IMG/VR virus record: IMGVR_UViG_3300028195_000001
Span: 1-64,000 of that record
Length of the DNA stretch: 64,000 bases
DNA from: a virus
Reading direction: 5' to 3' (one strand)
Shown: positions 1-64,000 of the stretch, in pieces
Layout: each line of letters begins with the position of its first letter
Position numbering within the stretch: the first letter of the stretch is position 1
Program-made: the position numbers and the translations under genes
Notes under the pieces: generated by a model
The model's input: only the letters and a program-made list of their open reading frames with translations
Databases searched by the model: none
Told to the model about the DNA's origin: nothing

Positions 1-225
1 TGTTGCGGTTGCTACATCCATAGGTGCATTGATACTACCTGGAACTGCGGTAGGTTGCAACCCCAAAGCTGTTGCGGTTGCTACATCCATAGGTGCATTG
101 ATACTACCTGGAACTGCGGTAGGTTGTAACCCCAAAGCTGTTGCGGTTGCTACATCCATAGGTGCATTGATACTACCGGGAACTGCGGTAGGCTGTAACC
201 CCGTAGCTGTTGCGGTTGCTACACT
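1..225. repeat. 69-bp tandem repeat, 3 full copies plus a partial one; may continue left of the window
   Basis: Units at 1-69, 70-138 and 139-207 are near-identical (tgttgcggttgctacatccataggtgcattgatactacc.ggaactgcggtagg.tg.aacccc...gc), and a fourth starts at 208. On the minus strand each unit encodes TAVPGSINAPMDVATATALGLQP. Confidence 0.9.
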
Positions 226-918
226 TAGACCGATACTTTGTGGCCCAGTTACCGAAGGTACTCCTATCGTAAAAATACGTGGGTAATAAATACGCGGGTG
301 ATCTTGTACCACCGTTTGGGTAACAGATACCGTTCCACCTGCACAACGATCAATTAATGAGTTTACCATTGGTGTATAACTTACAGGACTAGATCGTACA
401 CAGAATGGACTAACCCCGTTACCAAGTGCTTCAATTTCATCGCTGCTAAGAATGCGATCAAAAATAGCTGCTTCAGCAAGCATTCCATCCCAACAATGCG
501 CGTAATTACCTATATACACCGCATTACTGTTGCTATCCGCTGTTCCCGATGGAGTAGCTATTTCACTTATGCTAATAGACGAACCATTGAAATACATAAC
601 CGGATTATTAGCAACATCACTGTTATCATATGTAATCGCCACATGATGCCAAAGCGAATCAATCCACGTTTGCGCACTCGCTGATCGCCATTTTCCATCT
701 GTTCCACTAAACCAATGCTGAAACTCAGGGCTTCCCCCACCCAAATTGCGCAGGAAAAACTCATTGTTCTTGTACAGCATATTGCCGCCAGCGCCCTCAC
801 CAAGCCCCTGCATGTACGTCCAGATGGATAACGTAATCTGCGAATTATTGCCTGTGTACGCGGTAATAATCTGGTCGTTGTTATCAACGCCCCAGGTTGA
901 ACCAAATCCACGAGCCAT
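1..918 (-). CDS. LamG/concanavalin-A-like fold protein with C-terminal 23-aa tandem repeats (partial; 3' end lies left of the window)
   Basis: My own minus-strand translation from ATG 916-918 (CTAATG context overlapping the stop of 918..1397) stays open for 306 codons to base 1, so the ORF is absent from the track. MARGFGSTWG..LSIWTYMQG..WHHVAITYDNSD..VMYFNGSS..AIFDRILSSDEIEALGNG matches the LamG_3-type pattern. Track ORFs 29..286(+) and 567..911(-) are other frames of this gene. Confidence 0.75.
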   Translation of the reverse strand, partial: MARGFGSTWGVDNNDQIITAYTGNNSQITLSIWTYMQGLGEGAGGNMLYKNNEFFLRNLGGGSPEFQHWFSGTDGKWRSASAQTWIDSLWHHVAITYDNSDVANNPVMYFNGSSISISEIATPSGTADSNSNAVYIGNYAHCWDGMLAEAAIFDRILSSDEIEALGNGVSPFCVRSSPVSYTPMVNSLIDRCAGGTVSVTQTVVQDHPRIYYPRIFTIGVPSVTGPQSIGLSVATATATGLQPTAVPGSINAPMDVATATALGLQPTAVPGSINAPMDVATATALGLQPTAVPGSINAPMDVATAT

Positions 919-1397
919 TAGGTTTCTCTAACTTCCACCCGAATCAACTCTGCGTCACCCGTCATCGTATCGCTGGACGCATCACGGGTAATTTTTAGGC
1001 GAAAGGCGTTTCCTTTATCCACACTATCCATATCTGCTCCATCAGTAAAGGCAACCGTGTCTATTACAGGAATACCAGATGTACCTGATGGTGCATTATT
1101 ATCCGCACTATTAACAGCTGCAAACCCATCACTGTCAATATCTTGTGCTACTAAGTTTTCCCAGGCTACATCCCAGTCCACATCTCCTGTAACAGCAACG
1201 GCTGTCCAGTGTAAATACACTGTAACACCTCCGCCACCGTAATGTTGTGGCAGGATACCGGAAAAAATAATTGACTGATTAGTTGTATCATCAAAACTTT
1301 CAACAGGATGTTCATTTCGGGTTGTAAAAACTGACCCATTAGTAGCAGGACTTTCACCGGGAGCAACAAAAGTGCAAAGCGTATCACCTGAAGCCAT
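918..1397 (-). CDS. hypothetical protein (possibly virion/fibre-associated, by adjacency to the LamG gene)
   Basis: 159-aa track ORF. Its TAA stop overlaps the next ATG (TAATG). Composition is Gly/Thr/Asp/Val-rich and beta-like. No diagnostic motif. Confidence 0.55.
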   Translation of the reverse strand: MASGDTLCTFVAPGESPATNGSVFTTRNEHPVESFDDTTNQSIIFSGILPQHYGGGGVTVYLHWTAVAVTGDVDWDVAWENLVAQDIDSDGFAAVNSADNNAPSGTSGIPVIDTVAFTDGADMDSVDKGNAFRLKITRDASSDTMTGDAELIRVEVRET

Positions 1398-1399
1398 GA

Positions 1400-1654
1400 T
1401 TAACCCCCTGCCTGATAACGAGATAACATAACTTCAGCAGCTAACTTAGCTTTTTGGGGTGCTGTTAACCCTGTCCTAGCTGCTGCTGGAATAGTATTAT
1501 TGATCTCGGCTGCTTTTGTATCAAAGTAAAGATCAAGAGCTTCTACCGCTGCGTATAATTCTGCTTTGGTTACATTGATCGTATCTCTGTTGTTTGTCCA
1601 ATGTTTACCCAACGAATGTCGAAGATAAGTTAATTGTGCTGGTGTTAAAGCCAT
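1400..1654 (-). CDS. hypothetical protein
   Basis: 84-aa track ORF packed 2 nt from the next gene. No motif. Confidence 0.5.
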   Translation of the reverse strand: MALTPAQLTYLRHSLGKHWTNNRDTINVTKAELYAAVEALDLYFDTKAAEINNTIPAAARTGLTAPQKAKLAAEVMLSRYQAGG

Positions 1655-1664
1655 TATATTTCTC

Positions 1665-2078
1665 CTACGTACTTACAGTAGCTAACCCATTTACATGCCA
1701 TTGTAATACAATGTCACCACCGTTTGGTGTGATAGGTGCTACCAATTCTAAATAAAGTACCACCGGGTCAGCGCTTTCCGCACCAGCAGTATCCTCCCAG
1801 ATTACAACGGCTTCTGACTGGTCGCCAGAAACACTCGACAAAGTTAGATCATTGGCATCAATTGTTACAGTGGCTACACCAGCTACTACAGTAACATTAA
1901 CGAGTGTGCCTGTTGCAACCCGTCCAGCAGCTGTAATATCATCATAAAAATCATGTGTATCTTTATTCGCTACATAGTCAGCTGAGTCAACCAACGTAGC
2001 TTTCATTGTAGCAGTTGCTAGAGCAATATTACCTTGTAACAAAGACGCTACTGACCTAGTATAAAAGAAACTAGCCAT
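1665..2078 (-). CDS. hypothetical protein
   Basis: 137-aa track ORF with SD AAGAGGAG 7 nt upstream of the ATG. Ala/Thr/Val-rich. No motif recognised. Confidence 0.55.
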   Translation of the reverse strand: MASFFYTRSVASLLQGNIALATATMKATLVDSADYVANKDTHDFYDDITAAGRVATGTLVNVTVVAGVATVTIDANDLTLSSVSGDQSEAVVIWEDTAGAESADPVVLYLELVAPITPNGGDIVLQWHVNGLATVST

Positions 2079-2220
2079 CCTGATTCTCCTCTTTTTTAAC
2101 TTGCAATACTATCTTTAGTTCCAAATGTGCGTGTTCAATTTGAACAATTTGAGTAGGAGGTCTACCTTCAACTTCTACCTCAATAATTGCCAGTACTTCT
2201 TTCTTCTCTTTCTTATCCAC
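2071..2220 (-). CDS. possible 49-aa Lys/Glu-rich miniprotein (GTG start)
   Basis: My own translation is VDKKEKKEVLAIIEVEVEGRPPTQIVQIEHAHLELKIVLQVKKEENQDG. It fills the 2079-2219 gap. The GTG overlaps the upstream TAG (TAGTG), and its stop overlaps the next ATG (ATGGCTAG). Confidence 0.3.
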   Translation of the reverse strand: MDKKEKKEVLAIIEVEVEGRPPTQIVQIEHAHLELKIVLQVKKEENQDG

Positions 2221-2603
2221 TATGCTACAACCTCCAACTCATCTTCTATAGATTTAACATTATAATACAAACGTTCCAAGCGTAAGAAATCACGCACTTG
2301 AACACTCTGGCCTGTACGTCCTATCTCTATTTGCTCCCCTTCGTGTAGGCTACGAAGGGCGGGAAGAACCAACGCAAAAGGAACAACAGCCTTTACGACT
2401 GATTCGATAATTTGTGCAAGCGCGGTGTCTTTGTGTGGCACAAGCTCTAGTTCATCCAGACGAAAGCCTGTGTCAAGAGATTGCCCTGTTGAGTCATTGA
2501 CTAAAATGGCAGGTTCACCATCAACAGTGATAAATTCCCGAATAGTTCCGATTTGCCCAGAACGTATATGAACAACCTCATCACCGATACTAATCTGTGC
2601 CAT
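2220..2603 (-). CDS. hypothetical protein
   Basis: 127-aa track ORF overlapping the upstream gene by 14 nt. No motif. Confidence 0.5.
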   Translation of the reverse strand: MAQISIGDEVVHIRSGQIGTIREFITVDGEPAILVNDSTGQSLDTGFRLDELELVPHKDTALAQIIESVVKAVVPFALVLPALRSLHEGEQIEIGRTGQSVQVRDFLRLERLYYNVKSIEDELEVVA

Positions 2604-2805
2604 GTCTTAACTCCTCATTCCTCATGTGGATGAAATTCACCATCATGTCAGACGGTCTCACATTGTCGGGAGGGATGATGTCGAACTCATAACCTGCTTT
2701 CCAAGCTATGATTTTATTAACCTTTCCCCCATTACGGTGAACATAGTTAACAAAACGCTGGTTATCTGCTTCTTCCCACACCCAACCTTGCATACGTGCA
2801 GTCAT
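2590..2805 (-). CDS. hypothetical protein
   Basis: 71-aa track ORF. AGGAGG lies 4 nt before the ATG, directly downstream of the 2816-2844 promoter. Confidence 0.5.
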   Translation of the reverse strand: MTARMQGWVWEEADNQRFVNYVHRNGGKVNKIIAWKAGYEFDIIPPDNVRPSDMMVNFIHMRNEELRHGTD

Positions 2806-2815
2806 CTGTCCTCCT

Positions 2816-2844
2816 ACTATACACTACTATTACGAATTTGTCAA
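2816..2844 (-). promoter_or_regulatory. sigma70-type promoter (TTGACA-N17-TATAGT)
   Basis: Minus strand: TTGACA (2839-2844), 17-nt spacer, TATAGT (2816-2821). Only 10 nt (AGGAGGACAG) separate the -10 from ATG 2805, so the transcript would be nearly leaderless. Confidence 0.55.
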
Positions 2845-2876
2845 GCGATTCTTCCGGAATGTACAAATAGATGGTT

Positions 2877-3119
2877 TCAGAAGTTTGATAGAAAGTTATG
2901 CGAGATTTCTACTTCACCGTCTGTTACCGTTAGAAAGAGCATCCCGTTTACATATGATCTAAACGTTCCTGGTCTACGTGTTCGTACACATTCCCTAATC
3001 AAGTCGTCTGGGGTAGGGTACAACGGAATGACATGAGGGTGTAAAACGTGTACATTCTTTACTTTCTCACGTCCATCAGGCATTACTTCTCGGAAATCTT
3101 GCTCATAGTAATCAGACAT
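2877..3119 (-). CDS. hypothetical protein
   Basis: 80-aa track ORF starting 2 nt after the primase-helicase stop. Confidence 0.5.
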   Translation of the reverse strand: MSDYYEQDFREVMPDGREKVKNVHVLHPHVIPLYPTPDDLIRECVRTRRPGTFRSYVNGMLFLTVTDGEVEISHNFLSNF

Positions 3120-3121
3120 CG

Positions 3122-6100
3122 TTATCTCCTTTTAGTTGGGAAAGTGACACCTAGTTCACGTTCCGCTTCTTTCTTAGCTTTGGTATACATTGACGTACCA
3201 CACGAGAACTTCGAGAGAATGTCCTTACGTCGTGGAACATCATTAGTTTCATTCCAGGTTGCGATCATAAAATCTTTCACGCGGCTGGCTTTACTCTCAC
3301 CTCTGTAGAAATCTAATGCCGCCCGTTTGGTTTTGATCTCATCCACAAAGTTACCCGCTGGTCGGGAAGCAAATACATACACATGCTTTTCTTCGTTTGT
3401 TGCATGTGGACGAATACGTTCCTGACACTGTATCATCTCACCTATCTCGTAATCATCTGCGAACTTACGGGCAAAGGGATGAGTGAACGTGTAATGAGTA
3501 TGCCCTGCGTTCTTAGTATGGTACGGAGAGGGCAGGTAGCTCATCTCGTATGGGATAGGCTCATCTAACTCAAGTAAGCTCCCCCATGCCTGTATACGCC
3601 GCCACATGACGTTGTAAGGCATACGTGGTAAACCTATCATGACTGCTGCCGGAACGTCCTTGAATTTGTTAGTACCCCGCAGAGAGCCATAATGCCCCCA
3701 GTGTAACCTAGCTGCTGCATCTGGGTACGCTTCTTCAAACAGTTCCTTCAACACCCCGACTATACGTTTGTGGGTAACTACCAGTAGTTCAGGATGACGT
3801 TCTGCCAACACCTTAACTACATCTCGTGCGTCTTTGATAATAGGCGCGTCATAGAGCTTGTCCTTCACAGGTAAGGTAGACAGGTCGAGTTCCTGACCTT
3901 TAATGTCAAGTATTGGGTACTCAATTCTACGTTGACGTTCCCGCAACTCTTTACCTATCTGCTGCTCAATAGTGCTTAATGTCCAGTCACTCCCATGAAA
4001 CACCGTAGTTGTCGCATTAGGATTGTTGATGACGGGTTGAAACACTTCCACCGTCCGACCAAACATAGCTTCATAGAGTTCTTCCATCATCCCGGTAGCG
4101 TTAGCTGCTATAACAGGTGTGTTAGAACTTATACGTACCTTAGCCATCGGGTAAACCTCTAGTTTACCCGATACCAAGTGTATGCGACTGGGGAGCTTGT
4201 TCTCTGGGTCAGCTACATAAGATGCTATCTCCAACTTGATGGCATCGTAAACAAAAGGTACACAACGGGGGAGGACTTGATCTGGGTCATCCCCCAGGTA
4301 CTCCGGTTGGTAATATGTATGCAAATCGTTAGACGATATAAGATCAATTGTCTCAGCAAGTTTTTCCTGCATTTGCGAATCCAAAATTTTCAGGAAGCCT
4401 GCCCCAGAAATCATATCATTTTGTCCTACATTGGTGTTCATTACCAGACGCAGGGACGTAATGAGTTGCTCAATAGCGTCCAACGTTACCTGTTCCACAT
4501 CTAATTCCCAACCATCTCTGTGCGGGTACATCTCTCGTGCCTCACACACCATCGGGTCTTCCAGAACGTGGAAAGGTGATTCATCAACTACCACCAAGTT
4601 TTTGTAATCGTTAGCCAGAGAACCTTTGACCAAACTCTGGTGACGAAATACAGTGATTGGTTTTTCCTTGCGTGTCTCATTCTGTGAGAGATACCCTGCT
4701 TTAACACATGCGCCTTTGAACGGACAAGCTATCTCACAGAACTTACCAACGTTGTGATTGTTTGCTCCCAGGCGTTGCGCCATAGGAAAGTTTTGACAGT
4801 TCTCAATATCGCGTGCCTTGAAGTTAAACCACAGATTAGGGTTCGCACCTGCTTCCATAACATCTTCGTAGGCCACACGGAAAGGGGACACCCACATGAT
4901 AGACGTGAAAGAGAAATTATCCAGACGATCTTTCATCTTCCGCTTCTGGTCTATCATCAGATCACGTTCATCTGTGTCAACCCATTCACCTGTCGAGATT
5001 TCTTCTCCCAGGTTTTCAATCTGCTGTTCCAAGTCGGTACGTTCCACCAGCTTGTCAGCGTATGCTTCTCTAGCCATACGTTCCGCTACCCGTACTAACG
5101 TGTGCGTTTTACCTGCACCTGGGCCGGGGCGTAACAGAAGCATAACCCCTCTGCCCCGAACTGTTTTGCTATCATACTCATCCAAGAATCGAACAATACG
5201 ATGACGTAGGGAACGAGTACCTTCTCCCCGAATTTCCTGCAACGGTATCGGGTCTACTGTTTCGGGAACGTGGTCAGACTTTATCGCTGTGTAGTCTGGG
5301 ATAAACTCAGACTTCAAAGGTGCTGGCGACAAGGGAGCAACGTCTAATGTCTTAACACTATCCTCAAGGAATGAAATAATACCAGTTCCAAGAGCGACGT
5401 ATATATCAGTAAGGTCGTATTTAGAGGGTAAATCCCCCCATTGAATAGCCTTAACTTCCTCAAACCCTATGTCTTTCGCCCACCCAGATACGTTGGTGTT
5501 AAACGTTTCACCGGGTTCGTCATTGTCACCCAGTACCCAGATACGTTTGAAACCTGCGTCGTAAAGCGCCTGAGTTTTATGGTAACTCCAACTACTAGCA
5601 CCAAACGATGACGCAATATTACGATAACCTGCGTCCCACAAAGTTACCGAATCTTTTTCACCTTCTGTCAACAGGATAAGGTCATCATCTGGGTTGTCTT
5701 GGATTAACCAGAAGTAGTCCCTACGACTACCTGAGAGTGATACAGAACCTTTCCAAGTCTCATGTCGAAAGGTTGGATACCACCAGTCACCTGTTTCTGT
5801 AGCGGTACGCACATACGTTGGTATAACGTTTGCTAATTGACCTCTATAAGATGACAAACCTAGTTTGAAGTGGTTAATAGTTTCGTCCGACCAACCAAAC
5901 TGATACCAATAGTCACGCTGGACTTGCATGTGCGCTTGAATAACATCCCATTCAGACCAAAATTGAATAGGTCTATCAGATATTACACTAGGTTGTATGT
6001 CATAGAACGATGGTTCTACATCAAAAGACAACCCGGCTGACTCAAGGTATTGCAGAAGTTCTGGGTAAGTATGTCTGTGCTTACGTCCTTCGTTGTAGCA

Positions 6101-6301
6101 ACGACTACACCATACATGGTCATTGCGCCATACTAGACGGTCATCCCCAACAAAGGTAATGTCATTAACAGTCCACACATCCCCGTCTGTAACATCGGGA
6201 GAACAAAAAGGACAGGGTGATCTAAATAATCTGTCACCTTGTCCTTCTTCTACTTCCGGGAAATAGGAAGTTAAATCGTGCAGCGATCTGATAACGCTCA
6301 T
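3122..6301 (-). CDS. DNA primase (zinc ribbon + TOPRIM) fused to a P-loop NTPase/helicase domain
   Basis: 1059 aa. N-terminal CPFC..CSRC zinc ribbon. TOPRIM signature LLTEGEKDSVTLWDAG ... WVLGDNDEPGETF (E and DxD). Walker A LLLRPGPGAGKTHTL and Walker B LVVVDESP in the C-terminal half. Confidence 0.85.
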   Translation of the reverse strand: MSVIRSLHDLTSYFPEVEEGQGDRLFRSPCPFCSPDVTDGDVWTVNDITFVGDDRLVWRNDHVWCSRCYNEGRKHRHTYPELLQYLESAGLSFDVEPSFYDIQPSVISDRPIQFWSEWDVIQAHMQVQRDYWYQFGWSDETINHFKLGLSSYRGQLANVIPTYVRTATETGDWWYPTFRHETWKGSVSLSGSRRDYFWLIQDNPDDDLILLTEGEKDSVTLWDAGYRNIASSFGASSWSYHKTQALYDAGFKRIWVLGDNDEPGETFNTNVSGWAKDIGFEEVKAIQWGDLPSKYDLTDIYVALGTGIISFLEDSVKTLDVAPLSPAPLKSEFIPDYTAIKSDHVPETVDPIPLQEIRGEGTRSLRHRIVRFLDEYDSKTVRGRGVMLLLRPGPGAGKTHTLVRVAERMAREAYADKLVERTDLEQQIENLGEEISTGEWVDTDERDLMIDQKRKMKDRLDNFSFTSIMWVSPFRVAYEDVMEAGANPNLWFNFKARDIENCQNFPMAQRLGANNHNVGKFCEIACPFKGACVKAGYLSQNETRKEKPITVFRHQSLVKGSLANDYKNLVVVDESPFHVLEDPMVCEAREMYPHRDGWELDVEQVTLDAIEQLITSLRLVMNTNVGQNDMISGAGFLKILDSQMQEKLAETIDLISSNDLHTYYQPEYLGDDPDQVLPRCVPFVYDAIKLEIASYVADPENKLPSRIHLVSGKLEVYPMAKVRISSNTPVIAANATGMMEELYEAMFGRTVEVFQPVINNPNATTTVFHGSDWTLSTIEQQIGKELRERQRRIEYPILDIKGQELDLSTLPVKDKLYDAPIIKDARDVVKVLAERHPELLVVTHKRIVGVLKELFEEAYPDAAARLHWGHYGSLRGTNKFKDVPAAVMIGLPRMPYNVMWRRIQAWGSLLELDEPIPYEMSYLPSPYHTKNAGHTHYTFTHPFARKFADDYEIGEMIQCQERIRPHATNEEKHVYVFASRPAGNFVDEIKTKRAALDFYRGESKASRVKDFMIATWNETNDVPRRKDILSKFSCGTSMYTKAKKEAERELGVTFPTKRR

Positions 6302-6344
6302 GCTTAACCTGTCCAGTTTGTAAGATGCGTGTGGGAGTGCTATT

Positions 6345-6373
6345 ATACTACCACAGATCGGGCAGAAAGGGAA
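6345..6373 (-). promoter_or_regulatory. candidate promoter for the primase-helicase gene (weak -35, extended -10)
   Basis: Minus strand: CTGTGGTAGTATAAT. This TGG + TAGTAT/TATAAT arrangement matches the CTGTGG-TAnnnT seen at the stronger promoters. The -35 position reads TTCCCT (poor). Confidence 0.35.
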
Positions 6374-6420
6374 GATAGAGTTATCATTAGAAGGTTAATT
6401 AGAAGTTGTTCTCAGGGATT

Positions 6421-6449
6421 AAAAAGCCCTGCATGTTACACAGGGCTTT
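6421..6449 (-). terminator. rho-independent terminator after 6475..7680
   Basis: Stem AAAGCCCTG/CAGGGCTTT (6423-6431 / 6441-6449) with a 9-nt loop. On the minus strand it is followed by TTTTT (6421-6425). It lies 26 nt past the stop. Confidence 0.7.
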
Positions 6450-6474
6450 TATGTTATCGAGTGTTACGGCTGAA

Positions 6475-7680
6475 CTAGAACGGGTTAACCGCGTCTTCGG
6501 GAATTTCTTCCGGCATGTCGCCACTGGGTAGTGACTGTTGTGCCGTAGGAGCAGGCAGAGCGTTCAAACGTTGTTCTGCCAAACCCATAAACATGAACAG
6601 ATCGCGCCAACCATCCTGTGAATACACTGTCGATACCATTTGCAGGTAAGCGGCATATTCTTCGTCCGTCAACTGGCGAGTACCCATTTCCACCGTCTTG
6701 CCACCGTCTACACCTTGAGGACGTGCTTCCGGGTTAAGCACCGGAATGGATTCAACTTCACCGTCCAACAGAGTAAACTCAGTGATTGCCGTAGGCGGTG
6801 TAAAGTTGTTCAACGATACAGTCAACCGAGCAGCATACACAGGAGCGTGCGGATTGTCCATCGTAGGCCGACCTTCAGGACGATTGCGGAAACAAGGTGT
6901 GTCCGTACCATCCAGCTTGCCGATATACGAGAACGGGTTCTGGATACCCAGAAGTTCTTGACCGTCATAGCGACGACCAGTGTTCCCACGATGTCCCACG
7001 AGTGCCAACTGATTACCTACGTTCACACCCTTAATCGACATCAATTCGCGGCGGTCAATGTCCCACACAATGTACGTAAAGGTTTCACGACACATCGGAG
7101 GAGCTTTGCTACCGTCCGGCTTAGTAACCCACTGACCAAACGGGCAAGTCAGGCAAGGGAAGTCAACTTTTTCCACGCCGTTTTCACCATGAGCGTATCC
7201 GATCTTATGAGTCACACCCATGCGATAGTCATACACTTCTTGACCATCGTTGCTGAACCAGGGGAGGAAACCATTAGGCGTTGAGCATACAGGACGTTGT
7301 GCAGAACTCACACGCCGACCTTCGTTGTCAAACTGCCACATGGTACGTCCACCAACACCACCGGCCTCCACCGCAGACTTGGTAACGGGGTTTTCCCACA
7401 TCCAGTCTACTGCGTTCAGACGATGCCACACTAGCGAATCTACCAACAAGAAATCCAGGTGTTGAACTTCTTCCACGTTTGCTGCATCATTATCGTCGTT
7501 GATAATAATGCTACCGAATGCACCTACCCACGTTTGAGAGTTCCGTTGCGGAATTTCAATGCGGCGAATGCGCGGGGTCTGCCGACGCTCATTAGCGAAC
7601 ACATCGGGGTTGCCCATTTTTTCTTCATTTGCAAGTGCCTGAGCAAGATAATCAGGCATGTCGTTAGTTGTTGCACCCAT
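6475..7680 (-). CDS. hypothetical protein with an SSB-like acidic C-terminal tail (...DMPEEIPEDAVNPF)
   Basis: Track ORF 6475..7722. Start reassigned to ATG 7678-7680, preceded by AAGGAGAAACTCTAATG. The gene has its own promoter (7713-7741) and terminator. The acidic tail ending in PF resembles SSB/gp2.5-type tails, but there is no other motif. Confidence 0.55.
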   Translation of the reverse strand: MGATTNDMPDYLAQALANEEKMGNPDVFANERRQTPRIRRIEIPQRNSQTWVGAFGSIIINDDNDAANVEEVQHLDFLLVDSLVWHRLNAVDWMWENPVTKSAVEAGGVGGRTMWQFDNEGRRVSSAQRPVCSTPNGFLPWFSNDGQEVYDYRMGVTHKIGYAHGENGVEKVDFPCLTCPFGQWVTKPDGSKAPPMCRETFTYIVWDIDRRELMSIKGVNVGNQLALVGHRGNTGRRYDGQELLGIQNPFSYIGKLDGTDTPCFRNRPEGRPTMDNPHAPVYAARLTVSLNNFTPPTAITEFTLLDGEVESIPVLNPEARPQGVDGGKTVEMGTRQLTDEEYAAYLQMVSTVYSQDGWRDLFMFMGLAEQRLNALPAPTAQQSLPSGDMPEEIPEDAVNPF

Positions 7681-7712
7681 TAGAGTTTCTCCTTGATTTA
7701 TTGATTGACTAT

Positions 7713-7741
7713 AGCTTATCACAGAATTAGAAATTTGTCAA
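7713..7741 (-). promoter_or_regulatory. sigma70-type promoter (TTGACA-N17-TGaTAAGCT)
   Basis: Minus strand: TTGACA 7736-7741, 17-nt spacer, TAAGCT 7713-7718, with TG at -15/-14. Confidence 0.65.
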
Positions 7742-7742
7742 G

Positions 7743-7871
7743 TTAGGATTTGGTTGCTTGTTCTTCTTGCCACTCTTTTAATGCTTGCAACTCCTCATCC
7801 GTTAGACCGAACAACACCTCACACGCCGCACAAGAATCTGCATCACACGTAGTACATTGTTCATCACCCAT
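7743..7871 (-). CDS. possible 42-aa Cys-rich miniprotein
   Basis: My own translation is MGDEQCTTCDADSCAACEVLFGLTDEELQALKEWQEEQATKS. The start sits in GGAGGATAGTCTAATG and overlaps the upstream TAA. It is below the track size cutoff. Confidence 0.4.
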   Translation of the reverse strand: MGDEQCTTCDADSCAACEVLFGLTDEELQALKEWQEEQATKS

Positions 7872-8254
7872 TAGACTATCCTCCGTAGAATATGGTGGCC
7901 TACACAGCCAATTAACCACTCGAAAGTTCGAGTGGAATATACTAAGTCAAACTTATCATGCTTTGCCCACACCGGGTACAGTTCTTTAACTGCTTCTTCT
8001 GTCACAGGGATAGAAACGTTAGACCATTTAGCATCATCTTCGTCAAACGGGAAGAACTTCTTCTCTATGGTTTGTCTAACAAACTTATCGAAATGCTCTG
8101 TAGTAATATCAGGAGCTAAGTCCATCGCATGTAGACTGTCAATGAAAGGTGACAGAACAGGGTCGTGGAACGTTAGGTACGGTGGAAGTTCCCCCGTTTT
8201 AGGTACTCGATACAGTGTGCAGTAGGTACTCATTCTTTGTTCTCCTTCAACCAC
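7871..8254 (-). CDS. hypothetical protein
   Basis: 127-aa track ORF. No motif. Confidence 0.5.
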   Translation of the reverse strand: MVEGEQRMSTYCTLYRVPKTGELPPYLTFHDPVLSPFIDSLHAMDLAPDITTEHFDKFVRQTIEKKFFPFDEDDAKWSNVSIPVTEEAVKELYPVWAKHDKFDLVYSTRTFEWLIGCVGHHILRRIV

Positions 8255-8415
8255 AGTTCCGTTTCGATAAGCGATTGTTCTAGGTCACTCATTTCTTGGG
8301 AGTAATGGTCTCGCTCAACACTACACGGATAACCGGAGTATTCACGACATGAACCACAACCTTCCGGTGCATCATCAGGCATTGGAATACCACACCAACC
8401 ACATCTATCTTGCAT
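8230..8415 (-). CDS. small Cys-rich (zinc-ribbon-like) protein
   Basis: Track ORF 8230..8448. Start moved to ATG 8413-8415, preceded by GGGAGGAAAACTCTAATG. MQDRCGWCGIPMPDDAPEGCGSCREYSGYPC carries CxxC..CxxC. Confidence 0.5.
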   Translation of the reverse strand: MQDRCGWCGIPMPDDAPEGCGSCREYSGYPCSVERDHYSQEMSDLEQSLIETELWLKENKE

Positions 8416-8785
8416 TAGAGTTTTCCTCCCAGGGTTTGAACCAACCATCTCCGTAACGACGCTTAGGTACTTCCTCCGGTATCATAACACGTTTGATAAT
8501 ATCGTGAATACGACCATACGTGTTATGACTTTTCATAAGGCTCATACGGACACCGCCCCAGAACAAGCTACGCATCTGAACAGTGTCTTGCGGTATACCA
8601 CGATCTTCCACAAATTTTTTCCAGTACGTATGTACGTCATTCGTGCCGACTTCCAAGAACCAAGTCTCTGTGACATGCGTGGCGACTTCTGCACGCACCT
8701 TCCACCACAGACAGTCGCTAGCAGGGCAAAGGATGTCTGTCGTTCCCCACAAACGAATGCGTTCTGCATCGGGGATATTAGCCAT
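8405..8785 (-). CDS. hypothetical protein
   Basis: 126-aa track ORF. SD AAGGAG lies 8 nt upstream of ATG 8783-8785. Confidence 0.55.
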   Translation of the reverse strand: MANIPDAERIRLWGTTDILCPASDCLWWKVRAEVATHVTETWFLEVGTNDVHTYWKKFVEDRGIPQDTVQMRSLFWGGVRMSLMKSHNTYGRIHDIIKRVMIPEEVPKRRYGDGWFKPWEENSNAR

Positions 8786-8802
8786 TACGGTGACTCCTTT
8801 TT

Positions 8803-8847
8803 ATGGTACTGATTTACTATAATATATATATAGCAAATCAGTACCAT
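8803..8847. repeat. 45-bp palindromic element (13-bp perfect arms around a (TA)n core), copy 1
   Basis: atggtactgattt (8803-8815) / aaatcagtaccat (8835-8847) flank actataatatatatatagc. An almost identical element in the same + strand orientation lies at 33692-33739. Confidence 0.9.
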
Positions 8848-8851
8848 TTAT

Positions 8852-9508
8852 CTAAGACATTTCTAACACAGAAACCGTATCTTTCCACACTTTCTCTAAG
8901 TCGCATAATGTCACAGCTATTAGGGTGGCTTTACGGAGTTCTTTCCAGTCATGTCTTTGGTTGGGCGCAACGAACCGTGTAATATCCTTTGGTTCTACGT
9001 CCATCGTACTTAAAGAGAACTGTAATATCTTATCAGCATGGTTCGTTAACCAGTCACTCGAACCTATATGCTCTGACATTATGTTCTGGGCATGGATACG
9101 TACTTCTTCCCTGTCAGTCTCCCAGATAAGTTCTTCTTCACAGAAGTCTTCTATAGCTCGTGCGTGAATACCATGCAGATCGAGTATCCATTTTTTCCAA
9201 TCTGCATACTTAATCTCACTCTCTTGAGGGACAGGTATCGCCTGTTTGTTAATTTTGTCGATGTATATTTCTACAGAATACTCGACAAAATTATACTCCT
9301 CAGATACCTTCTCTGCCGGAACAAACCTATAGCTCAGAGTCCCAGTTAATGATTGGAGGACTACCGTATGCTCCGTCGGGATAGTTACGAGAAACAACCT
9401 CCCAAAATTGTTCGACAAGACGTACCCTGTTCTCAAGAGGGGAAGGGTTGAGCCGTTCCCATTGTTCTGCTTCATCGTCATCTCTACCTTTCGCAAATTC
9501 GTACTCAT
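8852..9508 (-). CDS. hypothetical protein (start uncertain)
   Basis: 218-aa track ORF. Its first 182 nt overlap 9327..9719 in another frame, and no canonical start lies downstream of the overlap. Confidence 0.45.
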   Translation of the reverse strand: MSTNLRKVEMTMKQNNGNGSTLPLLRTGYVLSNNFGRLFLVTIPTEHTVVLQSLTGTLSYRFVPAEKVSEEYNFVEYSVEIYIDKINKQAIPVPQESEIKYADWKKWILDLHGIHARAIEDFCEEELIWETDREEVRIHAQNIMSEHIGSSDWLTNHADKILQFSLSTMDVEPKDITRFVAPNQRHDWKELRKATLIAVTLCDLEKVWKDTVSVLEMS

Positions 9509-9719
9509 CGTCTAAATAACCATACTGTATAAAGTAAGTATCTTCAATATCTTTTGCGAAACGTCTGCTTGAATGTTCGTCATTCCAGTTCATTTCTACA
9601 AATGTATCAATGGCGTGGAATATGTCACCACCAGCTTTCGCTCGTTGATGTACCCATTCCACACCTTCCTCTATCAGTAGTTCATATCTTCGTTGTCCGT
9701 AGTCTCTAATCCTCATCAT
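9327..9719 (-). CDS. hypothetical protein
   Basis: 130-aa track ORF with an acidic central region. ATGA overlap with the upstream gene. Confidence 0.5.
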   Translation of the reverse strand: MMRIRDYGQRRYELLIEEGVEWVHQRAKAGGDIFHAIDTFVEMNWNDEHSSRRFAKDIEDTYFIQYGYLDDEYEFAKGRDDDEAEQWERLNPSPLENRVRLVEQFWEVVSRNYPDGAYGSPPIINWDSEL

Positions 9720-10183
9720 AACACCAATTCAGCTACGAGTGCTAACACAGTGATAGCTTCGATCATACATAGAAGTATCATCCATGCAGGCACTCTCCGT
9801 TCTATAATATTTGTTACTACAGGTGGTTTTTCTGCTTCCACCACAGCATTCAACAAATATTGGGTTTTCGCTTGATAGTCTGCTATAAGCGATTGACAGA
9901 ACTCTGAATCGGCATTGAACACCTTGCCGTTATAGTCGATAGCTACCAGTTCTGCTTCCAGATTCCGCTTACCCGCCTGAATCGCTGACCAGGGTAAAGG
10001 CAAGTCTGGGTCATCAAAGTTGTAATACAAATCGGTGAACACGGGAACTACCGCGTTCTCATCATCTTGATCTACAATATATGGTGCAACCACTTGCACC
10101 AAGCGGATTTTTTGTACACGTCTGTTCTTACGTGACCTAGCACGTTGAATATCCGAATCGGATAATCGTCTGTTGTTAGACAT
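9716..10183 (-). CDS. hypothetical C-terminally membrane-anchored protein
   Basis: 155-aa track ORF. The hydrophobic tail VPAWMILLCMIEAITVLALVAELVL looks like a single TM segment. Preceded by the 10215-10243 promoter. Confidence 0.55.
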   Translation of the reverse strand: MSNNRRLSDSDIQRARSRKNRRVQKIRLVQVVAPYIVDQDDENAVVPVFTDLYYNFDDPDLPLPWSAIQAGKRNLEAELVAIDYNGKVFNADSEFCQSLIADYQAKTQYLLNAVVEAEKPPVVTNIIERRVPAWMILLCMIEAITVLALVAELVL

Positions 10184-10214
10184 TGCTTAGACCTCATTCT
10201 CTAAGATTAGCCTA

Positions 10215-10243
10215 AGCTTACCACAAACGAATTATCTTGTCAA
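10215..10243 (-). promoter_or_regulatory. sigma70-type promoter (TTGACA-N17-TGgTAAGCT)
   Basis: Minus strand: TTGACA 10238-10243 (overlapping the methyltransferase stop), 17-nt spacer, TAAGCT 10215-10220, TGG immediately upstream. Confidence 0.6.
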
Positions 10244-10860
10244 GTCCTCTCGTAAGTCAGCTGCTCCGTAAGGTATCTGTGTACCTCTGTGTATCCCTTG
10301 CGCCACACGTACAAACCGTACTCATCTCCTCCGGTTTTCCCGTCGCCTGTGAAGGACGGGCGACGTGCCAGCACGCCCAATTGATATAATGGAAGCTCCC
10401 TCCAAAAACCTTCGTAGCGACGTTGACCTGTTTGGAAGGATAATTTGAGAAGCATAACCATCACACCATCGTGTCTCAACAGGTGGTGACTCTTTCTGAT
10501 AAATTTTTCTGCGAATTTGTACGGGGGGTTGCCTACAATGAAATTATATTGTGCAGGGAGGCAGTTCCATGTAAGGAAATCTTCGTTATACCATTCGTTA
10601 TATACAACGTCAGGGGTAACGTCACGAATTTCTACACCGTGTATGTTCATACCTTCATACATACGTCGTAAAGCACGCCCCCACACGCCCGAACCTGCAC
10701 CTGGGTCTAATACTTTGGAACGTTGTAACTTATAAAATGATGCCATAGGTGAAATATAATGTTGTATTGCTAGATCAGCTATAGCATCTTCCGTAGGATA
10801 AAAATCAAACGGCTTGCGTTCCGGTAGCTTCGTGTCTTTGTCGATATAAAACGTAGGCAT
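10240..10860 (-). CDS. N6-adenine DNA methyltransferase (orphan; no nuclease partner seen)
   Basis: AdoMet motif I VLDPGAGSGVWG and motif IV FIVGNPPYKF. Start moved from track 10938 to ATG 10858-10860 (MPTFYIDKD, AAGGGA upstream), because the track N-terminus overlaps 10805..11107. Confidence 0.8.
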   Translation of the reverse strand: MPTFYIDKDTKLPERKPFDFYPTEDAIADLAIQHYISPMASFYKLQRSKVLDPGAGSGVWGRALRRMYEGMNIHGVEIRDVTPDVVYNEWYNEDFLTWNCLPAQYNFIVGNPPYKFAEKFIRKSHHLLRHDGVMVMLLKLSFQTGQRRYEGFWRELPLYQLGVLARRPSFTGDGKTGGDEYGLYVWRKGYTEVHRYLTEQLTYERT

Positions 10861-11107
10861 TCTTTGTCCCTTCATACGGTTCGGAAATAGAATCAATAGT
10901 AAGAATTGTACCAGCGTAATAAATGATAACGTGTACAATTCCTAATGATGTATTAACATCTAATGATAGCACTTGATCGGTTTGGTTAAATGAAAGATTG
11001 TTTGCAACCTTTGTGAGCTTTCCTAATAATCGAAACGCGGCCTTAGACCTACGCTCCAACCTGTTTGGTAAAGCTAATGCCCAGTCATTATCAGTATCTT
11101 TTTCCAT
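10805..11107 (-). CDS. hypothetical protein
   Basis: 100-aa track ORF. SD AAGGAGAA lies upstream of ATG 11105-11107 and downstream of the 11126-11154 promoter. Confidence 0.45.
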   Translation of the reverse strand: MEKDTDNDWALALPNRLERRSKAAFRLLGKLTKVANNLSFNQTDQVLSLDVNTSLGIVHVIIYYAGTILTIDSISEPYEGTKNAYVLYRQRHEATGTQAV

Positions 11108-11125
11108 AACTTTCTCCTTTCGTAT

Positions 11126-11154
11126 AGTATAACCTATTACACATCGTTTGTCAA
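11126..11154 (-). promoter_or_regulatory. sigma70-type promoter (TTGACA-N17-TATACT)
   Basis: Minus strand: TTGACA 11149-11154, 17-nt spacer, TATACT 11126-11131. It follows the 11209-11242 terminator. Confidence 0.6.
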
Positions 11155-11208
11155 TAGGGTAAAACTGAAACCAAAAAAACGTGCGCCTGAACGTTTGGAA
11201 TTTTAGGC

Positions 11209-11242
11209 AAAAAAATACCCCTCACGCATGTTTACGTGAGGG
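11209..11242 (-). terminator. rho-independent terminator after 11249..11503
   Basis: Stem CCCTCACG/CGTGAGGG (11219-11226 / 11235-11242) with an 8-nt loop. On the minus strand it is followed by GTATTTTTTT. Confidence 0.75.
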
Positions 11243-11248
11243 TGTATG

Positions 11249-11503
11249 TTAGTCAGACCAGTGGTACACATATACACGTTGTTCGGTAGACTTTCCCTGA
11301 TGATGAGAACCTTTGAATTGCATTCCATCGTGTGTTGTGAAATTGATTTCTGCACGTTGTCCGGTACGTTTGTTCAATACCACCCGGAAACATCCGAGTT
11401 CCTCTGTCATGTATACACCGCTTACACCATGTACCCATTCTTTAAGAGTACGTTTGACAACGTTCAGTTTCACATCATGATGACGTTTCCAATGTTTAGC
11501 CAT
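11249..11503 (-). CDS. hypothetical basic protein
   Basis: 84-aa track ORF. Start context is AAGGAGGACTAATG. Confidence 0.55.
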   Translation of the reverse strand: MAKHWKRHHDVKLNVVKRTLKEWVHGVSGVYMTEELGCFRVVLNKRTGQRAEINFTTHDGMQFKGSHHQGKSTEQRVYVYHWSD

Positions 11504-11512
11504 TAGTCCTCC

Positions 11513-11779
11513 TTAATCATACGTTAAAGCGTGCATAGCGTCTGATATTACCAAACCAATTTCGTATGCACCTTGTCTGGACATGGTAATATGGACTCTT
11601 TCTTTGTTGCCGTGACCATCCTCAGAACGTAGTATTAATATTAAGGAACGTTCTGGTGTGAGAGTCACAGATGACGCAAACTTTTCTGTAGAAAGTTCGA
11701 TTGCATCTAAGACTTCACCTTTTAGTGAGTACGTTGCCTCAACCTTGAATTTCACTTTCGGTTCTTGTCTATTACTCAT
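11513..11779 (-). CDS. hypothetical protein
   Basis: Track ORF 11513..11893. Start moved to ATG 11777-11779 (MSNRQEPKVKF), preceded by GGAAGGAAACTCTAATG. ATGAGTAA overlap with the upstream stop. Confidence 0.5.
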   Translation of the reverse strand: MSNRQEPKVKFKVEATYSLKGEVLDAIELSTEKFASSVTLTPERSLILILRSEDGHGNKERVHITMSRQGAYEIGLVISDAMHALTYD

Positions 11780-12038
11780 TAGAGTTTCCTTCCTTTGTCC
11801 GGTTAAAGTACGCCGCACTTTCGATTTCCCGTATGTCGTCATCTGACAAACCTGTATAAGAAAGATATTGCCGCTTACATTCGTACAACGCACCTAACCG
11901 AGACTCGGTTCTCACCAACCTAAATTCAAATTCCTGTTGGGATTCTAACTGGCGAGAAAGAACACCAATTAAAACATGCTTGGTATTTTCTTCCTCTTTA
12001 ATACGTGTGTCAAGCCAAGTTACGTATTGATCGCTCAT
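11772..12038 (-). CDS. hypothetical protein, paralog of 12038..12391
   Basis: 88 aa. MSDQYVTWLD.. and ..YTGLSDDDIREIESAAYF align with MSDTYRNWLT.. and ..YEGLSEADKQSIAANARY of the adjacent gene. Confidence 0.5.
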   Translation of the reverse strand: MSDQYVTWLDTRIKEEENTKHVLIGVLSRQLESQQEFEFRLVRTESRLGALYECKRQYLSYTGLSDDDIREIESAAYFNRTKEGNSNE

Positions 12039-12391
12039 TAGATTTCCTTTAATTCAGACGGTTGATACCATTCACTTTCGACAACATACCGCGCATTTGC
12101 GGCAATACTTTGTTTATCGGCTTCTGACAAACCTTCGTAGTGATCGCAAGACTCACAATGACCGCCTGTACCAATAGGGCAGTAGTGGCATACGTTGTTA
12201 ACATACTCCCTTTTAGCGCGGTAAATCGCATTTATTTGACCTTGCTTGTAAGCCCTTTCTTTCTCGATACGTATTACTTCTTGTACGTTATCCGGCCTCC
12301 AAGCCTTAGTTAGCTGTTCTCCTAGTTCTTGAGCTTCAGTAACTAAACGGTTGTACTCATTGGTTAACCAGTTACGATATGTATCACTCAT
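12038..12391 (-). CDS. hypothetical protein with CxxC..CxxC insert, paralog of 11772..12038
   Basis: 117 aa with CHYCPIGTGGHCESC. TAATG coupling at both ends. Confidence 0.55.
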   Translation of the reverse strand: MSDTYRNWLTNEYNRLVTEAQELGEQLTKAWRPDNVQEVIRIEKERAYKQGQINAIYRAKREYVNNVCHYCPIGTGGHCESCDHYEGLSEADKQSIAANARYVVESEWYQPSELKEI

Positions 12392-12818
12392 TAGATTTTC
12401 TGTCCTTGATATTGTAAGCTATAACGTAACAGCCCGTCCAGCCATCATAGCTTACGTTTACCGGAAAGTTTTGAGTTCGGATTGCTTCAACAGCTACTTT
12501 GAACTCCCGTTTTAAGGCACGTTTGACAACGTTTACATCGTCTGTCCAACCAATGAACGTTCCCCGTAATGACACTGTTTCCGCATCGTCAGCTACGAAA
12601 TAACCTTCATCCTCATTCAATGCTTGGCAAGTAAACCTATCCGATGCTATGTGGCTTACACCACAATAAATACTTACACGAAGCGGGTTAATACTGCCTG
12701 TAATTTCTTGCATGTACTCGTACTGAATACCAGCAAGAAAATATGTTTGTTCGGCAATAAGATCAACCGCCGCGTCAATATCGTCTAACGTATGAATTAC
12801 AATCGTATCGTTACTCAT
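12384..12818 (-). CDS. hypothetical protein
   Basis: 144-aa track ORF. Start context is GAAAGGAAAATCTAATG. Confidence 0.55.
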   Translation of the reverse strand: MSNDTIVIHTLDDIDAAVDLIAEQTYFLAGIQYEYMQEITGSINPLRVSIYCGVSHIASDRFTCQALNEDEGYFVADDAETVSLRGTFIGWTDDVNVVKRALKREFKVAVEAIRTQNFPVNVSYDGWTGCYVIAYNIKDRKSNE

Positions 12819-12848
12819 TAGATTTTCCTTTCAATTGGATAGAGGTTC

Positions 12849-12873
12849 GGGGGTGGTTGACCAGACCACCCCC
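12849..12873 (-). other. GC-rich hairpin without a U-tract (terminator-like or processing/stabiliser element)
   Basis: GGGGGTGGT (12849-12857) / ACCACCCCC (12865-12873) with a 7-nt loop, in the 12819-12903 gap. The stem core GGGGTGGT/ACCACCCC recurs at 47291-47315. Confidence 0.5.
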
Positions 12874-12903
12874 TAGCACAAAGGAGTGTTGCTTGTGGTT
12901 GAG

Positions 12904-13383
12904 CTATTTAAGCTCTCTCGCAATAGAAACTTTACGTTCCTCAACCACCTTGAAACCATGTCCTGAGTATTCAGCAACATCGCCCGGTATAATCTCGGAC
13001 GGAATACGTCGATGTACAACCGCGTCAATGAATTTCGCCTTAACGTTTGTCAAGTTGGGTCTAAGCATCTCCCCAAGCGTTAAGTCCAACACAGTTGTAT
13101 TATTGACAAGCATTTCAATGAAAAAGGTTTCAACGGTGATTTTCAACTCACGTTTGAAGTAAACACCTACCATGTCATCGAATACCTTGTCATCAATCAA
13201 ACCTTGTTCGTGTAGATCGGTTGCCATCTCCACAATTTGACTCCGCAAGGCTTTCTTACGGTCTTTCAACTGGTTATGAACAGAGAGGAAACGTGAGTTC
13301 TCTTGTTCAAAATCGTCTGCGTCCTTAACTGATTCAACGTATGCAGACCACAAATCGTTGAATTCTTCTGGTACGTTACTCAT
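12904..13383 (-). CDS. hypothetical protein
   Basis: Track ORF 12904..13401. Start moved to ATG 13381-13383 (MSNVPEEF), with GAGGA 5 nt upstream and an ATGAGTAA overlap with the upstream stop. Confidence 0.5.
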   Translation of the reverse strand: MSNVPEEFNDLWSAYVESVKDADDFEQENSRFLSVHNQLKDRKKALRSQIVEMATDLHEQGLIDDKVFDDMVGVYFKRELKITVETFFIEMLVNNTTVLDLTLGEMLRPNLTNVKAKFIDAVVHRRIPSEIIPGDVAEYSGHGFKVVEERKVSIARELK

Positions 13384-14482
13384 CTTCGTCCTCATCTCCA
13401 TTACTCATGGTGAAAAGTGAAGGCCAGTCTACCGCAGTATATCTATGGGGTATAGATTCATAATACGGTGTTATTGGAACATCAGAATCCGGTGACAAAA
13501 AAGGTCGTGGATTAAATTCTTGATGATGAAAGAATTCACGTTGCCACCCTTCTTCAAACATTGGTAGTAAATCACCATCTTTTGCCAACCATTCTGTGTA
13601 CGTTTCACCAGCTTGTTCTGGTTGTTCTACCCCCCAAACCTCTAAGTGAGTGGGTTCGGTGTCACGACGTTGGCCTTTCCAGATAAATTGTTCTTCTTGA
13701 ACTACGCCATAGCGTTTTCCTTTACGTACTCGATAGAGAACGTTTGGGTCGCCGCTATCAAGAACCACTCGACAAGCTATGTCAACGCTGTCAAAGTAGA
13801 TTTTATCACCAGCGTCAATATAGTCACTATCAACATGGAAACCTTCTAAAGCGGACTTCATTTCCGGTGTCGGAGGGAGGGGTCGCCATGCTACTCGCGC
13901 AGCATTAGGGTGGGTCTGGTAAGCTACTGTCGCCATTGTCCCAACCTTGTCCTGAAGTTCTTGCATACGCTTGCGAACTAAACGTCTTTCATGACCATCA
14001 AGTTTTGACCATACTCGTTCTGTCCAGTCCAAACCAGCATGAGGTTCAGTGGTGGGTCTAGCACTTGCAACAACCCGAATGGGTACACCACGTATCAAGG
14101 TATCTGCAATATAGAACCCTGCATCTTTGTCAAACGGGTCTTGCTTGAAAAGGATGTTAAACAGACGTACCAGGAATTTATTCTTACGGGAAAGTTTGAC
14201 CTTACAAGTCTGTAACGTAGTAGGTGTAAGATATACTACAACCTTATCCACCATGTAAGGGTTGACATCCTCCCCCGTATCCAACCAGGGGAAACGTACA
14301 TAACCATCTTCCATCGTTTTCGTTTCCATCACTTCTTTCGCCCTCCCAATAGCTGTATCAGGAGCGAAAGCAGAGACAGTTTCTTGAGTATACGGGATAG
14401 TCCATTTAGACGTTTCCCGATTGAGTTTGATTGGTACTGGTATAGCAGGCTGTATCCCCCGCTTACCTTTATGGGTGAACAT
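13376..14482 (-). CDS. hypothetical protein
   Basis: Track ORF 13376..14488 starts at GTG. ATG 14480-14482 is better placed relative to AAGGAGA. 368 aa, no motif. Confidence 0.55.
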   Translation of the reverse strand: MFTHKGKRGIQPAIPVPIKLNRETSKWTIPYTQETVSAFAPDTAIGRAKEVMETKTMEDGYVRFPWLDTGEDVNPYMVDKVVVYLTPTTLQTCKVKLSRKNKFLVRLFNILFKQDPFDKDAGFYIADTLIRGVPIRVVASARPTTEPHAGLDWTERVWSKLDGHERRLVRKRMQELQDKVGTMATVAYQTHPNAARVAWRPLPPTPEMKSALEGFHVDSDYIDAGDKIYFDSVDIACRVVLDSGDPNVLYRVRKGKRYGVVQEEQFIWKGQRRDTEPTHLEVWGVEQPEQAGETYTEWLAKDGDLLPMFEEGWQREFFHHQEFNPRPFLSPDSDVPITPYYESIPHRYTAVDWPSLFTMSNGDEDEDE

Positions 14483-14484
14483 AG

Positions 14485-14829
14485 TCACTCTCCTTTAGAC
14501 TTAGTATACCCGATTTTCTTTACTGTGTCAACCCCATCGTTAACCAAATGCTTTGTGAGAACGAATTTCCCTTGCACGATCTCATGCTTAGTGGTTGGGT
14601 CAATCGTTGAAAGGTACATTGTAATCAGACCATCACGAGATGTTACCTTACGACTAACGTGTTCGGAGGCAAGACCTAGCTTACGAGTAAGGTAAGGCAC
14701 TATCTTTTTTCCGATGCCTCTCCACCCTTCTGTTATACACAGAAGGGTGAACTCGATTTTGAACGTGTGCTCTGGTCTAGCGTAGGAATAAACGTCCGCT
14801 TTCCAGAGGTATTTCTCTTTTGAGTACAT
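14485..14829 (-). CDS. hypothetical protein
   Basis: 114-aa track ORF. Confidence 0.5.
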   Translation of the reverse strand: MYSKEKYLWKADVYSYARPEHTFKIEFTLLCITEGWRGIGKKIVPYLTRKLGLASEHVSRKVTSRDGLITMYLSTIDPTTKHEIVQGKFVLTKHLVNDGVDTVKKIGYTKSKGE

Positions 14830-14843
14830 AGGTAGGTTGTCGT

Positions 14844-16640
14844 CTAGTCATTTTCCATGTGGGAGCATTGGTTTTCCCACAGGACTTTATAAGCGTCCAA
14901 CATACCCCTGTCGGCAACATCTAAGAAACATTTCAGACACATACCTGTTTGAACGAATGCTTCCAGCTGGTCGCCCTCAATTTTCACAACGTCTATTTTC
15001 CCTTCCTTGCAGTACCAACACTGGGTACGTCCTGGGAAACGTTGTCCTTCTATCCATACAGAGGAGGGTTCTCCGTCTGTTAAAAGAGGCGGGAACTTAG
15101 GTACAACCGTAGGTACGGTGCTACCTTCAATCTCCTCTTCATCTAGGTCGTAAGGTTCTTCTTCCAGATAGGTGAAGCAACCAGGACAAACGTTGTACAT
15201 TTTATCACCGTGTTCGTATGTTTGTCGTTTGATTCTCAGGGCTAGTTGTTCACAAATATCACAGGTGAAATATAGGTCGTAAGGTTCTCCTTCCAGATAG
15301 GTGAAGCAACCAGGACAAACGTTGTACGTTTTATCACCGTGTTCGTATGCTTGTCGTTTGATTCTCAGGGCTAGTTGTTCACAAATATCACAGGTGAAAT
15401 AGTTTTGCTGGTCATCGTCCAGAACATCTCGTGTCCAACGTTCATCTCCATTTGCATCTTTGATTAACACGCCTCCGTCCATCATCCACTGAAGGTCGTC
15501 TAATGCAAAGTCCGCTCTTTGTCCCTTGCATTGATCGCAGACAGCAAAGCCTCTAACGTATGTTGCATCATCCTCCCAAATAGTGTGGTTACACTGGCTA
15601 CAAATAGTCGCCATGTGTCCGGTAGCTTTGTGTAGGTAGATGACAGAAGAGTTGCCATCAGAGGTTTGTGTCCACTTCTCATATAACTTCTTGTTGTTCA
15701 TCCACAAGAAGTTATTAGGTCGGAATGCTTCAGCAGATGAACCTGCATCATGACCATGCCGTAGGGTTTGGTTGTAGGAAAACCCACGAATGTTCTCGTA
15801 AGATGATGTGTGATACAAGTTTTCATCACCCCATTGATCGTCATTCCAAGCATAGGCATATCGAGAAGTTTGGGGCATCGGTGTGTAAACCATCTCTGTA
15901 TCGTGCCACAAATCGTGGAAGTGAACGAAACGTGCCACCTGATTTAGCAACTCGTTAACGATAGCGTAGGCATCAGCATTATGATACCGATAGTACCCTA
16001 CAGCAACGTTGAACCCAAGTACCCCCAGTTGCTCTAACGAAACGATGTCGGTATAACTACCCCAGGCAGGAACGAAACCGGATTCAGCTAAACGTTCATG
16101 AAAATCCGCATCGTCGTACTGATACGTTTTAGCATCACTATCACCAGTACAATCGAATTCAACCATCCAATTGTAATGATCGGCTGGTAAACCATGCACA
16201 GCAGGGTCAAAGTAACGTGCGGTGCTACGTCCTGATTCTTCCCCTGTTGTAAGCAAGATGTCCGGCGGGTTTTTCATAATCTTGGATAACAAATCCATGA
16301 CTATGTATACCCCCAAGCGATCATCGAGTTGACCGTTGTAGATAGTTTCTTCATGTGTGTAACGTTCAGCACAGAAGGGCGAGACACCGAAATGGTTAGT
16401 ACGTTCATACTGTTGTACACTGTCCATGTGGGCTACAGCCAACACTTTGCTACCACGTTTGAGATACCCATACTGTTGACCGTCCGGGGTATCCACAACT
16501 TGCATGTGCTTCATCTGCTTCAGCAACCATTCTTCTGGTTTCAGGCAGATGTCCTCCATACGTTCATAGTCCAGAAACTTGTACAGAGGATGGTACTTCG
16601 GGTGATACTTTTTGATGTGTGTATAGAGGGGGTGCTTCAT
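14844..16640 (-). CDS. M28/M42-like metallopeptidase-fold N-terminal domain fused to multiple zinc-ribbon modules
   Basis: 598 aa. Metal-ligand-like series VAHMDSV, QLDDRLGVY, TTGEESG, YRYHNADAY. The C-terminal half has CSQC..CDQC, two copies of CDIC..CPGC (129-bp tandem duplication) and CWYC..CLKC. Confidence 0.45.
   Translation of the reverse strand: MKHPLYTHIKKYHPKYHPLYKFLDYERMEDICLKPEEWLLKQMKHMQVVDTPDGQQYGYLKRGSKVLAVAHMDSVQQYERTNHFGVSPFCAERYTHEETIYNGQLDDRLGVYIVMDLLSKIMKNPPDILLTTGEESGRSTARYFDPAVHGLPADHYNWMVEFDCTGDSDAKTYQYDDADFHERLAESGFVPAWGSYTDIVSLEQLGVLGFNVAVGYYRYHNADAYAIVNELLNQVARFVHFHDLWHDTEMVYTPMPQTSRYAYAWNDDQWGDENLYHTSSYENIRGFSYNQTLRHGHDAGSSAEAFRPNNFLWMNNKKLYEKWTQTSDGNSSVIYLHKATGHMATICSQCNHTIWEDDATYVRGFAVCDQCKGQRADFALDDLQWMMDGGVLIKDANGDERWTRDVLDDDQQNYFTCDICEQLALRIKRQAYEHGDKTYNVCPGCFTYLEGEPYDLYFTCDICEQLALRIKRQTYEHGDKMYNVCPGCFTYLEEEPYDLDEEEIEGSTVPTVVPKFPPLLTDGEPSSVWIEGQRFPGRTQCWYCKEGKIDVVKIEGDQLEAFVQTGMCLKCFLDVADRGMLDAYKVLWENQCSHMEND
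15145..15402. repeat. 129-bp tandem duplication (2 copies, about 3-4 mismatches) inside 14844..16640
   Basis: 15145-15273 and 15274-15402 are near-identical. Each encodes the 43-aa module YFTCDICEQLALRIKRQ.YEHGDK.YNVCPGCFTYLE.EPYDL. Confidence 0.9.
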
Positions 16641-18205
16641 TAGGAATTCTCCTTCATGCTTTCAGCAATTGCGAAAGCTGCGCCCATTCGGGCTGATTCA
16701 CGTTGGAAGATAGAAGCAACAAGGTCGGTTAGTTGCTCATTATCTGTGTATTCGTTAGCAATAACAGATAGTTTATCAATAACATCAGCAATCGTTTGTG
16801 ATGTTATCCCATTATCGTTTTCTGCTAACCCAAGTTCTACTAAACGATCACGTCCAGGTCGCTCGATTTTGAACGTTGTCGTGTAGGCTTGAATGAACTG
16901 TCCGGTTTGTTCGTCTGCACCAAATCGTGAGACATACCCAACTAACGGGTAACTGATTAGGTTATCCAACAGGTAATCAAGGTGAGTGACCGGGCATTCT
17001 TCAATCTGTGTATCAAAGCAACTATCACAAACTGAGAAACCTTCACCGTCAACGTACTGAGTATTTTCTTCTAACGTCCACTCATCACAGCACCCACAAG
17101 ATATTGCAACTTCTTCGATACAATCGTTGCAGTAGCACGTATCCCATTCATCGACTGAGAACATATTGTCTATGTTACCGATGTCACCACAATGTTCGCA
17201 ACGGCGGAATTGAGAAGAGTCATAGTAACCTTCCAGGTAATACGCGCCATCTACCTCAATGTAGTCATCACCTTCAAAGATCAGTTCTCCGCTGACTTCA
17301 CACGTTCCAATTACATCGTCTTGCCAGTGAAAATCATACTCATCGTAATCTTCAATCTCACCCTTACGTCCGATCAAAATGCCGCAAGAGTTATTGATGT
17401 ATAATGTCCCACAAGCGTCGCCATTGTTACGCAGGCTAATTTTCTTGTAGGTATATTCAGTACCTAACCATTGGGAGATCAATTGACCCAGGTATAATGT
17501 TTGGTCGCCCCAAACGTTTGGCCCGTACCCGTTAAAGAGTAGTATACTGTCCTCACAAACTTCGTCAAAAGCTACCCAAGCTCTCCCAACACCGTCACCA
17601 TTATCAAGGGTTGCTGTACCTTCCCGATAGACTTTAAGCGCCCATGCTGAGTGGTTTTCCATAATAGTACGTGCTTCGTTACGTCCACCCCAAAAGCACG
17701 AACCTCTATCACCAAAGTCACCAGCTTCCCAGTCGAAAGAGTTGTCAAAACAGAACACCATCGGAATGTTAGCTACGCTATGACGTGAACCTTCCTCTCC
17801 AAGAATTTGGAGAAGGTTGCCTTTGAACTTCCGTCCGTTATCGTGTGTATAATCGAGATGGAACTTCTTCAAACTGATAAGGTTTTCATAACGCTTGTGA
17901 TAATAAGCACCAATACGCTTGGATAACTTACCACTAACCTTATGTTCTTTCTTATCCCCTGGAATATGGAAAACATATTCCCCCACCAGCGCCCAGTCCC
18001 ACTCAGTCGGGAGCTTAGGGATGAACTTAAAGCCATGCTTATCCCACCATTCTTTAGACACACCTGTTGTTTGATCTTCCAAGTAGATCGTGTCTAAAAG
18101 TTGGCGGAGTAGGATTTGACCTTCCTCTGTTACTGCATGAACGCTTGGTGTGTAAGTGTAACGTTCACGTACATGAATATCACTGATTCGCAGATTATTA
18201 ATCAT
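16640..18205 (-). CDS. hypothetical protein with a C-terminal Cys-rich region; motif-level paralog of 18262..19101
   Basis: 521 aa. LPTEWDW, GRAWVAF..SILLFNGYG and EYTYKKISLRNNG parallel LPREWKWDW, GRCLIK..VHLILNGYS and EYRRVEVYNKG in the next gene. C-terminus has CEHCG..CYCNDC..CGCC..CDSC. Confidence 0.55.
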   Translation of the reverse strand: MINNLRISDIHVRERYTYTPSVHAVTEEGQILLRQLLDTIYLEDQTTGVSKEWWDKHGFKFIPKLPTEWDWALVGEYVFHIPGDKKEHKVSGKLSKRIGAYYHKRYENLISLKKFHLDYTHDNGRKFKGNLLQILGEEGSRHSVANIPMVFCFDNSFDWEAGDFGDRGSCFWGGRNEARTIMENHSAWALKVYREGTATLDNGDGVGRAWVAFDEVCEDSILLFNGYGPNVWGDQTLYLGQLISQWLGTEYTYKKISLRNNGDACGTLYINNSCGILIGRKGEIEDYDEYDFHWQDDVIGTCEVSGELIFEGDDYIEVDGAYYLEGYYDSSQFRRCEHCGDIGNIDNMFSVDEWDTCYCNDCIEEVAISCGCCDEWTLEENTQYVDGEGFSVCDSCFDTQIEECPVTHLDYLLDNLISYPLVGYVSRFGADEQTGQFIQAYTTTFKIERPGRDRLVELGLAENDNGITSQTIADVIDKLSVIANEYTDNEQLTDLVASIFQRESARMGAAFAIAESMKENS

Positions 18206-18237
18206 TAGATTTTGTTCTCCCTTGCGTCGATAGATAG

Positions 18238-18265
18238 ATTATACCAGATTACACAGTGATGTCAA
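18238..18265 (-). promoter_or_regulatory. sigma70-type promoter (TTGACA-N16-TGgTATAAT)
   Basis: Minus strand: TTGACA 18260-18265 (overlapping the stop of 18262..19101), 16-nt spacer, consensus TATAAT 18238-18243, preceded by TGG. Confidence 0.7.
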
Positions 18266-19101
18266 CGTGCTTTTGGAGTGCTTAACTGAAGGTCAATTCT
18301 TTCTTCAGTTACTCTTTCAAGTCGTTCTGTTGAACCTACCAAATACCCAGTAGGACGTTGGGTATCAGCTACGGTATCCCAAGTTAATTGAATGGCGAAC
18401 CTTCCGGTATACGTACCCTTGTTGTACACTTCCACTCGTCTGTACTCCCCCTCTGTGTAAGAACACAAGATACGAGCAAACAAACGCGATTGTCTGGTAG
18501 TTGACGTGAATGAGTAACCATTCAGGATAAGATGAACACCTTGAATGGGGTAGTTACGTTTGATAAGACATCTACCATATGCTCCGTATGCTTTGTTTAC
18601 CAAAATGCTCTTACGATCACTTTCACTCAGGCCGTTGAACCCGTCGCTACCCCAACCTGGCGCAACCACCACTTCATCTCGTACACCGTTTGAATATATA
18701 CTCATGTATTCACCGTCTACTTCCTGCCAGATTTCTGGCATACGTCTGGAAGTCTCCCACTCAGGAGATTCATGATCGTTTGCTTGTCCTCTCCCGAAAA
18801 TCATCTCATTACTAATGACGAAGTGAGTGAAAGGTGATAGTTCTTCTTTGGCGAACAAACGTAGCATAACTGATTGACCACTAGACATTGTGTAACCTTG
18901 TGTCTCAAGTTCGTGTTCAATACGATTCCCGATTGTGCCTAAACCTGGAATGTACCAGTCCCATTTCCATTCGCGGGGTAAGTTCACTCCCCACGTTTCG
19001 GTAAGGAACTGCCGAATCTGAGACTTAGCCGCATCTGGTATAAGCAAACGTCGCTCATTACTACCATCATAGTACACCGGATAGAACTTATAGAGTTCCA
19101 T
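18262..19101 (-). CDS. hypothetical protein, motif-level paralog of 16640..18205
   Basis: 279-aa track ORF. See the shared motifs listed for 16640..18205. Confidence 0.55.
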   Translation of the reverse strand: MELYKFYPVYYDGSNERRLLIPDAAKSQIRQFLTETWGVNLPREWKWDWYIPGLGTIGNRIEHELETQGYTMSSGQSVMLRLFAKEELSPFTHFVISNEMIFGRGQANDHESPEWETSRRMPEIWQEVDGEYMSIYSNGVRDEVVVAPGWGSDGFNGLSESDRKSILVNKAYGAYGRCLIKRNYPIQGVHLILNGYSFTSTTRQSRLFARILCSYTEGEYRRVEVYNKGTYTGRFAIQLTWDTVADTQRPTGYLVGSTERLERVTEERIDLQLSTPKAR

Positions 19102-19103
19102 TA

Positions 19104-19406
19104 TCAGTCATTCTCCAACGTTATTTGCCGATAAAAACCATACGTTTCTTCTCGTATGATACGGGCAGGAACTAACTTTTGTGCAGCTTTTCTCAAAGCT
19201 GGTAATTCCCACTCAGTCATTTTACCAGCAACAATTATAGCATGATCGAAATGAGCAACGTCGAGTCGCCCCTGTGGTGTGTCGAAAGATTTTCGCCAGC
19301 ATTCCCCTAACGTAAACGAATGGTCACGTTCAAACTTTTTCTTGAACATGGGGGTGTTGCTGAGATGTACTCTTGCCCACATAGCTAACCCGGTGAGTTT
19401 AACCAT
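19104..19406 (-). CDS. hypothetical protein
   Basis: 100-aa track ORF. AAGGAG lies 6 nt upstream. Confidence 0.55.
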   Translation of the reverse strand: MVKLTGLAMWARVHLSNTPMFKKKFERDHSFTLGECWRKSFDTPQGRLDVAHFDHAIIVAGKMTEWELPALRKAAQKLVPARIIREETYGFYRQITLEND

Positions 19407-19755
19407 GCTTTGCTCCTTTCTTTTTGAAGTACCTTTGGTACAACGCTTCCATCCAGATTACATCGTCATGATCGGGAGGTAGTACCGCGTTCTTATGAGG
19501 AACGTTATACCAACTGTTATCCGAACTACGGGAGTAAACATGCACACCATCCCGGAAAACAAATCCACTTCTTGTCATGAAGTAGGGTTGGATATACTTT
19601 CTGTTACATCGGTGTGCCAACGTTTTTCGTATGTACATCGGCAGGAAAACGAGAATACGTTCTGGTCTACCTTTCTTGCTCATAGGATTGGGTAGACGAT
19701 GTTTTCTTTTTGCCCTTTGTTCTCCCACGCTTTTGACTTTGGACTTGCCTTTCAT
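19399..19755 (-). CDS. hypothetical highly basic protein
   Basis: 118-aa track ORF. Start context is CAGGAGAGACTTCTAATG. It overlaps the 3' end of 19667..20191 by 89 nt in another frame. Confidence 0.5.
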   Translation of the reverse strand: MKGKSKVKSVGEQRAKRKHRLPNPMSKKGRPERILVFLPMYIRKTLAHRCNRKYIQPYFMTRSGFVFRDGVHVYSRSSDNSWYNVPHKNAVLPPDHDDVIWMEALYQRYFKKKGAKHG

Positions 19756-20191
19756 TAGAAGTCTCTCCTGTTAGAGCGCCACTGGTTGCAGTAAATACTT
19801 GATCTGCAAACCTTTGCAGCCGAATGTTTTGAGTATGTAACTTCCTATTAGCTGCGTCCTTATCAGCTAATTCCATACGTAGTCGTCTAAGTTCTTGGTC
19901 ACGTTGTGTGTAACCCTGCAATATTGTTACATCATCTTCGGATAAATCCAGGTCACTTAACCCATGACGTTCCAATAATGGACGTGTTAGTGTGGGTGGT
20001 AACTTAGGTGGCCTATCCCGATACACAACCTTTGACTTCGGTGCTTGTTTATTAAGAGCGGAATCCCGTCCGCCCCTGATAGAATAAATAAGCACCCCCA
20101 TAAATGACCAGAGTGTGAACAATTCTATTGCACCAGCCCCCGCCAATGCAATACACCCGCACACCCATACCATAGTTATGAGGGTGGTCAT
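19667..20191 (-). CDS. hypothetical membrane protein (2 N-terminal TM segments, basic C-terminus)
   Basis: Track ORF 19667..20194 starts at GTG; an ATG is adjacent at 20189-20191. The N-terminus MTTLITMVWVCGCIALAGAGAIELFTLWSFMGVLIYSI is hydrophobic. Confidence 0.5.
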   Translation of the reverse strand: MTTLITMVWVCGCIALAGAGAIELFTLWSFMGVLIYSIRGGRDSALNKQAPKSKVVYRDRPPKLPPTLTRPLLERHGLSDLDLSEDDVTILQGYTQRDQELRRLRMELADKDAANRKLHTQNIRLQRFADQVFTATSGALTGETSNERQVQSQKRGRTKGKKKTSSTQSYEQER

Positions 20192-20193
20192 CA

Positions 20194-20631
20194 CTAGAAT
20201 TCCTCCGCAATACGTTTGATAGTGGGGAGGTCAACGCCAGAGATTATGACGTTGGGAAGTTTGGCAGGAGCTTTTTCGGTAGGTACACCCCAACCACTGA
20301 TTTTCTGACTATCGTTCTGGTACATGGTGAGGAAGGAACGTCCGTTGATTGCCCAAACACCTTTCTCTTTGTCATCCCAGTCACCGCAGTAGTCCTCATT
20401 GGCATCTACCACGATAACCTTGCCATCATTCTTCTGTTGTTCAACAACCTTGTGAACGTTATCCCGCAGGGTGATCGGAACGAGTACCGCTTTCTTGCCG
20501 GTATCCTTGACCACGATTTTTTTGGCGTGACCGGGAACACGTACCACCGGTACGCAAGGAAGGGGTTTGCCGTTACGTGCCATAGGTAATTCCTTTTCTT
20601 TGTTTGCGCCGTTCAGGTACAGATATAACAT
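20194..20631 (-). CDS. hypothetical protein
   Basis: 145-aa track ORF. AAGGAG lies 8 nt upstream of ATG 20629-20631. An alternative start at 20583 also has an SD. Confidence 0.55.
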   Translation of the reverse strand: MLYLYLNGANKEKELPMARNGKPLPCVPVVRVPGHAKKIVVKDTGKKAVLVPITLRDNVHKVVEQQKNDGKVIVVDANEDYCGDWDDKEKGVWAINGRSFLTMYQNDSQKISGWGVPTEKAPAKLPNVIISGVDLPTIKRIAEEF

Positions 20632-20674
20632 GATTGAAACTCCTTAGATTGATTAGATTTTTGCTGCCAGAACT

Positions 20675-20703
20675 ATCCTACCACAGGTCGGTTTCGGTGT
20701 CAA
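20675..20703 (-). promoter_or_regulatory. sigma70-type promoter (TTGACA-N17-TGgTAGGAT)
   Basis: Minus strand: TTGACA 20698-20703 (inside the end of 20678..21013), 17-nt spacer ending CCTGTGG, TAGGAT 20675-20680. Confidence 0.55.
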
Positions 20704-21013
20704 GTTTTTGCTCCACCAATAACATACCTGCGCTGTATCGGAACGTGATATTATCATCCGTGTATTCCAGGGGCGGGTTATACCGCTGAAATATTTGATG
20801 GATGAACGAAAGGTACAACTGCATCGGTGTAGCACCATGTATCTTGATGTATCTGTTGTCCATACACTTTCGCGCTTCATTAGACGCGGTAGCTACAATG
20901 GTATGGGGTGGGTATACTTCCACAAATAACCCTTGTGCATGATGCTTGTAGTATTCCCCTGTGTCTTTACTCAGTACATCAAGTAACAAGCCTACCTCAT
21001 GTGGTACATCCAT
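20678..21013 (-). CDS. hypothetical protein
   Basis: Track ORF 20678..21073. Start moved to ATG 21011-21013 (MDVPHEV), with GGAAGGAA 6 nt upstream, just after the upstream TAG. Confidence 0.5.
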   Translation of the reverse strand: MDVPHEVGLLLDVLSKDTGEYYKHHAQGLFVEVYPPHTIVATASNEARKCMDNRYIKIHGATPMQLYLSFIHQIFQRYNPPLEYTDDNITFRYSAGMLLVEQKLDTETDLW

Positions 21014-21014
21014 A

Positions 21015-21428
21015 CTACATTCCTTCCGGCTGTTTGCCGTTATCGTCATCGTCAGTGACAACGTTGTCATCATCGTCTAAGCTGTCATCATCAAACAGAG
21101 TTTCGTTCACAAACGACGACCAGGGTGAATTTTGCTCTGCTTCATCACGTTGTAACAAGGCGGAAATTTCTTGAAACAAACGTGTGACAACTTCCTTCGC
21201 ACTTTCTTCGTCATCCGGCCATGCCCATACTAAGGCCAACCGAAGGTAAAAGGTGTTGGAGTTGCTACCTTTGCGAATTTGGTTAACATATGTGTTGCTC
21301 CGCAGGAATTCCACAATTCTATCCTCATACTCCTGTAGAATTTCACATTCAACCAACCACTGAGCTTTGTTCTTACGTGCGTCCAAACGCACATCAGTTA
21401 CCACGAACACTTTAGGTTGTAACGGCAT
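21015..21428 (-). CDS. hypothetical protein with a poly-acidic C-terminus
   Basis: Track ORF 21015..21443. ATG 21426-21428 (MPLQPKV) follows GAGAGGA. The tail is DDDSLDDDDNVVTDDDDNG. Confidence 0.5.
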   Translation of the reverse strand: MPLQPKVFVVTDVRLDARKNKAQWLVECEILQEYEDRIVEFLRSNTYVNQIRKGSNSNTFYLRLALVWAWPDDEESAKEVVTRLFQEISALLQRDEAEQNSPWSSFVNETLFDDDSLDDDDNVVTDDDDNGKQPEGM

Positions 21429-21912
21429 CTGTAGTCCTCTCAACTAATTTCTTAAATGCGCCCCATACAGACGCACTATAGGCTTGCGTGCTAAAATCAT
21501 GAAGGTCAAGCTGTCTAAACGTATCGGCTAAGTGTACCTTGATTAACCTCCAATGGTTGCCGAAGGTAGACCTTCCCCCATAAATAACGCTATCATCTTC
21601 CGGGGAATAAGCGATTACATCCGGCCATTCCCATTTGTCATTCCAAGACTTATGCCCACCTCTTTGATATACATTCTGGTGATTGGGAAATACTTCACCA
21701 TCTGCATAACGTTTCGCCATGTTAGTGTGTCGCTTGGTAGTGATGCTTATCTCTGTTTTAAGCAGATAACGTTTCCCTTCTACAGTACGGCCTATCTCTT
21801 GGTTGAATGAGAAAAGACTCCCACCTTCTGAACGTAAGTTCTTTACCCGTCCTTCTCTACCTTCTGCCCAAGCTCGAATTACGTCCGCGTTTCTCCTTAA
21901 CCATTTTACCAT
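21412..21912 (-). CDS. hypothetical protein
   Basis: 166-aa track ORF with a CTAATG start overlapping the upstream stop. Confidence 0.55.
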   Translation of the reverse strand: MVKWLRRNADVIRAWAEGREGRVKNLRSEGGSLFSFNQEIGRTVEGKRYLLKTEISITTKRHTNMAKRYADGEVFPNHQNVYQRGGHKSWNDKWEWPDVIAYSPEDDSVIYGGRSTFGNHWRLIKVHLADTFRQLDLHDFSTQAYSASVWGAFKKLVERTTDAVTT

Positions 21913-22625
21913 TAGTGTACCCCACGACGACTAACGTTTAAGCCCCAAACATCATCTCCTATACGTTTCTCTATTAATCGCATAGCTTTAACAGAGGTAG
22001 GAGCATAATATGTCATAGGGTAGAAACCGGGATTGATACTCAAGTACCCGCAGATTGTGGTTTTGTTCAGGGTGTTTTTGACTAACCTGTGATAGAAGGT
22101 TATGTCCCACCCACCTTTCTGATGATGTCGGAAAATCGTATACACATCCCCATGACGAGTTTCAAACACAGTTGGCGTATTCCGTCGGTACAATTGCCAA
22201 ACGTGTTTGAACGAGTACATCGGCGGTGTTTCGGCTGTTACACGAAACAAACGACCTTGCCGGTCAATTTCTACCCCGATGGTAACGTCGCGATTGTGGT
22301 TCGCTAATACGTTTCGCTTTTGTCGAATAACACCAACAATTTTACGGGCTGTTTCCTCGGTGTACCAGCGTAATTCATGAGGACTTTTGTACAACGTTCT
22401 GTTGTTAGTTCGGTAAGCCAACCGCCGAACCAAATCCTTAAACATTGCCTGTTGTAGTTTATCGTCATAGAGACTCATCCCTGTGTAAGTCATCGAGTAC
22501 GTATCTTGAGGAAACACAGGTGTTACGTAGAATCTCTCAGAGTATACATTGTTACCAAACATAGATATATTTGGTAACATCTTCTTGGTATGGTACATAT
22601 TTAATTCGTACCTATCTACTTTCAT
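21912..22625 (-). CDS. hypothetical protein
   Basis: 237-aa track ORF. Start context is GGAGAAAATCTAATG. Confidence 0.55.
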   Translation of the reverse strand: MKVDRYELNMYHTKKMLPNISMFGNNVYSERFYVTPVFPQDTYSMTYTGMSLYDDKLQQAMFKDLVRRLAYRTNNRTLYKSPHELRWYTEETARKIVGVIRQKRNVLANHNRDVTIGVEIDRQGRLFRVTAETPPMYSFKHVWQLYRRNTPTVFETRHGDVYTIFRHHQKGGWDITFYHRLVKNTLNKTTICGYLSINPGFYPMTYYAPTSVKAMRLIEKRIGDDVWGLNVSRRGVH

Positions 22626-23167
22626 TAGATTTTCTCCATTAGATATGATATTGCTCTAGGTAAACCTATTCCAACAGAACGAATAGGTTGTCGGATATGC
22701 ACATCTGTTTCTACGTTAACTGCCCAAGTATCCCAGATACGTGAGTCCCGACGTTTGGCAAAGATGTCCCAATCACCTTCTCTCCATGTGGTATAAGATG
22801 GATGATTAGATAGGTGAACGTGGTTAGTTACTACAGGATGATGAACAGCTAGGCTCAAACAACGTATGTGCATAGCTACCAACTTACCCCCGTAAGCAAA
22901 CTCAAAACAACGCAACGTTCCCGGTGTACCTACAGTCCAAAACTGAGCCGGTAATTCATTCGTTCCTGTGTGAACATCGAGAGTATCAGGAAAATCTTCA
23001 CTTCTCCTTTTAATTTCCTGTTCACTTAATCCTAAACAACGGGTGGATTGGTAAAACGCTTTGATTAAATCCCGGCCTGTACCTACGTTGTAAACATTCC
23101 ACCAGTCTGTAGTAAACGTTCTGCCTAGTGAAACGCTTTGAACGTAAGACACTTTTTTGTAGATCAT
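22625..23167 (-). CDS. hypothetical protein
   Basis: Track ORF 22625..23182. ATG 23165-23167 gives an ATGA overlap with the upstream stop. Confidence 0.5.
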   Translation of the reverse strand: MIYKKVSYVQSVSLGRTFTTDWWNVYNVGTGRDLIKAFYQSTRCLGLSEQEIKRRSEDFPDTLDVHTGTNELPAQFWTVGTPGTLRCFEFAYGGKLVAMHIRCLSLAVHHPVVTNHVHLSNHPSYTTWREGDWDIFAKRRDSRIWDTWAVNVETDVHIRQPIRSVGIGLPRAISYLMEKI

Positions 23168-23430
23168 TGGAGCATCTTCCATAGCTTCTGGTACGTCCGG
23201 GCAACCAACTCACTACTCATACCAACTACCTTGAACTGCTTCCCAACAACCTTACGACTCCATGTGTCGTGTTCTATAACCGTGAGTCCTATTTCATCGG
23301 ACATACGTTCCCAACGATTGCCGGTATAAGATTTAGCTTTGGCTAAAAGATCGGGGTTAGCTTCTAACGTTCTGTGCATATTCCAGGCAATACACGAGCT
23401 TTTTTGGTCTTGCGATACACGGTCTTGCAT
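23164..23430 (-). CDS. hypothetical protein
   Basis: Track ORF 23164..23475 starts at TTG. ATG 23428-23430 is preceded by AAGGGAGTCTAAAATG. Confidence 0.5.
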   Translation of the reverse strand: MQDRVSQDQKSSCIAWNMHRTLEANPDLLAKAKSYTGNRWERMSDEIGLTVIEHDTWSRKVVGKQFKVVGMSSELVARTYQKLWKMLQ

Positions 23431-23461
23431 TTTAGACTCCCTTGATAGATTTTGATAGGTT

Positions 23462-23548
23462 TTAGCGTCGGTCAAACATGGACGCTACAATACGTAGACA
23501 CACTACAACCACCGCAAAAAGGATGATTGCGTTAATTACCATCTCCAT
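23462..23548 (-). CDS. possible 28-aa hydrophobic miniprotein
   Basis: My own translation is MEMVINAIILFAVVVVCLRIVASMFDRR. The start sits in GGGAGGTTCTAATG and overlaps the upstream TAA. One TM-length hydrophobic run. Confidence 0.35.
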   Translation of the reverse strand: MEMVINAIILFAVVVVCLRIVASMFDRR

Positions 23549-23829
23549 TAGAACCTCCCAACGTATGCCATTACCTGAGTGACCTTCGGCTTCCCATATC
23601 TAGGGTTAGTATCGGGTACAAATATTTTCCCGTAGACATGACCTCCAACTACGTAATACATTTCCCTAGCAAACGTAAACGTTGTCCCGATGGCGCTCAT
23701 TCCTTTCTCCATCTCGTCAATCTTTATCGCATGATTACGGACGATGTTTAACCATCCCGGCATCATGTTTGGTACAACCTTATACTCTTTCTCTCCTAGC
23801 ACCAATTTAGTCGGATACACATTAATCAT
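23548..23829 (-). CDS. hypothetical protein
   Basis: 93-aa track ORF with an ATGA overlap with the upstream gene. Confidence 0.55.
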   Translation of the reverse strand: MINVYPTKLVLGEKEYKVVPNMMPGWLNIVRNHAIKIDEMEKGMSAIGTTFTFAREMYYVVGGHVYGKIFVPDTNPRYGKPKVTQVMAYVGRF

Positions 23830-24116
23830 TTGTACACGTCCTTTGTTGATACAATAAAATAGGATACAATGTAAGGATTATGTAACGACCCAGAAAAATG
23901 ATAATCCATACGTATATACCCATCTTCTTGAATTTCTTCAAGCCTACCATTATACGAAGGTTGGAGGTCAAAGATGTCATCATGTATATCCCGGTAACAA
24001 TCTTTTAATGTTGTGGAACGTATCCGAAGAATATGCCATGATTTGATTACCCTTAAATCAGACGGAATACGCTCAGATAAAGGGTGAACATCAACTACAT
24101 AAATTGTATGAATCAT
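23826..24116 (-). CDS. small protein, possible distant member of the ERxIE array
   Basis: Track ORF to 24122 starts at GTG. ATG 24114-24116 follows AAGGGAG. STTLKDCYRDIHDDIF only loosely matches the family helix. Confidence 0.5.
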   Translation of the reverse strand: MIHTIYVVDVHPLSERIPSDLRVIKSWHILRIRSTTLKDCYRDIHDDIFDLQPSYNGRLEEIQEDGYIRMDYHFSGSLHNPYIVSYFIVSTKDVYK

Positions 24117-24128
24117 TCCCACTCCCTT

Positions 24129-24157
24129 AGTCTACCACAGGACGAAATTTCTGTCAA
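24129..24157 (-). promoter_or_regulatory. sigma70-type promoter (TTGACA-N17-TGgTAGACT) inside the paralog array
   Basis: Minus strand: TTGACA 24152-24157, 17-nt spacer ending CCTGTGG, TAGACT 24129-24134. Only 12 nt separate it from ATG 24116. Confidence 0.6.
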
Positions 24158-24161
24158 GTTC

Positions 24162-24440
24162 TTATACGGTGCATTCACGAATAATGAACGCGGTTTGTTG
24201 CTTGGGATTACCCGTCCAATCAGAATAGTATACACGACAACGTAGTACACTAACGCTTATTTGCGTATACTGTACACGTGTCTCCTTCCAATCGGCATGA
24301 ATGGAGCATTGATACAAGTAATCTTCAAACCAACGTATCACCTTTTTCTGTGTGTTGGATGAATATTGCCAAGTACCTCGTAGGATGTTAGATGGTTCTA
24401 CTACTGGCGCACCAGATTGAAGGTACAGCCTATATTTCAT
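24162..24440 (-). CDS. ERxIE-motif small protein, array member 9
   Basis: Start chosen at MKYRLYLQSG (ATG 24438-24440). The helix motif is NTQKKVIRWFEDYLYQ. Confidence 0.55.
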   Translation of the reverse strand: MKYRLYLQSGAPVVEPSNILRGTWQYSSNTQKKVIRWFEDYLYQCSIHADWKETRVQYTQISVSVLRCRVYYSDWTGNPKQQTAFIIRECTV

Positions 24441-24738
24441 ACCTACGCCCTTTCCCATAAACTATGTAATATGTAGATATACTGTGAGAATTGTTTGCAT
24501 GATTAAACTGTACATGGATACGAGTAACGTTAGGTGTATCTTGGAAACGTTCTAAAATTTGGGCGGAATCGTCCTCCCACTCATGACAAAGATTGTGAAT
24601 ATGGGTTTCGATAGCACGTTCAGCTTCTCGGTGCGTGTCGAAAGGAAACCCTCTTATCCAGACCGCCAAGTGTTCGGAATCTTCCCATGCTTTGCGACCC
24701 CAATACACATAGATACGATACTTCTTAGACATACTCAT
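24430..24738 (-). CDS. ERxIE-motif small protein, array member 8
   Basis: KKYRIYVYWG ... THREAERAIETHIHNL ... TRIHVQF. Confidence 0.6.
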   Translation of the reverse strand: MSMSKKYRIYVYWGRKAWEDSEHLAVWIRGFPFDTHREAERAIETHIHNLCHEWEDDSAQILERFQDTPNVTRIHVQFNHANNSHSISTYYIVYGKGRRYEI

Positions 24739-24994
24739 GGTATCGGTACTCCAAGACCAACCCTAAACAAGTATGTTTACAGGTATTGTTATCCCATTCA
24801 ACTTGGTCTACACCTGGACGATTCTGAAACTCACGTTCTATAAAACGTTGGATGTCTTGTTCTGTACCATTTTGGATTATCCAACAACGATTATTTTCCG
24901 CCGCTTGCTCAAACGTAATGAAGGAGTCGGCACGCTTTGCTATCGTCCATTGGTCGTGCCATAGGTAGTAGATAACCCATCTCTTAACCATCAT
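24725..24994 (-). CDS. ERxIE-motif small protein, array member 7
   Basis: Start moved to MMVKRWVIYYLW (AAGAGGAA upstream). TEQDIQRFIEREFQNR ... DQVEWDNNTC. Confidence 0.55.
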   Translation of the reverse strand: MMVKRWVIYYLWHDQWTIAKRADSFITFEQAAENNRCWIIQNGTEQDIQRFIEREFQNRPGVDQVEWDNNTCKHTCLGLVLEYRYHEYV

Positions 24995-25235
24995 GTTCCT
25001 CTTTGATAGCATACATAGTGTAATGACCAAAGTTACGACCACCCACTACAGTACAAGTAGATAGAAAACCTTCTGCTTTGCCCCATTGAACACGACTAAA
25101 ATTAAATAAAAGAACGTGTTCAATGTAACGTTCAACATCACGTAATGACGTTTGTGGTATACTGCGAGAGTAAAGAGATCGTTGGAACTTATCTTCTTGA
25201 TCGTGCTTAACGTATAGAACAAACATCTGCACCAT
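24984..25235 (-). CDS. ERxIE-motif small protein, array member 6
   Basis: Start moved to MVQMFVLYVKHD (GGAGGG upstream). TSLRDVERYIEHVLLF ... SRVQWG. Confidence 0.55.
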   Translation of the reverse strand: MVQMFVLYVKHDQEDKFQRSLYSRSIPQTSLRDVERYIEHVLLFNFSRVQWGKAEGFLSTCTVVGGRNFGHYTMYAIKEEHDG

Positions 25236-25236
25236 G

Positions 25237-25500
25237 TTAGTACACCCTCCACCAACTAACATAGACGAGTTCACCGACTACGTTGTACATATAACAAACG
25301 TTGTCATGCCATTCTACACGATGAATTAGTGATTGGCCATATAATTGCATGTCCCTTTCTATATAACGTTCTACGTTCTTATACGAACTAGCGCTAAAGT
25401 AGCGAAACGGGGAGATGTCGTAGTTAACTATCGCTCTTTCATTGTCAATACAAAACCGTACCCTTTCATCATCTGCCAACCATATCTCATATTCAGCCAT
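25237..25500 (-). CDS. ERxIE-motif small protein, array member 5
   Basis: Start moved to MAEYEIWLADD (GGAGGA upstream). SYKNVERYIERDMQLY ... HRVEWHDNVC. Confidence 0.55.
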   Translation of the reverse strand: MAEYEIWLADDERVRFCIDNERAIVNYDISPFRYFSASSYKNVERYIERDMQLYGQSLIHRVEWHDNVCYMYNVVGELVYVSWWRVY

Positions 25501-25756
25501 ACCAGTATATCCTCCGTAATTTACCATACGTATAGACAAAGCACATCTCTCGTAACCACACAATACGAATATCGTATGTACTACTGTGTTGACTTTGTAT
25601 CCAAGTTTCTATAGCACGTTCAGCATCACGTATAGTGAGATAACACAGGTGACAAGAATAAGAAAACCAATCTGCCATTTCCTCCCAGGATGAAAAGTTT
25701 TCATCTCTGTCCTGGCAGATTTTAATGGTCGATAGGTTTAGGTAATAGATGTTCAT
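25493..25756 (-). CDS. ERxIE-motif small protein, array member 4
   Basis: Start moved to MNIYYLNLS (ATGA overlap). TIRDAERAIETWIQSQ ... IRIVW. Confidence 0.55.
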   Translation of the reverse strand: MNIYYLNLSTIKICQDRDENFSSWEEMADWFSYSCHLCYLTIRDAERAIETWIQSQHSSTYDIRIVWLREMCFVYTYGKLRRIYWYG

Positions 25757-26052
25757 ACGTTCTCCCACCCTGCTATGGCGAAAATTCCTACCTCATCCGT
25801 TGATATATAATGTATCATACATACCTGAACTATTTGATTAATGGCAAAAACATCTGGGGTGTGTTTCACCCAGGTTATGCGCCTAACGGTAACATTCCGC
25901 CACGTTTGACACAAACGTTCTACCTTAAGTTCAGCTTCCTGTATGGTAGCATACGACTTAGACTCAATCATGAAGAAACGTTTAGTTTTCTCCAAGTATG
26001 AAAAGTCTAAATTAAGCATATAATCCTTATGTTCAAGGATAACGTATCTCAT
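25753..26052 (-). CDS. ERxIE-motif small protein, array member 3 (divergent)
   Basis: MRYVILEHKD ... TIQEAELKVERLCQTW ... RRITWV. GGAGGAGGT lies directly upstream. Confidence 0.55.
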   Translation of the reverse strand: MRYVILEHKDYMLNLDFSYLEKTKRFFMIESKSYATIQEAELKVERLCQTWRNVTVRRITWVKHTPDVFAINQIVQVCMIHYISTDEVGIFAIAGWENV

Positions 26053-26291
26053 ACCTCCTCCTTATCGTACCATAAACGTATGTATAACTTATTACTGTCT
26101 ATACGACGGACACAACAAACGTTATCCACCCACTCCACCCGGAGGTTCTTAGCCCACTGTTTAGCGTGGTGATGGACTTTTCTTTCTATCCAACGTTCTA
26201 TATCTCGTTGTGTCCAATTAGGAAGGATACGTTTGCGATGTACATCATCGTACAACCCATAAAAAGTCCAGTAAATTCGTCGTTGTTTCAT
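26049..26291 (-). CDS. ERxIE-motif small protein, array member 2
   Basis: QRRIYWTFYG ... TQRDIERWIERKVHHH ... LRVEWVDNVC. Confidence 0.6.
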   Translation of the reverse strand: MKQRRIYWTFYGLYDDVHRKRILPNWTQRDIERWIERKVHHHAKQWAKNLRVEWVDNVCCVRRIDSNKLYIRLWYDKEEV

Positions 26292-26518
26292 GATTCATAC
26301 CATAAAGCTACCCACAACCGACCATCATCCAGATAAACTTCACAACTTGTTTCTGTGTCCCATATAACAGACATACGATCTTTGACTCGATTGGTGAATA
26401 CGATTGCCCATATCTTATCTTCTATAACACGTTGAATTTCTCGTGTAGTAGGTAAATCAGGCGTAGGTTCATAATGTGTATCATTCCCAGATGAACTACA
26501 AAACTTCCAGAGAATCAT
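26288..26518 (-). CDS. ERxIE-motif small protein, array member 1
   Basis: TTREIQRVIEDKIWAI ... MSVIWDTETSC ... LWVALWYES. Confidence 0.55.
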   Translation of the reverse strand: MILWKFCSSSGNDTHYEPTPDLPTTREIQRVIEDKIWAIVFTNRVKDRMSVIWDTETSCEVYLDDGRLWVALWYES

Positions 26519-26519
26519 A

Positions 26520-26873
26520 TTACCCCCTCATATTCTGCGGATACCAAACCATTTCGTATTCACCCCACTTAGTAAGGTTGGGTGAAACACGCTCGAAGTG
26601 AGCTTTTTCATACAGGGCTTGAGCAGGAATGTTACTCTGTACCACATGCAAATGCAATGGTTTGTCATAAGCTATTTGTTTAGCTATGTCCAAAACCATT
26701 GTAGCATAACCTAAACGTTGGTACTCAGAGAATATTTCTAATCCGTGTATCCAAATTCTTGAACCTATTTCTGTTAACCCACAACCACCAACGTATTCAC
26801 TGTTATCATATAGTAAAATAACGTAAGTGTATACACAATGATCGTCTTTCACTACGAAATTCATGTTAATCAT
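26520..26873 (-). CDS. GNAT-family N-acetyltransferase (minimal, 117 aa)
   Basis: Acetyl-CoA motif A-like EYQRLGYATMVLDIAK, and AQALYEKAHFERV (A-x-x-L-Y-x-K-x-x-F). Confidence 0.65.
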   Translation of the reverse strand: MINMNFVVKDDHCVYTYVILLYDNSEYVGGCGLTEIGSRIWIHGLEIFSEYQRLGYATMVLDIAKQIAYDKPLHLHVVQSNIPAQALYEKAHFERVSPNLTKWGEYEMVWYPQNMRG

Positions 26874-26875
26874 GA

Positions 26876-27163
26876 TTAGTCCTTAATCATTAACCTTAGA
26901 TTGCGAAAGGTTCTGGTAGTCATACGAAAACCTAGTTTTTTATACAGGGCAATCGCTGTGTAGTTTGTTACCGATACGTGTAGGTGGTAAGGAGGTGGGA
27001 ACACCTCAAATACCTTATTAAGCATAGCCGTAGCTAAACCCTGACGACGATGTTCAGGACGTACATTGATGCTTTCTATGTACGTACAATCGGGTTGGGG
27101 GTCAACGATTGTTAACCCCTTCCCCTGTACCTTGACGATGGTTGCGTTATGCTTGACGTTCAT
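26876..27163 (-). CDS. GNAT-family N-acetyltransferase (minimal, 95 aa)
   Basis: INVRPEHRRQGLATAMLNKV (V-x-P-x-x-R-x-x-G-h-A) and AIALYKKLGFRM. Confidence 0.7.
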   Translation of the reverse strand: MNVKHNATIVKVQGKGLTIVDPQPDCTYIESINVRPEHRRQGLATAMLNKVFEVFPPPYHLHVSVTNYTAIALYKKLGFRMTTRTFRNLRLMIKD

Positions 27164-27183
27164 CAGAACGTACCAGTAAGGGA

Positions 27184-27267
27184 TTACTTCTTATTCATGT
27201 AGGCGATGAACATCAAGAACAAGAGGAACATCCCGATCAGGATTAATTCGTTGGTTGTAATGGGCAT
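27184..27267 (-). CDS. possible 27-aa hydrophobic miniprotein
   Basis: My own translation is MPITTNELILIGMFLLFLMFIAYMNKK. It starts 1 nt after the upstream TAA and fills the 27164-27268 gap. Confidence 0.35.
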   Translation of the reverse strand: MPITTNELILIGMFLLFLMFIAYMNKK

Positions 27268-27268
27268 A

Positions 27269-27535
27269 TTAGCCCTCCATTAACTCAAATGCTTTTTGTC
27301 GGACTGATACATCTCTGGGTAAACGTTCTGCCGCAGCTTCGTCGTACCCAGTAGTAACAGCAATGGTTGGGGGCATACAGACACAGAAGGATGGATAAGA
27401 CCTTGCTTCCTGTGTTGCTGTGTGCCAGTCGGTGATTAACAACCCATGTATCTGTTTGGGTGTAATCTTAAAGTATCGGCAATCGGTGTGGTTACGAGAA
27501 TGTTTGATTACCAGGACAATGATGTGTGTTCTCAT
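27269..27535 (-). CDS. hypothetical protein
   Basis: 88-aa track ORF with an ATGA-type overlap upstream. Confidence 0.5.
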   Translation of the reverse strand: MRTHIIVLVIKHSRNHTDCRYFKITPKQIHGLLITDWHTATQEARSYPSFCVCMPPTIAVTTGYDEAAAERLPRDVSVRQKAFELMEG

Positions 27536-27903
27536 AGGTAAGTTTTCTCGTTGTAAATGAATTTATCCCAGGTATACCGGGGGATGTTAACACCGTTAGA
27601 AATCAAAACGCTATAGGTTGCCCCATAACGTGCGCCACCTAGTGGGAAGGAACGTTCCTCTGTGATTTGCACACCTTCACGTTGGTAGCAAACGTGCCGG
27701 TTTTGATCGAGAAATACTTGAGCAACCAACACCCAATCATGTTCCAGTTCGTACCAACCAACGATCTCGATAACGTTTTCTTCTTTGTGGTATTGACCGG
27801 TGAGAAAAGTAACATTTTCATCGGTAGCATGATTAGCAACCATGTCCAGAACGTTCTGAATAAGACGTACATCTGATGGCTGTGATTTAGTTGATATTGG
27901 CAT
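27532..27903 (-). CDS. hypothetical protein; homologous to the N-terminal half of 28238..28777
   Basis: GVNIPRYTWDKF versus GVLIPQLTWDLF, and IVGWYELEHDWVLVAQVFLDQNRHVCY versus LTGWDADFEDEYPFLYFVNEDGTFMYH. GGAGGA SD. Confidence 0.55.
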   Translation of the reverse strand: MPISTKSQPSDVRLIQNVLDMVANHATDENVTFLTGQYHKEENVIEIVGWYELEHDWVLVAQVFLDQNRHVCYQREGVQITEERSFPLGGARYGATYSVLISNGVNIPRYTWDKFIYNEKTYL

Positions 27904-27905
27904 TT

Positions 27906-28241
27906 TTATTCCTCCAATACATTGCTGATACGAATAACGTTAAACTCAATTGTACCTAAACGTGGCTCTCTACCCCACGTACCGACATTGAACATCTGCA
28001 AGGCATGGTAGAAGGTATCAACAGTTGAGTACGATGTGACCAATTCGTCTGTACCAACCTTATAAACGTTGACCGTACCATCTTCCTGCAAGAAAACGTC
28101 ATACTTTACCGCAATGTGAAACGGTGTGTATAACCCTAGAAAACCCGCCCAACCATTACCTATTACAGAGAAACACGATTCTTCATGAGCAAAGAAATCA
28201 GGCAGGTTATTGAACGTTAAGCTGTCCTCAATAAAAGTCAT
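27906..28241 (-). CDS. hypothetical protein; resembles the C-terminal half of 28238..28777
   Basis: SLTFNNLPDFF..GFLGLY..DGTVNVYKVG..STVDTFYHAL versus AVTFPLPDNMV..GVLGIV..YGSVVFYFEG..STQSFDNYCA. Confidence 0.5.
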   Translation of the reverse strand: MTFIEDSLTFNNLPDFFAHEESCFSVIGNGWAGFLGLYTPFHIAVKYDVFLQEDGTVNVYKVGTDELVTSYSTVDTFYHALQMFNVGTWGREPRLGTIEFNVIRISNVLEE

Positions 28242-28777
28242 GAGAAGATAACCTCTATGCCATGCTTAGCACAATAATTGTCAAAAGACTGGGTGGACAT
28301 GAACGTTGTAGAATGATGTCCCTCAAAGTAGAATACGACACTACCGTAATCGTCGCGTTTACCTTGTAGTTTACCATAGAACTTACCTTTGTCAACGATA
28401 CCCAATACTCCGACGGTATCACTCGTCCATACCATGCGAACAGGCCAATCGCTCTCAACCATGTTGTCAGGTAAGGGAAAGGTTACGGCTAATGCTAGGT
28501 CGGAGAATAAGTCCCAAGTAAGCTGCGGGATAAGTACCCCGGCTAACCGCATCGTTTCCCAACTCAGTTCGATAACCTTTGCCTCTGCAATGTAGCCTAT
28601 TCCGTGATAGTGGTACATGAATGTACCATCTTCGTTCACGAAGTACAGGAAGGGGTACTCATCTTCAAAATCAGCGTCCCACCCTGTAAGGACAAGGGTA
28701 TGGCTATCTTGGTCAAGGTATGCCCTAACGTATAGCAGGTTATGTGCTTCTGCTTTTCGTAACAGGTGTTCTAACAT
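28238..28777 (-). CDS. hypothetical protein (fused counterpart of the 27532/27906 gene pair)
   Basis: Track ORF 28238..28951. Start moved to MLEHLLRKAE (ATG 28775-28777, AAAGGAAA upstream), because the track N-terminus overlaps 28740..29213. Confidence 0.5.
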   Translation of the reverse strand: MLEHLLRKAEAHNLLYVRAYLDQDSHTLVLTGWDADFEDEYPFLYFVNEDGTFMYHYHGIGYIAEAKVIELSWETMRLAGVLIPQLTWDLFSDLALAVTFPLPDNMVESDWPVRMVWTSDTVGVLGIVDKGKFYGKLQGKRDDYGSVVFYFEGHHSTTFMSTQSFDNYCAKHGIEVIFS

Positions 28778-29213
28778 AACGTTTCCTTTCTTGGTAATCT
28801 TTTTCGCTGGTAAATCCAGCCTTGATACGTAGTTGCATTGCTGTGTGCGAGTAATAATTAGCATCAGCCGCAGCCCGGATGCTACTGTATTGTACACCAT
28901 TCCAGGTACAAGGTATAGACCTATCTCCCCTGTCTGGTACATCTTCATCACAGGTATACCCTGCTTGTATCCTATTCCATAACGTACCCGGTAAAATGCC
29001 TAATGTTATCGCGGCTTGCCGAATACTAGGGTAGGTCACATCATTCCAGGTACATTCGATAGCACTACCGGGCAATCGGGTATCAGCATCACAAACGTAC
29101 CCCCTACGTAGATGACGTTGGAAGGTATGAATATTATACCCATTAGCTTCCGCAGCACCTACTACTGATGGATAGGTTGTACCATTCCAGGTACATAGTT
29201 TAGTGTTGGGCAT
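28740..29213 (-). CDS. DNA-binding protein candidate with three tandem NUMOD1/HTH-like repeats
   Basis: Start at ATG 29211-29213 (GGAAGGA upstream). Three units of about 47 aa: CTWNGTTYPSVVGAAEANGYNIHTFQRHLRRGY, CTWNDVTYPSIRQAAITLGILPGTLWNRIQAGY, CTWNGVQYSSIRAAADANYYSHTAMQLRIKAGF. Confidence 0.55.
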   Translation of the reverse strand: MPNTKLCTWNGTTYPSVVGAAEANGYNIHTFQRHLRRGYVCDADTRLPGSAIECTWNDVTYPSIRQAAITLGILPGTLWNRIQAGYTCDEDVPDRGDRSIPCTWNGVQYSSIRAAADANYYSHTAMQLRIKAGFTSEKDYQERKRYVRTPVTKSRST

Positions 29214-29247
29214 GTTATCCTTCCTATAATTGTTACCAGGACAGTAT

Positions 29248-29271
29248 GTACCTAAGCCACCTCTTAGGTAC
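29248..29271 (-). other. hairpin without a U-tract, downstream of the cold-shock-like gene
   Basis: gtacctaag (29248-29256) / cttaggtac (29263-29271), 9-bp stem with a 6-nt loop. Confidence 0.45.
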
Positions 29272-29290
29272 ACACAAGCCCGATGACAAT

Positions 29291-29497
29291 CTATGTAAGA
29301 GAAACATTACGGGCTACGAAACCTTTGTCGGTGATTTCTACCTCAAACAATACCTTCGTACCAAAGGTGATATTGTCAGGCAGAGGGAAATTCCAGATAA
29401 CAGTGTCGTAACCTACTCCGTCACCTTCAATGATAGCGTATTTCCCAGGTTCACTAATGTAACGAACTGTACCTTGAATCTTTTGATTTTTGTTCAT
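29291..29497 (-). CDS. cold-shock-domain/OB-fold-like small protein
   Basis: Start moved to MNKNQKIQGTVRY (GGAGGT 4 nt upstream). GTVRYISEPGKYAIIEGDG..DTVIWNF...GTKVLFEVEITDKGFVARNV follows the CspA layout (G-x-V-x-h-h...G-h-h...V-x-F-x-h...G-x-x-A-x-N-V). Confidence 0.5.
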   Translation of the reverse strand: MNKNQKIQGTVRYISEPGKYAIIEGDGVGYDTVIWNFPLPDNITFGTKVLFEVEITDKGFVARNVSLT

Positions 29498-29515
29498 TGT
29501 TACCTCCATAAAATA

Positions 29516-29540
29516 GGGCAATCCTCTTTGTTTTCTACCC
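29516..29540 (-). repeat. GGCAATCC..GTTTTCTACC repeat, isolated copy A
   Basis: gggcaatcctctttgttttctaccc lies between the stop of 29535..29831 and the SD of 29291..29497, and is preceded by an A-run. Confidence 0.8.
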
Positions 29541-29831
29541 GGTAGTGTGCTGTTGATAACGTACCTCGTTACCTTCCAACAATGCCAGAACTTTGTTAGT
29601 ATCTAGCAAACGTAACTTGTGATGCTTCTCACCTTTCATGAAAGGGCTGTTAAGATGATACCCCATCGTTTGCCAATTGAACAAGGTGCAAACGTGCTTA
29701 CCAGCTTGATCGAACAAAGTGAAGGAATGGAATGTACCTTTATCCCACACTGTATCATAGGTGTAAGCTGCATCAAAGAAAGGTTGGAGTATGACCTGAT
29801 AAACAAAGGGTAATCTGAGTGTTTCAAACAT
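29535..29831 (-). CDS. hypothetical protein
   Basis: 98-aa track ORF. Confidence 0.5.
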   Translation of the reverse strand: MFETLRLPFVYQVILQPFFDAAYTYDTVWDKGTFHSFTLFDQAGKHVCTLFNWQTMGYHLNSPFMKGEKHHKLRLLDTNKVLALLEGNEVRYQQHTTG

Positions 29832-29866
29832 GCTAACCTACTTTCGTAAAGATAAGGGTTAAAAAA

Positions 29867-30044
29867 GGGGCAATCCCGCTGTTTTCTACCTCTGTAAAAA
29901 AGGGGCAATCCGACCTTAAAAAAAAGGGGCAATCCGACTGTTTTACCGCGCCCCTAAAAGAGGCCAATCCGGTCAAAATTCAGACGAGAGATTACCCCTA
30001 AGTTAAAGCAACTGTCAGGAAGGCCAATCCCGCTGTTTTTCACC
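29867..30044 (-). repeat. cluster of five direct GG(G/C)CAATCC(N2-3)CTGTTTT(C)(T)ACC repeats in a 208-bp non-coding gap
   Basis: Copies start at 29867, 29902 (truncated), 29926, 29962 (variant) and 30022. All are in the same orientation and each is preceded by A4-8. Spacing is 35/24/36/60 bp. Confidence 0.85.
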
Positions 30045-30810
30045 AAACAAATTGCACCCAATCCAACGTTTGGACGTTCCAGTGATCGAGAACTTGCAGC
30101 AATCGTTCCGGGTTCAAAGACCGTAACGTATGGCCTTTAGAATTATCCTCTGGATGGTAAAAGCGGGTAGCCTTAATATCGGTATGGTTATCCCGGTCAA
30201 CTAACTCCACACAGGTGAGGATATGCCATTCACCTTCTGCCTCAGCTTCCAGATAACCTTGCCCGGAAAGCTCAGTAACAAAGCGCATCTTCAAAGGGTT
30301 AACAATTGCCGGGTAAAAGACCTTGACCAAATACTCAATATCATCGCGGTAAACCGCCCCGCTGGTGAGCCTTACCAAGTCACTTACAATCTTGTTACGT
30401 TGCCGATTAGCTTCTGCCCAGTGAATGCTTCGGGTCTGCCGGGTTTTCCAGGTATAGTGAACGTCCCAGATCAAGAAAATCGGGTTAAGCTGCCAGGGAA
30501 CGTTTTTATATACCCAGAACGCTTTTTGTAAATCTGAGAAGATACGTTCCAACCAAATCGAGTAATCAATCTTACGATTATGTCGCCAGAACGTATAGCG
30601 TGACTGAACCTGGAAGGCCGGTTGTCCTAACAATTTTCCCACGATCTTAATGACCGTTTCTTCCAGGTGATGCCCAACGTTTGCGACAACGTGACGACAG
30701 TGTTGGTACAGGGGAATGTTGAGAACACGGCCTATAACACCGGAAATAAGCCAGCCTAACAAGCAGTAAAACATAATCCACAACGTGTGATACAGTGTAT
30801 CTTGAGACAT
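30040..30810 (-). CDS. hypothetical membrane-anchored protein (first gene of the leftward arm)
   Basis: Track ORF to 30846 starts at TTG; ATG 30808-30810 (MSQDTLYHTLWIMFYCLLGWLISGVIG) is preferred. One N-terminal TM segment. Confidence 0.5.
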   Translation of the reverse strand: MSQDTLYHTLWIMFYCLLGWLISGVIGRVLNIPLYQHCRHVVANVGHHLEETVIKIVGKLLGQPAFQVQSRYTFWRHNRKIDYSIWLERIFSDLQKAFWVYKNVPWQLNPIFLIWDVHYTWKTRQTRSIHWAEANRQRNKIVSDLVRLTSGAVYRDDIEYLVKVFYPAIVNPLKMRFVTELSGQGYLEAEAEGEWHILTCVELVDRDNHTDIKATRFYHPEDNSKGHTLRSLNPERLLQVLDHWNVQTLDWVQFVW

Positions 30811-31040
30811 TATATTACCTTTCTGCTCCGCAGAGCAATTAGACAAGGTTTTTTATACTTTTTTTCCCTGTGTATACAGGGAGGTTAAATTACCTTGTCA
30901 GGGATACCTGATTAGAGAGTGGTTACAGCGTTACAACAGTGTTGGTACAGCGTAGGTACGGTGTGAAAACAAAGTAACCATGTTTATAACTGGTAACGTT
31001 GTCATTACAGGCAAAAGGTCAGACTCGCTCTCCACCCACA

Positions 31041-31069
31041 ATTTTACTACGATTCCTATCAAAATGCAA
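31041..31069 (-). promoter_or_regulatory. candidate leftward promoter at the left edge of the iterons (TTGCAT-N17-TAAAAT)
   Basis: Minus strand: TTGCAT 31064-31069, 17-nt spacer, TAAAAT 31041-31046. The -35 is weak. Confidence 0.3.
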
Positions 31070-31073
31070 GTTT

Positions 31074-31297
31074 TTTCACGTTTTGCAAGAAATTTCACGT
31101 TTTTTGACTAAAAACCCTAAAATTTCACGTTTTTTCCCAGAAATTTCATGAATTTTCACGTTTTTTCCCAGAAATTTCACGTTTTTTCATGGATTCATGA
31201 ATAATGTATATTTCACGAATTCTCCCCAAAACCCCATTTTTTTCTCTTTTTTTTCCGCACGATTTTTTTTCCTCAAAAATTCACGTTCTTTTTCACG
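31074..31297 (+). repeat. iteron array: nine same-orientation TT(T)CACG(T/A)T-rich repeats
   Basis: tttcacg at 31074, 31093, 31123, 31154, 31175, 31211 and 31291, plus variants at 31255 and 31280. Most are followed by T5-8. A 30/31-bp unit cacgttttttcccagaaatttca is nested twice. Confidence 0.85.
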
Positions 31298-31559
31298 ATT
31301 TTTTTCCTCCCACTGTGGAGTGTAACGTTGGCTGTAACGTTTGGGTCTTGACTACACGAAAAGCTATTAACGATGTACATACTAGAACAGATGGGCTACC
31401 CAGGGGCGGATTCTTGACTATAGGAAAAATGACCTGGAAAACGTGTAATAGACTATAGACATAGTAATTACAGTGTACTATTACATACCTATGCTATATA
31501 TGCATATAGGGGTTACATGAAGTGTAGGACAATTTGTGGGGTTTTGCCCTACTCAACTC

Positions 31560-31587
31560 AGTATACGGAATCGCTGAATCTTGTCAA
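31560..31587 (-). promoter_or_regulatory. leftward sigma70-type promoter (TTGACA-N16-TATACT) with no ORF downstream
   Basis: Minus strand: TTGACA 31582-31587, 16-nt spacer, TATACT 31560-31565. It points at the iterons, about 250 nt away. Confidence 0.5.
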
Positions 31588-31734
31588 GTTTTTGACTCTT
31601 TGGCTGAGTCCGCCAGGTGGACGCTTTTGTGCATGTTGCACAAATTGACTAATTCCGCCTTGAGTAAAAAAAAAGCCGCTATTGTGCAAAATGTACGAAT
31701 CGTGGGAATCTTAAAAATTGGTCGCTCAAAACGC

Positions 31735-31764
31735 TTGACTCGGTTTCAAATTTCATGGTATAGT
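31735..31764 (+). promoter_or_regulatory. rightward promoter (TTGACT-N18-TGgTATAGT)
   Basis: TTGACT 31735-31740, 18-nt spacer, TATAGT 31759-31764, preceded by TGG. Confidence 0.5.
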
Positions 31765-31807
31765 GTTATCAATGACCGAGAAACATCAAACAAAAACAGA
31801 GGATAAA

Positions 31808-31993
31808 ATGACCAACTTATCAGCAATCGCAATCGCAATCACTTTCGCAATCGGAATGATTACACTTAATGTACTAGGCGTAATCGGATATATTCAGCAA
31901 GTTAACACAATTGAACAATTGTTAGCGGCTAACGGGTTAATCGCAATCACTTTCGCAACCGTTGTCATCTCCACCATTATCCGCAATCGTTAA
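31808..31993 (+). CDS. small two-TM membrane protein
   Basis: Start moved to MTNLSAIAIAITFAIGMITLNVLGVIGYI (GAGGA 5 nt upstream). A second hydrophobic run is GLIAITFATVVISTII. Confidence 0.55.
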   Translation: MTNLSAIAIAITFAIGMITLNVLGVIGYIQQVNTIEQLLAANGLIAITFATVVISTIIRNR

Positions 31994-32214
31994 TAGTTTA
32001 ACGGTAGGGTTAACCCCTACTTACTACTGGCAAGCGAAAGTTTGCCGATAGTGACTAGAGATTAATCTAGGCGCAACTTAACAATTGAATATAGAGCGAG
32101 TATACCGGGAACATAGACCATTGTATACCGCCATAGTACCCACTAAAAACCCCTAAAATCCTCTTAAGCGTGAATCGCCAGACAAGCGCTTAAATCTAAG
32201 TGATAGGTGAACAC

Positions 32215-33369
32215 ATGCTAACATTTATAGGTTGGTCAATAGCAGTATTGATTATAGGCCAACTAGCGCTAGAACTAGCCGTAATAATCACCATAGCGCT
32301 ATTGGCAAGGGATATACTAGGAATCGCCGCTAAACTATTGTTAAGTGCGATTATGGCAGTACCATACAGGGCAATAGGTGGCTCTATTGTAAAGCGTAGC
32401 AAGCGAGTTGTAACATCAATTCTAAGCAAGTCTAAACGTACAAAGGACTATCTAATGGCTAAGTATAAAGCGCAAAAATTGACTCACAACGCGGACTCAA
32501 TTCTGAAATTGTTGTATGCCTCAGAAATTGAAATTGTACGTGTACTCTATAGTGCTAGCAAGTTAGGGCATATCAGGAAAGTAAACAACGCCGTTAGTGG
32601 CGAAAAACCCAACTTCATCAGTGTAACAGGCGAAAATACAGAAGCCTGTATGTTAACATCGTCTAACATGGTAGCAAAAACCGCTATACGGGTTATCGAC
32701 TGGCTAGAGGATAACAAGTATACAAAATCGGAAGTATTATTGGCATTAGAAAAACTGCAAACGGCTTATGCAGAGACTCCGGAATCTGAACGTTATAGCC
32801 GGTTTGCTTACAGCTATAAAGCGCGAGTCGACTCAGGGCAACCGAAAGCATTAAACGTTAAGACCCTGTTAATCGAATTGCAAATTATCGCGCCTGTTAA
32901 AATATTCGAATCTGTACCGGGGAAGGTTGGCGCAAGTGTACCAGCAAGCGCGGACTCAGTAGTGTTCAAAGGTTCTAAGGCCAACTACACGGTAAACGGA
33001 CTCACCGTTACCTATGACGCATGGAACATTACAGACAAGGGGTATAAGTTTCGTACCACTGACAAGCGCGTTAAAACCACTTCAAAAGGTTATGAGTGGG
33101 TTGGTAAAACATTCTCAGCAAGTGACGGTACAGTATACCGTGTGATAGAAGTATTCTATAGTGGGTTGCATCTTCTATGTGAAATAGTCTCACATGCACC
33201 TAACACCAGTGTAGCGGGCAAGGTTATGCCTTACACGGATAAAGCGCAAGTTACAGCGGACTCACAAGACTTGGCAGCACAAGTTAAAGACTTAGCGCAA
33301 GGGTTAGCACAGACTCAATTGATGCTAGTCAATGTGCTTAAGGCTAACGGCATAGACATGCCTAGCTAG
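32215..33369 (+). CDS. hypothetical membrane-anchored protein
   Basis: Track ORF 32200 starts at GTG; ATG 32215 follows AGGTGA. The N-terminal roughly 60 aa are hydrophobic (2-3 TM). No other motif. Confidence 0.55.
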   Translation: MLTFIGWSIAVLIIGQLALELAVIITIALLARDILGIAAKLLLSAIMAVPYRAIGGSIVKRSKRVVTSILSKSKRTKDYLMAKYKAQKLTHNADSILKLLYASEIEIVRVLYSASKLGHIRKVNNAVSGEKPNFISVTGENTEACMLTSSNMVAKTAIRVIDWLEDNKYTKSEVLLALEKLQTAYAETPESERYSRFAYSYKARVDSGQPKALNVKTLLIELQIIAPVKIFESVPGKVGASVPASADSVVFKGSKANYTVNGLTVTYDAWNITDKGYKFRTTDKRVKTTSKGYEWVGKTFSASDGTVYRVIEVFYSGLHLLCEIVSHAPNTSVAGKVMPYTDKAQVTADSQDLAAQVKDLAQGLAQTQLMLVNVLKANGIDMPS

Positions 33370-33400
33370 TACACACACATAGCACGCTTCGCATAGTCAA

Positions 33401-33420
33401 TACACTGTAAGTACAGTGTA
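33401..33420. repeat. 20-bp palindrome TACACTGTA-AG-TACAGTGTA
   Basis: 9-bp perfect arms (33401-33409 / 33412-33420) with a 2-bp centre. Geometry is operator-like. Confidence 0.7.
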
Positions 33421-33431
33421 ACGTAGTATGA

Positions 33432-33470
33432 AACCTAGCAACGTTAGATAGATTGTAACGTTGCTAGGTT
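33432..33470 (+). terminator. terminator-like hairpin after 32215..33369
   Basis: 15-bp perfect stem aacctagcaacgtta / taacgttgctaggtt with a 9-nt loop, followed by the T-rich attgctttgc. Confidence 0.45.
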
Positions 33471-33545
33471 ATTGCTTTGCTATACATTATAACATCATAA
33501 TATATTAATACTATATGATATACTATTACATTGTAATAACATTGT

Positions 33546-33611
33546 AGTTAGGCTTACCTAAAAATTATGTTAGTTTGTACCAACGTTGTGAGTTAGGTTA
33601 AGCTAAAAATT
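33546..33611 (+). repeat. two 21-bp direct repeats AGTTAGG.T.A..CTAAAAATT, 45 bp apart
   Basis: 33546-33566 and 33591-33611 match at 18/21 positions. Each contains an internal TTAG(G)..(C)CTAA dyad. Confidence 0.7.
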
Positions 33612-33691
33612 CCGAAAGGTTAGTCTAAAGCTCAGTTTGACCCCCTCACCGTATTTGTAAAAAATTTAGGGAAAGTGACATTTTTGAGGCC

Positions 33692-33739
33692 TATGGTACT
33701 GATTGTCTATATATATATATATAGCAAATCAGTACCATA
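33692..33739. repeat. 45-bp palindromic element, copy 2
   Basis: tatggtactgatt (33692-33704) / aatcagtaccata (33727-33739) flank gtctatatatatatatatagca. Near-identical to 8803-8847. Confidence 0.9.
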
Positions 33740-33819
33740 AGGGGTTTTCCTGTCACTTTGCCTGTTTTCCCACTGTATGCTAGCACAAAGTCACTTCCAA
33801 AGTATCACAAATGAAGCCT

Positions 33820-33832
33820 ATGGTACTGATTT
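33820..33832 (+). repeat. isolated left arm (half-site) of the palindromic element
   Basis: atggtactgattt follows agcct, as in copy 2 (aggcct). No right arm is present. Confidence 0.7.
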
Positions 33833-33864
33833 ATATAAATTTCAAAAATAAATGACAAAAACCC

Positions 33865-33893
33865 TTGACATTCATGACATATTATGGTACACT
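33865..33893 (+). promoter_or_regulatory. sigma70-type promoter (TTGACA-N17-TGgTACACT) at the head of the rightward arm
   Basis: TTGACA 33865-33870, 17-nt spacer, TACACT 33888-33893, preceded by TGG. A GTCACTT site lies at about +20. Confidence 0.6.
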
Positions 33894-33938
33894 TTAAGGG
33901 AGTTAAAACAATGTCACTTAGGGAGTAAATAGAAACTA

Positions 33939-34157
33939 ATGTCATTACTAACTGAAAAAGAGCAGGTCGCGATTCAAGCGCTAGTTACGGCCTGGAACGC
34001 TTTTTGCGAATTAGAACAAATACACACACCCGACACCGTAGCCTTTGCCCGACAAATTGATGCCTGTCATAGCATCATTATGTCCCGCCCAGTTATGCGT
34101 GAATTGAACTTACAGGTTAAGTGTCCAAATGCAACCAACCCTAATCCGGCCCAGTGA
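33939..34157 (+). CDS. hypothetical protein
   Basis: 72-aa track ORF. Confidence 0.5.
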   Translation: MSLLTEKEQVAIQALVTAWNAFCELEQIHTPDTVAFARQIDACHSIIMSRPVMRELNLQVKCPNATNPNPAQ

Positions 34158-34461
34158 TTTCAAGAATTACGTTGACAGATGGGGTAAGAACGAGATAATC
34201 GCATGGTTTAACGAGATTTACGTCATAACAGAGGTACTACGACCTGGATTGAGGTCAGAAGGCTTATATGACCTGTTTAGCTTCACTGACAGGATAGCTA
34301 CAGTCAATAATGACTTCTCCATCACCATCGAAGCCTACGATGAAGCTAAAATGCGTCAACAATGTCTCGACATCGTAAATAAACTGGGTGGACGCTGCCT
34401 GATAATCGCCCTACAAGACTTGAAAGCTGAGTTAGATTGGCAGGAGCAAGAAAATGGATAG
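34129..34461 (+). CDS. hypothetical protein
   Basis: 110-aa track ORF overlapping the upstream gene by 29 nt. Confidence 0.5.
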   Translation: MQPTLIRPSDFKNYVDRWGKNEIIAWFNEIYVITEVLRPGLRSEGLYDLFSFTDRIATVNNDFSITIEAYDEAKMRQQCLDIVNKLGGRCLIIALQDLKAELDWQEQENG

Positions 34462-34476
34462 AACGGAGGACGAGGA

Positions 34477-34701
34477 ATGAAACTAGGCTATCAACCCTAT
34501 TGGATACTTCTCAAGAAACTGGCCACCCTCTATGTGGGTTCAGCTACTCTCATGCTGGTAGGTCAATGGACGCTGGAAACTCTACGGGATAACCCGATTG
34601 GTTGGGTCATCTTTCTGTTAGTCTTACTTGTTATGGCAGGTCGTTTAGCAAATCAGGAGATGGATTATGATAACACGCCCAAATCTACGCCGGAAGTATA
34701 A
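34477..34701 (+). CDS. small membrane protein
   Basis: 74 aa. GGAGGACGAGGA lies upstream. Hydrophobic runs are LATLYVGSATLMLVGQW and IGWVIFLLVLLVMAG. Confidence 0.55.
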   Translation: MKLGYQPYWILLKKLATLYVGSATLMLVGQWTLETLRDNPIGWVIFLLVLLVMAGRLANQEMDYDNTPKSTPEV

Positions 34702-34999
34702 CGATCTTCGCAACCGGCTTCTAGGACATACCACCCAACGTATTCTGGAAAAAGCTCATCTTGTTCTGGATACGTATGGCAAAGAACTCTCTGTCAAACG
34801 GCCTGATTGGAATGATGAGGTGAATATAATCCACATCTTCACCCAGAGCAAGCTCTCAGTCCAGCGCACTCGTTGGGGAAGTCGTTACTACCTGATAACG
34901 GTGTGGTGGAACGGGAGAAAGGTCTTCCGGGTGGAAAGCGGCAAACTGAAGGTGTATCGCTACGATTCTCTGTGGGTTAAGTACCTACTTGACATTTAA
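34667..34999 (+). CDS. hypothetical basic protein
   Basis: 110-aa track ORF. AGGAGA lies 6 nt upstream. Confidence 0.55.
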   Translation: MITRPNLRRKYNDLRNRLLGHTTQRILEKAHLVLDTYGKELSVKRPDWNDEVNIIHIFTQSKLSVQRTRWGSRYYLITVWWNGRKVFRVESGKLKVYRYDSLWVKYLLDI

Positions 35000-35017
35000 G
35001 TTACAATGTGATATAAT
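34989..35017 (+). promoter_or_regulatory. sigma70-type promoter (TTGACA-N17-TGaTATAAT)
   Basis: TTGACA 34989-34994 (overlapping the stop of the upstream gene), 17-nt spacer, consensus TATAAT 35012-35017 with TG at -15/-14. Confidence 0.7.
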
Positions 35018-35043
35018 ATGTACCTATACTAAAGGAAAGAGTC

Positions 35044-35139
35044 ATGAAACGCAATTGGGTACATATTATCGGTTACATTATCATCCTATTCATGCTATTC
35101 GTCTTTTTTATAGCTATCCTAAGTGAGTTACCTTTATGA
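35044..35139 (+). CDS. 31-aa hydrophobic miniprotein
   Basis: My own translation is MKRNWVHIIGYIIILFMLFVFFIAILSELPL. AAGGAAAGAG lies upstream, and there is an ATGA overlap with the next gene. Confidence 0.45.
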   Translation: MKRNWVHIIGYIIILFMLFVFFIAILSELPL

Positions 35140-35456
35140 AGAAACAAGCACAGATGCAGATGCAGAAACAACCGGTGAAAAAGATACGGAAAACGAAAGA
35201 TCGACTTGACTTATACTACGTAACATTACTTTGTGGTATTATGGCGGCAAAAGCAGGGTATACAGTTGATCTAGTCGGTGAGCGCTTTGGCGCAACTACC
35301 ATTATTGAAACACCAACACATGGTACATTCAAACTGCATGTACCAGCAATTGAATTCAAAGAACGTGATTTAGACATTACGCATAAAGCTATTCGAGCTT
35401 TTGCTAAAGATATTGTCGAGGAGTACGAGAAAAATGGCCAGGAACAGTCTCAATGA
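35136..35456 (+). CDS. hypothetical protein
   Basis: 106-aa track ORF. Confidence 0.55.
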   Translation: MKKQAQMQMQKQPVKKIRKTKDRLDLYYVTLLCGIMAAKAGYTVDLVGERFGATTIIETPTHGTFKLHVPAIEFKERDLDITHKAIRAFAKDIVEEYEKNGQEQSQ

Positions 35457-35856
35457 TAGTGACTATCAGAACGAAGCTACCAAGAAAGATTTGGAGCTAG
35501 TCGGTCACGCGCCAGTGTCAGTCTTTGATAAAGCTACCTGGAAATGTATTCGCTGCGGTAAGATCATGTCTAAATCATACCGGGCGGTCAAGTATGGTAA
35601 GTATGGATGCCGCTGCCAGTCAATGTACAAGCAACTTCCGGCAGAAGATTACCACACACTGGCAAAAGAACTCGGTATCGAGTGGGTGGGAGAAGAAGCC
35701 CCGGAACACCACCGCGCTTACACATCCTGGAAGGGTAAGACCGGCCTAGAAACCGTCCTCCCCTACAGCTTACTCAAGAAGGGTGAGATTAGCCATATTA
35801 CCAAGATGATATTAGGACTAGAAGATGACTATGCCCAGTCTACAGGAACTTCATAA
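35434..35856 (+). CDS. zinc-ribbon protein
   Basis: Start moved to MARNSLND (GAGGAG upstream). WKCIRCGKIMSKSYRAVKYGKYGCRCQ carries CxxC..CxC. Confidence 0.5.
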   Translation: MARNSLNDSDYQNEATKKDLELVGHAPVSVFDKATWKCIRCGKIMSKSYRAVKYGKYGCRCQSMYKQLPAEDYHTLAKELGIEWVGEEAPEHHRAYTSWKGKTGLETVLPYSLLKKGEISHITKMILGLEDDYAQSTGTS

Positions 35857-36079
35857 TCCTCTAAGCGGTATGAACGATTGGGAGAAGCTACAGCTGCTCC
35901 GATTCTGTCGTAACCAAACGGTTGACCCCCGCGCTTTGTCCCTCTTGGAAGCGAAAGGCTTAATCGGGCCGCAGAAAAAGGGCGGGTACGTAGCTACCGT
36001 AATGGGGGGTATTGCCTATAATCAGTTGATGGAAAAGAGGCGTGATGCCAAGAAAAAAGAAGGAAATAGCGATAGCTGA
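35825..36079 (+). CDS. hypothetical protein
   Basis: 84-aa track ORF. The start is uncertain. Confidence 0.45.
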   Translation: MTMPSLQELHNPLSGMNDWEKLQLLRFCRNQTVDPRALSLLEAKGLIGPQKKGGYVATVMGGIAYNQLMEKRRDAKKKEGNSDS

Positions 36080-36653
36080 TGATCTAGTAGATGGTATACA
36101 GAGGCGTGAGGTTCTAAGATTGTATCTATCTGCAACACCTTTTGAAGAGATAGTTGAAAAAACTCAATTAGCACCCAAAACTATTAAAGCAGTTCTTAAA
36201 GAAGTTGAAAGTAATCTTAACTACGATATGGCTTCCCTGGCGGAGCGTATCACTCTTCTAAACTTAGCTCGTACTCAAGAACTCGTCTCTGTTGTTATGC
36301 CGTTGGCTTTGGAGGTTGATCTCAAAGCCATGCGTATTCTGCTGGATATTATTAAGCTGCAACAGAATATTGCTGAAGGCGTTAAACCCAAAGAAGAACT
36401 TAATAGCAAAGTTAATATCCATATTGAGAAGTTTGAGCAGACCCTTACCAGCACTAACCCACTGTATGCTATTGCGCAAGAGAACATGGAACATGAATGG
36501 TTAGGTCAGGCAGAACGGAGTATTGATGAGATTTACAATACTCCCGTTTTAGAAGCTCCGGCTCAACTTGATGACGAAATATTAGATTTTGCAACTAAAA
36601 TAGAACAAGAGTATGGTGATGAACTCGAAGCTATCCCCGCCGACGACGATTGA
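36045..36653 (+). CDS. terminase small subunit candidate
   Basis: It lies immediately upstream of and overlaps TerL. The N-terminus is basic with an HTH-like LRLYLSATPFEEIVEKTQLAPKTIKAVL. The call rests on position and architecture only. Confidence 0.45.
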   Translation: MPRKKKEIAIADDLVDGIQRREVLRLYLSATPFEEIVEKTQLAPKTIKAVLKEVESNLNYDMASLAERITLLNLARTQELVSVVMPLALEVDLKAMRILLDIIKLQQNIAEGVKPKEELNSKVNIHIEKFEQTLTSTNPLYAIAQENMEHEWLGQAERSIDEIYNTPVLEAPAQLDDEILDFATKIEQEYGDELEAIPADDD

Positions 36654-38190
36654 CGAGACTCCTCCGCTGATAGATCATCGGACGGGAGAGCCTAGAAAGA
36701 AACGTTACGTAACAATGAGTACCGCTGAGAAGTGGTGGATTGAGCAATCTCGCCTCTACCCTCATCGGTTTATTCAGTATGTCACCGGCCTAGAACCTGC
36801 TGAACACCATAAGATTTGGTTGGCGAATATCTTCGACTTCAAGCCAGAGAACGAGAAGTTCCGCTTGCAGTTCGTCGCACCGAGAGAGTCGGCCAAGACA
36901 ACAATAATGGTGTACTCTCTAGTGTGGTTCATTGCCCGTTTCCCCTGGATGTCTAATGCCATCATCTCTGTATCAGCGAAACAGGCTGAAGCTCGTCAGT
37001 CAATGATACGAGATATTATCAAACACGATCAACGTTTCCAAAACGTCTTCCCCTGGATTAAGGTGGATGAAAGACAACGTAATACTGTCAATGAGTTCTC
37101 TGTTTACGCAGAGGCTCTCTTTGATTCTAAATCTGGTGTTGCCACCCCCGTTCATTATAGTAAATGGCGGGGTATTCTCCAACGCTTGGGTTCACTGAAA
37201 GACCCTACTATGTTCAGTACCGGCGCAGGTGGCAAGGGTGTAATTGGACGACGTATCTCAGGGCTAATGATGCTGGATGATATTGTAGATGAGAGCCATT
37301 TGAAAGAAAACCTCCAACGGGATATGTACGACTATATCATGCGGACGCTTACTCCCTGTTTACAAGAAAATGCTAAGTGTATTAATATCGGCACGCGCTG
37401 GATGATCGGAGATGTCCCATCTCAGTTAATGGAGAACCCGGCGTGGCACACTTTAGAAATACAAGCTATCCGAGCAGATGAGAACGGGGTAGAGAAATCT
37501 TACTGGCCTGAATACTGGCCTATGGAGAAGCTCAACGCGAAACGCATCGAAGTCGGGCCTATAATGTTTAATGTAATGTATCAAAATGACCCGCAGGCTC
37601 TTGCTTCGGCTATGTTCTCACCCGACAAGCTACAAACGAAGCTCCCTAACCCTCTGCCGGAACTTGCAGGTATCATCATCGGTTGTGATCTGGCATTGTC
37701 CATCAAACAGGACGCAGACTTCACTGTGTTCGCCGCTGTCGGCTACGATAACAGCCAGAATCTATATGTTTTGGATATGCACCGGATTAAGACTACGCCC
37801 GACAAAGTAATTGAGGAGTTAGGCTATTTCGCTAACATGGTGCATGACCAATACGGGAAGCTGAACAAGCTCCTTATCGAAAAGGTCGCTTTCCAGTCTG
37901 CTTATCGTTATGCTCTGGTAGAGAAGTTCCCCTACCTTCCGGCTGACGAACTTCGTCCCATCGGTGATAAAGGCCATCGGGCTGACATCATGGCACGTAA
38001 GGTTAATAGCGGACAAATGTTCTTTAACACAGATAACCCGGTACACAAGCAGCTTATTACAGAATGTCTTAACTTTCCGTTGTATGGACATGATGACACT
38101 ATTGACGCTATTACTCTGGTACTCCAATACTTAGGTATGTCAGCAAGCAGCGCTTCCGTCCGCAGAATTAAGTCCAATTATCTTATGTAG
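36613..38190 (+). CDS. terL: terminase large subunit
   Basis: Walker A-like VAPRESAKTT, Walker B LMMLDDIVDE, and nuclease-domain Asp motifs IIGCDLALS and GHDDTIDAITL. 525 aa. The exact start is uncertain (36613, 36619 or 36715). Confidence 0.85.
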   Translation: MVMNSKLSPPTTIDETPPLIDHRTGEPRKKRYVTMSTAEKWWIEQSRLYPHRFIQYVTGLEPAEHHKIWLANIFDFKPENEKFRLQFVAPRESAKTTIMVYSLVWFIARFPWMSNAIISVSAKQAEARQSMIRDIIKHDQRFQNVFPWIKVDERQRNTVNEFSVYAEALFDSKSGVATPVHYSKWRGILQRLGSLKDPTMFSTGAGGKGVIGRRISGLMMLDDIVDESHLKENLQRDMYDYIMRTLTPCLQENAKCINIGTRWMIGDVPSQLMENPAWHTLEIQAIRADENGVEKSYWPEYWPMEKLNAKRIEVGPIMFNVMYQNDPQALASAMFSPDKLQTKLPNPLPELAGIIIGCDLALSIKQDADFTVFAAVGYDNSQNLYVLDMHRIKTTPDKVIEELGYFANMVHDQYGKLNKLLIEKVAFQSAYRYALVEKFPYLPADELRPIGDKGHRADIMARKVNSGQMFFNTDNPVHKQLITECLNFPLYGHDDTIDAITLVLQYLGMSASSASVRRIKSNYLM

Positions 38191-38198
38191 GAGCAACG

Positions 38199-38795
38199 AT
38201 GCTTTACAAAGAGCCAAGTGCAATAAACGCAATAGAAGAAAACGTATTATCGGTTCAGTCAGAATATAACCATATTACGTACTATGTCGATGTGGACGAA
38301 AAACACGCCACTGAATTGATTGGTTCATTGCGAAATTTGGATAACTACTACCGTACTCAACAAGCAACCCTTAACGTGGAAGATACTCACCCCCCTACCC
38401 CGGTATGGCTTCACGTCTGCTCTCCTGGTGGATACCTGTTTCCTGGGTGGGCTATGGTAGACTATATTAAGCGATCAAAGACACCTGTCTATTCTATCGC
38501 AGAAGGTCGGGTAGCTAGTGCGGCTACGTTGATGACAATGGCCTGTGCCAAACGTTTCTCCCTACCCCACACTTACTTTCTTATTCATCAACTAACAGGT
38601 TCTCTGTGGGGTAAGTTCACCGACATGGAAGATGACATGGTTATTAATAAGAAACTTATGGACGATATGATTACTTTCTACGTGGCACATTCGTCTATGA
38701 AACGTAAGCAAGTGAAGGACTTACTAAGTCGTGAGTCATGGCTCAATGCTGAAGAAGCACTAGAACTGGGTATTATTGACGAAATACTAACGTAA
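38199..38795 (+). CDS. ClpP-like (S14) serine protease
   Basis: CSPGGYLFPGWAMVDYI, GRVASAATLM (nucleophile Ser region) and FLIHQL (His) follow the ClpP INSPGG / GxAAS / IHQP pattern. Confidence 0.7.
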   Translation: MLYKEPSAINAIEENVLSVQSEYNHITYYVDVDEKHATELIGSLRNLDNYYRTQQATLNVEDTHPPTPVWLHVCSPGGYLFPGWAMVDYIKRSKTPVYSIAEGRVASAATLMTMACAKRFSLPHTYFLIHQLTGSLWGKFTDMEDDMVINKKLMDDMITFYVAHSSMKRKQVKDLLSRESWLNAEEALELGIIDEILT

Positions 38796-38854
38796 TATTA
38801 CCCCCCTCCCCTACTAGGGGTATCCCCTGAATTCAGTCGTTTGACCTCTCTTGA

Positions 38855-38899
38855 CCCCCCTATACCCCTTCTCAAATAAGAGTCGGCGGAGTAGGGGGG
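38855..38899 (+). terminator. possible terminator (long-loop C6TA/TAG6 hairpin + TATTTTAT)
   Basis: ccccccta 38855-38862 pairs with tagggggg 38892-38899 (29-nt loop), then tattttat follows. The C-rich tracts allow alternative pairings. Confidence 0.3.
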
Positions 38900-38903
38900 T
38901 ATT

Positions 38904-38944
38904 TTATCCCAAATTATAACCCAAATATCCCAAAGTAACCCTTA
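38904..38944 (+). repeat. phased TA(T/A)(A)CCCAAA repeats of about 11 bp, upstream of the 38959 promoter
   Basis: ttatcccaaa / ttataacccaaa / tatcccaaag / taaccctta, at roughly helical periodicity and ending 15 bp before the -35. Confidence 0.6.
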
Positions 38945-38958
38945 GTTGTTATTAGCCC

Positions 38959-38987
38959 TTTACAAACAAGTAACTGTATGTTATAAT
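38959..38987 (+). promoter_or_regulatory. sigma70-type promoter (TTTACA-N17-TGtTATAAT)
   Basis: TTTACA 38959-38964, 17-nt spacer, TATAAT 38982-38987, preceded by TGT. Confidence 0.6.
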
Positions 38988-39015
38988 GTGGTAAGACTTA
39001 ATTTATTTAGTATAG

Positions 39016-39477
39016 ATGACAATGACTATACTTATTTCGTTTCTCCAAAAATGCAAAGCTAATTGCCCTTTTGCCATACGAAAATTTCTATGCTGGCTCA
39101 CCCAAATATCAACTATCATTGGTATTTGGACTTTTGTATTTGGGGTGACGTTATCTTTCATAGAACATGGAAAACCATTTCAGTACGGTCATATAAGTAT
39201 TCATGAACTAACACATCAGTTGCCTTTTCTTCCCTTCCATTTCTATATAAATCTTACCGTTGTAGTAGGTTCTATATTAATGGTACTACCGAGACCGGCG
39301 TGGTGGGTGATATTTATAGGTACAACCCCCTCCGCATTTTATACGATTTTATTCGTTTATTATACATTGGCGCAACGGATTGAACCTGCTCCTTTTTATG
39401 TTTATCCAGTTTTCATAGGATGGGTTATCTTACAGTGGGTACTTACAGTCCATGTTGCGGACAGGAAACTGAGATAA
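39016..39477 (+). CDS. polytopic membrane protein (holin-like by context only)
   Basis: 153 aa with about 4 hydrophobic segments (ISTIIGIWTFVFGVTLSFI, LTVVVGSILMVLP, WWVIFIGTTPSAFYTILFVYY, YVYPVFIGWVILQWVL). Confidence 0.5.
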   Translation: MTMTILISFLQKCKANCPFAIRKFLCWLTQISTIIGIWTFVFGVTLSFIEHGKPFQYGHISIHELTHQLPFLPFHFYINLTVVVGSILMVLPRPAWWVIFIGTTPSAFYTILFVYYTLAQRIEPAPFYVYPVFIGWVILQWVLTVHVADRKLR

Positions 39478-39480
39478 CCT

Positions 39481-40005
39481 ATGGACTACAACCCATTACA
39501 ACCAGTAATTGATGCTGTATTAGCACTAGTTAGTGTTGGTATTGTTTATGGTGCGACATTCTTAACTATAAAACTACGTGCTATGCGTAAAGAATTGGTT
39601 GATAATAGAGTAAAACTCGATACTGCTGAAATAGCTCAAACCGAGCAAATAGAGAAAGTGACTGCTAATACTGAAGTGCTTTCTCTTATGCAAACGCGAT
39701 TGGACAAGGTTGAAGAAGCTCATAGAGACTTACTCTCCGAACATATTCAATTACAACGTAAATACACTCAGTCGATTGAACGTGATCTGGAACGCGAAAA
39801 GAGAATTAGTGAATTGGAACTCAGTCTCGCTAGTACCGCCCAACAGCAAACTGCACTCGAAGCTGAGAACAAAGATTTACGTCGAGAAAATACAGAACTC
39901 CGTGAAACTAACACAGGGTTACAAACAGAGATTAAAGCCCTTCGATCTGAATTAGAAACGGTAAAGACCCTTATTCAAGGCAAGTTTGTTGATGGTGATT
40001 GCTAA
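39481..40005 (+). CDS. N-terminally anchored coiled-coil protein (i-spanin-like architecture)
   Basis: TM segment VIDAVLALVSVGIVYGATFLTI, then about 130 aa of heptad-rich Glu/Leu/Arg sequence, ending in Cys. Confidence 0.5.
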   Translation: MDYNPLQPVIDAVLALVSVGIVYGATFLTIKLRAMRKELVDNRVKLDTAEIAQTEQIEKVTANTEVLSLMQTRLDKVEEAHRDLLSEHIQLQRKYTQSIERDLEREKRISELELSLASTAQQQTALEAENKDLRRENTELRETNTGLQTEIKALRSELETVKTLIQGKFVDGDC

Positions 40006-41210
40006 TGCAACGTGTGTCATTTAACGTCAATGCCTCTCGTTTAAGAGATCGTGCATACTTCTTAGATTACATGCACAGATACCAGCCGACCAGTGTCACT
40101 GTTATGAATGCAGGACACAATTTCCTGGCTGATCTACTCGCTGCCACAGAAGGTAAGACGATTATTGTGCGGCGCGAGTATTCAGAAGCCGAAGGCAACC
40201 AGTGGAAGCACCAACGTCCTTATGACTACGTAGAAGAACTGGTTAAAGACCTAGACCCGCGCGTGTGGACTTATGTTCTGAACGAACCCGGCCCACATGG
40301 AGATGATCTAAGCAACATGCTTGATTGGATTATCAATGTTGGTGAACTATTGGAAGCGAAAGGCTACCACGCCAGTCTGGGTAATCTCGGTGCTGCCGTA
40401 TGGACTGAAGAAGAAGTTATCAGTGGACGGTTTGATAAGTACCTTACTCGTTTGGCTGATTGGAGTGAGCGTGACATCCATTACGGTGGTTGGCACGAGT
40501 ACACTGGTATTTTACTTCCTGCTGGTGTGGGTCAATGGCCGTTAGAGAATCTGACATATCCTGACAGAGTGCAAATTCCTGACTGGCCTCTTGAATTGCC
40601 CCTTGAAAAGACCCCGGTATTTGATGATGCAGGTGAAATCATTGGTTGGAAAATGCCTCCTTATTGGCACATCCTCCGTACTGCATGGTTCGACCTTCGC
40701 GCTATAGATATTGGAGTAGCAAGACACAAGAAACTCATTACTGAGTTCTTCTTAGATCGAATGCCTGATTGGACACAAAGAGCGGATAACGTATATGACA
40801 TACTAGAACGAATGTATGGTCTGCCTGATAACGTCAAAGGTGAAAAATACTCCACTATGCGTGGCCCTCTAACAATGCAGAACGTATATGCTGGTTACTA
40901 TCCTGGCGTTCATTTTGAAAAAGTTCTGTTTGAACAATTCAAATATGCGGAACAGATTTACGATGAAACATACATCGGATTGCACACTTTCACATGGTCT
41001 TACCACGAACCCACCTGGGATTTGAAAAACGGTTTCGATTGCAGTAGTCTATATTCTCTTCATCGGATGATGATTGAGCATATAGACGAACAACCGGAAG
41101 AGCCAAAACCCAAACCATCCACAAAATGGTATTGGGAGTTCTTAAAAGTCGTTGTCGGTTGGTTAATTGACAGACTAGAGGAATTGGACGCATGGCTGGA
41201 ACAGAAATAA
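40005..41210 (+). CDS. TIM-barrel glycoside-hydrolase-like protein (clan GH-A style NEP / HEY motifs)
   Basis: Start at ATG 40005 (TAATG coupling). WTYVLNEPGP and GGWHEYTG are placed like the acid/base and nucleophile Glu strands of GH-A enzymes. The C-terminus is amphipathic, WYWEFLKVVVGWLIDRL. Confidence 0.4.
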   Translation: MQRVSFNVNASRLRDRAYFLDYMHRYQPTSVTVMNAGHNFLADLLAATEGKTIIVRREYSEAEGNQWKHQRPYDYVEELVKDLDPRVWTYVLNEPGPHGDDLSNMLDWIINVGELLEAKGYHASLGNLGAAVWTEEEVISGRFDKYLTRLADWSERDIHYGGWHEYTGILLPAGVGQWPLENLTYPDRVQIPDWPLELPLEKTPVFDDAGEIIGWKMPPYWHILRTAWFDLRAIDIGVARHKKLITEFFLDRMPDWTQRADNVYDILERMYGLPDNVKGEKYSTMRGPLTMQNVYAGYYPGVHFEKVLFEQFKYAEQIYDETYIGLHTFTWSYHEPTWDLKNGFDCSSLYSLHRMMIEHIDEQPEEPKPKPSTKWYWEFLKVVVGWLIDRLEELDAWLEQK

Positions 41211-42982
41211 CTGCTAAGGTCTCGATGACCGACAAACAAAAAACTTATGCTGCTGCCGAAGCAGCTAAGACTTATGGGACAGCTATTATTGGTGTTGGTA
41301 GGAGCAATTTCGATCTCAATCGTCACCTAGCCTATTCACAGCATATTCGAGACACGTTCATTTGGAAAGTTCCTATCCTTCCTGGCGCGGCTACTGTCTA
41401 TCAACAGGTTGCCGCAGGCCGAGAATGGTTAGTTACAGGCAAATTACGCTCGTGCTTACGTTCAATAGACTTCTTACATCGGACAGAGGTGACAGACCTT
41501 CATTCCGGTATGCGGTATCACGGTTACGAAGAATATATTCGTCGCCGCGCTTTGGATTCATTAACAATTGGTCGGGTTGCTTTCCGGTACAAAAAACAGT
41601 CTGGTAAGAATAACCGTATAGAATATCTTGACCCGACAGAACTCACTTTCAAACGCGAAAACAAAACTGATACCCCTGTCACTGATGCCGAAAAGGTCTG
41701 GACATACGGAGGAAGAAAGTTTAGGTTTGATGAAGTGCATTTACTTCACCACATGCCTTTAGGTTCTAAAGGAGCTTTTATTGCTCCAATGCACTTCCTT
41801 GTACCTAGTGCTACACTAGCTTGGTTGGTACGCGAACATGACTCAGCTTCAGCTGATGGACGTAAAATCCGAGACATCATGTTGGTAGCATCAGACCAAG
41901 TGGCTGATGCGATTGGAGATGCGATTAAAGCATCTCTAGGACTTTGGGCAGGACTAGACCCCAGTAAGGTTGGTGTTCCTGTTGTTGCGGTTAACAACCT
42001 CTCTGGTCAGCCTATAAATAACATGATAACCAAGATCGGTATTGCTGAAATTCCAGAATCATTTGATCGAGAGAATTCTACCTTCAATTACGCGAATGAG
42101 ATTTCATCTGCGCTTGGGCTTGCGCTCCGACATTTTTGGAATGAAGAAACAACCACAAACCGAGCTTTGGAAGAAATTCAAGAACAACGACAACTGCAAA
42201 AAGGCCCAAGTGCATATATACGTAGTGAAGAACGTTTGATGAATCGGACTAAAATCTTACGTCAATTTGGGCGTGTCCGGTTTGGGTTTGTAGAAGAAGT
42301 AGACCTTGCTAGCCAAAAGAACAAAGCTGAAGTATTGAAGATGACTGCTGAAGGTCTAGGGCAATTTGCCACTGTACTACAAGCCCGTTTGGATTTGGAT
42401 GCTGCCGTTGCGTGGATGCAACAACTTCAGATTATGCCTAATGATCTCGACATTCTTTTACCCGGAGAACCAGGAATGGCGGTAGAAGAAGAAGGGGTTG
42501 TACGGCGTAATCCAGATGAGTTCCCTCCACCTGATGGTGATGATGAGCAGATAGTCAGTAGTGACGAACCCCCAGTTCAATCTGCTGCTGATAAAGATAA
42601 ATCTGCTGGTGTTCCCGACTATGATGAAGTACAAGTTGACATGAATGGAAAAGTTGTCAACAGACGATCTAAAGTGTTTCAGGTATCAGAATACTTAGCC
42701 GATCTAATGCACCAAAATGGCGTAGATACCGTACAAGAAGTTGATGCGGAAAAAATGTTTGAATCTTCGGTTGACGAAGTACACGAACAAAACGCCGATG
42801 AGCTTAGAACTCTATACGAGTCCAACAAACGAGCTATCAACAAGTGGGCAAAAGATAGTGGGACACTCTATTCAGAAAGTGAGATCAAAGGCGCAATAAA
42901 AGCAGTTGTCCAGGAAACCCCTATCACAGAGGAACAACATACAATTATTGGGATAGTTTTGGAGAACTGTAATGAGTCGTAG
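41192..42982 (+). CDS. portal protein candidate
   Basis: 596 aa, placed between the terminase region and the protease/capsid genes, with an acidic C-terminal third. No motif verified; the call is by size and position. Confidence 0.55.
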   Translation: MAGTEITAKVSMTDKQKTYAAAEAAKTYGTAIIGVGRSNFDLNRHLAYSQHIRDTFIWKVPILPGAATVYQQVAAGREWLVTGKLRSCLRSIDFLHRTEVTDLHSGMRYHGYEEYIRRRALDSLTIGRVAFRYKKQSGKNNRIEYLDPTELTFKRENKTDTPVTDAEKVWTYGGRKFRFDEVHLLHHMPLGSKGAFIAPMHFLVPSATLAWLVREHDSASADGRKIRDIMLVASDQVADAIGDAIKASLGLWAGLDPSKVGVPVVAVNNLSGQPINNMITKIGIAEIPESFDRENSTFNYANEISSALGLALRHFWNEETTTNRALEEIQEQRQLQKGPSAYIRSEERLMNRTKILRQFGRVRFGFVEEVDLASQKNKAEVLKMTAEGLGQFATVLQARLDLDAAVAWMQQLQIMPNDLDILLPGEPGMAVEEEGVVRRNPDEFPPPDGDDEQIVSSDEPPVQSAADKDKSAGVPDYDEVQVDMNGKVVNRRSKVFQVSEYLADLMHQNGVDTVQEVDAEKMFESSVDEVHEQNADELRTLYESNKRAINKWAKDSGTLYSESEIKGAIKAVVQETPITEEQHTIIGIVLENCNES

Positions 42983-43340
42983 AGAAGCACTACCTACTGA
43001 ACTCTATATTGCGGCCCAGATGTTGTTAGAGTCGTTTCCGGCTCGTACTATTGAGTTCTACTGCAAGATATTTTCTAACGTATCACAACGTAGGGCTGTT
43101 TCCTTAAAAGAAATGGCTGAGATGTATGGCTGTACGCCACAAGCAGCCGCGAAGCATGTGGGTGTTTTGACTGCAAGAGGCTATCTTCGTCGGCTTCATT
43201 ATCGTGCGTGGCGAATTGAGGAGAGAAAGATTGCTCCTATACTAGCGTACACACAAAAGAATAATCGTTTTGGAAAAGAGGTTCAAAATGAAAAAGAATC
43301 GAATCCCCCGGTACGTCAGCCCCAACGTCAAACAGCTTGA
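42972..43340 (+). CDS. winged-HTH DNA-binding protein
   Basis: VSLKEMAEMYGCTPQAAAKHVGVLTARGYLRR has the MarR/ArsR-type helix-turn-helix-wing layout. Confidence 0.5.
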   Translation: MSRREALPTELYIAAQMLLESFPARTIEFYCKIFSNVSQRRAVSLKEMAEMYGCTPQAAAKHVGVLTARGYLRRLHYRAWRIEERKIAPILAYTQKNNRFGKEVQNEKESNPPVRQPQRQTA

Positions 43341-44274
43341 GAACGATAGGGAAGATGTAACAGTCTTCCGCGTTGTCGGTGTTCCGTTTGGTGGCCCAGA
43401 CTACCTACAAGGGAAAGACCTGGAAGGTGAATACTTTGATACAAACACTAACCTGGGGAAAGATTCTGACGGTAATGTTACGGTTGACACCGTATATGCG
43501 TACTACCACCACGCCCTGCACAGCAAGATCGGGCAGGAACTGATTGGTTACGCCAAATACGTTAAGGAAACCGACGAAGGACAGGTGTGGGATTTGGAAG
43601 TTCGTCGTGCATTCCTGTACCACGACATGCTGTTAGCTCTTTCTGATAAAGGTCTGTTAGGTGCAAGTTCGCAACCAGTTCAAACTTCTGTAAAGATTGA
43701 TTGGGATAGTGGTCACATCGACCAATGGCACGTAGCTGAAATTAGCTTGACCCCCACCCCCGCGAATCCAAATGCGGTTGTGGACGTTCTGAAGTCACAT
43801 GACATCAGTCAAGAAGTTCTTGACGTTGTGCTGGATTTGGAACTGGACGAGCCGGAAGTTGACGAGCCGGAAGTTGAAGAAACCGAAAATCTCGCTGGTG
43901 AAATTGACGAATTGTTTTCTGAAGACTTGGCGAAGTCCGGTCAGATTGAACAACTTGTTGAACAGATCAACGCTCTGACAGTTCAGGTGGAAACACTGGG
44001 AACTGGCGTAGTCGAGATCAAAACCCAGATGACAGAGAACCACGAAGAAACCAAAACCGCTCTGAAGACTGCTATGACAGCTTTGGACGTGGTGAAATCG
44101 GGTTTGAAATCGTTTGCGGTTAATGTTGCGAAACAATTGAAGTTTGAAACTCGTAATATTGCTGAAGAATTAGGTGGGATGTCGGAAGAAGAACAAGAAG
44201 CTGAAGACAAACTGAAGATTCGGACGCAAGATAAATCTAGCTATCTGCCAACCAATGCTCCTGGCAGAAATTAG
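43288..44274 (+). CDS. HK97-type (S78) prohead protease fused to an acidic coiled-coil scaffold-like domain
   Basis: Start at ATG 43288 (AAGAGG upstream). DLEGEYFD, YYHHALHS, GLLGASSQ and ISLTPTPANPNAV are S78-like. The C-terminal 150 aa are Glu-rich heptads. Confidence 0.65.
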   Translation: MKKNRIPRYVSPNVKQLENDREDVTVFRVVGVPFGGPDYLQGKDLEGEYFDTNTNLGKDSDGNVTVDTVYAYYHHALHSKIGQELIGYAKYVKETDEGQVWDLEVRRAFLYHDMLLALSDKGLLGASSQPVQTSVKIDWDSGHIDQWHVAEISLTPTPANPNAVVDVLKSHDISQEVLDVVLDLELDEPEVDEPEVEETENLAGEIDELFSEDLAKSGQIEQLVEQINALTVQVETLGTGVVEIKTQMTENHEETKTALKTAMTALDVVKSGLKSFAVNVAKQLKFETRNIAEELGGMSEEEQEAEDKLKIRTQDKSSYLPTNAPGRN

Positions 44275-44291
44275 AAAAAGGGTGGTTAAAA

Positions 44292-45734
44292 ATGGAAAAT
44301 TTTGATATTCTTCAGGCATACAAAGCTGCGCGTACTGCCGGAGTTAACGTAAACGACCCTGAAGCCTTCGAGAACTTTGTGAAAACCTTCAAAAAGGACG
44401 TTATCACTGGTACTCGTCCGGTTGACGGTTGGCTGTACGAAAACGGGCCATTCTCCCTGGTGGAAGATGAACCTGTAAGTGCAGTAATCAAAGGTGGGTC
44501 AGCGTTGGCTCAGTGGCTTCCTGCTCGGTTGGTTGATTACCGCTATCCGCATGTTAGCCATCTGGAATGGATTGCTCCTGACGGTTTCGATGGTAGTGAA
44601 ACCTACCGCGATTACCTACGTGACGTTGAAATTGCCGACTGTGACTACGGCCCGACCAGCGATTGGTCAGGGTTCGAGTATCACATGGAAGGCGCAGAGT
44701 GGTCGTTCCAGAGTCCTGTCCTAAAGGACAAAGACTTCGGTATGAAGGACTATGAAGAAAGCCCGGTTTATCAGGTTCGTGGTGGGCAGGCAGGAATGCC
44801 TCTGACTAACGATGCTGATTGGGCTGTTGCTCGTTCCCTCATTCTGATGGAACAGCACATGAGTTATCTGTTGGTTTACGGTGACATCACCAACTCCGTA
44901 ATGGAGTTTGATGGTCTTGATACGATCATCAGCAATGGTTATGTTGCTAGTAAAGTTGTTGGCCCTGGCGTTCCCCATTGGCCTAATCCTCTGATCGTTA
45001 ATGCTGCTGCGGTTACGACTGCTGCTGGCATTCTCGAACTAATCCGAGGTATGGTTCGCAAGCTGCGTAATCGTGCGCTGTCTCGCAACTGGTCGCTGGC
45101 TGTGAATGATATGGCTATTCTGCTCCCGGCTGCTATGTGGCCCTATATTGCCGACTCCTGCGCCTCTGGCTCACACGTCGCCTTTGATGCTACAGAGTTT
45201 ACCGGTCAGATGACATACGGTGACTTCTTGAGTGAGCGTTCACGCATTACTCAGGGTGGTCTTGGTTTTGGGTTCATTGACGTTGATGGTATGGCTGTTC
45301 CGGTTATCCCGGATGGTAACTTGGGCCGTAACACAACTATTGACCCCGGTGGAGACAACGAAGCTGAAGGCGTGACCGGCGACATCATGATCTTGACCCG
45401 GCGCATCAACGGCATGACCATTCTGGAACAGCAATACATGGACTGGTCACAGTTTGTTACCCCCGACAACGGACATCAAGATACATTCGCTCTGATGAAT
45501 GGTCTGATGAAGGGTGGATGGAAACTGGAAAACAACGCTTGCTTCCAATACTACTTGAAAGCTGGTGGACGTTTGACAAGTTTGTTCCAACCGATGCAAG
45601 CACGTATCAATAACGTATCGCTCACTACAATTCTTGAAAATGAGAATGAAGGTGGAATGTTCTGGTCGCCAGATTTCTATGCTTATGATGGCGCTCAGGG
45701 TGGCGGTGCAGTTAGCTTGCTCACTCCGCTGTAA
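44292..45734 (+). CDS. major capsid protein candidate
   Basis: 480 aa, directly downstream of the protease-scaffold gene, with a strong SD (AAAGGGTGG). The call is positional. Confidence 0.55.
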   Translation: MENFDILQAYKAARTAGVNVNDPEAFENFVKTFKKDVITGTRPVDGWLYENGPFSLVEDEPVSAVIKGGSALAQWLPARLVDYRYPHVSHLEWIAPDGFDGSETYRDYLRDVEIADCDYGPTSDWSGFEYHMEGAEWSFQSPVLKDKDFGMKDYEESPVYQVRGGQAGMPLTNDADWAVARSLILMEQHMSYLLVYGDITNSVMEFDGLDTIISNGYVASKVVGPGVPHWPNPLIVNAAAVTTAAGILELIRGMVRKLRNRALSRNWSLAVNDMAILLPAAMWPYIADSCASGSHVAFDATEFTGQMTYGDFLSERSRITQGGLGFGFIDVDGMAVPVIPDGNLGRNTTIDPGGDNEAEGVTGDIMILTRRINGMTILEQQYMDWSQFVTPDNGHQDTFALMNGLMKGGWKLENNACFQYYLKAGGRLTSLFQPMQARINNVSLTTILENENEGGMFWSPDFYAYDGAQGGGAVSLLTPL

Positions 45735-45743
45735 ACTTGGGTC

Positions 45744-45772
45744 TTTACAAACTCTTAAGTTTGTAGTATAAT
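45744..45772 (+). promoter_or_regulatory. sigma70-type promoter (TTTACA-N17-TATAAT) just after the capsid gene
   Basis: TTTACA 45744-45749, 17-nt spacer, TATAAT 45767-45772. Confidence 0.55.
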
Positions 45773-45775
45773 ATG

Positions 45776-45803
45776 TTACGTTGGGGTTAATACCCCAACG
45801 TAA
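45776..45803 (+). other. 11-bp stem-loop at the predicted 5' end of the 45824 transcript
   Basis: ttacgttgggg (45776-45786) / ccccaacgtaa (45793-45803), 6-nt loop, no U-tract. It begins 4 nt after the -10. Confidence 0.55.
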
Positions 45804-45823
45804 CTAACTACTAGGAGAGAACA

Positions 45824-46369
45824 ATGGCAAACGAAAAACAAGTTCCAGTTTACTATATCGGCGTGCATTTCAAGAACGCCCAACGTCGGCCTACCTTCAA
45901 TGTGAAGGGTGTACCTTATCACGCTCCTGCAAGTGTCGGTGAACACATCATGGTTGCACAAAATGATGTTGAAGAACTGATTGAAAAGTCTCGCGCTGAG
46001 ATTAGGGGCAAAGGTTCAGTCGAAACATTCACAACGAGTCCTGATGTTGCGGCAGCTGTTACTCAACAGTTTATCGGTGGGAAAGAAATGGCTGTACCTG
46101 TGCGAGTTAGTGTACAGGACGCTATGGGTATGATGACTCCCGAAATGTTGAAAGAACGGGTTCTTAATGAATTCTCGGCTGACGAACTGGAAGATTTGCT
46201 TAAAATTATGAAACCAGACATTGAAACTGCGCAAGATGTTGAAGCAGCGATTGTTGCTGAAGCTCATGCAGAAGAAATTCTGGAAGAAGAAGAAAAACCG
46301 AAACGCAAACGTGGTCGGCCTAAGAAAGATGAAGCTCTCGACTTGTTTGCCGAAAGTAAAGAGGAGTAA
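45824..46369 (+). CDS. hypothetical protein with an AT-hook-like C-terminus
   Basis: 181 aa with AGGAGAG SD. The tail EEEEKPKRKRGRPKKDEAL contains an RGRP core flanked by Lys/Arg. Confidence 0.55.
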   Translation: MANEKQVPVYYIGVHFKNAQRRPTFNVKGVPYHAPASVGEHIMVAQNDVEELIEKSRAEIRGKGSVETFTTSPDVAAAVTQQFIGGKEMAVPVRVSVQDAMGMMTPEMLKERVLNEFSADELEDLLKIMKPDIETAQDVEAAIVAEAHAEEILEEEEKPKRKRGRPKKDEALDLFAESKEE

Positions 46370-46372
46370 ATA

Positions 46373-47269
46373 ATGCCTACTACAATTACTAATGGTAACT
46401 TTGATGGGATTCTGGCAAACGTCAAAGCTCCCTATGGGCCAATTACTCGTAGTGAAGCCGTTCCCGCACACGCGCCTAACAGCGATATGCAAGTTGCTGT
46501 AGCCTCTGCCCTGTCTGTTGCTTTCACGATCTCCTTCGATCAGTTGAATGATGTTCAGACAGCTAATGAGATTGCCAAGCGTGTCCATTCGGTTCGTGGG
46601 ATTAACCATCCCGGTTTTGAACTGGAAATCGTTACCCGCCTGATGGCTGAGTACATGGAGAGCTACGCTGGCCCTCCGTTTACAGACGTTGAATGGCAGA
46701 CAATGATTGACGGTTTGCGTATTATGAAACCGATGGTTGCCAACGTTCCGAATCGGGATTATCCCCCGGACGAACAGGTTCATGCTGGCTTCACCGTCGT
46801 TGATGACGACGCTGGCGCGGCTGGACTAGACGCTACGGCTACGGACACTTCAACAGGTAACATTTCGATGTATCTGTGGGACTGGGGTGACGGTGAGTAC
46901 AGTGTTGGTGCTGCGAACAATACTCATACCTATGTCTTGGCTGGCACATATACAGTTACACTGTATGTTATCGGCCCTGGCGGGGTTGATTGGGCAGTTG
47001 CTTCGTTAACGATGACCGGTAGCTCTGCCCCTGTGGTGAGCTTCACAGTTGTTGACGATGACGCTGGTGGTGCTGGTCTGGATGCTACTATTACCGATGC
47101 TAACACTGGTACGATCACAAAGACGTACTGGCTGTGGGGTGATGGTACTATCACTGAAGATGCTGTGGTTACACACACGTATGCTGGTGCAGGTACGTAC
47201 CAAGTTGGTGGCGTTGCTATCGGCCCTGGTGGGTCTGACAGTGATAACGTTGCCGTTATCATGGCTTAA
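46373..47269 (+). CDS. capsid decoration/surface protein candidate with two PKD-like Ig domains
   Basis: Two units of about 85 aa: FTVVDDDAG.AGLDAT.TD..TG.I....W.WGDG.......THTY...GTY.V......GPGG. WxWGDG and HxYxxxGxYxV are the PKD signature. Confidence 0.65.
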   Translation: MPTTITNGNFDGILANVKAPYGPITRSEAVPAHAPNSDMQVAVASALSVAFTISFDQLNDVQTANEIAKRVHSVRGINHPGFELEIVTRLMAEYMESYAGPPFTDVEWQTMIDGLRIMKPMVANVPNRDYPPDEQVHAGFTVVDDDAGAAGLDATATDTSTGNISMYLWDWGDGEYSVGAANNTHTYVLAGTYTVTLYVIGPGGVDWAVASLTMTGSSAPVVSFTVVDDDAGGAGLDATITDANTGTITKTYWLWGDGTITEDAVVTHTYAGAGTYQVGGVAIGPGGSDSDNVAVIMA

Positions 47270-47290
47270 CGATTGCTACAATATGAAACT

Positions 47291-47315
47291 AAGGGGTGGT
47301 TACACACCACCCCTT
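47291..47315 (+). other. GC-rich hairpin without a U-tract after the PKD gene
   Basis: aaggggtggt (47291-47300) / accacccctt (47306-47315), 5-nt loop. Same stem core as 12849-12873. Confidence 0.5.
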
Positions 47316-47330
47316 CACTCAGGATAACCG

Positions 47331-47783
47331 ATGTTTGAATTTATCATAGCTATCTTTGCAGCGTTTTATGTTCTTCAAGTTATGCTGTATGAAGATAGAA
47401 TCTCTCACTTCGGGCCTTTCAAGTCTACAGAAAAATTCATTCACAATAGTCAAACATACCACACACAACCTGTTGCTCTGTTCGACTATATCAGACGGTT
47501 TACTGTAATCTTTAACCCCTACGAAATACACGGGGATTTGTGGGAGATCATTCCACATAAGATGGAACGGTGGACATGCCCTAAGTGTCTGTCCTTCTGG
47601 ACAACTTTCTGCATTACCGGCCCGATGTTTATACATAGCGCTGTGCGCGGCGTACCAATAAATTTCTTAGAATATATTTTCTTTCATTTAGCGGTAGCTG
47701 GCGCGAGTACATTACTATCTGAGGTATACGATGGCTTGTTGCGGAAAAAAGAGTCGGAAGACGACTCCCCTGACGAAAGCTAA
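47331..47783 (+). CDS. membrane protein (DUF1360-like W-x-C-x-x-C-x-S-F-W feature)
   Basis: 150 aa. Hydrophobic N-terminus FEFIIAIFAAFYVLQVML, WTCPKCLSFWTTFCITGPMF, and a third hydrophobic run. Confidence 0.5.
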   Translation: MFEFIIAIFAAFYVLQVMLYEDRISHFGPFKSTEKFIHNSQTYHTQPVALFDYIRRFTVIFNPYEIHGDLWEIIPHKMERWTCPKCLSFWTTFCITGPMFIHSAVRGVPINFLEYIFFHLAVAGASTLLSEVYDGLLRKKESEDDSPDES

Positions 47784-47799
47784 AGATGGGGGAAACTTC

Positions 47800-47946
47800 A
47801 TGGTGTACTGCCCTACTTGTACAGAAGCACTACAAGACCCAGGTGGTATGCTCATCCCTGTACATCTAGTTGCTGTGTGCGTACCGAAGTCAACTCGTGA
47901 TTTCTGGATAGCGCAAGGATATGAGGTAACAAGTGACTCTTGTTAA
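47800..47946 (+). CDS. small Cys-containing protein
   Basis: Start moved to MVYCPTCTEAL (GGGGGA upstream). 48 aa. Confidence 0.4.
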   Translation: MVYCPTCTEALQDPGGMLIPVHLVAVCVPKSTRDFWIAQGYEVTSDSC

Positions 47947-49345
47947 TTTGTACACGTTTACCCCAAACCTAACTCCTACCCAAACCTGGGACATAGTAAA
48001 TTCTCTGTCCGTTTCATTTGATGACTTTGCACATAAAAGTCACTACAACGGGAGAATGTACGGTGTCTTCACCGGGGATATGCGATTTGATAACAAAGAA
48101 GATAATAGCTACGATGACACTGTTATTAATGAGTGTTTGCGAGAGGCCATCTGGCGTACTCTGTATTCTGTTCAAGAAGAAACAGAACGTCATGTCGGAT
48201 TCAACTTCTCCCCCCGTTATCATACAAACACAGATAAGTTTTTGTTTGGAGAACCTCAACAAGACGGTATCTGGCCTGGGATAGAAGAAGCAGATGTAGT
48301 TCAAGCTTGGTCAACTCTGGCTGGCTTGGATGCTGTTACGGTGAACCCATTTGTCGTAACAGGCACTACAGCGGCTAATGTAGGTGGCGTATGGGTAGTA
48401 ACAGTTGATGCAAGTATCGTTGATAACCCCCACAATGTCCTTATTCGTAGGGATGACAATGGTCATGTGTATCCACTGCTCCATTCCGCAACTTACCCAC
48501 GTAGGAATGCAGGTAACTGGGAAATAGCTATAGACGTAGACGTTATTGGGTATACTGCACTTGATCTACTTAATATTCAGCATGTATATTACACGTTTGT
48601 AGATATTACCACTCCTGTTTGTGCAGGGGAAACCCATCCTGTATACCAAAATACAAACCAAATTATACCGCAAGCTAAAGCTCCTGAAGATATTGGTGGT
48701 GGTCAAACCCGTTATTGGCTTTACATCTATACATTAGTTGACCCTGCATTTTATAACGCGCCTACTGATTTATTAGGCGCACCTGGGGAATACTATAAGT
48801 TATTAGAGGAGATTGAGTTCCGTTGTGTTACGGAGACTGAATCAAAAGCCATTATTACGCGAGAGTGCAAATGCGATTACGAATGTGATTGCGACAATGC
48901 AACGTATCGTGCTGCAACTACAATTATTGACGCTAAACAAGGTATTGTCAGTTTTTGTATAGATGCAAAGCTCGATGACGATGGAATAACTTGGGTTGCC
49001 ACTTCGTCTTGTTGCCCTATAACCGATGATGGAACAGGCTACTGGAAAGTAACTCATACTTATAAGACTGCTCCTGAATATCTTCCTAAGCACGCCTTCT
49101 CGTCAGTATCTAATTTACTATATGCTATGTTGCATAAAGTTGCTGCCGATTTGCCCACAAAAGATTGTGGTTGTGAAGTCAAGCATGGGTTCATCTACGA
49201 AAATCAACAAGCGTATGGTTCGTTGAAGTTCAACCCAATCACGAATGAGACTACACAATCGTTCAAATACGGTGACTTACATGGGCAACGCATTTATGCG
49301 GAAACCCTTACCGGAGTTGCCATCATGAAGTATACTTTGCTATAG
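47933..49345 (+). CDS. hypothetical virion protein (neck/connector region by position)
   Basis: 470-aa track ORF. GTG start with GAGGT 5 nt upstream. Contains a Cys cluster, CKCDYECDCDN. Confidence 0.5.
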   Translation: MTLVNLYTFTPNLTPTQTWDIVNSLSVSFDDFAHKSHYNGRMYGVFTGDMRFDNKEDNSYDDTVINECLREAIWRTLYSVQEETERHVGFNFSPRYHTNTDKFLFGEPQQDGIWPGIEEADVVQAWSTLAGLDAVTVNPFVVTGTTAANVGGVWVVTVDASIVDNPHNVLIRRDDNGHVYPLLHSATYPRRNAGNWEIAIDVDVIGYTALDLLNIQHVYYTFVDITTPVCAGETHPVYQNTNQIIPQAKAPEDIGGGQTRYWLYIYTLVDPAFYNAPTDLLGAPGEYYKLLEEIEFRCVTETESKAIITRECKCDYECDCDNATYRAATTIIDAKQGIVSFCIDAKLDDDGITWVATSSCCPITDDGTGYWKVTHTYKTAPEYLPKHAFSSVSNLLYAMLHKVAADLPTKDCGCEVKHGFIYENQQAYGSLKFNPITNETTQSFKYGDLHGQRIYAETLTGVAIMKYTLL

Positions 49346-49354
49346 GAGACTACT

Positions 49355-49753
49355 ATGTTTAGTGATAACAAACCTGAAGAAGCACAAGAAGTTAAGGAAG
49401 TTAAGAAGAAATCTGCGAAGGTTGAAGTTAAATTGGCAACTCGCCGGGTCTACGAGTACGGGGGTTCACGTAAGAACTTGGTTGTGTCAGTTGACTCTCC
49501 ATTACGCGGTTTTTTGGTTAACGAGGGCGAAGTTTCTCGTGACCTCCAAGAAGTACAACGAGTAGATGAGAAACATCTCATCGAAGTCTATAAATGGGAA
49601 CAAGAACTACAAGCAATGCTGCCGAGCATCGAGGCAGTACGCGAACAAGTGCTTCGCTCATTTTGGGCTTCTGGTGCATTCAGCACCGAAGACCTGGAAG
49701 ATAAGCACGTTGTTCAACGAATGTTCGATCAAGCTTTTCCACATAAACTTTAG
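49355..49753 (+). CDS. hypothetical protein
   Basis: 132-aa track ORF with GGAGAC SD. Confidence 0.5.
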   Translation: MFSDNKPEEAQEVKEVKKKSAKVEVKLATRRVYEYGGSRKNLVVSVDSPLRGFLVNEGEVSRDLQEVQRVDEKHLIEVYKWEQELQAMLPSIEAVREQVLRSFWASGAFSTEDLEDKHVVQRMFDQAFPHKL

Positions 49754-49764
49754 GAGGTCATTAA

Positions 49765-51255
49765 ATGGCTACTGAATTTTTTGGGCCTGATAGTGGTATT
49801 GATACCAAAGACTATCTGCTGATGATGGATGGTACAACTGCCATCTCCCGTCCTGAGCAGCTATTAGGTCACACACTAACTGATGCTAACGTTGATTTGT
49901 CGGACGCTCTGACTGTCACTCGTGTACGACTGAAAAATGGTCGTATCAAGACTGTCGTTCAGACCAAGCGTGCGCCAGAGGAACGTGGTCGTCAGTATAC
50001 CGTCGGCTTCCCGTCTGGGGCGCTGTGGACACCTGCTATGGAGCTTACGCTGCGTACTGGGTGCGAAAAAACCTTTTACATGAAGTACCTCTGTCCTGAT
50101 GACCGTCGGTACAACCATGTGGAAATCATGCCGGATGCTTTGCTTGACCCGGCTGTTCCTGAAGGTGATCTAATTACGGTTGACGAGGAAAGTATCATTA
50201 CTTCCACTTCGACAATTCGTATTTCGGAACAATTCCGTCTGTGGGCCGTAGGCTTGCAGCCGATCTATGACATTGGTACAGCAGAACTGCATACAATTGA
50301 GTTCACAACGGCGGATTGCCCGTCCTGCACCGATGTTGTTGGTCTTGGAATGATTACAATGGGTGGTGACGGTATTGCTGTTCCCGAAGCGGAACTAACT
50401 GATGACCGTTTTGCCACACAGACAACCCTGACTACAGGTGGCGGTGCTGCTGATTACGCCGTTGGTCTGTGGACAGAAGGTGCGATTGTGTTGGCAGGTA
50501 CTTCCGACGCTGTTACGCCTGCTGCGGGTACAGCTGGTTCAATCTTTGTCTCCGGCGACGGTGGCCTGAACTTCGGTGCGGTCACTGGTGTTGTCGAACC
50601 GATCTGGGACTTCGCTCGTTTAGGCGAGAATATCCTGGCGGTTGGTGGAGTTGGTGGTGCTGCTGCAAAAGTGTATCTGAGTAATAACAACGGGGCGACC
50701 TGGACTGCTATTACATCGGCTGCGCTGCCTGCGACTGAAACAATCGTTTCAATCGACGTTGATGAAGAAACAGGTAACTTCTACATGGTGTCCGAAGCGG
50801 GGACGTTCCTCAAGGCTGACATTAGCGGTTCAACAGTTACCATTGTTGATATTTCTGCTAATCTGGCTGGAACACCTACTGCTGCTTGGCGCGTAAAAGT
50901 GCTGGCTAAAGATCATGTCGCCGTTGGTGGCGCTGATGCTGGTGGCTCTTGGTACGAAGAAACCCTGGATGGTGGGGAAACATTCGCTGAGTTCGCAACT
51001 GGGGCTGGCGCTTCTGTTATCCGAGCTATCGCTGGTACAAAATTCCGCACAATCGTTGGCGCAGGAACGGGATTGTTCATCCGTGATATGCTGACCAACA
51101 TGGAATGGAATTCGGTTACGTTGGAAAATGGTACGTCGGTCACTGGTAATTACACCGATGGCGCAGAAGGCGTGGATGGTGATTTTAACCAATTCTGCTT
51201 CTGCACCGATGACGGTGAAGTTGTCTTTGGTAAGGCGTTTTACCCCAACGCATAA
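49765..51255 (+). CDS. major tail protein candidate with a C-terminal Asp-box (BNR) beta-propeller-like domain
   Basis: 496 aa with AGGAGG SD, followed by a terminator-like hairpin. Asp-box-like motifs are SGDGGLNF, SNNNGATW and TLDGGETF. The tail-tube assignment is positional. Confidence 0.4.
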   Translation: MATEFFGPDSGIDTKDYLLMMDGTTAISRPEQLLGHTLTDANVDLSDALTVTRVRLKNGRIKTVVQTKRAPEERGRQYTVGFPSGALWTPAMELTLRTGCEKTFYMKYLCPDDRRYNHVEIMPDALLDPAVPEGDLITVDEESIITSTSTIRISEQFRLWAVGLQPIYDIGTAELHTIEFTTADCPSCTDVVGLGMITMGGDGIAVPEAELTDDRFATQTTLTTGGGAADYAVGLWTEGAIVLAGTSDAVTPAAGTAGSIFVSGDGGLNFGAVTGVVEPIWDFARLGENILAVGGVGGAAAKVYLSNNNGATWTAITSAALPATETIVSIDVDEETGNFYMVSEAGTFLKADISGSTVTIVDISANLAGTPTAAWRVKVLAKDHVAVGGADAGGSWYEETLDGGETFAEFATGAGASVIRAIAGTKFRTIVGAGTGLFIRDMLTNMEWNSVTLENGTSVTGNYTDGAEGVDGDFNQFCFCTDDGEVVFGKAFYPNA

Positions 51256-51270
51256 GTAGTTCGTAATACA

Positions 51271-51300
51271 AATAGGGGTGAACGTATGTTTACCCCTATT
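51271..51300 (+). terminator. terminator-like hairpin after 49765..51255
   Basis: aataggggt (51271-51279) / acccctatt (51292-51300), 12-nt loop, followed by ctttc. Confidence 0.45.
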
Positions 51301-51340
51301 CTTTCAGTAGGAAAACAACACTTAGTTGGCTTCTTACGGA

Positions 51341-51369
51341 TTGACAAACCACTTTATTTATGGTACACT
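51341..51369 (+). promoter_or_regulatory. sigma70-type promoter (TTGACA-N17-TGgTACACT)
   Basis: TTGACA 51341-51346, 17-nt spacer, TACACT 51364-51369. The -10 region TTATGGTACACT is the same as at the 33865 promoter. Confidence 0.6.
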
Positions 51370-51391
51370 ATATGTTCAAGGAGAACAGATT

Positions 51392-52084
51392 GTGGCTAAC
51401 AAAAAAACCCCTAATCAAATTGAATATCTGGTAAATGAGTATGTAGACACCAATGTTGAAGAACCAGAAAAGTTACATATTCTGTTTGACAAGAATACGC
51501 GGACTGCCGTAGACCAGTATGATATGGCTCTAAAGGTTGCTCGTGGTATTCCCTTCAATACCGAATCTGTATCCATTACTGACCCTCTTTCTCTAATTAT
51601 TGCCAAGCAATACGCGGAGCAAGATGGTAACAAAGTTGTGCGTATGGCTGCACAGCATTACGAGAAGTGGGCTTATGATGTACAACAGCATTCTTGGTTG
51701 TTGGGGTTACTGGTTGACAATGAATTTATCAACATCCCAGAACCCTGGGAAGTATCCAAAGCTCCTCCCGGCCTCCCTGAAATTCCAGAACCGTCTTTGA
51801 ATTTGAGTCATCCTCTGGAATATCGCCTTAAACAAATTATCGACTTTCTCGGTTCAGATATGATGTTGCAATCGCGTGTGATGACCATCATCAACAACTC
51901 GATGGCGAAAATCGTAGCTGACGTTGAGGGCGTGACAGACACAGCAGGGTTTCAGCCTGTCAGCGCTAACGACGATATACCTGCACAAACTAGCGCCGAC
52001 GATAACAATACGAGAAAGCGCACCAAACGGACAAAAGATAAAGAACAAAGTTCCGGTACTGGTGAGGTGGCAGAAGCTACATAA
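51392..52084 (+). CDS. hypothetical protein (tail assembly chaperone position)
   Basis: Track ORF starts at TTG 51326, inside the promoter. GTG 51392 follows AAGGAGAA by 8 nt. The C-terminus is acidic/basic. Confidence 0.5.
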   Translation: MANKKTPNQIEYLVNEYVDTNVEEPEKLHILFDKNTRTAVDQYDMALKVARGIPFNTESVSITDPLSLIIAKQYAEQDGNKVVRMAAQHYEKWAYDVQQHSWLLGLLVDNEFINIPEPWEVSKAPPGLPEIPEPSLNLSHPLEYRLKQIIDFLGSDMMLQSRVMTIINNSMAKIVADVEGVTDTAGFQPVSANDDIPAQTSADDNNTRKRTKRTKDKEQSSGTGEVAEAT

Positions 52085-52361
52085 GATTCTCGAAGGCGAA
52101 ACAACTGCGATCAAAGAACATAAAAAGGAGTTATTCGGTTCATTATTAATCGAAGATACTCCTTATGATTTCGATTTGATCTCCTCTCTAAAAAAGCTAA
52201 ATATGTGGCGTGTGCCAGAAGGCATGGATGATAACGCGATACATGCGTTAGCTAAAGCTATTGCTCATAACCATTTAGAGGGCATTATGGACATTCTTCG
52301 TAGGCATGACGACATTATGGAAAGGCGCTTAAAAGACCGTTCTTCTAAAAGGAATAAGTAA
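52062..52361 (+). CDS. hypothetical protein (no ATG or SD; possibly a frameshift extension of 51392..52084)
   Basis: 99-aa track ORF with a GTG start lacking an SD. Its frame is open from 51936 and overlaps the upstream gene. Confidence 0.4.
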   Translation: MRWQKLHKILEGETTAIKEHKKELFGSLLIEDTPYDFDLISSLKKLNMWRVPEGMDDNAIHALAKAIAHNHLEGIMDILRRHDDIMERRLKDRSSKRNK

Positions 52362-52930
52362 TGAACAAGAGAATTAACATCCTTGCAGAAAAACCGTCTA
52401 CCATCGTAGGTATATTTGAAAGAGCTTTTGCACAGCAACAACAGTCTCAAGTAGATCGTGCTTTAGAAATCGTCCAAGAAGAATACGATAAACTCATTAA
52501 AGGGATGATACGCAAAAGTAGATCAAGCGGAGGGGCTGGCGTAGCAGGAGCTAAAGTAAGTATTGCAAAAGAAAACTATACAAAAGGTCGTTTCTTCCGT
52601 AGTACGTTTACTAGGTATAACGTATCCGTAGATGATGACAATGACGGGGGTGTTGTATTTAACATCCTTGATCTGGGTGAGAAACGACCTAAAGGTGATG
52701 CAGCGAAACACGGACTTAAAGCTTGGCCTATGCGTAACACACGCTCTAACAAGATGACTGCCCCAGGTTCGCTGAAATTAGCCGTACCAAATCCTAAACA
52801 CGAGATAATCTTTCGTCCTGTTATCCGAAAGAGAATCGCAGCTAGAAATTTCACAGAATCTATACTGCTTATGGCAAAAAGGAGAGCCTCTAAAGAAGGA
52901 CTGGATGTTGAATTTACATTAGAGGATTAA
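52361..52930 (+). CDS. hypothetical protein
   Basis: 189-aa track ORF with a TAATG-coupled start. Confidence 0.5.
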   Translation: MNKRINILAEKPSTIVGIFERAFAQQQQSQVDRALEIVQEEYDKLIKGMIRKSRSSGGAGVAGAKVSIAKENYTKGRFFRSTFTRYNVSVDDDNDGGVVFNILDLGEKRPKGDAAKHGLKAWPMRNTRSNKMTAPGSLKLAVPNPKHEIIFRPVIRKRIAARNFTESILLMAKRRASKEGLDVEFTLED

Positions 52931-52931
52931 T

Positions 52932-55900
52932 ATGCCTGCTGCTACTATTGCTATAGATGCCAACACCTTTGACAAATTTATAAAGACCCTTGATCGTCTT
53001 GATAACAGTCTTGGTCAGGTAAGTAGTGAGCTTAAAGTTCTAAAGAAACTGACCAAAGGCATATCCATCAAGATAGAAGGTCTTGACCAACTCGAAAATA
53101 TTGCCAAAGCCATTCAGAAAACAGACCTAAAGCAACTTGAAGGGGTAATTCGAGCTTTCCAACTTCTCTCAAGCCTCAAGTTCGACAAGAACACAGAGAA
53201 GTTCTTTCAAAGTCTTGGTACACTAGCCAACAGTCTTAAAAAGTTTGAACGTGTTAGGTTAGATGGGACAACCGTTGAGTCATTAGCAACCCTGGCTCGT
53301 TTGTCGTCTAGCATTGTAAAACTCTTTAAGAATACAGAAAAAATCAATAAGAAGAATGCTGCAAGCCTTAGCCTTATTATCGGCGCGTTGGGTACGTTCA
53401 CTACTGGGTTGGCTGGCATTTTGAAATCTCTCCCTGGCGGCGCGGCTTCCAGGGAACTTTCGCTTACATTTGAACGTGTCGGTTTAGGTATCTCCGGTAT
53501 GTTCCGTCATATTGCCGATATTAATATAGGCTCGGCTAAAAAATTAGTCACCCTAATCTCTATTCTCACAATTGCTGTGCGCGGTCTTTCCACCATCCTT
53601 ACCTTCAAAGGTGGAGCAAAAGGTGTTAAGTTACTGGCGCAAATCTTTAGCGCGATTGCTAATATTGTAAGAGCATTCTCCACTGGTGTTGATGTCAAAC
53701 GGCTAAAGGACTCCAAGCAAGTTAACAAGTTGATCTTAGCTCGTATTAAGTCATTCACCAAGATCATCAAAGAGATGCGTAAGATCAAGACTAAGAATAT
53801 TGGGGGGTCTGCCGAAGCTATTAAAGCCATCGCAAACTTGTTCAAGATTGTGTCTGATGTTAGTGTTGAAGGTAGAGACAACAAAGCTTTTGAAGGCCCT
53901 ATCAAAGCTATATCTAACCTTGTTAAAGCTTTACAGCAACTAAATAAAGTCAAAGTTAATAAGAACGTTGCTCAGTCACTAAACTCTTTGCAACAAATTT
54001 TAGCACTACAAGGTGCGCAAGGACAGCAAGTTCAAAAGTCTGCTGCCGGTTTTGGAGAGAAACTATCCACAACAATAGCCAAAGGTATCTTAAAAGCCGA
54101 GATTGCTAAACTCCTATTTAAGACAATCGCTAGCGCCTTTAGGAACTTAAACCCAATAGCTTTAACGAAAAGGTTTATTGACGGTACAATTCGTCCTTTC
54201 CTCCGGCTGCAATCGGCAGTTAAAAATGCTTTGAACAACGTTGCCCAGAGTGTTATTCAACTGGGTACGACAATGACCAATGTTGGAGCGCAGATTCATC
54301 GTAACTTCGGTGTCGGAGCACTTCTTCGTTCCGAAGCATTTACGGCTGCGGCTGAGTTTGATAAAGTAAGTAAACGTGTGGAAGTCTTTGGTAATCTCTC
54401 CGAAGAGACTACCAAGCAAGTTCAAGCACTTGCTTTCGAGATTGGGCGTAAGTACCCCTTGTCTGCTAATGATGCTATCAACGCTTCACTTGATTTGGTG
54501 AAAGCGGGTCTGAGCGCACAAGAGATTGAATCAGTTCTACCCAATATTGCTGACCTAACTGCCCTATCCGATAGCGGTGACATCGAGCGTATTTCAGGCG
54601 CTATGATTCAAGTTGTCTCGGTGTTCGATCAGTTTTCAGATGAAATTGCAGGTACATTTGATAATAGTGCTACTGCTGCTACTATCTTATCGGCTGCGGC
54701 TGATAGTTCAGTAGCTTCTGTTGAATCAATTGCAGATGGTATTTCTAAAGTTGGCCCGATTGCAAATAGCTTCGGTTTCACGATGGAAGAAACCTCTGCT
54801 GCATTGGCTCTGTTCTCTAACGCTGGTCTTGATGGTGCGCGTGCGGGTACACAGTTCAAGTCATTACTTAACAACCTACAAACAAATACAGCGAAAGACC
54901 AACTGAAAGAGTTGGGGGTTACTATCGCTGATGACGCAGGGAACTTCAAAGACCTTAATACTATTGTTAATGAACTCAATGAAGCTCTGAACACAACAAA
55001 ATCAGTAACGTTTACTCCTAGTAATCCTTTGAGTGATGCGGCGCAAGAGCGTTTCGATGCAGCTACTAAAGCGGCTGCACGCGCTTCTCGTCAGTTAGCT
55101 ATATATCGTGATGGATTAACAGGTGGCGCTCTCGATCAAGAAAAAGCGGGAGAAAAGATGCAAGAATACGAGGCTATTTTAGCTAACGCTAATCGTGTTA
55201 TTGCTGAAGTCACCGGTAGTCAAGTAGAAGCAGATTCAATTACCACTCAGATTACTCGTAGCCAGCAACAGAATGCAGAAGCGATTAAGAACTTAGCTGG
55301 TTCTTATGGTTCTATAGGTCTAAACATTCTTCTCCAAGAAGGTGAAGATGGGTTAGCTAACTTCATTGCTCAAATGAATGGAGTTGCTCCCGCTTCTGAA
55401 CGTGCTATGCAGTTGCTTGACAACTTTAGTGGTGAAGTGCTTCAGTTACAAGGTTCGTTTGAAACCTTGATGACAAAAGTGTTCCTTCCATTATTAGACA
55501 ATATTTTCCGTCCCTTTATTAAAGGGTTACGGTTTATTGTAGATGGTCTATTACTTATGGATGACGCTACAACTGAGCTTGTATCGTCTATGATTGGTCT
55601 TGGGTCTATCTTTGCTAGTATGACTGGTGGATTACTGGTATTTGTAGGTACTTTCACTAAATTTGGAGGTCTGTTCTTTAGTTTCTTCCTCAACGTGCTT
55701 AAAATGCACAAGATTGGTTTCTTCCTTATCAAACTCATTGCTGGCTTTACAGTGGGTTTTGCGGGTTTCCTTCTTATAATTGGGCCGCTTGTAGTGCTTT
55801 TAACTGCACTTGCAGCCGGGTTCAATTCGTTACTTAAAATTTTCCGACAAGACATTGGTGGTGCGAGAACTGCTTTCGATCAGTTGACTACTACTCTAGG

Positions 55901-58900
55901 TGTATTCATAGATATGCTGATAGAAACAGGGAAGGCTATTCTCGGCATAGTAGGAATTGTATTCGCTGGTGGAAATAATCTTGAAGCGGTGGGTACTGGA
56001 ATTGCAGGTTTCTTTGAGCATTTGAATGGTGTGTTGCTCCGTTTCATTGGTAATTCTAATGGAGTAAACAGTCGGCTTGAAAAGAACTTTATGAACTTCC
56101 GTAATGTGTTTACGGGATTCTTCGGTTTCTTGACTGCCGATGACCAAATACAATCGGCTGAAAATGAAGTACGCGAAAAAATGACTGCTGTAGCAGATGT
56201 ATTTGGGTATTCCGCAGAGGATATTGAAAAAGAAGCTAAAAGAGCAGGTGATAAAGTACGTGATTCTTTGAGTGAATCAATGCTTTCTCTTGCAGATAAC
56301 CCATTTATTCAAGGTATTCTTGGCGAAGACATTGACGAAAACTCAGTCTTCAGGTTCTTTACAGTATTAAAAGGTTTGATAGGTCTTGTTAGAACAGGTT
56401 TCCAAGCTATCTTTAACTCCATAGGTACATTCTTTCAAACATTAGGTGAGGGCGGGGGTTTTAGTGGAGCTTTGGATAAGGCGACACAACAACTAACATT
56501 AGAAACAAAATTAGTTCTTGCAGGGTTAGTTCTCTCATTAAAATCTATTTTTAATCTTGATTTAGTAGGTGCAGAAGACCTAATTGATGATAATAAATTC
56601 AGCGGTCTTCTTGATCTTTTCTTTGAGGTTTTACGTGGAAAGATTAGAAATTTCCTAGTTAATAATCGGGATAGCATTGAGAACTTACTCTCTGACATCT
56701 TCAAAACTTTCTTTGTACCGGGTAAGATTATTGGTACAATAGGGACAGTATTTGGAATTGACGCACTTAAAGACGTGTTTGATGAAATCGAGCGTGTCTT
56801 TATTGGCGCATTTGAAGGTATCATTGCTACCATTTTTAATATCCTTGAAGGTGATGATGTTAATACCGCTTTGAAAAAAGCGTTTGGCCCTGCTATTACT
56901 CCCTTGCTCGATTTCTTAACAGCCATCGGGAAAACAATTGATACGATTATCGGTATCTTCACCAACCTATACTCCACGCTTGCTCCAATACTCGGTCTTG
57001 ACCAAGACATAACCTTGATGGAGGTTATTAACAACGTCCTCACCAGCTTCACAGAAGGTTTGAACTTCTTAAATGAGAATGTTCTTATCCCGTTAGCTAA
57101 TACGATTGCTGGTATTGACTTTGAAGGTCTAGTAGGTTTCTTTGGAGATATATTCACTAGCATCTTTGCCATTGTTGGTTCACTGTCATCTGGTGACTTT
57201 GCAGGTGCAATTGGCTCTCTGGCTGACTTTGGTAGGACATTAGCCAATACATTCTTGGATGTGTTCAGCGCTATTTTGGATATTGATATTAGCGCAGCTG
57301 TAGACATCTTTGATGGTTTCAGGTTATTCTTCGCAGGGATTATTGATAAACTTATCCCTGTGGTTGAATCAGTTATCCAGGGTGTACCGCAACTTATTAA
57401 AAACGTAGGTAGGTTTCTACTTGACTTACTTGGCTTCGGTGATATTGACATCGACCAAGACTTCTCCGGTATCGTAACAGAGATTGCAGGTAAGATTTCA
57501 ACTGCATTAGGCACTATCCCTGACAAGCTCGTTGAACTTGGTACGACACTTGGTTCTCCTTTGATTACAAAAGTGGGTACGGCAATAAGTACCAGCGATT
57601 GGACACCGGTTGCAACTGAAATACTTAGTAAAATACAGGAAGCTATTGAAGGTATTCCCGGTGCGTTAATCGACTTAGGTACAACCTTCAATGCGCCCCT
57701 AGTCACAAAGATTGGCGAAGCTATAAACACAGGAGATTGGACATCTGTTGGAGATGAAATACTTGGTAAAGTCCAGCTGCTTGTTGACGGTGTAGCTACT
57801 GGGTTAGAAAACTTAGGTACAACCTTTAGCGCTCCTTTAATTACGAAAGTCGGTACAGCCCTCCGTGATAGTGACTGGGCAGCGGTTGGTACAGAAATAA
57901 CAACTAAGATTAACGAAGTTCTAACAAGTATTCCAGACACGCTTATTGATCTGGGTACTGCCTTTAGCGCTCCTTTAATCACTAAGCTCGGTACATCCTT
58001 CAAGACTGGTGACTTCGGCCCTGCGGTTGAAGAACTCAGAGGCGGGTTGGAACGGATAATGGGGCAAGCGCTTACATTGGCTGCTACGGGTATCACCGAT
58101 CTAGGTACAATATTTGGTAATCCTTTCCTGTTAGAACTTGGTACTGCTCTTGACCCGGCACAAGGCGGTGGGTTTGAAACTGGTATTCAACTCATTGCTA
58201 ACAACGTAGTTCAAGTATTAAAAGATGCCCTGGCTCTTGTTCCCGGACTTTTAATCCAGGCAGGAGAACTTACGGGTTTAGGGGGTCTTATCACAGCGGG
58301 TACAGAACTGGAAGAAGGTAAGGTACTTGGTGCAGCGTCCGGGTTTGCTGATGCGTTAGTCCAACTTATTAATAATGGCTTTGCCTTAGCCGCGAACATC
58401 TTTGAAGGCGCACCTAGCCCCGAACAAGTAAGTTTCTTCCGGGCTATTGGTAATCTCATTTCGTTTCCTATTGATACATTTAGGGCTGTAGCTAAGGGTG
58501 TTCAGGATATTGCTGATGCTATAAGCGGTCTAAAAGTTCCTGAAGGAACTGCGGAGGCTTTAACTGCTATATTTACCGCGCTTACGGTAGCAAAATTTAA
58601 TCCTGCAATTTTAACCTTCCTCCGAGCAACCGCCCTTCCGTTAGCCAAACTTGCTTTCATTGTCTTGATTGTTAAAAACGCTTTTGATAATCTAGGTGAA
58701 TTGTTTGATGATTTTGGTGAAGCATTGGCTCAGTTCCAAGAAGGAGATATACTGGGCGGTTTAACAACTGCTTTAGAAGGTGTAGCTAATTTCGCCGTTA
58801 ACACCTTAACAGGAATCACTTCAGATATTCTTGGGTTCTTAGGTATCGAGATTTCAGCCGATCAGATTAGAGAACGTGTTAGTACCGTCTTAAATCAAAT

Positions 58901-61115
58901 TGTCGGTTTGATTAACGTAGTGGGTTTGAACCTAAGTAATCAGATTGCCGAGTTCTTTAACGATTTCTCCTTACGAACACAACTCTTTGTCCTTGATGTT
59001 CAAAGGGAACTGGCACGCGCTAACCTGGGTACAGTGGCATTTAATCTTGATGTTCAAGCTGCGTTTGATGAAGCTATGACAGAGTTTGAAGAAGGTGGCG
59101 ACCCGACAGCGTTCTTTAATAGTGTATCTTCACTATTGGAAAGTGGGGATTTGAACGAAGCCGATCTTCAACGTATACGCGCAAAGATGCGTTTCTTCGG
59201 AGATGATATTGCCGCAGGTTTCTTAACTGACTTAGGTAATGCTGTAGGACAAGAGAATATAGATGCAGTAGTTAGTAAGTGGTTGCCTATTATCGCAGGG
59301 GTTGGCGATCAAATCATTCCGCAATTACTGGCAACATCTGATATTGGAACGTTACAACCTTTGTTTGATGCGTTACTTGACCCGAATAAAGTTCAAATAA
59401 CTGATGAAAGCATAGCGGGACTTAGTGCAACTGTAATAGATAGCCTTAACACCATTCTTCGTGACCCAACCCAAGCGATTACACGCGAAGATGTTACAGG
59501 CGGACTTAATTTACTCGATCAATTAATGGTGGCTGCTACGGAACAAGGTATTAGTACCGATAGTATCTTAAATGCACGAAATCTATTCCTGGCTCAACTT
59601 GAAGCTATTTATGGTGTAGATGACCAAGACCTACAAGCGATAATTGACGCATCAAATGAAAACCTTCCTCAAATTATGGTGAATAGTTTGATTGATCGTA
59701 TTGCAAATGTAGACTTTACAGATAACGGTCTTGGACTTCTTCTCGCTAGTTTCTTTGAAGATACCCCCGATGCGATTATTACTCCGAGTGAAATTTCTCT
59801 GATCGTAGGGAAACTCGAAGATGAGTTTACCCAAATTGGTAAAGAAGTTGATATTGATCTGTTAAGTCTTATCGCTCTATCCACAACTGACCCAGATGGA
59901 TTAACAGTAGAGGAATTTAGAACTGCGTTGGTGGAGGTACTTAACTCTGCTGTTGTTGATGTCCCATTAGAAAATGTTAATCCTGTTGAAGTTGCTCCTG
60001 AGTATGTAGCTAAAGAACTAACCCCAGAAGAACAGTTCAAACTTCAAGAGTCAATGACCACCCAGGTTCAAGAAACGCTTGATGCTGGTGAAGGTTTAGT
60101 GGCTGACGTAGAAGTTACTCCGGCTGCTACTGTTCAAGAAGAAATAGATGAAGCCTTACCGGATGAGGAAGCTCCTCCCCCAGAGTTTGAGGCTGTAACG
60201 GACTCCGCATCTGCTGAAGCTCTGACAGAGGCGTTACGTCTGCTGAAAGAACAGGGTGATCTAGTAATTGAGACATTGACTACATTAGCTATTAAAACGT
60301 TGGAACATGAAACAAGTCTTATCACTCTGTATAACCAAATTCTCTTAACATCTGACTTATTCATTGAACGAGTTTTCCTGATGTCAGGAACGTGGGCGGT
60401 TTTTGCCTTTGCGGTATCCTTTGGCATTACAACCATGATAGGCCACATGATGAATTTGATTGCTGAATTTGGTAAATTCGGTACTACTGTTATAGCACAG
60501 GGGAATAAGATCATTGTTAAGATGGGGTTAATGGCAGCAGCTTCAACCATATTCTTCAACAAGATGATAAAGGGGTTCACCAAAGCAGAAGAAGGTGGGC
60601 GTAAATTAATCAAGACCCTTGATGAAGTCATCAGCAAATTCAAAGAAGCTCAGTCACTTGCTAAAGAAGGCATCGACGGTGATGGTGGTGGCGGTGGCGG
60701 CGGTGGTGGTGGCCGCGCTGAAGGTGGTTCTATTTTAGGTGGTAGACTATACGAAATTGCAGAACAAGGCGCACCGGAAATCTTTACTCAAGGTAACAGG
60801 ACGTTCTTAGTTCCTGGTACATCAGGTAAGGTTATCCCGGCAGCTGCTTTTAATACTGCCCCTTCACCTCTGGTGCAAGGTGGTAGCGGAGGGGCTGTTC
60901 CACAACAAGCTGTATCCAGAGCGCCATTAGCTGGTTTTGATAGACAGCTTTCACCTGTAGAAATACAACCTTCACCAATAACTATTGAGATTAACGCTAC
61001 ACCTGACCAGAATCCGCAGGAGATTGCGGACTTGGTTAATGAACAACTTCAATCACAACTTACAGATCGAAACTCATTCTTTATTACGGAACTTCGTAAT
61101 GCAGGGAGAATATAA
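52932..61115 (+). CDS. tape measure protein (2727 aa)
   Basis: Giant Ala/Leu/Gly/Ile/Lys-rich ORF downstream of the tail genes. It has hydrophobic TM-like blocks (about nt 55570-55830 and 60380-60560), internal 46-aa repeats and a Gly10 tract. The antisense ORFs listed within it are compositional artefacts. Confidence 0.8.
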   Translation: MPAATIAIDANTFDKFIKTLDRLDNSLGQVSSELKVLKKLTKGISIKIEGLDQLENIAKAIQKTDLKQLEGVIRAFQLLSSLKFDKNTEKFFQSLGTLANSLKKFERVRLDGTTVESLATLARLSSSIVKLFKNTEKINKKNAASLSLIIGALGTFTTGLAGILKSLPGGAASRELSLTFERVGLGISGMFRHIADINIGSAKKLVTLISILTIAVRGLSTILTFKGGAKGVKLLAQIFSAIANIVRAFSTGVDVKRLKDSKQVNKLILARIKSFTKIIKEMRKIKTKNIGGSAEAIKAIANLFKIVSDVSVEGRDNKAFEGPIKAISNLVKALQQLNKVKVNKNVAQSLNSLQQILALQGAQGQQVQKSAAGFGEKLSTTIAKGILKAEIAKLLFKTIASAFRNLNPIALTKRFIDGTIRPFLRLQSAVKNALNNVAQSVIQLGTTMTNVGAQIHRNFGVGALLRSEAFTAAAEFDKVSKRVEVFGNLSEETTKQVQALAFEIGRKYPLSANDAINASLDLVKAGLSAQEIESVLPNIADLTALSDSGDIERISGAMIQVVSVFDQFSDEIAGTFDNSATAATILSAAADSSVASVESIADGISKVGPIANSFGFTMEETSAALALFSNAGLDGARAGTQFKSLLNNLQTNTAKDQLKELGVTIADDAGNFKDLNTIVNELNEALNTTKSVTFTPSNPLSDAAQERFDAATKAAARASRQLAIYRDGLTGGALDQEKAGEKMQEYEAILANANRVIAEVTGSQVEADSITTQITRSQQQNAEAIKNLAGSYGSIGLNILLQEGEDGLANFIAQMNGVAPASERAMQLLDNFSGEVLQLQGSFETLMTKVFLPLLDNIFRPFIKGLRFIVDGLLLMDDATTELVSSMIGLGSIFASMTGGLLVFVGTFTKFGGLFFSFFLNVLKMHKIGFFLIKLIAGFTVGFAGFLLIIGPLVVLLTALAAGFNSLLKIFRQDIGGARTAFDQLTTTLGVFIDMLIETGKAILGIVGIVFAGGNNLEAVGTGIAGFFEHLNGVLLRFIGNSNGVNSRLEKNFMNFRNVFTGFFGFLTADDQIQSAENEVREKMTAVADVFGYSAEDIEKEAKRAGDKVRDSLSESMLSLADNPFIQGILGEDIDENSVFRFFTVLKGLIGLVRTGFQAIFNSIGTFFQTLGEGGGFSGALDKATQQLTLETKLVLAGLVLSLKSIFNLDLVGAEDLIDDNKFSGLLDLFFEVLRGKIRNFLVNNRDSIENLLSDIFKTFFVPGKIIGTIGTVFGIDALKDVFDEIERVFIGAFEGIIATIFNILEGDDVNTALKKAFGPAITPLLDFLTAIGKTIDTIIGIFTNLYSTLAPILGLDQDITLMEVINNVLTSFTEGLNFLNENVLIPLANTIAGIDFEGLVGFFGDIFTSIFAIVGSLSSGDFAGAIGSLADFGRTLANTFLDVFSAILDIDISAAVDIFDGFRLFFAGIIDKLIPVVESVIQGVPQLIKNVGRFLLDLLGFGDIDIDQDFSGIVTEIAGKISTALGTIPDKLVELGTTLGSPLITKVGTAISTSDWTPVATEILSKIQEAIEGIPGALIDLGTTFNAPLVTKIGEAINTGDWTSVGDEILGKVQLLVDGVATGLENLGTTFSAPLITKVGTALRDSDWAAVGTEITTKINEVLTSIPDTLIDLGTAFSAPLITKLGTSFKTGDFGPAVEELRGGLERIMGQALTLAATGITDLGTIFGNPFLLELGTALDPAQGGGFETGIQLIANNVVQVLKDALALVPGLLIQAGELTGLGGLITAGTELEEGKVLGAASGFADALVQLINNGFALAANIFEGAPSPEQVSFFRAIGNLISFPIDTFRAVAKGVQDIADAISGLKVPEGTAEALTAIFTALTVAKFNPAILTFLRATALPLAKLAFIVLIVKNAFDNLGELFDDFGEALAQFQEGDILGGLTTALEGVANFAVNTLTGITSDILGFLGIEISADQIRERVSTVLNQIVGLINVVGLNLSNQIAEFFNDFSLRTQLFVLDVQRELARANLGTVAFNLDVQAAFDEAMTEFEEGGDPTAFFNSVSSLLESGDLNEADLQRIRAKMRFFGDDIAAGFLTDLGNAVGQENIDAVVSKWLPIIAGVGDQIIPQLLATSDIGTLQPLFDALLDPNKVQITDESIAGLSATVIDSLNTILRDPTQAITREDVTGGLNLLDQLMVAATEQGISTDSILNARNLFLAQLEAIYGVDDQDLQAIIDASNENLPQIMVNSLIDRIANVDFTDNGLGLLLASFFEDTPDAIITPSEISLIVGKLEDEFTQIGKEVDIDLLSLIALSTTDPDGLTVEEFRTALVEVLNSAVVDVPLENVNPVEVAPEYVAKELTPEEQFKLQESMTTQVQETLDAGEGLVADVEVTPAATVQEEIDEALPDEEAPPPEFEAVTDSASAEALTEALRLLKEQGDLVIETLTTLAIKTLEHETSLITLYNQILLTSDLFIERVFLMSGTWAVFAFAVSFGITTMIGHMMNLIAEFGKFGTTVIAQGNKIIVKMGLMAAASTIFFNKMIKGFTKAEEGGRKLIKTLDEVISKFKEAQSLAKEGIDGDGGGGGGGGGGRAEGGSILGGRLYEIAEQGAPEIFTQGNRTFLVPGTSGKVIPAAAFNTAPSPLVQGGSGGAVPQQAVSRAPLAGFDRQLSPVEIQPSPITIEINATPDQNPQEIADLVNEQLQSQLTDRNSFFITELRNAGRI
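57537..58150 (+). repeat. 138-bp (46-aa) tandem repeats within the tape measure gene
   Basis: LGTT(F/L)(S/G/N)(A/S)PL(I/V)TK(V/I/L)GT... units start at 57537, 57675, 57813 and 57951 (exact 138-bp period). Degenerate units start at 58101 and 58137. Confidence 0.85.
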
Positions 61116-62257
61116 TGCCACTCGTAATGTATCAGGTAGGTAATGTACCTGTATTTCAAACTCTTGAAGGGGTGGGAAGCTCCGGGGTGAAACTTAAAGC
61201 AGATCGTAAATGGACTGTCACAACTGACAAGTTCCATAACATTCCTGGGCAACACATATACAATGACCCTTCTCGTCCGTTGGCAGACAACCAGCAGATT
61301 TCTCTGGATGGTGCTATTGTAGCTGACAACGCTCATAGTATTGACCAGACAGTTAACAAACTGATGTCTCTCGGTGGACGTAGTGAAATTCCTTTTATCG
61401 CCTTTCATTACGAAGACCGGGATGGGCTTGATCTTGATTCCTGTGCTAACTGTGAGGATAAAATAACGTGGCTGTTAAACACAGGTGTTGTAACTAACAT
61501 TACTCGTAATTCAGAATTGGGAACTAAAAGATCAACTGCTTCATTGGCATGGCAGAAAGTTAAGATTGCTGCTTTGCTTGATTGGAGATGGCAAGTGCTT
61601 AACCCCTGGACATGGGAGTATCGTATTAACAGTCCTGTAGCTAATCCTCTCAGCCCAGACCTTCAGAGTGAAGTGCCGAGTAACATATTTGAACATCCTA
61701 AGACATTTCGTGGGGTTAGGCCAAAAGGAGAGTTCTTCAATTGGCGCAACGATCTTACTATTTATACACCTTCAGCCTGGGCTAGTCGTTTCAATGAAGA
61801 TCGTCAAGGAGGGGTATCGAGCAACTTTGTAGATTTTGGGTCATACGAGTTTTGGTCAGACCCATCATATTGGTCTGCTCCTCCGTCATCTGCTTACGCT
61901 TTCTCTGATTTATCTCTATCTGGTTCTATTAGTATTGAAGTTCGGAATGCGTCAGGATTGGCTTATGGAGAAGATAATGTTACTACTGCCACTCTTGATC
62001 TCGCACAACTTAACACACAGTTGGATACAGTAGGTTACTTCGGCCTGCGAAATGATGATATTATATTAACAGGAGATGTACAACCGTTTCCTGGTTTGGT
62101 TGTGCGAGATAATGAGATTATTCCTAACATTCGGCCTGAGTGGATATATGACGGAGTGTACCCAGGAGAAACATTCATAGGGTACAACTACACAAATTTC
62201 ATCCTAACGAGTGCCTCTGCTAAAGTTGCTTACATACATAAATTTGGAACATACTAA
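61115..62257 (+). CDS. distal tail protein candidate
   Basis: 380 aa, immediately after the tape measure (ATAATG overlap). Positional call. Confidence 0.4.
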   Translation: MPLVMYQVGNVPVFQTLEGVGSSGVKLKADRKWTVTTDKFHNIPGQHIYNDPSRPLADNQQISLDGAIVADNAHSIDQTVNKLMSLGGRSEIPFIAFHYEDRDGLDLDSCANCEDKITWLLNTGVVTNITRNSELGTKRSTASLAWQKVKIAALLDWRWQVLNPWTWEYRINSPVANPLSPDLQSEVPSNIFEHPKTFRGVRPKGEFFNWRNDLTIYTPSAWASRFNEDRQGGVSSNFVDFGSYEFWSDPSYWSAPPSSAYAFSDLSLSGSISIEVRNASGLAYGEDNVTTATLDLAQLNTQLDTVGYFGLRNDDIILTGDVQPFPGLVVRDNEIIPNIRPEWIYDGVYPGETFIGYNYTNFILTSASAKVAYIHKFGTY

Positions 62258-64000
62258 TGCCTTCCACAGTGTTAAAAGCACGTTTCAAAGACAGTGATGA
62301 TATAGTTGTAGCAGATACTTTGCTTCTTGATGCTAAGTTAACCCTTAAACTCTCGGAGTCAGGCACGTTCTCGTTTACTATGGCTGATAATACTTATGCA
62401 GCACAAGAGGTTGCTGAAGGTGGTTATTGCGAAATATTTGATGGTTCTAACATCCTTATACAAGGTTACATCACGGATGTAAAGCAAACAAACCGAAGCG
62501 GAAAGATGACTCTGCAAGTTAAAGGTCGTGACTTAACCGATGAGGTTTACAAAGCTCGTGCTATGCCCACTTCGTATTATGAAGATATTACTTTCATAGG
62601 GTTGCTGGCTCAACTTTTATTCTACACAGGTTGGCGATTAGGAGAAATAGGTACAGCACAAAGTATACTTGATAACACGGTAGGAATCGATCTTCGTAAC
62701 GAATCAAACTTGATGGCTCAAGTCCAGAAACTTTTAGATAAAGAAGCAGGAGTAACTTTTCGTTACGGAGGTATTGAAGCCGGATACCCTACTATTGATA
62801 TAGGTGTATTTGGAGAGAATGGTCATGTCCAACTCTTTACTACTCCTTTTGCTAACGCAGTAAAAGATTTTGTACCGAACATCGGTGCTGTTGTGGAGTA
62901 CGAAGTCAAGCAAACGAATGACGAACTTATTTACGAACTTGAACCATATGGTGGGGAAATTGACGATGCTGGTGTATCTCGCCCTGCTAGTATGGAAGAC
63001 CATCTTCGTCACGGTGGAACAGACACATTATCCCAAGACCCTGATTTCCCTATTATAGAGACTGTATCTGGGGTCACTTTCTCAGTCCTAAACCCCGATC
63101 TATTAGGCGAGGGTGGGGAGATACAAATACGCTCTGATAATTCTTCTGGTATTATACATATTGGAGATGTTACAGATATTGAACGTATGTACGCCCATCG
63201 GTTTTATTGTTGGCCTGGGTGGTTAAAACAGTTTGGTTTCATGGTTATATCTAATAGTATTAGTACCGGTTCAAATGTTTGGCTGCGGATTTGGAGCGAT
63301 AATGCGGGGGCTGGCCCGTTACCAGATCAAGTTCTTTGGGAGTACAACTTAGGAGATGTAGCTCAATTTTCCGCTAACAATATGTATTACTTTGATTTTG
63401 AACGTTTTGAAAGTGTTTACCTTGATCTTGGCACACCGTATTGGTGGTCATTACAACATGATGCCAATATTTCCACTAATCAACGTTTATATCTATCTTC
63501 TCAATTAGCTCCTGATGCTGGTGTGCAACAAGGTGGGATAGCTGGAACAACTGGGGTAACTTCGACATATCCAGCCACTCCAAGTTGGAACTCAGGATAT
63601 TTCCCTACGTATACATTGCATAGCACCATTGTAACGGAAGGAGATGAACCACACCGGGGTATCTCTAAACGAATTACCTGGAATGAATACACCCCTGAAT
63701 ATACAAGTGGGCCATTATCTTTAGCTTCTTTAACACCAGTGGTAAAGTCAATGTATGAACGTGCTAGAGCTTTTCTGGAAGAAAAGTCACAAGTTTGGCA
63801 TGACTACAAAATTAAAGCTATTGGTACAAGTTTGTTTCCAGAACTTGGTGACAAAGTATATGTAAGTTATGTTGATAAACAGCAAATACGAGATGAGTTC
63901 CGACAAGATTTCCAGCAAGTAACAACACAGTTACAAGAGTGGTTAACCTGTCTTGCTATCAATGTTGACTACAAAGGCGGAAAGGTTTCATGGAGTTTCG
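62257..64000 (+). CDS. tail hub / tail-associated protein candidate (partial; continues right of the window)
   Basis: My own translation from ATG 62257 (TAATG overlap) gives MPSTVLKARFKDSDDIVVADTLLLDAKLTLKLSESGTFSFTMAD... It stays open to base 64000, which is why it is missing from the track. Confidence 0.45.
   Translation, partial: MPSTVLKARFKDSDDIVVADTLLLDAKLTLKLSESGTFSFTMADNTYAAQEVAEGGYCEIFDGSNILIQGYITDVKQTNRSGKMTLQVKGRDLTDEVYKARAMPTSYYEDITFIGLLAQLLFYTGWRLGEIGTAQSILDNTVGIDLRNESNLMAQVQKLLDKEAGVTFRYGGIEAGYPTIDIGVFGENGHVQLFTTPFANAVKDFVPNIGAVVEYEVKQTNDELIYELEPYGGEIDDAGVSRPASMEDHLRHGGTDTLSQDPDFPIIETVSGVTFSVLNPDLLGEGGEIQIRSDNSSGIIHIGDVTDIERMYAHRFYCWPGWLKQFGFMVISNSISTGSNVWLRIWSDNAGAGPLPDQVLWEYNLGDVAQFSANNMYYFDFERFESVYLDLGTPYWWSLQHDANISTNQRLYLSSQLAPDAGVQQGGIAGTTGVTSTYPATPSWNSGYFPTYTLHSTIVTEGDEPHRGISKRITWNEYTPEYTSGPLSLASLTPVVKSMYERARAFLEEKSQVWHDYKIKAIGTSLFPELGDKVYVSYVDKQQIRDEFRQDFQQVTTQLQEWLTCLAINVDYKGGKVSWSF

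What the first reader, a model, noticed from the sequence alone, without database searches (positions are those of the whole stretch)
31074..31297. Iteron array (nine same-orientation TTTCACG-T-run repeats) exactly at the strand-switch: candidate replication origin or master regulatory site
TTTCACG occurs at 31074, 31093, 31123, 31154, 31175, 31211 and 31291, with variants CGCACG at 31255 and TTCACG at 31280. All lie on the same strand. Most are followed by T5-8, which gives extreme T/A strand asymmetry. A longer unit, CACGTTTTTTCCCAGAAATTTCA, is nested twice at 30/31-bp spacing. The array sits in about 960 bp without credible genes, between the first leftward gene (30810) and the first rightward gene (31808). 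It is flanked by leftward promoters at 31041-31069 (weak) and 31560-31587. Direct repeats next to an easily melted T-rich tract at the divergence point of two replichore-like arms is the classic iteron-origin layout. No initiator is identifiable, however. The motif is not a DnaA box.
Basis: partly seen in the sequence, partly recalled or inferred. Interest (0 to 1): 0.7.

Follow-up and report, generated by a model that had tools for sequence, protein, structure and literature searches.

The report
Curved repeat array upstream of phage promoter
The nine same-strand repeats are real and form the most strongly bent DNA in this uncultured phage's 64-kb window; the same 13-base element sits in the same position upstream of promoters of a candidate bacterial defence gene, so it looks more like a promoter control element than a replication origin, though no experiment settles this.

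Summary
TTTCACG occurs 13 times in 64 kb. Seven copies lie on one strand within 31074-31297, plus two variants. The conserved unit is about 16 bp, AAATTTCACGTTTTTT.

New findings:
1. The array is predicted to be the most curved DNA of the window (78 degrees against a mean of 16). It also has the strongest ~10-bp A/T-tract periodicity.
2. It is not the easiest DNA to melt. There is no DnaA-box cluster and no initiator gene nearby. The replication genes lie 25-45 kb away. In relatives, GC skew follows gene orientation. So the origin reading has no independent support.
3. Read on the minus strand, the element is AAAAAACGTGAAA. Its last copy lies 5 nt upstream of a weak leftward promoter, TTGCAT-17-TAAAAT.
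4. The same 13-mer occurs in three copies, mostly 32-33 bp apart, in about 20 Firmicute species. It has the same orientation, and its last copy lies 6-7 nt upstream of the -35 in the loci with a clear one. The downstream genes encode AAA_14-DUF4143 ATPases, which match PADLOC's candidate defence family PDC-S01.

Best reading (about 0.45): a protein-binding, curved, promoter-upstream control array for the leftward operon. An origin (about 0.18) is not excluded.

The parts
31071..31086 (-). Repeat unit 1 (TTTTTTCACGTTTTGC; minus strand AAAACGTGAAAAAA). It is the promoter-proximal copy, 5 nt from the -35 TTGCAT.
31090..31105 (-). Repeat unit 2, AAATTTCACGTTTTTT (exact 13-mer TTTCACGTTTTTT)
31120..31135 (-). 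Repeat unit 3, AAATTTCACGTTTTTT, followed by CCCAGAAATTTCA
31141..31150 (-). Degenerate half-unit AAATTTCATG (CATG in place of CACG)
   Evidence: D12
31151..31166 (-). Repeat unit 4, AATTTTCACGTTTTTT. The 31-nt copy 31151-31181 is 94% identical to the copy at 31120-31150, which suggests a recent duplication.
   Evidence: D1
31172..31187 (-). Repeat unit 5, AAATTTCACGTTTTTT. Units 1-5 are in helical register (resultant 0.93 at 10.1 bp per turn).
31208..31223 (-). Repeat unit 6, ATATTTCACGAATTCT. The core is kept but the T-run is lost, and the unit is out of helical phase.
31252..31267 (-). Variant unit 7, TTTCCGCACGATTTTT. On the minus strand it reads GAGGAAAAAAAATCGTG, which resembles a ribosome-binding site plus a GTG start.
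   Evidence: (D9)
31276..31291 (-). Variant unit 8, AAAATTCACGTTCTTT
31288..31303 (-). Unit 9, CTTTTTCACGATTTTT. On the minus strand it reads GGAGGAAAAAAATCGTG.
   Evidence: (D9)
31050..31190 (.). Intrinsically curved core. The wedge-model peak is 78.5 degrees at 31111, against 53.6 for the next best peak. End-to-end/contour ratio is 0.34 against a median of 0.95. The top ten windows for ~10-bp AAA/TTT periodicity all overlap this region.
31221..31310 (+). The most pyrimidine-rich 90 bp of the window (79% T+C on the + strand)
31041..31069 (-). Weak leftward promoter-like site, TTGCAT-17-TAAAAT. The array lies immediately upstream of it, in the same register as in the Firmicute AAA_14-DUF4143 promoters.
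   Evidence: function is inferred
31560..31587 (-). Near-consensus leftward promoter TTGACA-16-TATACT (11/12). If it is active, the array is transcribed as an A-rich leader.
   Evidence: a counterpart exists in L125
31735..31764 (+). Rightward promoter TTGACT-18-TATAGT with TG
31626..31699 (.). Palindrome TTTGTGCA-TGT-TGCACAAA (31626-31644) and a degenerate copy 55 bp to the right (31680-31699), between the divergent promoters. This is the more conventional candidate for an operator pair.
   Evidence: (I3, D5)
31409..31508 (.). AT-rich, palindrome-rich block, the 4th-5th least stable DNA of the window. It holds the only inverted copy of CACGTTTT (31438, minus strand).
30040..30810 (-). First leftward gene (256 aa, orphan), 224 nt downstream of the weak promoter

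Best explanation
The array is a promoter-upstream control element, not a coding or RNA feature.

Read on the minus strand, which is the coding strand of the left arm, it consists of five well-conserved and four degenerate copies of AAAAAACGTGAAA. The five good copies lie on one face of the helix, and with their A-tracts they bend the DNA strongly. The last copy ends 5 nt upstream of a promoter with a poor -35 and a good -10 (TTGCAT-17-TAAAAT, 31069..31041). That promoter reads into the first leftward gene.

Inferred mechanism: a sequence-specific DNA-binding protein occupies the repeats. This is most likely a host factor, because the same element and geometry are conserved upstream of a bacterial gene family; a phage protein is less likely. 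The pre-bent DNA and the promoter-proximal A-tracts, which resemble an UP element, would then recruit or stabilise RNA polymerase at this weak promoter. A bound array could also act as a roadblock to transcripts coming from the strong promoter 490 bp upstream, which would give temporal control of the leftward operon.

Shown: the repeats, their phasing and predicted curvature, the register to the promoter-like site, and the identical element and register in about 20 bacterial species. Inferred: that the promoter fires, that a protein binds, and the sign of the effect.
For: - Core conservation with variable flanks: nine CACG cores lie in a conserved block of about 16 bp, and the flanks and spacings differ (19/30/31/21/36...). 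This is the pattern expected of a binding site rather than of recent duplication alone.
- The element has a single locus. CACGTTTT occurs 8 times in the window, five of them in the array plus one inverted copy 140 bp away.
- It has the strongest predicted curvature and the strongest ~10-bp A/T-tract periodicity of the window.
- A scan of 185,579 species genomes for two copies of the 13-mer returned 48 loci. About 30 have copies spaced 30-33 bp apart, and 21 carry an AAA_14+DUF4143 ATPase gene next to the repeats.
- In gene orientation these loci read (AAAAAACGTGAAA)x3, mostly 32-33 bp apart. In the loci with a clear -35 hexamer, CGTGAA is followed by 6-7 nt, TTGAC(A/T), a 17-18-nt spacer and TATAAT.
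- The phage reads AAAACGTGAAAAAAC-TTGCAT-17-TAAAAT. L320 reads GAAAACGTGAAAAAAACTTGACG.
- The pattern AAAACGTGAA-N(4-7)-TTG matches the window only at 31067-31084 and 31086-31103, against 0.01 expected.
- The element persists next to ATPases only 33-40% identical (L282, L301, L308; in L282 and L301 it is inverted relative to the gene), which implies selection on the sequence.
- The bacterial arrays are also predicted to be curved: 97.5th-100th percentile in 8 of 9 loci.
- No terminator-like site is predicted between the weak promoter and the gene start.
Against: - The -35 of the promoter matches the consensus at only 3 of 6 positions, and the scan tool did not call it. No transcription data exist.
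- The phage has nine copies over 230 bp at spacings of 19-36 bp. The bacterial loci have three copies, mostly 32-33 bp apart.
- The downstream phage gene is unrelated to the bacterial ATPase, and the window encodes no homologue of it.
- The binding protein is unknown in both systems. Nothing was found in the literature on DUF4143 or COG1373 regulation.
- The host is unknown, so a Firmicute host factor is only an assumption.
- Relatives of the phage do not carry the element. L125 and L269 have same-strand T-run arrays with other cores at the same position, and L270 and L130 have none.
- No comparable promoter lies downstream of the curved block in L125.
- A near-consensus promoter 490 bp upstream already serves the operon.
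Confidence: 0.45

Rival explanations
1. Replication origin. The repeats would be iterons for an unidentified initiator. Alternatively, they would be auxiliary elements of a transcription-activated origin of the T7/T4 type: the strong leftward promoter (31587..31560) transcribes through the AT-rich block 31409-31508 and over the pyrimidine-rich template 31221-31310, forming a purine-rich RNA-DNA hybrid that primes synthesis, and the phage primase-NTPase loads on the displaced strand.
For: - The array is a multi-copy, same-orientation, phased and curved set of repeats found at one locus only.
- A low-stability block lies next to it, and the most strand-asymmetric tract of the window is part of it.
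- It lies downstream of an 11/12 promoter.
- The phage encodes its own TOPRIM primase fused to a P-loop NTPase, an SF2 helicase and PolA, but no recognisable initiator. From my own knowledge, T7 and T4, which use promoter-primed origins, likewise lack a dedicated initiator.
- The cumulative GC-skew minimum falls at 31-32 kb.
- Relatives carry sequence-divergent repeat or T-run arrays at the same place, as expected if specificity evolves fast.
Against: - The skew is confounded with gene orientation. In relatives it flips in inverted gene blocks and is absent from the left arms.
- The array itself is not the least stable DNA.
- There is no DnaA-box cluster.
- No initiator-like or DNA-binding gene lies nearby apart from a sub-threshold HTH-repeat protein.
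- The replication genes are 25-45 kb away.
- The unit is short: a 7-bp core plus a T-run.
- The same element in bacteria sits at chromosomal promoters, for example next to dnaJ in L284, not at replicons.
Confidence: 0.18
2. DNA decoy or shared switch tied to a host defence gene. The nine copies would mimic the operator of host AAA_14-DUF4143 (PADLOC PDC-S01) genes. They would titrate the regulator of those genes, or the ATPase-nuclease itself. Alternatively, they would couple phage early expression to the same signal.
For: - The 13-mer, its orientation and its register to the -35 match those upstream of PDC-S01-type genes in about 20 species.
- The copy number is three times that of the bacterial loci, as expected of a sponge.
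- The 2.9 million IMG/VR viral contigs held no multi-copy array of this element next to a TTGAC -35-like site.
Against: - PDC-S01 is only a candidate defence family, and no function or regulator is known.
- The host of the phage is unknown.
- A phage would normally be selected to lose, not gain, a sequence recognised by a nuclease-type defence protein.
- Nothing here distinguishes this reading from ordinary use of a host transcription factor.
Confidence: 0.1
3. RNA-level element. Transcribed from the strong leftward promoter, the array gives an A/G-rich, C-poor leader. Its units look like translation-initiation regions (GGAGG/GGGA, an A-rich spacer, GUG-AAA). They would drive tiny upstream ORFs or act as ribosome-binding decoys.
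For: - Units 7 and 9 read GAGGAAAAAAAAUC-GUG and GGAGGAAAAAAAUC-GUG. The real start sites of the first leftward genes read AAGGAGAAAAAAUC-AUG in L125 and AAAGGAAAAAAUC-AUG in L269.
- Minus-strand mini-ORFs of 27-55 codons tile the array.
- The T-run polarity is the same in three relatives.
- The RNA over the array is 8-10% C.
Against: - SD-like sequences occur in only 5 of 9 units.
- The ORFs fall in all three frames and none is conserved.
- L125 has no minus-strand ORF of 20 codons or more over its T-run block.
- Folding is only weakly better than shuffles (z = -1.9 and -2.5).
- There is no Rfam match even at E<=1.
- This reading does not explain the identical element at untranscribed positions upstream of bacterial promoters.
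Confidence: 0.07
4. Packaging or terminus-associated repeats, like the P1 pac hexamers, the SPP1 pacL bent DNA or the T7 short repeats next to the terminal repeat. The genome ends would then lie at the divergence point.
For: - Contigs of five of seven TerL relatives end 2-5 kb upstream of TerL, at the start of the rightward arm (L127, L132, L262, L264, L265).
- L265 ends 35 nt from a TTTTTTCCCACC motif.
- Short phased repeats and bent DNA are typical of pac sites (own knowledge).
Against: - The array is 4.7 kb from the putative small terminase gene.
- One full-length (82.3-kb) assembly of this phage bridges the array. It extends at least 9 kb beyond the window's left edge, and L273 also runs past that edge, so that edge is no hard end.
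- The break points in relatives are not at a constant position (48, 81 and 365 nt from the -35, or inside genes). They coincide with the boundary between conserved and hypervariable DNA, which is a common cause of assembly breaks.
Confidence: 0.04

Closest known systems
Upstream AAAAAACGTGAAA repeats of Firmicute AAA_14-DUF4143 ATPase genes (PADLOC candidate defence family PDC-S01).
   Same: - Identical 13-nt core.
- Same orientation relative to the downstream gene.
- Last copy 5 nt (phage) or 6-7 nt (bacteria, loci with a clear -35) upstream of the -35, with a 17-18-nt spacer and an A/T-rich -10.
- Copies spaced at whole numbers of helical turns.
- Strong predicted curvature.
   Different: - Three copies, mostly 32-33 bp apart, against nine copies at 19-36 bp.
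- Good -35 (TTGACA) against poor -35 (TTGCAT).
- The downstream gene is an ATPase-nuclease in bacteria and an orphan 256-aa protein in the phage.
- The function and binding factor of the bacterial element are themselves unknown.
UP elements and phased A-tract curved DNA upstream of promoters: E. coli rrnB P1, Clostridium perfringens plc, Bacillus phage SP82 Alu156 (own knowledge, not checked in papers here)
   Same: - A-tracts at about -38 to -60 on the coding strand, with GAAAAAAC directly upstream of the -35.
- A-tracts repeated in helical phase.
- Large intrinsic bend.
   Different: - A strictly conserved non-A/T core (CGTG) in every unit.
- Units reach to about -260, far beyond the reach of the polymerase alpha subunit.
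- Both points suggest a sequence-specific protein rather than polymerase alone.
Iteron-type origins: lambda ori, P1 oriR, iteron plasmids (reviews listed, not read; details from own knowledge)
   Same: - Several same-orientation direct repeats in helical register.
- Intrinsic bending.
- An A/T-rich, strand-asymmetric tract alongside.
- Non-coding position in a control region.
   Different: - The unit core is 7 bp (about 16 bp with A/T flanks) rather than 17-22 bp.
- No initiator gene at or near the site.
- The least stable DNA lies outside the array.
- No host-factor boxes.
Transcription-primed phage origins: the T7 primary origin, T4 oriF and oriG (own knowledge)
   Same: - A strong promoter followed by A/T-rich DNA.
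- A phage-encoded TOPRIM primase fused to an NTPase, plus PolA, and no dedicated initiator.
   Different: - Those origins have no repeat array.
- Here the promoter-to-array distance is about 250-490 bp.
pac-site repeat arrays: P1 pac hexamers, SPP1 pacL (own knowledge)
   Same: A short motif repeated seven to nine times at irregular spacing, with bent DNA.
   Different: - Not adjacent to the terminase genes.
- The assemblies give no sign of ends here.

Membership tests
Iteron-type replication origin | Three or more same-orientation direct repeats spaced at whole helical turns | tested here: met
   There are nine cores. The first five are in register (resultant 0.93 at 10.1 bp per turn), while all nine together give only 0.4-0.55. 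The unit is shorter than classical iterons.
Iteron-type replication origin | Adjacent DNA-unwinding element that is the least stable DNA of the region | tested here: inconclusive
   The array is at the 98th percentile of low stability. A less stable block lies at 31409-31508, about 100 bp to the right. The least stable DNA of the window is at 33480.
Iteron-type replication origin | Cognate initiator gene at or next to the repeats | tested here: not met
   - Pfam, PHROGs and NCBIfam find no Rep, O, DnaA or helicase-loader signature in 27-36 kb.
- The neighbouring genes are orphans.
- There is only a sub-threshold HTH-repeat protein at 28740-29213, and its structure model is of low confidence (pLDDT 43).
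Iteron-type replication origin | Host-factor (DnaA) boxes | tested here: not met
   TTWTNCACA occurs 7 times in the window against 7.9 expected. One copy (31683, minus strand) lies in the intergenic region and none in the array.
Iteron-type replication origin | Replication starts there | not testable with these tools
   This needs marker-frequency data. GC skew is confounded with gene orientation.
AAAAAACGTGAAA promoter-upstream element of AAA_14-DUF4143 (PDC-S01) genes | Core 13-mer AAAAAACGTGAAA in several direct copies | tested here: met
   There are four exact 13-mers (31093, 31123, 31154, 31175), one with T4 (31074), and four variants.
AAAAAACGTGAAA promoter-upstream element of AAA_14-DUF4143 (PDC-S01) genes | A-run-CGTG-A-run on the coding strand of the downstream gene, with the last copy 6-7 nt upstream of a -35 hexamer followed by a 17-18-nt spacer and a -10 | tested here: met
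   The phage has 5 nt, then TTGCAT, a 17-nt spacer and TAAAAT. The -35 is weak (3/6).
AAAAAACGTGAAA promoter-upstream element of AAA_14-DUF4143 (PDC-S01) genes | Three copies at 32-33-bp spacing | tested here: not met
   Spacings are 19, 30, 31, 21, 36, 44, 24 and 12, against mostly 32-33 in the bacterial loci.
AAAAAACGTGAAA promoter-upstream element of AAA_14-DUF4143 (PDC-S01) genes | Downstream gene encodes an AAA_14-DUF4143 ATPase | tested here: not met
   tblastn of two such ATPases against the window finds no hit better than E=2.5. The downstream gene is an orphan of 256 aa.
UP-element / phased A-tract upstream curved DNA | A/T-tracts at about -40 to -60, repeated with a period of about 10-11 bp, giving intrinsic curvature | tested here: met
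   The Fourier power of AAA/TTT at 10-10.5 bp is the highest in the window. The wedge-model bend is 78.5 degrees against a mean of 15.8 (sd 8.8). The wedge parameters were recalled from memory; the Fourier result does not depend on them.
UP-element / phased A-tract upstream curved DNA | Contact with the RNA polymerase alpha C-terminal domain and stimulation of transcription | not testable with these tools
   Needs in-vitro transcription or footprinting.
Terminase recognition (pac/cos) repeat array | Located at or next to the terminase small-subunit gene and at the packaging start or ends | tested here: not met
   - The array is 4.7 kb upstream of the putative TerS gene at 36042-36653.
- One full-length assembly bridges the array, extending at least 9 kb beyond the window's left edge; L273 also runs past that edge.
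- The physical ends themselves cannot be tested here.

The most novel reading that the evidence does not exclude
The phage array is a nine-copy mimic of the cis-element that precedes AAA_14-DUF4143 (PDC-S01 candidate defence) genes in Firmicutes. It would work as a DNA sponge for the protein that binds that element, either the regulator of the defence gene or the ATPase-nuclease itself. Alternatively, it would wire phage early genes to the same host signal. Either way this would be a cis-acting DNA anti-defence or defence-sensing device, and it would also reveal the operator of an uncharacterised defence family.
Probability: 0.1. Interest if true: 0.8.

Novelty: new variant of a known kind. 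Interest (0 to 1): 0.45.

Why it matters
The phage belongs to an almost entirely uncharacterised group. Nearly every gene in the window lacks a family assignment, and its primase-NTPase defines a family of more than 80 sequence clusters (50% identity) that gave no match in the annotated libraries searched here.

Locating the control region gives a handle on the phage's early programme. The wider point is the shared 13-base element. It is conserved upstream of AAA_14-DUF4143 genes, which PADLOC lists as a candidate phage-defence family, across about 20 species and down to 33-40% protein identity. I found no description of it in the literature I could search. It therefore marks an unknown DNA-binding specificity that can be tested directly with one oligonucleotide.

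If the phage array uses or titrates that factor, it links a phage early switch to a host defence gene. If the array instead turns out to be the origin, it would show that a promoter-type element has been taken over for replication. If neither holds, it is an ordinary curved upstream activating region.

Tried and rejected
- **Known phage:** there is no near or distant DNA match in INPHARED, and TerL is at most 26% identical to known phages.
- **Known RNA:** no Rfam match at gathering score or at E<=1, and no tRNA.
- **Close relatives:** I looked for relatives that keep the array. TerL homologues exist at 35-65% identity. Their divergent regions share no alignable DNA with the window, and only the two genes just upstream of TerL are conserved. 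The first leftward gene and the 1059-aa protein are orphans at word-index sensitivity. Other assemblies of the same phage are 100% identical over the array, so copy-number variation could not be assessed.
- **Two-copy motif scans:** the IMG/VR and metagenome scans returned chance hits and (TTTCACG)n heptamer microsatellites, which are a different thing. The metagenome scan did not return the source contig.
- **N4- or crAss-like layout with a virion RNA polymerase:** rejected, because the 2727-aa protein is a tape-measure protein.
- **Array of AEP primase start sites:** 5'-GTG(A)-3' is recognised by the pRN1 and NrS-1 PrimPols (PMC8718748). Rejected, because the phage primase is a zinc-finger/TOPRIM enzyme of the DnaG/T7 gp4 type and relatives' T-run units mostly lack GTG.
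- **Rho-evading C-poor leader:** only the array is C-poor. The first 200 nt of the leader have more C than G.
- **Coding region:** the window holds only short ORFs in all three frames and L125 has none. L269 has an open 172-codon frame over its T-run array that may be chance.
- **The 157-aa triple-repeat protein as binder:** it gives only sub-threshold HTH/NUMOD1 hits, no PDB match and a low-confidence model. No fold search was run.
- **The same element plus a promoter in other phages:** 74 IMG/VR hits, a number I could not tell from chance (not calculated; the collection's total size is not given), and only one has a second copy.
Full report
**What is there**

The window is a novel long-tailed phage. 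It encodes a TerL (36613-38190), a ClpP-like head protease, and a 2727-aa tape-measure protein. Its left arm is almost entirely orphan genes. There is no DNA match to 50,697 deposited phages.

Genes left of 30810 lie on the minus strand and genes right of 31808 on the plus strand. The 997-bp gap between them has no called gene in three independent assemblies.

TTTCACG occurs 13 times in the window, about the number chance predicts. Seven copies sit on the plus strand within 224 bp. Aligning the nine CACG cores shows a conserved block of about 16 bp, AAATTT-CACG-TTTTTT, with variable flanks and spacings of 19, 30, 31, 21, 36, 44, 24 and 12 bp. The element is essentially confined to this locus.

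**Physical properties**

- The ten 200-bp windows with the strongest 10-10.5-bp AAA/TTT periodicity in the whole 64 kb all overlap the array.
- A wedge-model calculation puts the largest bend of the window at 31111: 78.5 degrees, against 53.6 for the next best peak and a mean of 15.8 with sd 8.8. The end-to-end/contour ratio is 0.34 against a median of 0.95. The wedge parameters were recalled from memory; the Fourier result does not depend on them.
- The first five cores lie on one helical face.
- The array is not an easily melted tract. It sits at the 98th percentile of low stability, and the least stable DNA nearby is 31409-31508.
- 31221-31310 is the most pyrimidine-rich 90 bp of the window.

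**Layout of the gap**

A near-consensus leftward promoter lies at 31587..31560 and a rightward one at 31735..31764. Between them is a perfect palindrome, TTTGTGCA-TGT-TGCACAAA, with a degenerate copy 55 bp away. This pair is the conventional candidate for an operator.

The array lies 250-490 bp downstream of the strong leftward promoter. It lies immediately upstream of a weak site, TTGCAT-17-TAAAAT (31069..31041). That site is 224 nt from the first leftward gene, with no predicted terminator in between.

**Tests of the origin reading**

- The cumulative GC skew turns at 31-32 kb, which is exactly where gene orientation turns. In relatives, small inverted gene blocks flip the skew and the left arms lack the expected sign. 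The skew therefore carries no independent information.
- There is no DnaA-box cluster.
- No initiator-like protein was found within several kb. The neighbouring genes are not conserved even in the closest relatives.
- The 1059-aa protein at 3122-6301 is a zinc-finger/TOPRIM primase of the DnaG/T7 gp4 type fused to a P-loop NTPase, and it heads a family with 84 members at E<1e-30.
- An 82.3-kb assembly of the same phage shows an SF2 helicase and PolA just beyond the window's left edge. The replication genes are therefore 25-45 kb from the array.
- A phage with this enzyme set and no initiator could use a promoter-primed origin, and the strong promoter, AT-rich block and purine-rich transcript would fit that. 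This is inference only.

**Relatives**

TerL homologues of 50-57% identity with an intact divergent region were examined.

- L125 has the same pair of divergent promoters. Its largest predicted bend (72 degrees, against 50 for the next) falls at the same relative position, on a block of same-strand T-runs with different cores: GATAG-T5/6 and T5-7-CCC.
- L269 has seven or more units of the form CAN-T5/6-CC on the same strand.
- L270 and L130 have none.
- T-runs of five or more are concentrated in this gap: 13 of 65 in the window, 7 of 21 in L125 and 11 of 41 in L269.

The family-level feature is therefore a polar T-run block, curved in two of the three cases. The TTTCACG core is specific to this phage.

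**The informative comparison**

I scanned one genome per species (185,579 species) for two copies of the 13-mer within 4-30 nt. This gave 48 loci. About 30 have copies spaced 30-33 bp apart. Twenty-one carry an adjacent gene for a protein of about 430 aa with AAA_14 and DUF4143 domains. That protein matches PADLOC's candidate defence family PDC-S01 at E=1e-144 to 1e-166.

In gene orientation these loci read (AAAAAACGTGAAA)x3. In the loci with a clear -35 hexamer, the last CGTGAA is followed by 6-7 nt, then TTGAC(A/T), a 17-18-nt spacer, a TATAAT-like -10, a ribosome-binding site and ATG.

The phage minus strand reads AAAACGTGAAAAAAC-TTGCAT-17-TAAAAT. It has the same orientation and its register differs by one or two bases. 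L320 reads GAAAACGTGAAAAAAACTTGACG. The register was not part of the search pattern. In the window, AAAACGTGAA-N(4-7)-TTG matches only at 31067-31084 and 31086-31103, against 0.01 expected.

The bacterial arrays are also predicted to be strongly curved. The element persists next to ATPases only 33-40% identical, in an Elusimicrobia (L282, L301) and a Clostridia (L308) MAG, though inverted in L282 and L301. That argues for selection on the sequence, and so for a specific binding protein. I found nothing in the searchable literature on this element or on regulation of DUF4143/COG1373 genes.

**Interpretation**

The most economical reading is that the array is a promoter-upstream control element: a set of binding sites on pre-bent DNA placed to act on the weak leftward promoter. 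It may also block or modulate transcripts from the strong promoter upstream. I give this about 0.45.

- The origin reading keeps about 0.18. It is compatible with the anatomy, and the two readings are not mutually exclusive.
- A decoy or shared-switch relation to the host defence gene is the most novel reading not excluded (about 0.10).
- RNA-level readings have some support. Units 7 and 9 look like genuine ribosome-binding sites with GUG starts when compared with real start sites in L125 and L269. Against this, there are no conserved ORFs, folding is weak and there is no Rfam match. These readings also do not explain the bacterial loci.
- A packaging or terminus role is suggested only by relatives' contigs ending near this region. 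It is weakened because one full-length assembly of this phage bridges the array and, together with L273, runs past the window's left edge.

**Limits**

The host is unknown. No transcription, binding or replication data exist. The weak promoter is below the scan's threshold. The binding factor is unknown in both the phage and the bacteria.

Noticed in passing
L274-L321 (species genomes), e.g. L278:4597-4700, L284:5657-5780, L318:5307-5440: Three direct copies of AAAAAACGTGAAA, mostly 32-33 bp apart, end 6-7 nt upstream of the -35 (where one is clear) of AAA_14-DUF4143 ATPase genes (PADLOC PDC-S01). They occur in about 20 gut Clostridia and Bacilli MAGs, and in inverted form in Elusimicrobia. 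This looks like an undescribed conserved operator or activator site of a candidate defence gene.
   Followed up: partly
window 31626-31699: A perfect palindrome, TTTGTGCA-TGT-TGCACAAA, and a degenerate copy 55 bp away lie between the divergent promoters. This is a likely operator pair for an unidentified repressor.
   Followed up: partly
window 30925-30968 and 30697-30711: Four tandem 11-bp units (ACAGCGTTACA, ACAGTGTTGGT, ACAGCGTAGGT, ACGGTGTGAAA) lie in the leader of the first leftward gene. The 15-mer ACAGTGTTGGTACAG recurs inside that gene. TGTAACG occurs twice in inverted orientation at 31321-31340, on the other side of the array.
   Followed up: no
window 31346-31362 and 31412-31428: The direct repeat TCTTGACTA(C/T)A(C/G)GAAAA occurs twice, 66 bp apart. 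TTGACT occurs six times on the plus strand within the gap, and most copies have no usable -10.
   Followed up: no
window 33370-33938: This is a second long non-coding gap, in the right arm. It holds the least stable DNA of the window (about 33480) and a long hairpin with a (TA)n centre (CCTATGGTACTGATT...AATCAGTACCATAAGG, about 33690-33742). CCTATGGTACTGATT recurs at about 33818, and a TTGACA/TG-extended -10 promoter lies at about 33866. Relatives L125 and L270 have similar (TA)n-centred palindromes.
   Followed up: no
window 1-286: 69-bp tandem repeats encode ILPGTAVGCNPKAVAVATSIGAL-type units on the plus strand. They lie within a 582-aa Laminin_G_3 gene on the minus strand. Other assemblies (L271, L273) stop aligning contiguously here and realign in shifted register, which points to a different repeat copy number. 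The window edge may coincide with an assembly break.
   Followed up: partly
window 3122-6301 (minus strand): This 1059-aa protein has an N-terminal zinc finger, a TOPRIM primase domain, a P-loop NTPase and a cysteine cluster. It heads a family of 84 representatives at E<1e-30, about 1050-1100 aa long, with no Pfam match for the window protein.
   Followed up: partly
window 28740-29213 (minus strand): This 157-aa early protein is built from three repeats of about 45 aa (CTWNGxxYxSxxxAA...). It gives sub-threshold HTH/NUMOD1 hits and its structure model has low confidence. It is a possible binder of direct-repeat DNA.
   Followed up: partly
L127, L132, L262, L264, L265 (start of each locus): Contigs of five of seven TerL relatives end 2-5 kb upstream of TerL, at the start of the rightward arm. 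This could be a physical end, or an assembly break at the border between conserved and hypervariable DNA.
   Followed up: partly
L142-L261 (metagenome contigs), e.g. L225:941-1300, L149:640-720: Perfect heptamer microsatellites, (TTTCACG)n and (TTTTACG)n, with up to 21 copies are common in metagenome contigs, often next to genes. They are unrelated to the phage array.
   Followed up: no
L269:4563-5081 (minus strand): The reading frame of the first leftward gene stays open for 60 codons upstream of the annotated start, across the T-run array. It gives five in-frame E-K-(I/M/C) units. This may be a real N-terminal extension or chance.
   Followed up: no

Follow-up and report, generated by a model that had tools for sequence, protein, structure and literature searches.

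What a phage might use a long, TA-centred palindrome for is the question raised by the control region of an uncultured phage, where such an element lies upstream of the terminase and structural genes and is matched by a second full copy in the early operon. The initial annotation of the window (the whole 64,000-nucleotide stretch of IMG/VR viral DNA analyzed here) had offered, without choosing, a menu of roles, from a dimeric protein site over about three helical turns, an operator, a replication signal or a cruciform-prone element to an RNA hairpin, a bidirectional terminator or insulator, a pac or cos signal and a mobile insert. The protein-site, operator or replication and cruciform-prone options gained support from analogous elements in relatives and from half-sites beside promoters, and an intrinsic terminator, a pac or cos signal and a mobile insert lost ground. 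We conclude that the palindrome most likely docks a phage protein, one that either controls transcription or initiates replication. What is new here is the comparison, in which relatives carry palindromes of their own at the equivalent position; in the literature on multi-copy perfect palindromes in phage genomes we found no direct precedent.

Two palindromes and a lone arm share one sequence

Two full copies of a near-perfect palindrome of 45-48 bp, both with identical 13-bp arms and a (TA)n centre, were read in the window, as the initial annotation had described (33692-33739 and 8803-8847). The first, PAL-A (33692-33739, unstranded), has the form TATGGTACTGATT-gtctatatatatatatatagca-AATCAGTACCATA, in which perfect 13-bp arms (TATGGTACTGATT and AATCAGTACCATA) enclose a 22-bp (TA)n core, and it sits in 569 bp of non-coding DNA ahead of the rightward terminase/structural operon, with the -35 hexamer 125 nt downstream. 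The second, PAL-B (8802-8848, unstranded), reads ATGGTACTGATTT-actataatatatatatagc-AAATCAGTACCAT, with the arms ATGGTACTGATTT and AAATCAGTACCAT around a 19-bp TA core. It fills a 66-bp gap that separates two leftward genes, with the stop codon of a 218-aa ORF 4 nt before it and the ATG of a 126-aa ORF 17 nt after it, and the primase gene lies ~2.5 kb downstream. The orphan half-site that had been claimed is also present, as a lone arm ATGGTACTGATTT at 33820-33832.

The same 13 nt make up all five arms in the window, and the flanks are unrelated. The exact 12-mer ATGGTACTGATT occurs five times, confined to the two palindromes and the lone arm, against ~0.008 exact matches calculated for a random 12-mer across 2 x 64 kb. 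When folded as DNA hairpins, the two full copies gave z = -6.9 and -8.2, with none of 200 shuffles as good. The likeness of PAL-A to PAL-B is limited to the 46-48 bp palindrome, without flank homology; the right half (TATATAGCAAATCAGTACCAT) is the same in both, and the left arm-core junction deviates in each. The two loci are transcribed in opposite directions, as the ORF map confirmed, and the claim that the copies nevertheless share one orientation is weakly supported, with 93.6% identity in direct alignment against 91.7% in reverse.

The control region around PAL-A contains further repeated parts. Box1, AAAGTGACA, starts exactly 20 bp ahead of the PAL-A left arm (33672-33680, plus strand) and recurs at an equal 20-bp offset from the right arm (33751-33759, minus strand), forming an outer inverted repeat around PAL-A, and the 11-nt spacers between box1 and arm on either side are not mutually complementary. 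The half-site module A' (33799-33832, plus strand) consists of a degenerate box1 AAAGTATCACA, a 9-nt spacer and the lone box2 arm TATGGTACTGATTT (33819-33832). It repeats 33672-33704 directly (33 nt, 79% identical) and ends 32 nt upstream of the -35 hexamer, against the 33 bp quoted in the initial annotation. In the three half-site modules of the window the box1-box2 offset is constant at 20 bp, and the spacers are neither conserved nor complementary.

The rightward operon has a sigma70-like promoter (33865-33893, plus strand) made up of TTGACA at 33865-33870, a 17-nt spacer and TACACT, with TG before the -10 hexamer. A partial box2, TATGGTAC (33883-33890, plus strand), overlaps its -10 region; the lone arm is 64 bp away and the left arm of PAL-A 191 bp away. 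All three are in the same orientation, and the spacings of 127 and 64 bp between them equal 12.1 and 6.1 helical turns. Extra copies of the box1 core AAGTGAC were found on the minus strand at 33790-33796 and at 33913-33919, the latter in the leader of the first rightward gene, and four of the 12 copies of this core in the window fall within 33673-33919.

The phage and its genes

The window is from a novel tailed phage that has no isolated relative; no isolated phage matched its DNA, and its terminase is at most 26% identical to that of any isolate. Early and replication genes run leftward and terminase and structural genes rightward, the large-terminase gene and a putative small-terminase gene lying at 36042-38190. 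The primase is a 1059-aa protein in which only the Toprim/primase N-terminus is recognizable. Pfam and PHROGs scans of ~60 ORFs from the window and its relatives recognized only the primase, the terminase, a ClpP-like protease, the tape measure, a DNA methyltransferase and two GNAT proteins, and found no regulator, initiator, recombinase or protelomerase. The sole hint of a regulator came from weak helix-turn-helix matches in an ORF at 28740-29273 (E = 0.005-0.03), which fell below the cut-off. Sequence searches of the PDB with the primase and a conserved 151-aa zinc-ribbon protein gave nothing useful, leaving the primase without a PDB relative by sequence, and the primase query returned no confirmed loci from IMG/VR. 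Homologue searches with the 151-aa protein and with the 218-aa neighbor of PAL-B returned the query alone. Restriction-site avoidance hints at cyanobacteria as possible hosts of the clade, which is only a guess.

Related phages carry palindromes with arms of their own

The initial annotation had called for a search of relatives for further copies, and what emerged was analogous elements at the equivalent position, with genome-specific arms. Six related uncultured phages with terminases 42-57% identical (L008/L071, L010, L073, L074, L178 and L179) each have their own TA-centred palindrome of 43-49 bp, located in a non-coding region upstream of a strong sigma70-like promoter of a rightward operon. 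The distance from palindrome to -35 hexamer ranges from ~27 to 207 nt across genomes. Arms are the same among the one to three copies of one genome and unrelated between most genomes, so that in this clade the position of the site is conserved and its sequence diverges. Seven TA-centred elements were counted in 242 kb of close relatives compared to none in 589 kb of loci with distant terminases, by an arm-plus-loop criterion; a stricter search for gap-free palindromes, requiring 20 or more of 23 pairs, recovered only four, because most copies have small asymmetries. The element was not detected in the more distant relatives L015 (44%) and L016 (41%). Outside the clade, the exact full-palindrome pattern was absent from IMG/VR and JGI metagenomes, and its single match in 185,579 reference genomes (GTDB), in a Clostridium MAG, was rejected as a chance stem, being an ordinary terminator with a T-run and without a TA core.

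Two relatives give a closer view of how the copies are arranged. The L073 genome has three copies with identical 16-bp arms, of which copies 2 and 3 are inverted and bracket ~18 kb that includes the primase and the homologue of a 415-aa protein, and three iterons (AAATCTACAA) lie just upstream of its palindrome. In L008 there are two inverted copies flanking a 4.3-kb segment. Here the palindrome is 100% identical over 55 bp within a ~300-bp inverted duplication whose flanks are ~80% identical, conservation that under neutral divergence would have a chance of ~5e-6 (calculated), and the arms of copy 2 have grown to 33 bp through symmetrization of one flank. Lone half-sites adjacent to promoters occur in two genomes, at 33820-33832 in the window and at 8170-8184 in L010, where the half-site (one mismatch in 15) is just upstream of an extended -10 promoter. 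The copies inside operons (PAL-B, L116 and L139) all start 4-11 nt past a stop codon. A conserved enzyme encoded beside the palindrome was considered and discarded, since the 258-389 aa 'cassette' proteins found there are non-homologous between genomes, except L178 with L179.

A proposed symmetric site for a phage-encoded protein

These sequences are best read as a symmetric site that docks a DNA-binding protein encoded by the phage and whose TA centre is flexible or meltable, and we tentatively favor a role as a regulatory operator or roadblock. Each 13-bp arm would be the recognition site of a sequence-specific protein of the phage, and the full palindrome would seat two protomers head-to-head on duplex DNA, ~33-35 bp centre to centre, across an alternating-TA hinge that may be flexible, easily untwisted and prone to cruciform extrusion. 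The control region of the terminase/structural operon would have PAL-A as its high-affinity anchor. Promoter activity would be set by PAL-A jointly with the lone arm (at about -74) and the partial site that covers the -10, three sites on one helix face, with cooperative binding or looping as the probable means. PAL-B would be a second operator or an elongation roadblock for the same protein, placed in the early operon just ahead of the replication genes. Protein binding, the identity of the protein and the sign of the regulation are all things that we infer here.

Several features point in this direction. In L179 symmetry is confined to the outer (GATTCTA) and inner (TCTATATA) arm segments and the middle 3 bp lack it, a bipartite pattern that would fit protein contacts better than base pairing, and every arm found is Watson-Crick perfect on both strands. 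Short identical sites found both at a major promoter and within operons, with sequences that differ between relatives, are also the pattern of the stoperators of Cluster A mycobacteriophages, which are 13-14 bp sites, the same within a genome and different between related phages, that lie at the major promoter and in short intergenic gaps inside operons and function as single asymmetric sites (PMC9283540, PMC6550527). The window element shares their site length, identity within a genome, difference between phages and placement, and functional single sites would make sense of the lone arm. Stoperators differ in that each stands alone and is asymmetric, many occur per genome and their action is in lysogeny, whereas the palindromes are head-to-head pairs around a long (TA)n centre, amount to only 2.5 per 64 kb, and occur with neither a repressor homologue nor an integrase among the scanned ORFs.

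Other features fit an operator less well. Pfam and PHROGs were near-empty on the early genes and yielded no DNA-binding regulator, and there is no fixed activator or repressor geometry, because the palindrome-to--35 distance varies so widely. A plain operator needs no conserved TA centre, no palindromy through the centre and no 33-bp arms as in L008, and the position of the intra-operon copies shortly after stop codons is more typical of transcript 3' hairpins. The lone arm of the window may be a mere local duplication, because 7 nt of its flank are common to the left arm, and the observations of helical phasing and promoter overlap are post hoc. A bidirectional sigma70 promoter within the palindrome was also examined; GTTACA, an 18-nt spacer and TATAAT fit this idea in L073, but it was rejected as a general account because no -35-like hexamer is present in the arms of the window, of L010 or of L074.

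Weighing other functions

A palindromic replication origin or primase-loading site is a close rival and a real possibility, though we consider it doubtful. Inverted initiator arms would surround a (TA)n stretch where the duplex unwinds, by melting or by hairpin extrusion, to load an initiator, either the phage's 1059-aa primase(-helicase) or a different protein, and extra copies near replication genes would be secondary origins or priming signals. This would account for the alternating-TA centre kept in every genome despite differing arms, for palindromy that runs through the centre and reaches 33-bp arms in L008, for the L073 iterons, and for the association of extra copies with the replication module (PAL-B, L073 copies 2 and 3). 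The conserved copy also lies where leftward and rightward transcription diverge and cumulative GC skew turns, but gene orientation switches at this very point, so that the turn is not independent evidence. The window offers a better classical origin candidate 2.4 kb away, eight iterons (TTTCACGTTTTTT) in T-rich DNA at 31069-31306, and the conserved copy adjoins the structural operon ~25 kb from the primase gene, whose product has no recognized helicase or origin-binding domain past its N-terminus. Half-sites over or near promoter elements suit regulation better. Primase recognition of such a structure has a parallel in RSF1010 oriV, where ssiA and ssiB are sequence-specific hairpins on both strands that are recognized by the replicon's own primase and adjoin iterons and an AT-rich stretch; these differ in being two separate ~40-nt hairpins in a plasmid replicon with a primase of an unrelated family. 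The anatomy also matches that of HSV OriS and OriL, in which a pair of inverted protein-binding boxes encloses an AT-rich spacer that becomes bent and melted, one arm can pair with a third box, and the origin, present more than once per genome, is set between divergent promoters (PMC12543377). HSV is a eukaryotic virus with an SF2 origin-binding helicase, of which no homologue was detected in the phage, and its Box 3 is adjacent, compared to 80 bp away in the window. Taken as one joint proposal, a herpesvirus-style symmetric origin in a tailed phage, with genome-specific arms recruiting the primase-helicase or another initiator head-to-head, a (TA)n tract forming twin hairpins or melting, bidirectional synthesis, secondary copies flanking the replication module and co-evolution of arms and initiator, is a more speculative possibility. 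A hairpin acting in the transcript, as an attenuator, a terminator without a U-tract, an RNase III site or a 3'-end stabilizer between modules, is unlikely. The placement of PAL-B, L116 and L139 after stop codons (joint chance ~0.005, a rough estimate) favors it, as do the filling of an entire intergenic gap by PAL-B and a ribosome-binding site, a stem long enough for RNase III, and the fact that a palindrome works either way round, matching the inverted L073 copies. Against this, an RNA stem needs neither identical arms in all copies nor lone half-sites, the arms have no G-U pairs, and the copy common to all genomes sits upstream of promoters in divergent non-coding DNA with no obvious transcript. 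The bidirectional intrinsic terminator proposed initially is disfavored because no U-tract follows any copy read, on either strand: the stems of PAL-A are followed by AAGGGGTTTTCC and AGGCCTCAAAAA and those of PAL-B by TTATCTAAG and AAAAAGGAG, and no T-runs follow the palindromes in the copies read from relatives. A terminator scan called neither PAL-A nor PAL-B, and Rfam gave no match to the element, its sole match in 30500-34500 lying elsewhere (32787-32823, ssnA, E = 0.26, below the gathering score).

The readings in which the palindrome is a substrate or passenger, as a mobile insert, a telomere-resolution site or a packaging signal, are also disfavored. Quite unlikely is a selfish or neutral repeat, a palindromic cassette without dedicated function that spreads by recombination, template switching or a trans-acting transposase while hairpin-templated repair keeps its arms perfect. 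The repeat unit in the window stops exactly at the palindrome edge, removal of PAL-B leaves a typical tight 21-nt gene junction, copy number varies from one to three with the genome, and symmetrization of one flank in L008 copy 2 is what such repair would produce. Yet one copy has kept its position between phages whose terminases are only 42-57% identical, the L008 palindrome is conserved above its flanks, and neither target-site duplications nor, by Pfam and PHROGs, a transposase or recombinase were found in the window. The miniature mobile insert of the earlier list thus found little support, with only two or three copies per genome and no public copies but one chance terminator stem, and it is further disfavored because one relative duplicates flanks along with the palindrome. 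The L008 module of ~300 bp, 'palindrome + promoter', resembles the promoter-stem-loop (PeSL) cassettes of T4-type phages, in which an intergenic stem-loop with a promoter recurs as a module duplicated within the genome; PeSLs differ in being numerous, confined to hyperplastic regions and built on short stems rather than TA-centred 45-bp palindromes. A target for a site-specific cleaving-joining enzyme, whether the tel site of a protelomerase or an inversion or resolution site for a tyrosine or serine recombinase, is very unlikely. The 13-bp arms and third arm recall FRT, and inverted copies flank 4.3 kb in L008 and ~18 kb in L073, but the arms here are 19-22 bp apart, a spacing far from the 6-8 bp cores of loxP- or FRT-type sites, and L008 repeats that are only ~80% identical outside the palindrome indicate that inversion is not homogenizing them. 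In length (43-49 bp here), near-perfect palindromy, alternating purine-pyrimidine centre and outer inverted repeats, the element shares the anatomy of the 56-bp telRL of N15 and the 42-bp perfect palindrome pal of PY54 (PMC3540006). Those phages differ in having one site per genome, beside the protelomerase gene, with a centre of TACGCGCGTA rather than (TA)n, and two full copies in the window or three in L073 would have a protelomerase cut its substrate to pieces. Protelomerase, integrase, resolvase and invertase families were unmatched among coding-strand ORFs of at least 200 aa in the window, apart from six rightward structural-region ORFs outside the scan, and the proteins adjacent to the palindrome share no homology between genomes. 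A pac or cos signal recognized by the terminase is the least probable of these readings. PAL-A does lie upstream of the terminase genes, and several short-read contigs of relatives start close to the palindrome position, but the distance to the putative small-terminase gene is 2.3 kb, and the L009 contig, which begins at the first k-mer leaving the L008 arm, is explained by the 33-bp inverted arms, at which assembly with k=31 breaks. The suggestion of a pac site also sits poorly with one to three copies per genome, some of them inside the early operon.

Implications for the clade

Palindromic operators and origins are already well known, and no new principle is discovered here. If reading the element as a protein docking site is right, an uncultured clade of ~75-82 kb phages has a compact and easily recognized control element, in which the arms change from phage to phage and the position, length and TA centre stay fixed. 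Such an element provides a handle on its cognate DNA-binding protein through co-variation, and helps to define a switch, either early/late or in replication, for genomes with more than 90% of their genes unannotated. It would also allow specificity groups, for immunity or for the origin, to be predicted, and a 45-bp site with a private specificity of 13-16 bp could serve as an orthogonal protein-DNA pair.

Results

Genes in the window are tightly packed and are those of a tailed phage (own contig ~82.5 kb); they run leftward from ~30.8 kb down to position 1 and rightward from 31.8 kb on. The leftward, early set includes a 1059-aa primase (3122-6301), a DNA methyltransferase and two GNAT proteins (adjoining small acetyltransferase genes of 117 and 95 aa, - strand, 26520-27163), and the rightward set includes the large terminase (36613-38190), a ClpP-like protease and a 2727-aa tape measure. 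No tRNA was found in the window and no DNA match to isolated phages, whose terminases are at most 26% identical to this one. Tandem repeats occupy the left edge (69-bp unit x3.2, 1-223) and 15144-15401 (129-bp unit x2.0, 97% identical), the latter inside a 598-aa ORF with a peptidase-like PHROG match.

Two near-identical palindromes and a lone arm, reported in the initial annotation, were confirmed by direct reading of the sequence: PAL-A (TATGGTACTGATT-gtctatatatatatatatagca-AATCAGTACCATA, 33692-33739), PAL-B (ATGGTACTGATTT-actataatatatatatagc-AAATCAGTACCAT, 8803-8847) and the single arm ATGGTACTGATTT at 33820-33832. The exact 12-mer of the arm occurs five times in the window, confined to these three elements, compared to ~0.008 matches expected by chance in our own arithmetic, and in hairpin folding as DNA both palindromes greatly outperform shuffled sequences (z = -6.9 and -8.2). 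BLAST alignment of the two loci was limited to the 46-48 bp palindrome, leaving the flanks unaligned. The claim that they share an orientation is weak because both orientations align almost equally well (93.6% vs 91.7%). The right half, TATATAGCAAATCAGTACCAT, is the same in PAL-A and PAL-B and the left arm-core junction deviates in both, a pattern suggestive of a once-perfect palindrome of ~46 bp.

PAL-A lies within a 569-bp non-coding stretch and ends 125 nt before the -35 hexamer of a sigma70-like promoter (TTGACA, 17-nt spacer, TACACT; 33865-33893). Upstream are two hairpins (33401-33420 and 33432-33470) directly 3' of a 389-aa ORF, interpreted as the terminators for a rightward cassette of two genes, which encode a 76-aa membrane protein and the 389-aa protein; neither has a clear U-tract, and one has 15-bp perfect arms with AACGTT (AACCTAGCAACGTTA/TAACGTTGCTAGGTT). 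This hexamer occurs 85 times in the window against ~19 expected (4.4-fold), is densest at 8-32 kb, with ~70 occurrences in the left half up to ~33.6 kb and 14 beyond, and has no extended motif in its flanking bases. Many other 6-bp palindromes, each expected 7-19 times, are absent from the window (ACATGT, ACGCGT, AGATCT, CCATGG, CCCGGG, CCGCGG, CCTAGG, CGATCG, CGGCCG, CGTACG, CTCGAG, CTGCAG, GGTACC and GGATCC). Such marked avoidance of restriction sites may point to a host with abundant restriction systems, perhaps a filamentous cyanobacterium. PAL-B occupies a 66-bp gap within the leftward operon, with a stop codon 4 nt before it and the next ATG 17 nt after, ~2.5 kb upstream of the primase gene.

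The initial annotation had proposed looking for further copies in relatives. Uncultured relatives were collected by terminase search (42-65% identity) and their loci scanned for inverted repeats with AT-rich loops, which found an analogous element in six, at one to three copies per genome. These are L008, the same as L071 (terminase 56%; TATGGTCTCGAA, 23-nt AT core, TTCGAGACCATA; two copies, one with 33-bp perfect arms), L010 (57%; TTCGTTCCCGGTTAC-atatattatatata-GTAACCGGGAACGAA, 6412-6455), L073 (46%; GTTACAAAACTTCTAT-aatatatatata-ATAGAAGTTTTGTAAC, 8676-8719), L074 (42%; GCACCTATATCACCTA-ttatattatat-TAGGTGATATAGGTGC, 5958-6000), L178 (51%; AGATTCTAAAA, 27-nt core, TTTTAGAATCT, 2747-2795) and L179 (50%; imperfect, GATTCTAGGCTCTATATA, 12 nt, TATATAGACGGTAGAATC, 8085-8132). 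Except for the extended L008 copy, element length is 43-49 bp throughout, and the sequence is symmetric and genome-specific around an invariant TA-rich centre. In each genome one copy precedes the rightward operon within non-coding DNA, and this position in the control region of the structural genes is conserved. Where a strong sigma70-like promoter was readable downstream, the gap to the -35 hexamer was 54 nt in L073, 73 nt in L179, 138 nt in L178, and ~29 and 207 nt for L008 copies 1 and 2. Counting arms of at least 12 bp around a 10-25 nt loop of at least 80% A+T that contains TATA or ATAT gave seven elements in 242 kb of close relatives and none in 589 kb of distant-terminase loci; the more distant members L015 and L016 had no element.

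Several relatives also encode, first or second downstream of the palindrome and promoter, a conserved ~135-150-aa protein with a CxxC...CxC zinc-ribbon (window 35401-35856, L073 8832-9239, L008 8725-9132, L010 8261-8668). It matches no family and is a candidate DNA-binding protein. In L074, the palindrome has an odd G-rich repeat region ~200 bp away (6170-6310), in which the motifs GGGGCTGGGG / CCCCAGCCCC occur in either orientation. L010, a contig from NCBI assembly GCA_040959605.1, has at the end of its leftward region (1-738) a gene whose product combines MtrA-like and DUF4346 pterin-binding domains; this could be either flanking host DNA or an auxiliary metabolic gene.

A search of IMG/VR for the arms gave full copies in L071 (two), L074 (one) and L073 (three, with identical 16-bp arms and differing TA cores). 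Copies 2 and 3 of L073 share a 99-bp unit in opposite orientation, each lie 11 nt after a stop codon, and flank ~18 kb with the primase and a homologue of the window's 415-aa protein. The L008 copies lie within a ~300-bp inverted duplication (3690-3990 and 8000-8300), each duplicate facing an outward operon; the module comprises promoter-like sequence and the TA-core palindrome, with a further palindrome of CATATGTAAACATATATG type upstream, and its two copies enclose a 4.3-kb segment of small genes. Including its core, the L008 palindrome is 100% identical over 55 bp while its flanks are ~80% identical (chance under neutral divergence ~5e-6 by our own arithmetic), therefore selection or conversion acts on the palindrome itself. 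All copies in one genome have the same arms, whereas most genomes have arms unrelated to those of the others, apart from TATGGT common to the window and L008 and GATTCTA common to L178 and L179. Within-genome identity with between-genome divergence is the signature of a recognition site co-evolving with a genome-encoded factor.

Half-sites occur in some genomes as well. L010 has a counterpart of the window's lone arm (GTAACCGGGTACGAA, 8170-8184; one mismatch in 15, chance ~0.001) just upstream of the main operon's extended -10 promoter TGaTATAAT. In the window, a motif termed box1 (AAAGTGACA) starts exactly 20 bp before the palindrome arm, box2 (TATGGTACTGATT), in module A (33672-33704), module B on the other strand (33727-33760) and module A' (33799-33832, box1 degenerate), with spacers that are neither conserved nor complementary. 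Four of the 12 occurrences of the box1 core AAGTGAC in the window fall within a 250-bp span of the control region, and the 8-mer TATGGTAC recurs once over the -10 region (33883-33890). Box2 sites in the same orientation are separated by 127 and 64 bp, or ~12 and ~6 helical turns, a phasing that is only suggestive since it was noticed post hoc. Arm symmetry in L179 is restricted to the outer and inner parts, the middle 3 bp being asymmetric. This partial symmetry, the lone sites at promoters and the fixed distance between boxes whose spacers vary freely are a better fit to protein contacts on duplex DNA than to base pairing.

The evidence spoke against several candidate identities. An intrinsic terminator did not survive, a terminator having been one of the roles offered initially: no T-run follows any copy read, on either strand in any genome, and the scanner called none. 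Nor is the element a widespread mobile insert (a miniature mobile insert had also been suggested), given the lack of target-site duplication and of outside copies in IMG/VR, JGI metagenomes and 185,579 reference genomes, where the sole match was one chance terminator stem. No relevant Rfam match pointed to a known structured RNA. It is not obviously a recombinase or protelomerase site, with several copies per genome and arms spaced 19-22 bp apart; the scanned ORFs yielded no enzyme of either kind. Genes flanking the palindrome are not conserved between genomes. Nor do contig ends point to physical genome ends. The start of one Logan contig, L009, falls within the L008 palindrome at the first 31-mer leaving the 33-bp arm, just where assembly is expected to break; a second such break may account for L012, whose first bases are TA-rich and 50 nt short of its promoter.

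Discussion

We tentatively favor a regulatory role for the palindromes, in which each arm would be bound by a phage-encoded protein and the TA centre would allow bending, untwisting or opening of the DNA. The rightward promoter would have PAL-A as its anchor operator, acting with promoter-proximal half-sites, and PAL-B, lying before the replication genes, would be a second operator or a roadblock to elongation. Among known systems the nearest parallel is found in Cluster A mycobacteriophages, with their dispersed operator/stoperator sites of 13-14 bp (PMC9283540, PMC6550527).

Nearly as likely is the chief alternative, that the palindrome is an origin or a site for primase loading, which better explains the conserved (TA)n centre and the palindromy through it, the 33-bp arms of L008, the tie of extra copies to the replication module, and the iterons beside the L073 copy, where three copies of AAATCTACAA lie directly upstream. 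The palindrome layout also mirrors the Box1, AT-spacer, Box2, Box3 order of HSV OriS (PMC12543377). Against an origin here, the window has a separate, more classical iteron array of ~8 direct repeats (TTTCACGTTTTTT) at 31069-31306, in the T-rich non-coding DNA that separates the leftward operon from the first rightward promoter and 2.4 kb from PAL-A, a classical-looking origin or multi-operator region; the GC-skew turn is confounded with gene orientation. A hairpin acting in the transcript would suit the placement of the three intra-operon copies, which follow stop codons by 4-11 nt, yet seems improbable; it leaves unexplained both the universal copy in divergent non-coding DNA and the identity of the arm sequences.

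Palindromic operators and palindromic origins are already known kinds of element; the novelty lies in a TA-centred palindrome of ~45 bp that keeps a fixed position across a clade of otherwise unannotated phages, while its 12-16 bp arms are private and its copy number varies.
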